The notes under the pieces are model-generated. The model saw only the letters and a list, made by a program, of their open reading frames with translations, was not told the origin of the DNA and ran no database searches. DNA of 34,758 nt from Welwitschia mirabilis (Eukaryota), in NCBI GenBank assembly GCA_051453625.1, contig JBOZIK010000001.1:5751206-5785963 (forward strand), written 5' to 3'. The translations under genes and the position numbers were made by a program. This document shows positions 1-34,758 of this stretch, piece by piece; the first letter of the stretch is position 1; each line of letters opens with the position of its first letter.

Positions 1-347
1 AGATTTGAGGGATCTCTTTACATGATTAGTTAATGGATTTACCAATTTTTATAAATATATTTTTCTCCCTCCCCTTAGCATAGACTAAGATAAGGAAAAG
101 AGTTTAGGGACCTCTTAACATGCTTAGCTTCTATGTGTTTAATGGATGTTTTGGCCAAGTGACTAGGGAGTTTAATATAATTTTTGGTATTCATGTTGTG
201 TTACATTGTTTTTTTAAAATTTATTTTACATTATATTTGCATTAGAGTTTTATTAAGGTGAATGAGTCTGATCCTCAATAATCTATTTAAGATAAGCACT
301 ACTTCCCAGAAAAATCCTAAGGCTCATGGTATTAATGTATTATTTAT

Positions 348-602
348 NNNNNNNNNNNNNNNNNNNNNNNNNNNNNNNNNNNNNNNNNNNNNNNNNNNNN
401 NNNNNNNNNNNNNNNNNNNNNNNNNNNNNNNNNNNNNNNNNNNNNNNNNNNNNNNNNNNNNNNNNNNNNNNNNNNNNNNNNNNNNNNNNNNNNNNNNNNN
501 NNNNNNNNNNNNNNNNNNNNNNNNNNNNNNNNNNNNNNNNNNNNNNNNNNNNNNNNNNNNNNNNNNNNNNNNNNNNNNNNNNNNNNNNNNNNNNNNNNNN
601 NN
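348..602. other. Assembly gap (255 N)
   Basis: Run of N. Confidence 1.
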
Positions 603-1511
603 AGGGATAAAATAATTTTTAAAATTTATTTTATAAAACTATCTCAGAATTTATAAGCAAAAAATAACAAAAAAAGGTTTCCATTTTCATAATTTACAAA
701 TATTTTTGGCTAAACATTGAGTAGTTCACATTATAGATAATTTAATAATCTTTCCAAAAAGTATTTACTCATTGAAAAATTCCAATCATTAAACGTTATA
801 GCCATTTTAGTGAAGGGTATTAGTTTAGTAATTCTTCAAATTAGGTAGTTTTTACGGTTAAATGTTTGAGCCTGTAAAATACATCTAGACTAACTTAAAT
901 TTATTAAAATTAGTTTTTAGGAATAATTTAAGGATCCTAATTTAATAAAATCAAGCATATTTTATTTCTACATTTTTAAATAATTAATTATAAATTTTTA
1001 TTTTTAATGTCTTCTAAAAGGTAAGAAAATATATAAATAATTTTAATATTATAGAAATTATCTAGTGGAAGTACCAAATTATCATAAATATTATTTATGA
1101 TTTCTATTTAAGTTATGTTTATTTTTATACTCTTTTTATATACTTTTTATTGAAATTTAGACTCTTACTCTTTCCTTTCATGCATAAACATTAGGGATGT
1201 CTACTTAATAATTCTAGGGATGTGTTATCTACTTAATTAGCTCCATTAATTTTTTTCTAATAAGACATGCATATATTATTTTACCTACCTCTATTTTTGT
1301 ATAGGCACTTAGCAATGATAAAGATGATTTTTAGTTGGCTTAGTTTTCATAAATGAAGCATGTTTTTATGATATAACTTCAATCTATAAATATGTCTTAT
1401 TTGAAAGAATTATTATAATGTAGTTTTTTTTCATTTATTTTCATTTCTACACTTTAAAAACTGTATGATTTTATTTTATAACAAACCAAAATAGATTCTT
1501 GTACATTATAT
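603..1511. mobile_element. Probable decayed gypsy (Tekay-like) LTR fragment
   Basis: Non-coding AT-rich tract. The motif AATCTTTCCAAAAAGTAT...GTTATAGCCATTTTAGTGAAGG (~746-816) resembles a motif I recall from plant gypsy LTRs. No termini seen. Confidence 0.25.
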
Positions 1512-1820
1512 NNNNNNNNNNNNNNNNNNNNNNNNNNNNNNNNNNNNNNNNNNNNNNNNNNNNNNNNNNNNNNNNNNNNNNNNNNNNNNNNNNNNNNNNN
1601 NNNNNNNNNNNNNNNNNNNNNNNNNNNNNNNNNNNNNNNNNNNNNNNNNNNNNNNNNNNNNNNNNNNNNNNNNNNNNNNNNNNNNNNNNNNNNNNNNNNN
1701 NNNNNNNNNNNNNNNNNNNNNNNNNNNNNNNNNNNNNNNNNNNNNNNNNNNNNNNNNNNNNNNNNNNNNNNNNNNNNNNNNNNNNNNNNNNNNNNNNNNN
1801 NNNNNNNNNNNNNNNNNNNN
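1512..1820. other. Assembly gap (309 N)
   Basis: Run of N. Confidence 1.
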
Positions 1821-2285
1821 TTAAGGAAGTGGGGGTTACTTATAAGTATGCATCCATCTCAGATATGGCCTGTCACCTGTATTTGGTTTATATCGAGGTC
1901 AAGGTAAAGTCTAAGCCTATCGAGTGGAGCCCAACCATGTTTATATAGTTTAGAATCTGAAGTAGAACCAACTCATGTCTAGAGGATGGCTATATATAGA
2001 TTTCAAATGCCATTAATAGAAGATGAAACTCCTATTATATTGGTTAGGCACTATCCTAAAACTTATCCACTATATGTGATAAAATAAGTTAATATCCCTT
2101 CAACTTTATACAAGATATTTTTGTGTGATAAAAAAAAAAGTTAGAAATAAATATAGGATACAATTTTGACATTTTTATTGTATGCAAAAAAAAAGGGTCT
2201 ATAGTTAAATACTAATTATGTTTTCTAATTATTTTAAATCTCATAATGTGTTAATACAATCTAAATAGGATTTGATTCTAGGTTC

Positions 2286-2295
2286 NNNNNNNNNN
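2286..2295. other. Assembly gap (10 N)
   Basis: Run of N. Confidence 1.
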
Positions 2296-3211
2296 AAAAA
2301 AAAAAAATTATGGTTAATTAGGGTAATTAAAGTTAGGTTCTTTCTTTAGCCTTAATAAAGGCTACCCTTAAGACCTATATCATGCCCTTAAGACCTGTAT
2401 TATTAATGAAACTATCACCAGATCAAGGACAACATAAAACATAAGGGAAATATAATAGAACTAAATACACAATTGAAATAGAGTCTTATATTAAAGTAGA
2501 ACTAGCATCTAGGTTATAAAATAACTGAGCCTCAATGGAGGATGTAGAACCATTTACTAAGAAAACATTTTTGTGTAACTCACAAGATGGATCCCTAGCC
2601 CTTCGATCTCCTATTATGAGAATGTCTAATGCCAATGAAAATGGAGAGGAGAGTTGAAGGGGGTTCTTATTTATAGGAATAAGAAATAAAACCATCACAC
2701 AAAAGGTAGTTCAAAATCCACTCAATTACAAAAAAGAAATAAATGAAATGAAAAAATATTAGTTGGTAGTTACAGTTATCATCTTGCCTATCATGGAAAT
2801 GACAATGAGGATGATGAATCAAATGTTACATTTTGCATCCTACATGTTATGGAAACAACCATGGGGATGACACTTTTTTAGCAAAGATGACTTAGCAGTA
2901 TTGGCTTCAATCCATGTCAACACTTCCATGTGGCATCTATAATGTTGTCATCTTACTTATCATGGAGATGATAGCCTTCTTTATTCTTCCAACTTAAGAG
3001 AAGCTAGTCTTTTTCATTAGTGATATTCTTTCAAGACACAATGTATTAAAATATGTTTTAAATGCCTTTAATCATGCCAAGAATTATACATTTTTATGAT
3101 CATTCATTAATTCTCTATAATCCTCAAAATTGCATCTAAATATGTATAAATTTCCTGTAAAATAGTTCATCATACTCCATCAAATACATACAATTTGGTA
3201 GTGTATTATTA
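2296..3211 (-). mobile_element. Athila-like Ty3/gypsy LTR (solo or truncated)
   Basis: Reverse complement aligns with the LTR at 33185-34258: shared GCAATTTTGAGGATTATRGAGA, and start TAATAATACACTACCAA vs TGATATTGTGCTATCAA. It also shares CTTAATAAAGGYTRCCCTTA with 32289-33184. Minus-strand TATA (CCTATAAATA) at ~2668-2677. Confidence 0.65.
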
Positions 3212-3924
3212 TTCTAATGATCAATTATAGCTAAGGAGTTCTTTATATTTACCTCTCTTCTTTTGATGTAATGTATATTTTCTTACTTCTAATACAATAA
3301 TTGGTTTTTCATTCTTTCATTATTAATACACAATTCATTTAGTATTACCAAACTTTAAGTAAGACTAGTTCTTCAATAAATTTCATTCTTTTATTGTTAA
3401 TGCACATTAGTTTGGTATTATCAATTTTTAGGTAGATCTACCTTATCATTAAATTTTTTTTATTATTGATTAAGTTGTTTGAGGTTATTTTTAAGATATC
3501 ATAGTCACTATGATTTGATGGATTTGGTGTACATTCATTCATACTTTCCATACTTATAAAAGATTATGAAGTATTAAAGGGATTAAATAACTCATTAACA
3601 CTTATGTGATGGATGATATTATGCCTTCAAACTAATCCTTAGTGACTTAATAAATTTATTTAATTCTAGGACTATAAGAGGTATTGAAATAAAGGGGGAA
3701 CATTAGCTGAATTAGTTAGATCCTTAGAGCACTTTCATTTCCTTATGACATTAACTAAAAACCACTTTAATTCTTAACTTTCTAATTTTACTTTATTTTG
3801 AGTTACATTTCAAGTTAAATAATCATGTTTCTTTTATTTAATTACCACATATTTATTCCCATGGAAGAATGATATTAGGTTCTCATATAGTTTTAAATCT
3901 ATTCACTATTATATATGAACACTC

Positions 3925-5800
3925 AATGTGTACCTCCTCCTGAAGTATGCTATTCAAAATGTAATATTCATAACCATTTAATAGAATTTGAATTCTTTAA
4001 CATATGTAAAATCTAAAAGCATTCTTATAGACTTCATATGTATCACTATCATAAATGTTTCTTTAAAATTTATTTCTTCTTTGTTAATTATGCCCTTTGA
4101 CTACTAGCCTTACTTTGTTTTTTATCATATTATCAGTTTTACTTATTGTATTTTTAAAGACTCATTTGTGCCAATGATAGGTTTGTTGAATGGCCTTAGA
4201 GTAAGTTCCTAAACATTACACCTTTTAAACTGATTTAGTTCTTCTTATATTGTTAGCATCAAATGCCTATCACTTTTTGGTTCATTAAGAGTTTTGAGTT
4301 CTACTTCTGAAATGTATGCTACAAATCCATAAAACTATTTAGTATGTCTTTGAGTTTTAATACTACCTTATGGGCTCCTAATGATGTTGCTTATAAAATA
4401 ACTCCTTTTTAATCTCATCATGTTTGAAGAGGTTTATTTCTTAGTTTATTATTCCTTCTTCTCCTCACTTCTTAGAGGGTTAGTTAAGCTATATGGGTAC
4501 CTAGTCATCTTGCACATAAATATAAGTTGAGTTAGTATCATCTAATTTGACATTGATAGTTTCCTTTACTACACAAGTTCTATTGTTAAATACTTGGTAG
4601 GCTTTAGTAACCATGGAATAACCTAAAAACATTCCTTTATCAAATTTGAAATTAAATTTCCTTAGATTATCCTTTTTGTTTAAAATAAAACATTTTAAAT
4701 CAAATACATGAAAATAACTTACTAAGGATTTCTTACCAGACCATGATTCATAAGAAGTTTTGGAAGTAAAGCATCTTATTATAACTTGGTAGGAAATGTA
4801 GCATGCAATGTTAATAACTTTCATCTAAAAATAATATAGAATCTATTGGTCATTCATCATTTATTTTTCCATTTCATTTAGAATCCTATTATTTCTTTTA
4901 GAAATTTCATTTTATTGTCAAATTCTTAGTATAAAGAATTAATAAAGGATATCAAACTATTCACAAAAGTCTCTAATCCTTTAATTCTTAAATTCAGTGT
5001 TATTATTACTTCTTATTATCTTAATCTTGTATCTCTTTTGATCTTGTAACCTCATACACAAGTTATAAAAGATGTCAAAGGTCTCATCCTTATGGGTAAG
5101 GAAGGCTACCCATGTGAAGTAAGAATAATCATTAATAACAGTTAGGTAGTATCTTTTTTTTACCTAGACCTTCAATAGAAAAAGAACTCATAATATTAAG
5201 ATGTAAAGGATCTAAAGGGTATTTCATAGGAATAGAGTTTTTATTACCAAACATTACCCTTATTTTCTTTCATTTCTAAAAATCCTTACATGTCTGATCA
5301 TCAGAACTTTATAGCTTAGGAAGTTCTCGTATCATATCTTTTGAAGATAAAGTCTTTATTAAGTCTTTGTTCATGTGACTAAGCTTTGTGTCATAGATTT
5401 TATTTACCTATAGTTCTTAATAAACACTTATTTTTCTTATTAATGACATCTTATAATGTAGTGATATAAACATTAGATTTCCTAATTCTAGTAAATAACA
5501 CCTCTTTTGAGTTATGCTATTTGATGACATAATCATCTTTAGTGAAAGTTATAGAAAATTTTACATCACATAAGATTATGTTGCAATCCTTTAACATAAA
5601 AAAAATATCTTTTAGCTTAGGAATATTATCTCCTCTAATGATTCTAATACCACTAATAAAAGCCTCTATGTTATTACCAAAATTGACTGCTCTTTTGTCT
5701 TGCTTTACCAAGGTGATAAATCTAGATTTACTTTTAGTCATATGTCCTAAACATCCATTGTCAATGTACTACACATGTTTCTTCATAGCTTGTAGTGCAA
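3925..5800 (-). pseudogene. pol: Copia pol relic (protease, integrase, N-terminal RT) of element A
   Basis: ORFs 5517-5741 (protease C-terminal part) and 4501-4824 (KGMFLGYSMVTKAYQVFNNRTCVVKETINVKLDD, integrase C-terminal part), plus RT motifs down to ~3925. Confidence 0.88.
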
Positions 5801-5899
5801 TATAAGCTAAGAGAGATGGTCTTAATTTTTGAAATCCATATCTTCTTAAGTTTATCCTAAATAAGATATTTTACCATACTTCTTGGCATTTTGACATTG

Positions 5900-7781
5900 C
5901 TAGCATAATATCTAATGTTGAATTTGAAAGGACAATTACATTGATAATGATCACATTTATAGTAATAGTAACGTGTAATATTATTACTATAAGCTATATG
6001 TTCTTACCTTATCTTATAGTTCTATTTATTAAATAAAGATGCTGAAGTACTAGTGGAGGCTTTATTGTCACCTAAACTATTTTTATTGTTTAGACTTTTC
6101 CATTATCCAAGCATGATGTTTAAAGTCTCTTTTCTTTAAGTAAACTTCTCATTGATTCTTTTAGTATTAGTAAGTTTTTATTTAACATTCTTTAATTTAC
6201 ATGTTAACTGACCAATCTTAGCTCTAAGAACTAAGTTTTTAGATGATAATTTATTATCAGAACCTTTTTTATGTTCATATGCTAATTTATAAGAATGAAT
6301 CAATTTTTTTATTTTAGAACATACCTTTTTTTTAACTTGATAAACTTTTTAAAAATTAATTCATACTTATATCAAAGTTTATACCTCTTTCTTCTTCACT
6401 TTTTAATTCAAATTATCCTTTTCCTTCCTCATTTTCACTTTGGATATGCATAATGACCATGTAAGATGGATGATTTATTTCATTATTAGAGGTATATACT
6501 TCATTTGTATCCTCATCATTATGATAACATGTAATAAGATTATCTTATTCTTGGGTTCTTTCTTTTGTGTTTTTTCTATAATCTTTTAGAGTTAAGACAT
6601 TTTAAGGCTATGTGTTCATATCCTTCACAAATCCAATATTCTAGTTTTGAGATATTAGTTTTAGAAGAAAGTGAAGAGCTATTAGAAAATTTTACTTTGA
6701 ACATATCTTTGTATTGAAATATAAACGGTTTTTTGTAGTCATTCTTTTTGTTGTTCTTTTATAAAAGAATCCTTTTGACTTTTCGTGTGATGAGAGTTAG
6801 TTTTTTTTCCATATCTTTTTGAGAGTCATCTCCGTTTGACACTTCTTTTGTTTTATCTTTAAAAAAATACCTTAGATTCTTACTAGCTTTAAGAGAAATA
6901 GGATTCTCCTTTAGAGTACCATCTTAGCTAAGATTCATCTTGTAAGCCATTAGTGAACTTTATAAGTCCTCAATCTTCATTCTATTGAAATCTCTTGATT
7001 ATTCCATGGCTAATGTTTTCCACATCTTTTTGAAAGTCATCTCCATTTGACACTTCTTTTGTTTTATCTTTTAAAAATTACCTTAAATTCTTACTAGCTT
7101 TAAGAGAAACAAGATTCTCCTTTAGAGTACCATCGTAACTAAGATTCATCTTGCAAGCCATTAGTGAACTTTATAAGTCCTCAATCTTCATTTTATTTAA
7201 ATCTCTTGATTCTTCCATGGCTAATGTTTTAGGCCTATGTTTTGAAGTTAAGATCTAATAACCTTTGAAATTACATTAGCCTCAGGAAGATTTTCATCAA
7301 TGTCATATATGGCATTTACTATGTTAGAGATTCTTGTGAAGTACTCATGTACTCTCTCTCCATTATTCATTTTTAAATTTTCAAACTAATTGGTCTAGAC
7401 AAGAAAATTTGATTACTTGAGAATGGGCATTCCTTCATATATTCCCATCAAAATGTTCCATATCTCTTGTGCTATTTTTGATCTAGCTGTTTAGTTGAAT
7501 TCCTTCATTATAAGATCTGAATAAAGAGCATTCTTTACCTTTGAGTCATATATGAAGGCTACCTTTTCTTTATCTTTCTAGTTTCTTATAGGGTTGATTT
7601 AAGTGATGGAATTTCATGCAACATGTATAATGGTTTCTGTAGGAACTAAGTATTCATCTTTAATGCTTTACCAAACTTAAAACTCAAACTATAAGTACAC
7701 CTACATCATCATATTTTAATAGGAATAATTTATTCTATCAAATAGTAGAGGTTTAAGGATTAACACCTTTTCATAGTTCAT
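5900..7781 (-). pseudogene. gag: Copia gag relic (element A), extended gag with two CCHC knuckles
   Basis: WICEGYEHIALKC at ~6596-6640 and a degenerate second knuckle at ~5925-5980. Many stops and frameshifts. Confidence 0.8.
6806..7230. repeat. 211-bp tandem duplication inside gag of element A
   Basis: GTCATCTCC at 6825 and 7036. Both copies end CCATGGCTAATGTTTT (7019, 7230). About 14 mismatches counted by eye. Confidence 0.95.
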
Positions 7782-7812
7782 TTAATAATATTTCTCATAT
7801 TTATAATTACCT

Positions 7813-7824
7813 TCTTTGATACTA
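7813..7824 (-). promoter_or_regulatory. Degenerate tRNA-iMet PBS of element A
   Basis: Minus-strand TAGTATCAAAGA vs canonical TGGTATCAGAGC, 2 nt from the LTR end (plus TG at 7827) and just upstream of gag. Confidence 0.75.
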
Positions 7825-7826
7825 GT

Positions 7827-8433
7827 TGAAGATCATTGAACTCAAAGAAAAGGTATAAATGAGTTTTAAAAAATAAAAATCCCAGCTGAAATCAAATAAA
7901 AATGCATGATAGAGATCACACCTTTAGGTATTCTTAACTTAAAAATAGTGGTTTTGGAGCATACCCAACCTTACATATTGCTTCTCATAATACCCTCTTT
8001 TCATCAAGGTTTACAATGAACCAAAATAAGGTTGTACTCTTAAGCGCTCAAGAAAACACACCTATATAAGGATTTTCTTATACTTTGGAATCCCTAAGTA
8101 AGGGATCTTAAAGATGATAATAATTTATGAATTAGAAAGAATAAATTCAATAAGCTGATAGCCCTATAGTAACATGTCAATTAACAATGCTAATAAGAAA
8201 ATAATAATCCTAAAAGATATCAGTTTGATGAAATGCTTAAGTTTTCCTTAATGTAGTTACCCATGAATATTTAATATTAGAGTTATGGAGCTATGAGAAA
8301 TTCAATGATCAAATAATATCTTTAATAAATGATTCTCTTCATCAAGGACATAGAAATACTCATGTGTAATGTCAATCATCTAAACAAGTAACTTTTTTCT
8401 CTTTACACTTTTTATCTTTTATGCTTTAACTAC
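7827..8433 (-). mobile_element. 5' LTR of element A, piece 1 (U5 side)
   Basis: Starts TGAAGAT...AACTCAAAGAAAAGGTATAAATGAGTT, similar to the LTR ends at 8434 and 14449. Adjacent to the PBS. Confidence 0.7.
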
Positions 8434-9840
8434 TAAGGATTAATTAAATTCAAAAGAAGAGGTGAAGGGTTTTACTAAATAAAATTTTAACTAAATAATA
8501 GAATGAAAATTTATAATAGTATACCTTACCAAGATAATGTGGTTCCTTAACCTAGATACATCCACACACAGAGGATAGCTTCTACTCACACCTCTAGATA
8601 TTCTTAATCTACAAAAAAATAGTGGTTTTATGGTATACCACCAATATTACTACAAATGAGATTCTTCTCATAAGGTATCATTCTCTTCCCCTTAAGGAAA
8701 TAATGGTTTTCTAGATCATCCATAACATTTGCCACAAATAAGTACTCATAGGCATAACATCAACACACCTATACAAGGGTTGTCTTACAATGTGTTTGGT
8801 ATTCAAAAATGGACTTTATTTAACATCTAATAATAACATAGTTCATAAAGTAAAACTAAAAGTACAAAACAATAGTAAATCCAATGAGATAGCAATGATG
8901 AAGATTTGAGATCCTTAATGTTATTGTTCTTGTTATAAGTGTAAATGAAGAATATAGTAATGAAAATCTAAGAGTGAACGGTAATAGTAGTACTAGCTTC
9001 TTTGCAATGATACCTTGAATCTTTGTGAGAAGTATCTTTTACTCATCTAAGATTCTTTGAATGTTAATCATTGAGAACCAAGAAATCTTTAAATTTCTAA
9101 TTAATCAATAAAGTGCTAAAAGTTCTTCTTAGATTTGTAACATTAAGGCTTTATAGGATTGAAGAAGATCTAGTAATTTGAGCTTGAAAGATAGCCATTT
9201 AATTTTGTAACCATTGTATGATAGATATCTAACATTTGTGCTTCAAGCACATAAGTTTGATTTTAATCAATGTGAAATTTGCCCTAAAACATATTTAATT
9301 TGTAGATGTCTTCACCAAAGATGTCTTTACTTTTGTAGATTTCTTTAGTTAACTTGCCTTGATTTTGATAAATTTTACTTTGTAGTATCCTTAGACATTC
9401 ATGATCATATATCTATGATGTACAAATTCATAGCTCACCTAAAGCATTAGATATTAGTTAAAAAACAAATTGATTCTATTACTTATTTTCGCTTAATATA
9501 GATATCTTCAAGATGTAGACATCTTCGTATGTATTATATTCAACTTTCAACTTAATCATCTTAAATATGATAGTTGTCTTTTATCTTATGACTTAAATTC
9601 CATCACATTTAAGATTTCTTCAGATTTATAGACATTTTTACTTAAGATGTCTTTAATTTTTTAGATGTTTTCAAATAATTAATTTGTTGGTTTACCATCT
9701 AATCCCTTTCATGAAATGTTTCCTTTAAAGATCTATCATGATCTAGTACCTATCAAGGTCTGATGTTCCTATAATGATCTATCTATATAATGATACAAAA
9801 TATTTGATAAGTGGAATTATCAAAACTAGATTTTCCAATA
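8434..9840 (-). repeat. 3' LTR of element B
   Basis: Collinear with 14449-15824 and bounded by the PPT. Confidence 0.9.
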
Positions 9841-9853
9841 ATATTTCCTTTTT
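9841..9853 (-). promoter_or_regulatory. Polypurine tract of element B (second PPT-like copy at ~10188-10203)
   Basis: Minus-strand CATCATTAAAAAGGAAATAT-TATT resembles the SIRE-type CATCAAAAAGGGGGAGATTGTT. An upstream AAAAAGGATGGAGAA copy fits the multiple-PPT signature known for Sireviruses. Confidence 0.7.
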
Positions 9854-10604
9854 AATGATGTTCAAAACTTGGTAAATATTGTTATTATAAACTCATCTAA
9901 ACAACTAAAATCAAACATTTTATATTTTAAATAATAATACATAATAATTTTAAAATTATGTTTAAGTATCATAACATTTACCACTTGAAAATAAAATCAC
10001 ATAAATATATATTTTTAAAAAAATAGATAAGATCTATGATGAACCATTTGCATAATCAAACAAGGACATAGAGATAAGTAATAATTCATTAAGTAAAATA
10101 TATTGGAGTATGAAATATATCATGAAAATCATAGTATTAAATTATTATAGAAGTGTGCCCAACTAAAAGTGATTGGTCTGTAAAATCTTCTCCATCCTTT
10201 TTGAATAGCATAAAAAAGGAGTATAGATTCAAGAGTCTGATGGTTCCCTTGCATATGTGCCTCCTTGGAAGTCTAGTACTCACCCTAAGTATGTGTCTCT
10301 TAGAGTTAGTAATTGTTGTTCTATAAAACATTTTTTAATAATAGTATAGATAAAGACGTCCACACTTTTTAAGATGTCTTTGTCAGAGACATCTACATAT
10401 ATGAAGACATCTACAATGAAAGTTCTAGAAATTTCAAAACGGTCTATGACTACTACAATTATAATAATACCACTTCGAAAAGATAAATATCAAGCACATA
10501 ATTTTAACTTTAACTACATCAAACTATATCTAATCATAATCTCAACTCATAAGATAAATACAATGTGGAGTTGAGAAATTAAGACATATTACTTGGTTTT
10601 TTAC

Positions 10605-13560
10605 CTAATTAAGTAAGGCTCAATCCCCAATTTTTTTCATAATTTTATATATTTTTTAGTACTTAGAGGTTTTGTAAATGTGTCTACAAGTTAATTATTT
10701 TTACTAATGTATTGCATTATAGTATCTCTATTCTAAACATGTTCTCTAAGAAAGTAATATCAAATCTTAATATGCTTGGTTCTTGAGTGTCATATAGAAT
10801 TTTTGGATATATTGATGGCACTCGTATTATCACAATAAATAGGAATGTTATTAGTGAAAAGATCAAAATCTTTTAATGTTTTCTTCATCCATAGAAGTTG
10901 TACACAATAACTTCCTCTAACAATATACTCAGTCTTGGCTATAGATAAAGCATTTGAGTTCTACTTCTTACTACTTCAAAATATTAGGAATTACCTATGC
11001 AAAAAGTAAGTTCCACTTGTACTTCTTTTGTCATCTTTATATCCTGCCCAATTTGCCTTACAATACCCTACAAAATCAAGTGAGAAGTAATCAAAAATTC
11101 TATTAACAACTATAAGATGTGATTATTTAGATCACTTTGATAGTGTGTATAAATTCTTATGCTTAGCATAATATCAGGTTAGCTACTATAAGATATAATA
11201 GACTACTAATCATACCTCTGTATAGCTTTTGATCCACATTCTTATGGTTTTCATCTTTGTTCAGCTTGGTGTTTTAATTCATGGGAGTCTCCTTTTCTTT
11301 ACAATCATGTAAACCATGTTTGACTAACAAATTTTTAATATATTTAGCTTATAAATGTACCTTGCTTATTTTGCATAACTTGAAGTCTAAAGAAATTGCT
11401 CATTTCTTTCTTAACACTCATCTCAAACTCATCCTACATAATCTTAGCAAATTTATTATGCAAGGCTTTATTAGTGGCACTAAAAATAATATCATCTACA
11501 TAAATTTAAACAATAATAAAATATTTACCATCTTTTCTAATGAGTAATATCACATCTAATATACCTCTTTTGAAGTCGTTTTCAACCAAATGACTTGAGA
11601 GCTTTTCATACCAAGCTTTTAGACCTTGTTTAAGATCATAGAGAGGATTCTTTAATTTGAAAATATGATAATCTTTTTCTGAGATAATGAATCCATTTGG
11701 TTATTTAACATATACTTATTCTTGAATATTTCCATTGAAAAAAGAACTTTTAACATTCATTTGATAAAGTTTGAAATCTTTCATACAAGCAAAAAGCTAA
11801 AACCATTCTTATTAATTCCATATAAGCCATAGGAGAAAAGGTTTTTTTAAAGTTAATTCCTTTCTATTGATTGTAATCTTTTATTACTAGTCTTGCTTTA
11901 TTTCTAGTAACATTTCCATGCTCATCTATTTTATTTTTAAAAATCCACTTCATGTTAATAACTGGTCTATTAGAAGGTCTTGGAGTAAGTTCCCAAACAT
12001 TGCATCTTTCAAATTGATTAAGCTCTCTTACATAGAAACCATCTAATGTTCATCATTTTCTACTTCTTTGAAAGTTCTAGGTTCAAGTTTAGAGATATAA
12101 TTTGCATAACCACAAAATTCTTTAGTATGACTTCCAATTTGAATGCCTTCATAAGGACTTCCTATAATGTTGCCTGTTGAGTGCCTCTTTTTAAACTTAT
12201 CATGCTTGATAGATTTTTCTTTTCTAATTCTTCTTCTTTTTTCCTTTACTATTAACTTGAACTTACAATTGTCTAAAGGGTTGAATAATTTATCCAAGAG
12301 TATAACCATTTTCCACATTCATAGGATTTGATTGAATACCACCTGTTTTAACACTTATCATTTCTTCAACTACATATGTTTTGATATTGTACACCTTATA
12401 CACCAAATTTTCTTCAATTGTTTCTTTTATTTAAAATAAGTCACTTTGAACCAAATATATAAAGGTAATAAACAAAATGTTTATGCTTGATCATAACTCA
12501 TATGAAGTTTTAGAAGTAAATCTTCTTTTCAGAACTCTATTAGAAACATAAAAGGCTATATTAATTGCTTCTACCTAAAACTAATATGATACCTTTTTGG
12601 CATCCATCACTATCCTTGTCATATCATTGAGAACTCTATTCTTTCTTTTAGCTACTCTATTTTGTTGGGGAATTCTTGGAACAGAGAATTAAAATAGAAT
12701 TTTAAATTATTCAAAAAATTCTTTGAATTTTGTATATTTGAAATTGATACCATCATCACTTTTTATCATTTTCATTCTATATTCCTTTTAATTTTGCAAC
12801 TTGATGCACAACTCAGAAAAATCATTAATAGCCTTATCCTTATGTGCAAGGAAGGCTACCCATGTAAAATGAGAAAAATTATCTACAATTGTCAAATAAT
12901 ATATTTTCTTACCTAATTGTTTTATAAATGAAGGACCAACAATGTCTGAATGTAAGAGATATAATGAACATTTAGTATAGATAATACTTTTCTTACCAAA
13001 TTTTACCTTTGTCTACTTCTCTTTTTAATATGCTTTATAGATTTGCTTATTAATGTTTTCAAACTTGGGAATTACTCTTACTAATTCCTTTATAGACAAG
13101 ATTTTGAAAAGATCTTTATTCACATGACTAAGTTTTCTGTATCATAGCTCTACTATATCTATTTTACTAAGAAAACACTTGGTTCTATTATTAGATATAT
13201 CTTACAATGTAGTGATGTAAAAATTTTATTTTCTTACTTTAGCAAATAATACTTTAGTAGTATTTTATTATCTTATGACATAATCATTTTTTATAGACAT
13301 AATAGAAAAAGTTGCATCACAGAGTTAACTTATACTTAAGATATTATGTTGCAAACCTTCTATGAAAAATACATCTTTTACCTCCAATAAATTACCTCCT
13401 CCAATGGTGTCAATGCCTTTGATTGATGCTTTTGTGTTATATTTAAAAGATATAACTCCCTTATCTTATTCCACCAAGGTGTTAAAGTTGGATTTAGCTC
13501 CAGTCATGTGTCTTGATCATCTACTGTCAACATATCATACATGCTTCTTTAATGCTCTGA
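10605..13560 (-). pseudogene. pol: Copia pol relic of element B (PR-INT-RT-RNase H)
   Basis: PR *YVDSR*SRHMTG (~13500-13540). INT ~12350-13150. RT VWELTPRP...KWIFKNK...RNKARLV and an intact YVDD (11491-11502). RH DDKRSTSG...IYCDNTSAINI...RTKHIKI...DTFTKPL (~10650-11075). Confidence 0.93.
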
Positions 13561-13599
13561 GTGTTATTTGAGATATAAGTATTAGTTTTAATTTTAATA

Positions 13600-14426
13600 T
13601 CCATATTTTTCTAGTTTGTCCTTAACAAAATGTTATATCATCCTACTTAGCCTTTTGGCATTATCAGAATAATATCATATTCTAATTCTCATTGGATATC
13701 TGTAATGATAATGACCTATATTATAACAATCATAATAAATAATATTGTTTGTATGCATAAAGTGTTGATACCTCAGCTTAAAGTTCTATTTTTTAAATAA
13801 GAAGGCTAAAGTACTTGTTGTAGGTTTAATGTGTCTCAAGCCACTTTTATCATTTGATCATATACATTATAAAAGCATAACATTCAAGGTCTCTTTCCCT
13901 TCATCATTGATCTTCTTTGAATTAGATAGTTCTTATATTACAAACTTCAATTCACATATTAGTCTACTAATCTTAACTCTAAGAGCTGATTTTTCTAAAG
14001 ATAATTTATTATTGATATTCTTTTCTTGTTCATAACATTCTTTATGGGAATGAAATAATGTTTTCATTTTAATACATACTTTTCTAGTTTAATACACTCT
14101 TCAAAAATTAGTTCATACCTCTCTTTAAGATCCAAATATGTGTTTTCTTTGCTATCTGTTTCATCTTCTTCTCCTATCTCATCTTTTTCTTCTTGAGAAT
14201 GTGCAATGGCCATGAGAGTATGGTAGGTTTCTTCATTAGATAATTTTCTTTCTATTGTAATTTTTGAAATTCTTTATTCTTTATTTCTCGAACTCTAAAA
14301 CTCATATGATTGTAAGAACATCTATATCCTTAGTTTCTAATAGGCATAGTTTATCCATTTGAAGAGTGAAGGTTTAATGGATGGCATCCCTTTCATTGTT
14401 TACTCAAGGAAGTTACTTCTTTTCAT
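13600..14426 (-). pseudogene. gag: Internally deleted gag relic of element B
   Basis: KPSLFKWINYAY*KLRI*MFLQS at ~14310-14375 runs almost directly into EETYHTLMA (~14210-14235). Only the distal zinc knuckle (~13695-13745) remains. Confidence 0.75.
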
Positions 14427-14434
14427 GAGTACCC

Positions 14435-14446
14435 ACTCTAATACCA
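14435..14446 (-). promoter_or_regulatory. tRNA-iMet PBS of element B
   Basis: Minus-strand TGGTATTAGAGT, 2 nt from the LTR end. Confidence 0.85.
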
Positions 14447-14448
14447 CC

Positions 14449-15824
14449 TAAGAATAAATTAACTTAGAGAGAAGAAATGAATGAGTTCCACCAAATAAAA
14501 TCTAGATCAAATAATAAAATGAAAATGTATAATAAGATACCTTAGCAAGATAATGTGGTTTTCTAACCTAGGTATTTTCACATATAGAGGGTAGTTTCTA
14601 GTCATAACTCTAGATATTCTTAACCTATAAGAAAATTGTGGTTTCCTAATATACCATCAATCTTATAAAAAATTAGAGTTTTCTTGTAAGATAGCACTCT
14701 CTTTCCCTCAAAGAAATAATGGTTTTCTGGATCACCAATAACCTTTACCACAAACAAGTACTCATAGGAATAACCTTAAATGCACATCCATATAAGGGTT
14801 AACTTACAATGTGTTTAGTATTCAAGAATGAACTTTACCATAATATTTAACAATAAGATATTTTATAAAGTCAAATCAAAAGTGTAAAATAATAATAAGC
14901 CTATTGAGATAGCTATAATAAAGATTTTAGATTCTTAATGTTATTGTTATTGTCACAAGTACAAACGAAGAATACCAAAATGAAGATTCAAGAGCAAATA
15001 ATAATAGTAGTACTAGCTCCTTTACAATGATGCCTTGATTCTTTATGAGAAGTGTCATTAGTAATGCAAGATTCATTTTGATGTTGATCATTGAGAGCTA
15101 AGAAATCTCTATATTTCTGATTAATCAATAAAGTGCCAAAAGTTCTTCTTATATTTGTGACATTGAGGCTTTATAAGGTTAAAGAAGAACTAGAAATTTG
15201 AGCTTGAAAAATAGCCATTTGATTCTATAACTATCATATAATGGATAGCTAACATTTATGCTTTTGGGCACATAACTTTAATTTTAATCAACATAATTTT
15301 AGTACAAAATGTCTTCAATTTTTTTATATGTCTTCATATCTTGATTTTTGTAGACTTCTCTAGTCAAGTTGTCTAGATTCTAATGAATTTTACTCTATAG
15401 TATCCTTGGACCTTTATGATTATGACTCTATGATGTACAAGTTCATAGCTCATCTAAAATGTTAGATATTAGTAAAAAATAAAATTGACTTTGTCATTCA
15501 TTTTAGGTTAGTATAGACATCATCAAACATGTAGAGATCTTCAATTATGTCAAGTTCAAATTTTAATTTAGTCTTCTTAAATATGGTAGTTATCTTTTAG
15601 CCTATGACTTTAATTCTAATACATTCAAGTTGTCTTCATATTTTTAGACATTTTTACTTGAGATGTATTAAATTTTCTATATGTTTTCCTTTTTGTAAGA
15701 TGTTTCCTCTAAAGATCTATCATAATCTAGTATCTATCAAGATCTACTGTTCCTCTAATAACCTATCTACATAATGACATAAAATATTTGATAAGTGGAA
15801 TCATCAAAACTATATTTTTAAATG
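14449..15824 (-). repeat. 5' LTR of element B
   Basis: Collinear with 8434-9840. Confidence 0.9.
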
Positions 15825-16065
15825 AATGTCTTCTTTACCTTTATCTTAGTAAGATAATTATTCAAAAATTTTTAAATATCATGTAATAGTTAAAAATGGC
15901 TAAGTTTTGATCATTTAGAGATTCATTAATTTTTTGCTATAGATGTCTTTGACATAGTTAATATCTTTGTTAGTTTAATGTCTTCAACTTAAAATATGTC
16001 TTTAATCAAATTATTTAGATTTTAAAAAGAAAAAAAACTTTAACTACTATATCTCTAATCCTTAG
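15825..16065 (-). mobile_element. 5' LTR of element A, piece 2
   Basis: Contains AGATGTCT motifs. Ends ATCCTTAG, which continues at 21402 in register with the element B LTR (ATCCTTAGACATTCATGA...). Confidence 0.6.
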
Positions 16066-16241
16066 TATAATGACCCCAAAATTTCTACAGTTGAAAATCT
16101 TAAAGCTTAATGCTCTAGTACCAACTTTAACACCCCAAAAATCCTACAGTTAAAAATCTTCAACTTGAAACTCTGATATCAAAATGTAATGATCCAATTT
16201 TTGTGCTTAAAATTTTCTTCTAGATCGATACTAAAATGTAA
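16066..16241 (-). repeat. Tandem array of ~52-60 bp [LTR terminus + iMet PBS] units
   Basis: TGTAA-like starts at 16066, 16126, 16185 and 16237. rc-PBS GCTCTAGTACCA 16112-16123, ACTCTGATATCA 16170-16181 and degenerate GATACTA ~16227-16233. Confidence 0.85.
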
Positions 16242-16667
16242 TTGTAATATAGTTTTTTAATGATTAAAACTTATTTGTTGAAATATTTCTTTTATCTAAG
16301 TACTAGGGTTTATTTGAATAATGGCTTACATTTTAATATGTTTAAAACATACCCTTTTAGAATATAAGGGTTAAGAAATTCAGACTTCATTAAGGAAAAG
16401 AAGATATATCTTCAAAGTAATCATTATAATTTGTCAATGAAATCTCTTAGGTAGTTTCTACTAATTCTATGCTTAGAATAGAAATAATAGCACTACATGG
16501 AATAAAAATAATAGAATTACAATATATTCCTTTAATCAATATGAAATCAACATCTAAAAAAATTCCTTTGCAAAATAAACTATTATAACAAATTCTTAAT
16601 TTACAGATCGCCAAATGAGGTAGTGGGCTTCACAAATCACCAAATGAGGCAGTGAAGTTAAATATTA

Positions 16668-16837
16668 NNNNNNNNNNNNNNNNNNNNNNNNNNNNNNNNN
16701 NNNNNNNNNNNNNNNNNNNNNNNNNNNNNNNNNNNNNNNNNNNNNNNNNNNNNNNNNNNNNNNNNNNNNNNNNNNNNNNNNNNNNNNNNNNNNNNNNNNN
16801 NNNNNNNNNNNNNNNNNNNNNNNNNNNNNNNNNNNNN
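16668..16837. other. Assembly gap (170 N)
   Basis: Run of N. Confidence 1.
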
Positions 16838-17071
16838 TCTTGATCTTTGAAGTATCTTGCTAAAATACCTATTCTTATCTGGGCCATAATGGAAGCTATG
16901 AGATTTTCACAGTTCTCATCCATATCTTTTTGTGACAAGTGATAAATCTGGAGTCTAATTGTTAAAATTTCATGAGTTCATGATGGATCATTGGATTTAT
17001 ATTGGTGGAAAAATCTTCTGATTATTGTATCTTATTGAGCTATTGGAGTTAATTACTTGAACTCATGAATA

Positions 17072-17622
17072 NNNNNNNNNNNNNNNNNNNNNNNNNNNNN
17101 NNNNNNNNNNNNNNNNNNNNNNNNNNNNNNNNNNNNNNNNNNNNNNNNNNNNNNNNNNNNNNNNNNNNNNNNNNNNNNNNNNNNNNNNNNNNNNNNNNNN
17201 NNNNNNNNNNNNNNNNNNNNNNNNNNNNNNNNNNNNNNNNNNNNNNNNNNNNNNNNNNNNNNNNNNNNNNNNNNNNNNNNNNNNNNNNNNNNNNNNNNNN
17301 NNNNNNNNNNNNNNNNNNNNNNNNNNNNNNNNNNNNNNNNNNNNNNNNNNNNNNNNNNNNNNNNNNNNNNNNNNNNNNNNNNNNNNNNNNNNNNNNNNNN
17401 NNNNNNNNNNNNNNNNNNNNNNNNNNNNNNNNNNNNNNNNNNNNNNNNNNNNNNNNNNNNNNNNNNNNNNNNNNNNNNNNNNNNNNNNNNNNNNNNNNNN
17501 NNNNNNNNNNNNNNNNNNNNNNNNNNNNNNNNNNNNNNNNNNNNNNNNNNNNNNNNNNNNNNNNNNNNNNNNNNNNNNNNNNNNNNNNNNNNNNNNNNNN
17601 NNNNNNNNNNNNNNNNNNNNNN
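17072..17622. other. Assembly gap (551 N)
   Basis: Run of N. Confidence 1.
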
Positions 17623-17983
17623 AACGGCCCATTTAAAATGTAACTGCCATTATATTATTAATTATTTTTAGCAACACATAATTAATTTTGTTCTAAGCCT
17701 GTGTGTGTTTTTTTCTGGTCAAATTTTTCGCTAACCTTCATATTTCTCTTAGCTGCTTTTATTGCATTTTTGCTTATGTGCCTTCTTCGTAAAATCTCAT
17801 ATGTGGTTACCTTCTATAATGTGATCTTGTTTGTACATTATCTTCCTCTTTTTTTAATGTATTTTTATCTCAATGTTTTTCTTTCTCTTGTGCATCAGCC
17901 GATCGTTCCTCCTTAAGAAACATATTCTTCTCCCTATCGGAATCAGTAACTGTCTTTTGTTTGATAAAAGTTTAAATGTGTCA

Positions 17984-18203
17984 AAACATAACTTTTAAAA
18001 AGTATTTTTATAAAAATGAGCTTAATCCATACCTTTAAGGTAAAACCTACATGTTTCTAATCAAAAACATAGTCCGTTTTATCATTTTCCAATGTTTCAC
18101 TTTACTGTTTCGAATTCTTATTCTTTTTTTAAAAAAAAAAGTCTTGAACATAACTTTTTAAACATATTTTTATGAATCCGAGCTTAATCCGTACCTTTTA
18201 GAG
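17984..18203. repeat. Diverged direct repeat (period ~162 bp) running into a gap
   Basis: AACATAACTTTT...TATTTTTAT...GAGCTTAATCCRTACCTTT at ~17985-18036 and ~18147-18198. Confidence 0.75.
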
Positions 18204-18303
18204 NNNNNNNNNNNNNNNNNNNNNNNNNNNNNNNNNNNNNNNNNNNNNNNNNNNNNNNNNNNNNNNNNNNNNNNNNNNNNNNNNNNNNNNNNNNNNNNNN
18301 NNN
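18204..18303. other. Assembly gap (100 N, probably of unknown size)
   Basis: Run of exactly 100 N. Confidence 1.
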
Positions 18304-18637
18304 AAGTTGTATAGCAATATCTCATTAGAAAACCTTAATACGAACTCATGCTTTTCTTAAATCTATTTATCTTTAATAATTTATCCTTAAATATGGATAT
18401 GAGACCTTCCCTCCTATCCAAAGTAATTTAGACCCAAGAAAAAGAAATTATTCCTCCTCTTTAAAAGTTATTAAGGATTGAAGAATGGGCTTTAAGTAAT
18501 AAGGGGGAAGTTAGCAAAAGTTAAGGGCCTTGTGTATGTTTTTCCTCCAGTTATAATTATTATATTACCATTAGATAATAAAATTTAATGGAAGAGAGGA
18601 GTATTAGTTAACAAAAATTTATGCCATTTCATTCATA

Positions 18638-18697
18638 ATGGGGTTTGAACCCACACCCTTTCTCATCTTGTAACTTCCACTTACCACTAAGCTATTG
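18638..18697 (-). promoter_or_regulatory. tRNA-derived Pol III A/B-box motif
   Basis: Minus-strand TAGCTTAGTGG (A box, 18684-18694) and GGTTCAAACC (B box, 18642-18651) at tRNA-like spacing. No convincing cloverleaf. Confidence 0.6.
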
Positions 18698-18977
18698 ATC
18701 TATTATTAAACAAAACAACATTACCACCTCATTTGAACTTAATGTTGGAATGTTTAATGGTTAATGCAAAAAAAGAGGAATTTTTGCTAAGCATTATGAC
18801 GCTCCTGCATTAAGAAACTCCAACGCATCATTAAAAAACTCCAACTTGTTATTTCAGTTCTGGGCTGAACGTCTATAGCTTCTGATGAGCCATAGGAGAG
18901 ATGGAAGAGAGGGTAGATTGTAAAGGATGTAGGAACTATTGTATGCCATTCAAATTTGTCCTTTGATGAAATGTTTT

Positions 18978-19090
18978 GCTGAAAATGCCTCTCTAACTTT
19001 CATTTGCCAAGAAAAATGCCTAGCCACTGCAATGCCTCTCTAGATTTCAATTGCCAAGAAAACAAATGCCCAGCCCTGAAATGTCTCTAA
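18978..19090. repeat. ~48 bp tandem repeat, about 2.3 copies
   Basis: AATGCCTCTCTA..TTTCAWTTGCCAAGAAAA..AATGCCYAGCC repeated. Confidence 0.85.
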
Positions 19091-19872
19091 TCGAATCACA
19101 CCTGAATGTTCTTGTCCATAAATATGCTTGAATCATGTGTTTTTCTTCCAATGTTTCAGTTTCATTCATGTGTTATGATACATAAATCATGCCAATAGTT
19201 AAATTTTTTTTGTGTGTTTCAGCTCTGTTTTCTCAATGAACACTTTTAATTATGTTTTGTAAACACCTTCCAGCATTTAGTGAAATTGTATTAAGCTGAA
19301 TCATCTTTTTTTCTTTCCAATGCACTTCTTCCTGCAAAACACCACTCCTTCTTAAAGATCTTCTTATTGATTAAACATATTCTTTCATGCATTCAAGGTC
19401 TATGGATTTTCTCCCAGCTAAAATGTTTTAAAAACCATTCGCTATCAATAAAATGCCCAAAACTACACATAAATTCTTCCTTGTGATTCCGTTAAAGAAG
19501 GGGGCACTTATCTAATTGATTAAACACCCTAGATTAGAAACACCTTTTTTCCCCTATTTAAATTAAACCAATGCATTTCATGCTAGTGATTCATTCTTCT
19601 TTTATTTGGGCATTTCATACTTAGCCTTCCTCCATTTTTTTTTCTCATAGTGTTTGATAACGACCTCCTTACATTCTTTGTGTAGTGCTATTTTCTAATC
19701 GTAATTAATCCTTGGTTGCATTCTTGTATTCGCTTTGGACTCGCATTCATTCAAGTGCGCTATCGCCATTGAAATTCTGACACTGTTTAAGTATGAAGAA
19801 ACCCTATCTTCCTTACAGAATGTTCAACGTTCATAATAGATATTATTTTACGTTTAATTGTTTATAGCATTG

Positions 19873-19945
19873 AGCTCCATAGTGTAGTGGATAAGTCATT
19901 TAATTTCATTTGCAGAAGTCATAAGATCAATTCCCAGCGTGTGCC
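19873..19945 (+). promoter_or_regulatory. tRNA-derived Pol III A/B-box motif
   Basis: TAGTGTAGTGG (19880-19890) and degenerate B box AGATCAATTCC (19924-19934). Confidence 0.55.
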
Positions 19946-20289
19946 TTAATTAAAAATTTTGTTCTCCTCTCTTTTGAGTCACTTGTTAAATTCTAAGTTG
20001 CTTCATAACTCCTAATTAGGATTAATATAATATTTATTACACCTATAAAAATAATCTTATGGTCAAGGAATACTCTAAGTTCAATGGTCTTTTTAACCAT
20101 TCAAATTAAGCCAAATTTCAACTCATTTAAGTTAGAGGAAAAATTTTAGTTTTGCCCTCCAATTAGATTTTTTTTCTAAGTCTTAATTATAACCTTCTAT
20201 CTCTTACCCAACCTTATTTATCTATGGATCATACTTTGAGTGCTAAAAAAATTAGAGTGAAATATCAAATTTATGGCAACCATAAGATT

Positions 20290-20604
20290 GTGGGGCTTTA
20301 CATTGATATTACAGTGTTATATGGAGACATATTTAATATTAAAATTTTGGGCCTTTATATTTGATTTCATAGAATCTAGTTCTGAAGATTTTGCAACTAT
20401 GAAATTTGGGTCTTTACATTTGGTATCAGAGCGTCAGAGTGAGTTTTGAAGCTTTCAATATTAATATTTTTAAAGTGTTACATTTTGGTATCAGAGCATT
20501 GTATTATTGAAGATCTTTAACTATAAAATTTTAGGATGTTACATTTTGGTATCAGAGCATTGTATTATTGAAGATCTTTAACTATAAAATTTTAGGATGT
20601 TACA
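20290..20604 (+). repeat. Tandem array of five [LTR terminus TTACA + iMet PBS] units; last two identical (61 bp)
   Basis: Perfect TGGTATCAGAGC at 20421, 20486 and 20547. Degenerate copies at 20304 and 20362. Exact 61-bp duplication 20476-20604, ending GATGTTACA. Confidence 0.93.
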
Positions 20605-21401
20605 AAAAGCAATCATAACTAAGATATTTTATGCATAATAGAAATATTTACATGATACATGTAAAAAGATTAAGAATCAATTAGAAAATATAAGAATTAG
20701 ATGAAAGTATATAAACCATATAAGAAATTAAAGTAAGCCATAGAACCATACCTATTTTAAGAAGAAACTCAAGATCTCATGAAGATTACAAGGCTCCAAG
20801 GCTTTTCAAGCTCCAAGATTAAGGTCACAAGATTTGATTGTAAGAAATTTTTCAAGATGTCAAATATAAGAAGAGAAAATTCCTATTTATAGTGGAAAGT
20901 ATAGGATGTGAAGAGGCACTAAGTAAAAGAGTGGTGGAAGTGGTGAAAGTGGTATGATGAAAGTGGTGAAGGTGGCAAAAGGGGTGTAGTGGAAGTAATG
21001 AATTTTGTAAAGGTGGTGGTGAAGTGGTGGAGATTCTGTTACATTACCAAGCCACTGGGTAATAATAAATAATATTATGCTTGTCATAATTAAAAAATAA
21101 TAAATGAGACATTGGTAGTAATAATAAAATATTCTATAACATGATAACAATTTCTGTAACATTTAAAAATAATAATTAAGCATATTTATTAAAAATAATT
21201 CCAATTTCAAATTAATAATTCACTGGAATTTGCTAAAATGAGTAATTAAATGAATAAAGCCAAGGCACAAAATAATAATTATGGGACTATTAGTTATTAA
21301 CATAAAATATTTGCCTTATAAAAATTCATATTCTCTTTTAACTTATTTATGAAAAATATTTTGAACTTAAATTTTACTTGTTAAAAATTTGGGACATGAT
21401 A

Positions 21402-21888
21402 CTTAGCTATTATGAATTCATAATGTAAAGCTTCTCTAATCCCTTTAAATGTAGATAATTCTTCATGGCATAATTGACCTTTATTACCTCTTTCAGTTTA
21501 GCATATATATCTTTCATTTAATAGATTTTTTTAAGTAGTTTAATAAATATAAAAGTATTTAGTTTTTTAGATGTCTTTTACCTCTCTTAGCTTCTTAGTT
21601 TAGTATAAATATATTTATCATAATAGACGTATTTCACCTATGACAATTTCAGATTTAGACTAAACATCTTTAAGATAGTAGACATCTTTATCATAGATGC
21701 CTTCAGATGTGTAGACATCTTTATCAATTTTGTCTTTCCTTCATGAACCTTGAGCTATAGCTTCTGTGCACTTTAAGCTTTGAGGTTTAATTATCTTAAT
21801 TCCTTAGGTATTCTTCAATCATATTATCTACATATTAGACCCATCACATTTGACAAGCAGAGTCATGAAAACTAGGATTTTACTAATA
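21402..21888 (-). mobile_element. 5' LTR of element A, piece 3 (U3 side and outer terminus)
   Basis: AGACATCT/AGATGTCT motifs. The end ATTTGACAAGCAGAGTCATGAAAACTAGGATTTTACTAATA matches the element B LTR end ATTTGATAAGTGGAATTATCAAAACTAGATTTTCCAATA. Confidence 0.75.
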
Positions 21889-22453
21889 GACTTTTACTAA
21901 AAGAAGATCATACTAAAAAGATAACCATATAAAAATCTTAATCTTAGGATAATTTCAAGTATTCCATATCCTCTTAACTATTTTTAGGTAATTAACAAAG
22001 CTTTTTAAGCCCTCATTTACTAAAATTCTAGTCTAATAAATATCCTTCAAAAAAGAAGTATAAATGTATTTAATTAAAAGATTAAATCTATTTTAATTGT
22101 TTCAATGAATGAAATTTATAAAATTTAAGTATAAGCTTGATCAATGATTTAAAAAATTATATATACATATAGATATAATACTAGGTAGAAGTAAATACAA
22201 CATGATCATTTTAATGTTTAAGATCATCATAAAAGATAAACTTCCTTTCCTTAATATTAAGTAATCATCCATGAACATATCCTATATTAAATAGAATATT
22301 ATGTAAACTAGAAGCCTAACAAAAGCAAAGTTAACACAAGACGCTTGATGAATTCTTAACCAAGATCCTCACTTTAACCAATAAGCCCATAAAATCTAAA
22401 ATGGTTCAACCCCATATATATTATTATAATTTTAATTAAAAAATATAAATATA

Positions 22454-22665
22454 ATTATCATAACTATTTATGATAGTGATAAAAGTTAAGAAGATCTTTA
22501 ACCTAGGGATCTTAAGGTTCAAACCTCTACATTAGTAGGGGACATGTCTGAAGTTAAATCATCATGATAATAGGGGAGTAAAATGAAAGCTTGCATTGGG
22601 TCAAGTGCCACTAGGTGTTACATGGTACATACTATCTACTAGGCCCTACCCTTAGTAAAAAAATA
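22454..22665 (+). mobile_element. Candidate decayed tRNA-derived SINE
   Basis: A-box-like TGATAGTGATAA (~22471), B box GGTTCAAACC (22516-22525), a GC-richer ~150 bp body, an A-rich end and a possible imperfect A/T-rich TSD. Confidence 0.35.
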
Positions 22666-22699
22666 TATAGATAGGATTGAAAATATCAAGAACCAACTT

Positions 22700-25600
22700 T
22701 TTCAGATCCCCATACCCTTAGAGGATTTAAGAAATTTCATTAAACATTAACTTGATTAGTGTTATTTAGAATGATTTAGAAAACACATTAGCATCATCTT
22801 AAAACTATCTAATCATTTCAAAAAAGACTTAAAATTTAAGTTTAAAGGTGATTAAAGTCTTCCTTAATGTTAAACTATTAAAAAATGTTGTAGAAGCATA
22901 AACATTAGGATCTCATTAAAAAATTAATGATAAAGTAAATTCATTCTTTTAAAATTTGACTAGAAATAATATCCTACTCAGAGTAATTTAATAGGTGAGA
23001 TTACCTTCTAAGACTATAATTTATTTTAGTATTTATTCTTTTATTAAAACCTACTTTTACCATTTTTTATTAGCTTTTCAAACTATAAGAACCTTGGAAA
23101 GCAGTACTAAAAGGGTTCATTGTGGTTTATATGAGGAAGGTTTCACTAATTTACTTATTAAAGTTTTTTCTTAAAAAATTATTTTACTAATACCTAGGGT
23201 TATCCTTTTATATTACCTTTTCAAAGTCCAAAAACTTTGGAAAGTGGTGCTAAAGAGTTATTTAGGGTTTGTAAGAACCTTTTCACTTATTAAAACTTTT
23301 TCTTAAAAGTTTTTAATTAAAACCTGAGGTTACCATTCTATATTATCTTTTCAAAGTTTAAAAACTTTGAAAAGTAGTGCTAAAATAGTTCCTTAGGATG
23401 TACGTAAGAACATTTTCACTTATTAAACCTTTATCTTAAAATTTATTTTATTAAAACTTAAATTTATCCTTTTATATAAGATTTTCAAATTTTAAGAACT
23501 TTGGAAAGTAGTGCTAAAAGAATTCCTTAGGGATTTATATAATGTGATTTAAATTAAAAACCTATTTCTTTGTAATTATAAAAGAGCATTTTCATAGCAT
23601 AAAAATAAATTTTACAAATAAATATGTAATTACTTTGGAAAAATTTTCAAAAAGGTAACTTGCATTTAACATTAAATACATCTAAATAAGAGCCTATATT
23701 ATATTAAAATTAACTATTACAAAAGAAATTATACTAGATATCTAATAATGAAAAGAGCTAAAATAAAATTAAATATACCATTTTAAAAGATAATATTTAT
23801 TATAGGGAAAAAAAGCTAATCACTAGTTGGCATATGTTGCCATTTTCAATTATTTTAAAAGCTAACTAACCTAAAAAAAGTTATTTATATCTAGACATGA
23901 TAGCATAAATAAAGAAAAGAGTAGAATAAAATGCAAAAGTCTAGTTTATACAACACATAAGCAAAGCTCTACATGTAGGGCTGAAATAAAAGAATATATA
24001 CAAACCCAAAAATCTAAGTCCAATAGGAAGGAATTTACAAGAAATGAATCCTAACTGATAATAACCTAGGAAGAAAAATTTGTAATGCATTTCTAAGAAG
24101 ATCTATTAATAGCACCATTTCTAACACTTTTTAACTCTTCTAATAGGCATTTCAAAAGCTTAGGAACTTCTAAAATTTTAGTTTAGGATATTTGCATACA
24201 ATGAAGAGGGGCTAACTCAATGTTGTACCTATAAAAACCTCAACAACATAATCTTATTCCCTTTTATCCCTTTAATATACATTTTAGAAGCTTAAGTACT
24301 TCCAAAATTATATGCAAAAGAGGTTACAAGTTAAGAAAAATGTTGCAAAAGAGGTGTAAGAGTGCTAGAAAATATGAGAGAGTAAAAGAAGTTATAAGAT
24401 AATGATTAGAAAGAGGAGAAGGATTGATTGAATTCGAGAGGGGTCGAGAAACTTAAGGTGGGAGGAGACAGGCCAAGAACATTTGTGAAGGTAAGGAGGA
24501 TGGATGGATTTGATATAGATAGACAAAGGAAGAGGATCTTCAAGAAGCTCAATAGGGGTCTTTTCTGAAGTAGGAAGTGGGATTATTGAGGTGGAGGGAC
24601 TAGGTCAAGAGGAAGGAGGAAATAAATAAAAATTCTTATGGGAAAGGAGAGAGTGAATAAAGTAGTGGGGAGAAAAGAGAGAAAGGGGATAAAGTGATTC
24701 AAGAGAAGGATCAAAAAACTCAAGAAGAAATATCAAGAACCCTTTTGAGGGGAAAGGGAGGACAAGGGAAGGGTTTGATAGATCAAGAGGGGAGGGGGCT
24801 CAAAAGCCTTGATGAAGGTTAAGTAATTAAGAAAAGAATAAAATAAAATTCAAATGATAACGACTTCTTCCAATTATTAACATCAATAAGAAAAATTTTC
24901 AAAAAAAGTAAAATACATAGATGTGAATTTCCAGTGAGGGATAAAAATACATTTTTCATTAAATTACATTATAATAGTAATACAAATGGTTCTTATTTTT
25001 ATTTTTTTTTTTGATAAAATAAGTTAGACACATATAGGACATTATAAAATTAGCATAAAGGATATTTTTTCTTTGAACTAAAAATACTACATTACACTTA
25101 CAACATTTTACATTATAGGACCTCAAAAATTAAGGGAGAAGATAACACTCTCTTATCAGATTTCCCCCACCACTACGTAATGGTTAACTTATTAAATAAT
25201 CCCTATACTTGTGATAAAATGATATAGATGAGAACTATGAAAAACCTAGTTATCAATATAACCCAAGTGAGGAGAAGAGGGTTTTAGGAAGGTCTAAAGA
25301 TACTCAAAAACAAAAGAAGAGGAAGAAAACTCAAGATTTGCAAAATGAAAAGGTAACCATTTTCTTATCTTAAATTTTATGTATAATAAAATTTATAGTT
25401 TTAACAACACAGGTATGTCCTTACCAAAAGGGATTTTATTCAAGTTTTATGCAATTTTTCCTACTCTTCCTAGTATGTTACTTCCATGGTCATGAACACC
25501 TAATAGAGGTTACCTATCTAAAGTTCACATCATCTAGTTACCCTTGCTAGATTGTTATTTTTACTATTTATAAGTAAATCACAAATCTCAACTTTACTCT

Positions 25601-26201
25601 AGGGCCCAAAAAATATTATACTAAAGTTTTAGATTTAAGTAATATAGAAATTGTTAGAATTAAAAATCAGTCAAAAGAAGGAAAGATTGAAAAAATAGGT
25701 ATAAATTTCCCAAGAACTAAATATTCCAGCATTGTAAAGTAGCTTAATCACCACTTAAGAATAAAAAGGAGCTTAAACCATACTAAATAGGTAGAAAAAG
25801 TGCAAATTCTGAAATGTAAAGCCTATCGTTTAAGTTACCAAGCTAAAAATATGAATAAATTTTGAGAAAAATTGGAAAATAGACAATACCTTCAAGTTTC
25901 CTCACATTTATAGAGAAATTTGATGAAGTATCAAGTTTTTAAGAGACTGCTTTGTTTTTTCATAAACCCCCTCCTTCACACTTGTGCTTTTAAGAAAATA
26001 ATAATAAAAGTAATTTATTTTTAAAATAAAAGCAATAAATGACTTTTAATAACCATTTAAAGCCTTACCATATTTCTAAAATAACTAATCTCACATAAAA
26101 AATAATCATCTTTCCTAATCATTAACCTTAAAACTTTCTTATCCATGAGTAACTTTCATTAAATTTAATTCTTTGTTTGCTATGAAAGTAATGACATTAA
26201 A
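22700..26201 (-). repeat. 3' LTR of Tekay-like element (~3.5 kb)
   Basis: Bounded by the PPT at 26202 and by the point of homology to the 5' LTR end at 30515. Confidence 0.7.
23030..23540. repeat. ~130-143 bp tandem repeat, 4 copies, in the LTR U5 region
   Basis: CYTTGRAAAGYRGTRCTAAA at ~23092, 23235, 23365 and 23499. Confidence 0.9.
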
Positions 26202-26215
26202 ATTATCTCCTCCTT
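26202..26215 (-). promoter_or_regulatory. Polypurine tract of Tekay-like element
   Basis: Minus-strand AAGTTTTCAAAGGAAACTTCTTAAGGAGGAGATAA resembles the Tekay-type AATTTCGAGGACGAAATT...TAAGGGGGGAGAA. Confidence 0.75.
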
Positions 26216-26239
26216 AAGAAGTTTCCTTTGAAAACTTGT

Positions 26240-29200
26240 AAAAATTTTAGCTTTCCATTGTAAAATGTCTATTTTATGTTCCCATGTTGCTTTTGCTTTA
26301 GTTTGACCTAACTTGACTATTGCACTTTGTATAGTTGAATTTTTCTTTGTCTAAGTTCAACTTTATTTTTGTCAAAAATTTTAATTGGTTAAAATTAAAA
26401 GTACAATTAGGTAAAATATTTATTTTTTACATAGGAATTATCTTTATCACATCAAACATACATATTCTTAATAAGAAGACATGAAAAATGTTATGAAGGG
26501 TTGATAATTATGGTGGTAAAGCTAGATCATAGGCCATAGGATCAACTCTTTTGTTATCTAAAATAGTTCTATAAATATTTATATTAACTTGCCCTTCTTA
26601 CTAGAATTAAATATACCTTTAAAAGGAGATATCTCAAGGAAAACATGGTCTTCTTCTTCAAATTACACATGCCTTCTCTTCATATCAGCATATTTAGATT
26701 GTCTATCTATTACTTTTAGTAGCATCTACTTAATTAAATTGATTTTTGCTTTTAATTTTTAAATAGAGGAAACTTTTAATAGCTTATTATTAGCTACATT
26801 GAATTAATATTTTAGTGTTCTACAAACTCTTCCATAAAGAGCTTCAAATGATGCATACCCAAGATCCACTAATATTCAAACTTACTAATCTTAATAAATA
26901 TTATAAAATCTAATTACTTTTTTCTGTCTATTCACCTATTTAAGGATAAAATTCTATATTTAAATTTAACTTAGTGCCAACCTCCTCATTAAATATTGTC
27001 CAAAACCTGGATGTAAACTTACTATCCCAATTTGAAATAGTTACTTTAGATATTCCATCAAGCCTTATTATGTTTCTTATGTATTCCTTTATAATTATTT
27101 CAACTAAATGTAGTTTTAATAAGATAAAAATGTGCATATTTTGTTAACAGATCCACTACCACCATTGCAGTGTTAAATCCTTCCTTTTATTTAAAGAAAT
27201 CTATAACAAAATCCACCCCACTAGTCTCTCATTTTCATTTTAGTACTTCATGAGGATATAAAGTTCTTATTTGGTTTCTATTGTCTAATTTAACTAGTTG
27301 ATAAATTATATATTTTAACAATTAGTTCACTATTTCAGATTTCATTCCTAACCATTAATAATATTACTTGATGTATTTACACATTTCATTAACCCATAGG
27401 TGAATAGAGTACTTGGTTATATGAAATTCATCAAAAATCATATTCTTAATATGCGTAAATTTAGCTACCATAACTCTACTAAAACGGTTTACTAAATCTA
27501 AATTAGATATATCAAATCCATCTATTCCTTCTATAATATTTTTTCATAAGGGATAATATCATTGAGCATTAAGTAGTATCCCATAAAAACCAGTGTTTAC
27601 CTTTAGGCTATGAATTATATACTTGTTTACATCCAAAGCATTAGCTACTACATTTTCTTTATCTGCATGGAGATTTACTGTTACATCATAATCTTATAAT
27701 AACTCTATCCATCTTTTCTACCTAAGCTTTAGATTATACTAGATATGAATATAGCTCAAATTCTTATGGTTTGTCCAAATTTATATATTCTCTCTATAAA
27801 GATAATGCCTCCAAGGTTTTAGTGCATAAATTGCTTTAGATAATTTCAAATTATGTTTCAAATTATGAACGGGATAATTCTTTATATGATATTTTAATGT
27901 CATAGAGGCATAAGTAATAACCTTACTATATTACATAAAACTACTTCTTTCATCTCCTAATGTATTAATAAAAACTATATAAGGCTTCCTTAATTTTAGC
28001 ATCTTGAAGTAAGGATTAACTTAAACATTTAAAAATCTTTTTCACATTAATTAGTCCATGTAAATTAAGTATATTTTTTAATAGAGATATTAAAGCAATA
28101 TAAATCTTAGAAACGTTTTCAATATAACTTCTATAATAACTTGCAAGACCATGAAAACTCCTTACTTCTATTACTGATTCTGATCTAGGCCAATCCACTA
28201 CTACTTAGACCTTATTGGAATCTACACTAACTTCTTCTTATGATATTAGATTACCCAAAAATTTAATTTTTGATATCCAAAACTCATATTTTTCTAGATC
28301 TATATAGATTTCATTTCATCTTAAAGTATCCAATACTAACCTTAGATACTGCTCATGAGCTTTCTTTATTAGAGAGTATACTAGTACATCATCAATAATG
28401 ACTCTAATAAATTCATTTAAGTAATATATAAACATATTATTTATCATTACCATAAATGCAACTATAATATTTATGATACCAAATGAAATAACCTTGAATA
28501 CAAAATGTTCTTACTAGGCTTTAAAGGTAGTTTTGAAAATGTTATCTTCCTTTATTCCAAGCTGGTAATATCTTGGTTTAAGATCCATTTTAAAGAAGAC
28601 TTTTGAATATTTTAATTTATCAAATAGATCTTCTATTATTAGTAAGGAATAGTTATTATTAACCATTAATTTAGCATTTTGTAATCTTTACAAAGCATTA
28701 GACCACCATCCTTCTTTTTGATAGATAAGACCCATGCACCATAAGGAGATATATTTGGTCTAACTAGGCCTTTATCTAATAAGACTATTAGCTATAATTT
28801 TAGTTTCTCTAACTCAATTAGAATTATTCTATAAGGGGCTCTAGATATGGATTTTTCATGAGGTACCAAAGATATGCCAAAATCATCTCTCCTACCAAGA
28901 GGACATCCTGGTAACTCATCTAGAAACACATCCATATACTCCTAAACTACTCTAATTTCTATAATTTTGGCTAATTTCACAAGAAGAAAATATATTTCAC
29001 TATACCAAATGTCTTCTCTTTTCTAAATTCCCTTCTTAGTTATTTAGATTTAATTAGATTTAACATAAGATAACTAAGGTTAATTGGTAGTTGGATTATT
29101 TTTTTTAAGCTCTAAAACTTTAACCTTTATAGATTAGTAGTCTATTTAAGCTTTATTCTCATGTAGCTAATTCATATCTAGAATGATATCAAAGTAATCA

Positions 29201-29420
29201 AATTCTAAAACTAGAAGCTATAGTTAAAATGTATGATCACTAATTTTCAAATTGCACATGGAAGTTTCACCAAAAGTTGTAGTTTCACTACCATCTAGAA
29301 GTTCCACTACTAATTGATTCCTATCTTAATTATGAAGAATAATCTTTGGTCTAAAAAAGGGAACTAAAGTATTCTAAAGCTTCTAGATCCAATAAAATTA
29401 TTACAAGGAGGTCTAATATG
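26240..29420 (-). pseudogene. pol: Gypsy pol relic (PR-RT-RH-INT-chromodomain)
   Basis: PR FDIILDMN*L (~29165-29200). RT KMDLKPRYYQLGI...IIDDVLVYS (28388-28399) and ORF 28016-28198 WPR...EVRSFHGLASYYR. RH ALKPWRHYLY...NVVANAL. INT ORF 26940-27137, FEALYGRVCRT, AYDLALPP, HNIFHV. Chromodomain KATWE (~26280-26293). Confidence 0.93.
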
Positions 29421-29499
29421 GTACATAAGGTTTATAGTATTATGAGAGTTTGATTATGTTTGTCAAAATTAAGGTATATATTTTCTTGGTATTATTTGA

Positions 29500-30425
29500 G
29501 GCCTCTCACCATTTCTTTCTTTGAGGGTAGTTTCTAATCATATGAGGACCTTTATAGTTATAACATCCTATTCATTTGGAGTTTTTAACTTTATTTCTTG
29601 ATGTAGACTCTAATTTTGACTAACTTAAAGATTTACCCCTTTCTTGAGGATGTTGGAACTTAATTACATTGGCCCTAACTATCTCAAATCTATTAGTATT
29701 TATTGCTTGTACTAGATGCTTAAATGATGGCCTTTTTTATGGTTATATTTTTCTACCTTGTTAAAAGTATTATTTTTCTTTCTTTAAAGTTCTTACTCCT
29801 AACCCATGATTTTTTACTAATTCAAGCTTTCTCTAGAGCTTCAATAAGAGTGCTAGGCTAAAAAATCTTATCTTGGCTTTAAATTACAGGATGCAAACAT
29901 ACAACTAATCTCCTCACTTTTATTGCTTTACTTTCAACTCTTGATGGGATAGATCTTAATAGATCCATGAATTTTCTTTCATATTAGGCCACTGTTATGA
30001 AGCCTTACTTAAGGATGTAGAAATCTTGTGCCTTTACATTCTTATAAAATTCTGATATGTACTTCACTCAAAATCTAGCCTTAAATTCTTTCGAAGATAG
30101 TTGATTTGGAAATTGAGGCCTTTCTTTGTTTTCTTTCCACTACAGAGTTATATCTTTGTTTATTTGATAAGTTAACAAGATAGCCTTCTATTCTAAAGTA
30201 AAATTAAATATCTCTAGTTCCCTTGATATAGCTATCAACTATGCTTTAGCCTCAACTACATGATCTTATCCCTTAAAGACTAAAGGGCTTATTTACTTGA
30301 ATTGCATCATCAACTTCCTAGATATCTTTGCATCATTCCTGGCATTATTTTTCTCTTGTAATTCATCTATTAAGTTGTTGACTACATTAGCTAGAGATCT
30401 AATATTAGCAAGAGGAATCATTTCT
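29500..30425 (-). pseudogene. gag: Gypsy gag relic
   Basis: Zinc knuckle CYNYKGPHMIRNYP (~29525-29568) and retrotransposon-gag-like LSSKEFKARF...FYILK*GFITVA*YEKKF. Confidence 0.8.
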
Positions 30426-30499
30426 CTTCTAGGATTCGTTAGTCAAATCCTGCAAGACCTTAAATTCTACTATTAGTAAGTAAAATTTATTAACCTAAG

Positions 30500-30511
30500 G
30501 CTCTGATATTA
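30500..30511 (-). promoter_or_regulatory. tRNA-iMet PBS of Tekay-like element
   Basis: Minus-strand TAATATCAGAGC, 3 nt from the LTR end (plus TGTCA at 30515). Confidence 0.8.
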
Positions 30512-30514
30512 AAA

Positions 30515-30805
30515 TGTCATATCCTTGTATCCTTATAGGATCTAATAAATTTTACTAGATATTGACTTAATTAAGGATTATTTGAAATGGCTTAGAAAAC
30601 ACTTAGCATCATTTTAAAACTACTTAATCATTTTAGAAAAACTTAAAGTTTAAGGATTATTAAAGTCTTCCTTAATATTAAACTTTAATAGGTGCTATAA
30701 AAATATAAACATTAAGATTTCCTTAAAGATTTAATGATGAAATAACTTATTTCTCTTAAAATTTGGCTAAGAGAATCCTACTCAGAGTAATTTAATAGGT
30801 GAGAT
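30515..30805 (-). repeat. Remnant of Tekay-like 5' LTR
   Basis: Collinear with 22700-23000. Similarity stops abruptly at ~30805. Confidence 0.85.
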
Positions 30806-31550
30806 CATGTGATTAAAGAAATAAATCTTTAGTTAGTATTGGATTCATTTCCTATTAGCAGAAATGTAATGAGATTAGTTGATTTAGGCTAATTTTATTT
30901 GAAAATGTCTTTGATTTTGAAAGACATATATAGGATGCATAAACATATTCACCTATTATATTTTTTTCCTAAGTTTAATGAGTTGATAGAAGATGTCTTT
31001 AATATATTAGACATCTATCCTAAAAGTTCTATTCTCTGTAATTAATTTTTTATTCTAAAAATAAATATTTAAAACTAAAAGATATCTATTCATTTAATCT
31101 ATAATTAATTTAATATCTATTGAGTTCTGTAAAGATGTTTTTGAGGCTAAATATTTCTATTTCATGGATCATGGACATCTATCTATTAAAAGACATCTAT
31201 CTTATAAGTCAGTTTTGAAACAAGGTTTAAAAAAATTTAAAACAAATTTTTAATGGAAAACTTAAAAGGCTAACTCATCTACTAACATGTCTAGGATAAA
31301 TAAAACAATTCAAAAGTGAATTTAAAGCTTTAAAAGCATCATTCTTTTATGATCTTTGATCACATACAAAAATCTCTTCTTTTTATTATGAAATGACATA
31401 ACAATCTCTTTAAATGATTAAATCCTTTAAGAAATCTTTAAAGATCATTAATCTTTGATTAAATTTCATAAGTATGATTTTGAATCTTTCTTATTTGATG
31501 ATATGATCTCTTATTTCATCAAAATACCCTAACCTTTAACAAATCTCAAT
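30806..31550. mobile_element. SIRE-like LTR fragment interrupting the Tekay LTR
   Basis: Cluster of AGATGTCT/AGACATCT motifs (30991, 31009, 31191 and variants), as in elements A and B. Ends and orientation uncertain. Confidence 0.45.
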
Positions 31551-32049
31551 GTATTTAGATATTAAATAAACTTCTAATTAAAGTATGAAATAAGATCGAG
31601 CTAAATTAACTTAAGCTACTAAGATATCTATTCTTGTTAAAGATTATTGAAGTAGAAATGCAATATTTATCAATATTTTAATAATTTAATGAATAATTAA
31701 TTATAAAATAAATCATAAATAAAGAACAGTAAAATGAATCTTCAATTTGATAGAATTCTATTCATCTCTTCAGGAGGAATTAATTTTTTTTAAATTTATC
31801 TCTATTTACATGTTTTATACTTGAAGTTGATGAAATACCATTCCACCTCGCTAATTTAGGATAAATTCATTTTCTTTTTATAGAAAACATAACTTCCTAA
31901 AATCTATGTTACAATAACATATAAAATAAACCTATCTAACTAATTAACACTAAGGTACACATGAAAAATAACATGTACAACATTATGCTGATTAGATCAG
32001 ACCACATAATATGAGAATCTCTTATTTGGAATTATGTTATTAGAATTTG

Positions 32050-32288
32050 CATTTTGAAATTAAATTAAGTTTACTTTGAAAAGGAATTATTCGTCTTAAT
32101 TAGAGGTAACCTCTTTGTCTTGAAATCTATCCATTATTCTTGAGCTAAGATGTATGTAAGCCTTACAACTCCTTTCTTTACTTTATCTTTGATGAAATAG
32201 TATTTGATTTCAATGTGCTTTGACTTCTTTGAAGGTTATTCTCTTAAAAAAGTAAAATGGCTGGCATGTTATCAACAAACATATCAAG
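32050..32288 (-). pseudogene. pol: Ty1/copia RNase H C-terminal fragment
   Basis: Minus-strand MFVDNMPAI...SKHIEIKYYFIKDKVKKGVVRLTYI...DFKTKRLP. Confidence 0.85.
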
Positions 32289-33184
32289 TGATATGTTATG
32301 CAAGTAAATTATATGTATTTAATAAGATATTTTAAGTAGGTTTATAAGATACTAGACAAGTTTATGCTATGTTTTAACAATAATGAAGAGCTATGGAAAA
32401 TATCATGAAAACATGCAATCTTCATTACATTTGATAGCATTTAAGGCAAATTGTAATACTTTCTATCTAAAGTAAAAATCTTGTAACCAAAGAGGCTAAT
32501 CTAACACAAGAAACATCTTTATAAAGCCCTTCGTTCACCTTATCATCTAGACGATAGAATAACTTATGCTAACTAAGATGCTTACTAGACTAATCTAGCA
32601 ACTGATATGGATCCTATATGATATTTCATCATCTCTTGTGATGTCCAAACAACTACCATGATGACATCTTAATATAACAGCTTACTAAACTTCATCAAAT
32701 TTTCACCATGTATCATATGCCTTCTTTCATAGCTGTTAGGGTTTTACTGCATTTGTTAGTATTTGCTTTTTTAGAGTCTCTATTTATGATAACTTTATCT
32801 TTTTTAGCATCAAAATTTCTCATGATAAAAGATCAAAGGGTAATCCATCCTTGTTTTTATAGAGAGATGTCTTCCTTGGTATTGGGCTATGTATCATTCA
32901 TTAAAGTGCTACTTCTTTATAAGATGAACGTTAGTTCAAATTAATTAAAAAAATATTTTTATTTTCATATCTTTTATTATGTCCATCTTCCTCATGGTTT
33001 ATATTATTCGTGATTTAGTGATAGCTTCATCTATGATATAGATCATAAGGGCAACCTTTATTAAGATTGGCATTCGTAGTTTAGATGCATTACGTTTTAT
33101 TTCCTAGATTAACTTTGCATTGTTTTATATTCTATTTGACACACCTAATAGATTAAGTTGGCCTTGGTCTAGTAATACCTTTCT
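32289..33184 (+). mobile_element. Athila-like LTR (older copy), interrupted at 33185
   Basis: Starts TGATAT exactly where RNase H similarity ends. Shares GCATTTAAGG and ATGATATAGATCATAAGGGCAACCTTTATTAAG-type blocks with the other two copies. Confidence 0.6.
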
Positions 33185-34258
33185 TGATATTGTGCTATCA
33201 ATGTACAATTATTTAATGGATTTTATGAGTTATTTTATAGGACTTTATAGAGGTTTAAGTGCAATTTTGAGGATTATGGAGATACAAGAGGAAATCTTAG
33301 AAAAATGTAGATACTATCTAAATTTAATGCATTTAAGGAACTTTCCAATGAATAGAGCTTTTCATGATGAGATGACTAAGTTTCTCCTCAAGAAAGACAT
33401 TAAAGAAGACCATTGTCTCCTCCATCGTCCACATAATAGGAAGGATGATAACTGCTTACTGGGACCACTAAGTTATTATTTTTGAGATATTTTATAATAG
33501 TATGTCTTCCTCAATGTCATCCAAATGATATCTTAGATGACACTGACATGTGACTATCACTGATAGATTTCCTTATCCATTTTCTCCATTCCTGAGCCCT
33601 TAATAAGCATGCATAACTGCACCTTCTATTTGTTAATTTCTACTATATTTTTTTATAAATAAGTCCCCCTTCAACTCTCCTAATCCATCTTCAATGAACT
33701 AGAGATTTTTGTAATAGGAGAATGAAGGGTGAGAGATTCATCTCTATGAGTTGCAAGAAGATGAATACTTAGTAGAGGGTTGAGTATCTTCTCTTGAGAT
33801 ACAGCTATTTTGTAACCCAGATGAACATTACTCTTTTAATATAAATCTTGGTTTTCTTTACATGTTTGTATGATTTGCATTGTAGGATTTCTTATAACCC
33901 TTATAGTCTTATGTTACCCAAGATCTCATGATAATTTCTTGAGTAATAGAAATTATCAAGGGCAGTCCTTGTTAGGGTTGACATGCAAGTAGGGTTACGA
34001 TTACTTTGCATTGCATGTTAGTTTAGACTGTATATTGCACTTTTCATGGTAGTTATATTTACTTGCTTTGTTATTTACTTTGATTTCTATTATTTTGTAT
34101 AAGCAACCTGAGTCTCTTTACCGATAGACTTCAATGAGATACGCCATTCGGGTCACTCCCACTATAGTAAAGTGTTGTATTATGCATAATATCTATTTTA
34201 ATTATTAATGATAAAATTTGTTTGAATGTAAAAGTATGCATAAATACACATCACAACA
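33185..34258 (+). mobile_element. Athila-like 5' LTR
   Basis: TG...CA termini (TGATAT...ACAACA), TATA TATAAATA ~33654, followed by a PBS. Homologous to 2296-3211. Confidence 0.75.
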
Positions 34259-34260
34259 AA

Positions 34261-34279
34261 TTGGCATCATTACTAGGGA
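34261..34279 (+). promoter_or_regulatory. Degenerate Athila-type PBS
   Basis: TTGGCATCATTACTAGGGA differs from the Athila-type TTGGCGCCGTTGCCGGGGA by six transitions only and lies 2 nt after the LTR CA. Confidence 0.75.
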
Positions 34280-34758
34280 AGGCTATCAAGGAGTACAAAG
34301 GTTGTCATCTTTCAGATAAGTATTCTAGTTATTTATTTACAAGGAATTATATTTTATTAGGAGCTTTAGATTCTCTGTGTGCTATATTTTAGTTTTGGTT
34401 TTTCAGATTTTGATTTTCTATAAAAAGTGTGGTCATCTCCTCTATCATTCCCATGATAGTTAGGACAACAGTATGTATTTTTATTTTCAAGTTTTTATTT
34501 GTGAATTTTAATTTTATCTACAATAAATTAGTTCTGTCATCTCCTATAACATCTAGATGATTAGGTGAATGAAAAACTTTTTCTTGTATTTTTCTACTTT
34601 CTGTTCTAGTTTCAATTGTATTTCTATTTTTCTATTTTCTATGGCCATAGTCTCTTCTGTCATCTAGATGATAGATAGGATGATGGTCTATTATTTTCTA
34701 ATCCATTTTCTATTGTTTTCTATTTTTAGAATGTTATGATATGGTTAATCTAAAGAAG
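34280..34758 (+). mobile_element. 5' untranslated internal region of the Athila-like element (runs off the window)
   Basis: T-rich non-coding sequence after the PBS, with repeated imperfect hairpin motifs. Confidence 0.55.

Follow-up and report, generated by a model that had tools for sequence, protein, structure and literature searches.

A tandem array of LTR-terminus/iMet-PBS units, probably a relic of a dispersed minisatellite from a gypsy-like LTR retrotransposon family

Why does a short stretch of DNA carry five tRNA-iMet primer-binding sites (PBS) in tandem, each directly behind an LTR-like end, with no gag following them? The question is raised by array 1, located in a window of 34,758 nt (the window is the whole stretch of DNA that was analysed). 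The original prediction regarded the repeats as LTR-terminus plus iMet-PBS modules. It proposed that priming from the most distal PBS had made the LTR grow unit by unit, so that the array would keep a chronological record. The window is AT-rich, with a G+C content of 27% and six N runs, and looks like plant intergenic DNA crowded with decayed retroelements. The coordinates of its features are collected in Table 1; the Pfam scans were run on stop-to-stop ORFs.

Table 1. Features of the window, raw-read depths over array 1 and its flanks, and metagenome loci with retroelement domains.
Feature	Position	Strand	Remarks
Array 1	20262..20604	+	~5.5 units of ~60 bp; unit-scan score at least 16 at scan-window starts 20260-20580
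U1 PBS-like site	20304..20315	+	8/12 match, read by eye
U2 PBS-like site	20362..20373	+	8/12 match, read by eye
U3 exact PBS TGGTATCAGAGC	20421..20432	+	spacer unlike U4/U5 spacer
U4 exact PBS	20486..20497	+	exact word search
U5 exact PBS	20547..20558	+	exact word search
Perfect 61-bp x 2.1 tandem duplication	20476..20604	+	TRF: 100% match, score 258
Array 2	16050..16270 (approx.)	-	3-4 diverged units, array 1 family, inverted orientation
Element C 3' LTR end	22702..23042	-	pairs with 30517-30850, 76% over 347 nt
Element C 5' LTR end	30517..30850	-	pairs with 22702-23042
Element C single LTR-end/PBS junction GGATATGACA-TTT-TAATATCAGAGCC	30498..30527	-	closest full-length relative of the unit within the window
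SH3_retrovirus	4501-4824	-	Ty1/copia piece, Pfam scan
Pol_BBD	5517-5768	-	Ty1/copia piece, Pfam scan
RVT_2	11506-12049	-	Ty1/copia piece, Pfam scan
rve	12788-13012	-	Ty1/copia piece, Pfam scan
Raw-read depth, both directions summed: lowest bin	19700-19753		5-8
Raw-read depth: left of U3 core	19754-20401		20-82
Raw-read depth: bin with U3 core	20402-20455		~180-200
Raw-read depth: bin with U5 LTR-end + PBS core (~20526-20558)	20510-20563		~820-860
Raw-read depth: bin with most of last spacer	20564-20617		~33-36
Raw-read depth: array 1 right flank	20618-20941		157-470
Metagenome loci with gag, protease or Pol_BBD downstream	L006, L008, L012, L022, L023, L028, L031, L037, L041, L042		

The five PBS or PBS-like sites of array 1 were found where the original prediction had placed them, at spacings of 58, 59, 65 and 61 bp, which are the lengths of the units. 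Three are exact copies of the 12-mer TGGTATCAGAGC, given as the plant iMet PBS in passages of PMC7215508, and two match it at 8 of 12 positions. The exact 12-mer occurs nowhere else in the window. With a tolerance of two mismatches the window yields 7 sites where 1.22 would be expected, a number that 100 shuffles never attained. Each unit consists of the last ~35 nt of an LTR, 1-3 T, the iMet PBS and ~10 nt of leader. The predicted TTACA/TTATA end directly before each site reads CTTTACA, CTTTATA, CTTTACA, GTTACA and GTTACA from U1 to U5, followed by 1-3 T. The three exact PBS start 2-3 nt after TTACA, within the 0-5 nt behind a CA-ending LTR that are usual for an LTR/PBS junction.

TRF detected only the youngest part of array 1, in which the heptamer TGTTACA bounds the perfect repeat as 7-bp direct repeats (20476-20482, 20537-20543 and 20598-20604). 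U4 is the same as U5 over the shared 58 nt, and the identity value of 0.95 for this pair only reflects a 3-nt length difference. U3 has a perfect PBS with another spacer, and U1 and U2 are decayed, all as originally described. In the unit scan, array 1 scored above all of the 1692 control windows (maximum 15) along its whole range of starts, so U1 and U2 are real, decayed units. The array terminates on ...GGATGTTACA, directly followed by AAAAGCAATC, with no PBS beyond and no gag domain in the ORFs tested, which agrees with the predicted closed end. The stretch 20561-20604 is, as predicted, a 44-nt TGTA...TACA sequence; its inverted ends are 4 nt long.

Like array 1, element C (22702-30850, minus strand) carries an LTR end followed by a PBS. 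It is framed by the two LTR ends listed in Table 1, is the only full-length related element within the window, and appears gypsy-like from a weak RVT_1 match at 28316-28510 (minus strand). Its junction differs from the unit GGATGTTACA-TTT-TGGTATCAGAGC by 4 mismatches in 22 nt, and it scored 16-18 in the unit scan against the control maximum of 15. This homology to a real LTR/PBS junction supports the predicted nature of the units. The PBS of element C is single, and its aligned LTR ends are free of PBS-like sites at up to 2 mismatches. Just past the aligned part of its 3' LTR, a 134-bp tandem repeat (2.9-4 copies) occupies 23032-23532.

A second array, which the original prediction had missed, lies in inverted orientation in the same window. 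The PBS-like sites of array 2 begin at 16233, 16181, 16123 and 16063 on the minus strand, and those at 16181 and 16123 have 2 mismatches each to the PBS word. The two arrays align at 74% over 121 nt (E 1.7e-14), and their local score of 47 compares with 13.0 +/- 1.8 for shuffles (z 18.5). Their flanks, taken over 370-400 nt per side, were unrelated (z 1.0 upstream and 0.1 downstream). Unit identities were 0.62-0.75 both within and between the arrays, with U4/U5 as the sole exception. Because they are alike within and between arrays, most units are about equally old and older than the split between the two copies, and only U4/U5 is recent. A BLAST alignment of 15893-16189 with 20758-20478 (63.7%) had hinted at homology downstream of both arrays. 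This was rejected: scored without the arrays, the flanks did no better than shuffles, and outside the arrays the MAFFT alignment has the appearance of AT-rich noise.

Array 2 was also considered as part of the 5' LTR of a neighbouring copia element. This element is framed by direct repeats at 8469-9839 and 14485-15823 with ~80% identity. The LTR pair stops at 15823/9839, and the 3' copy has no array beyond, so this assignment was dropped. The repeats are LTR-like and enclose rve and RVT_2, which makes 8469-15823 (minus strand) a decayed Ty1/copia element; a PBS-like TGGTATTAGAGT is present at 14435-14446. A second copia fragment holds the SH3_retrovirus and Pol_BBD pieces, and its 5387-6328 matches 13138-14083 at 70-72% identity. 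An extra 1.7 kb between the gag-like region of this fragment and the LTR-like repeat contains a 211-bp tandem duplication (6805-7230, 93% identity).

We searched the surroundings of both arrays for the element to which they might belong. No retroelement domain (Pfam) was found in 44 ORFs tested of the 52 listed around both arrays and in 31000-34758. Array 1 had neither a plus-strand partner array nor a matching second LTR in the 34.7-kb window. In these window searches, LTR body, gag, TSD and partner LTR were absent at either array. No TG start with a 5-bp TSD was found up to 2.3 kb upstream of array 1, and a solo LTR with TSD was therefore rejected at this site. A nested insertion splitting the last unit was rejected as well. 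No continuation of the 22-mer at up to 6 mismatches was present downstream of array 1 on the plus strand, and the only extra match, at 9956-9977, has 6 mismatches, which is chance level (shuffle mean 0.77). The stretch before the next repeat in array 1 is AT, or ATTGTATTAT in the other phase, and is no polypurine tract. Array 1 thus shows the TG..CA ends and PBS of a TRIM, and lacks its polypurine tract and TSD.

A tRNA gene or tRNA-derived SINE was likewise rejected as a reading of array 1 or its neighbourhood, as ARAGORN found 0 genes and Rfam gave 0 matches at the gathering threshold. At E up to 1, Rfam gave no tRNA match in 18304-20700, only a chance-level miRNA match (E 0.19). By eye, 19868-19945 and 18630-18700 (both plus strand) look tRNA-like: motifs resembling an A box (TAGTGTAGTGG) and a B box (GATCAATTCCC) are present, together with GGGGTTTGAACCCACA, and the two stretches could be the heads of SINEs; neither ARAGORN nor Rfam matched them. 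The region 19746-19977 is covered by X1 and X4 contigs at 12-15% divergence.

Contig sets X1 and X4 (two organism codes) and raw-read runs X14 and X15 were placed on 19700-21300 at a likeness of at least 85%. The whole of this region is multi-copy, and the read depths in Table 1 give no copy number, as single-copy depth is not known. Immediately ahead of 20519/20526, and again directly past 20558-20561, 130-360 reads have loose ends. Such ends on either side of the core mean that many genomic copies have only the core in common. About half of the listed reads that run past the PBS continue with a spacer-like consensus (...TTTTTAACTGTATAAATT); the others continue with TTAGGTT..., as element C does. 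X1 and X4 contigs with two cores ~59 bp apart and other spacers gave joints that go back in the array over 24-35 foreign letters. One of these runs from 20562 to 20413 with 35 letters at a depth of 47.7 in X1, several occur in X4, and there are 120 further joints beyond those listed. These joints mark PBS arrays at other loci. A 66-bp skip (20407 to 20474) drops U3 in one X4 contig and 7 X15 reads.

Metagenome contigs were scanned for two exact PBS 52-72 bp apart, which gave 46 loci with tandem exact PBS (L001-L046) and 0 loci in viral contigs. Periods at these loci are 21-72 bp, and at least three exact PBS are present in 14. A CA lies within 5 nt upstream of every exact PBS in 25 of the 46, a purely descriptive count, as random sequence would give about one third by our own estimate and duplicates are non-independent. 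The unit number varies within one family, which has 2, 3 or 5 units in different contigs (L012, L032 and L034). L030 closes on an LTR-end-like motif without PBS, like array 1. Of 55 candidate ORFs downstream of the arrays, 39 were scanned; they belong to 27 loci. An ORF with gag, protease or Pol_BBD follows on the same strand in 10 of these loci, with lengths of up to 744 aa; unrelated genes follow in three (L002, L009 and L016), and the remaining 14 had no domain. From their open gag/protease ORFs, such multi-PBS copies look functional and are apparently intact. L039 is a complete TRIM; its LTRs measure 195 nt, its 3' LTR is preceded by a G-rich tract, and its internal domain holds three PBS, of which one carries 22 nt of LTR end. 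The original prediction had named confinement to one locus as a point against it; arrays are present in the same window (array 2), in X1 and X4 contigs and in the metagenome.

The GC-rich gypsy family of L034 (2085-2400; also L012, L022, L032, L037 and L044) has a 39-nt block perfectly conserved in each PBS unit, and ~20 nt behind each PBS that vary freely. At its start this block, which lies upstream of the PBS, reads GCTCTTCACCA, almost the PBS in reverse complement, and block and PBS could pair as a hairpin. L045 and L011 contain long arrays (at least ~20 units) of a 30-bp satellite with the iMet PBS 12-mer in its monomer; this is a PBS-bearing satellite and not a leader duplication. In L002, L017 and L019 five exact 12-mers stand at a 21-bp period, and the L002 array adjoins a bacterial-type glycosyltransferase ORF. 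These are probably a bacterial repeat matching the PBS word by chance, and not a retroelement.

Taken together, arrays 1 and 2 are probably dead, non-coding copies of a dispersed minisatellite that arose from the LTR-terminus/iMet-PBS/leader junction of a gypsy-like LTR retrotransposon family, although this reading leaves considerable room for others. The composition of the unit, its homology to the junction of element C, the other arrays in this genome and in other organisms, and the lack of LTR body, gag, TSD and partner LTR at both window arrays carry this reading. The source family would be one that is abundant in this genome. The founding structure may have been a collapse of the LTR-PBS~LTR-end type, or a short tandem duplication across the LTR/PBS boundary. 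It could have arisen by illegitimate or unequal recombination at the DNA level, or by template switching during reverse transcription, and one locus cannot separate a DNA-level from an RT-level origin. Later changes in unit number would have come from slippage, or from unequal exchange, at the repeated LTR-end motifs. The most recent would be the 61-bp duplication, made in situ between TGTTACA heptamers by one of these two routes. In active relatives the module would sit in the 5' leader, and the LTR-proximal PBS would prime minus-strand synthesis. Array 1 itself most likely has no present function.

The closest parallels are CRM1TR and CRM4TR, which have monomers of hundreds of bp in pericentromeric arrays of hundreds of kb. 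Unlike these, the window monomer is ~60 bp long, with 4-6 units per array, and the arrays are dispersed at several loci. According to passages of Sharma, Wolfgruber and Presting (2013, PMC3648361), the monomers of CRM1TR and CRM4TR consist of part of the LTR plus UTR of maize centromeric retrotransposons, and an LTR-UTR~LTR intermediate followed by unequal conversion was proposed. As in the window arrays, the monomer in that account is non-coding and spans the LTR/UTR junction of one parent Ty3/gypsy element. Array 1 has the same head-to-tail arrangement of a contiguous LTR end plus leader, aligning to the element C junction at periods of 58-65 bp. A collapse of the LTR-UTR~LTR type with unequal exchange, as described in those passages, naturally closes an array on an LTR piece, as seen here. 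The PBS is part of the window monomer and is not mentioned in the CRM1TR/CRM4TR passages of PMC3648361. The best reading is that the window arrays are miniature, dispersed members of the CRM1TR/CRM4TR and tandem-TRIM kind. The arrangement is not unique to this locus.

The original proposal of LTR growth is unlikely to hold for array 1. It takes the array as the U5 end of a 3' or solo LTR, in which priming at a downstream PBS copied the upstream units into both LTRs. The logic of distal priming is sound: upstream units would enter both LTRs, and the CA-ending motif of each unit would give a usable integrase end; in this window it lacks support. In all units TTACA/TTATA stands 1-3 nt ahead of the PBS, and array 1 halts exactly on TGTTACA before unrelated DNA, an ending also expected of a 3' or solo LTR. 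The CA before the exact PBS at the 25 metagenome loci means that downstream priming could yield usable ends there. PBS integrity increases towards the closed end (8, 8, 12, 12 and 12 of 12 from U1 to U5, five units only), which LTR growth predicts and which goes against a relic. The cores of U3 to U5 are identical (20 nt in U3 and U4, bar one T indel), despite a whole-unit identity of 0.75 between U3 and U4 and spacers at ~60-65% by eye. This identity and the rising integrity keep the model of LTR growth alive. Position and age agree in PBS integrity only; the identities of whole units to U4 show no clean age gradient (U1 0.70, U2 0.70, U3 0.75; array 2 units 0.72). Arrays 1 and 2 share no upstream LTR body, and the second LTR, partner array, TSD and gag that LTR growth calls for were absent from the searched ranges given above. 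The aligned LTR ends of element C are free of PBS-like sites. The extra PBS of L039 are internal, and its 3' LTR is directly followed by a flank without PBS. By eye, the 5-unit array of L034 has no PBS-like unit upstream of its first PBS.

Identical U3/U4 cores amid diverged spacers are not what neutral decay of one dead array would predict. This pattern suggests that selection or conversion once preserved the cores in a lineage that was still active, and fits functional multi-PBS elements better than a mere relic. Along this line, tandem modules of LTR terminus and PBS could be a selected and widespread leader architecture and not debris, with array 1 as a recent fragment of such a lineage. 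Any module would be able to prime, because in each a perfect PBS has a CA terminus correctly spaced from it. We regard this as doubtful. If true, progeny LTRs would vary in length, and spare PBS copies could buffer against silencing directed at the PBS by 3'-tRFs or otherwise.

Template switching during reverse transcription is a rather improbable source of the arrays. Here, minus-strand strong-stop DNA would have landed again just past the PBS and not on the 3' R, and the concatenated R-U5-PBS units would have been integrated. In size, the unit roughly equals a short R-U5 with the PBS and ~10 nt behind it, many taxa have arrays in elements that look intact, and passages of PMC7215508, citing Sabot and Schulman 2007, give template switching as a route by which concatenated LTR elements form. 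The arrays that this route predicts inside LTRs were not seen in the LTRs examined here. The newest duplication lies in a fragment without LTR or gag and must therefore be a DNA-level event.

The perfect 61-bp duplication, which makes up the youngest unit, has a small chance of being an artefact of the assembly. The interval 20446-20615 is not spanned by any read or contig, 193-203 raw reads can be placed at two positions in the stretch, and N runs are present in the window. Against this, a 163-nt X4 contig spans 20575-20737 with 2 differences and confirms the right array/flank junction, and independent contigs that stem from other loci hold tandem units of ~59 bp. Neither array 2 nor the older units rest on the duplication. 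A tandem micro-TRIM mobilised in trans, in which a 44-nt TGTA...TACA 'LTR' would alternate with a 17-nt internal domain (TTT, PBS and AT) and close on an LTR, is very improbable: the perfect part does start and end on the same terminus, with the inverted ends noted above, and the arrays lie in unrelated flanks like independent insertions, but no polypurine tract stands between the PBS and the next 'LTR', no TSD was found, a 17-25-nt internal domain with a 36-44-nt LTR leaves no space for promoter, R region and packaging signal, and the smallest LTR element among the literature matches listed is 292 bp (PMC3281118).

Tandemly arranged TRIMs, with Cassandra, are the other close published parallel. 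Passages of PMC13570524 and PMC7215508 describe them with 3-21 LTRs, and those of PMC13570524 call them common; recombination, slippage and template switching are proposed as causes in the two papers. Like array 1, tandem TRIM and Cassandra elements in these passages run LTR-PBS-internal-LTR-PBS, with the iMet PBS TGGTATCAGAGC behind each LTR and an LTR at both array ends. Their units are complete small elements with a polypurine tract and a period of several hundred bp, and the window unit differs in both respects. The metagenome leader arrays are like array 1 in their repeated exact iMet PBS and frequent CA-ending motifs before the copies, but the open gag/protease ORF that follows in 10 of 27 loci has no counterpart at the window arrays. 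The original prediction knew of no description of this arrangement. Tandem repeats derived from LTR and UTR, and tandem TRIMs, are in print. A literature search, weak because the acronym was swamped by phosphate-buffered saline, turned up nothing on multi-PBS leaders or on LTR elements whose PBS is multiple, duplicated or in tandem, which does not prove that no such description exists.

The locus of array 1 in itself matters little, being a non-coding relic in a nest of decayed retroelements. Duplications of LTR terminus and PBS recur in many eukaryote-like contigs, with variable unit number and some of them before gag/protease ORFs that are long and open. The lead worth following is that multi-PBS leaders recur in elements that look intact. 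Such arrays would allow PBS choice during priming, and small-RNA silencing aimed at the PBS, to be tested in a natural setting. LTR-finding software usually assumes a single PBS adjoining the LTR, and multi-PBS arrays can therefore shift the predicted LTR boundaries.

The right flank of array 1 is itself a high-copy repeat. Within it, 20930-20986 (plus strand) contains 6.8 copies of the 9-bp repeat AGTGGTGAA at 65% match, and many skip joints of 70-120 bp were seen between copies of the flank repeat at 20750-21250.
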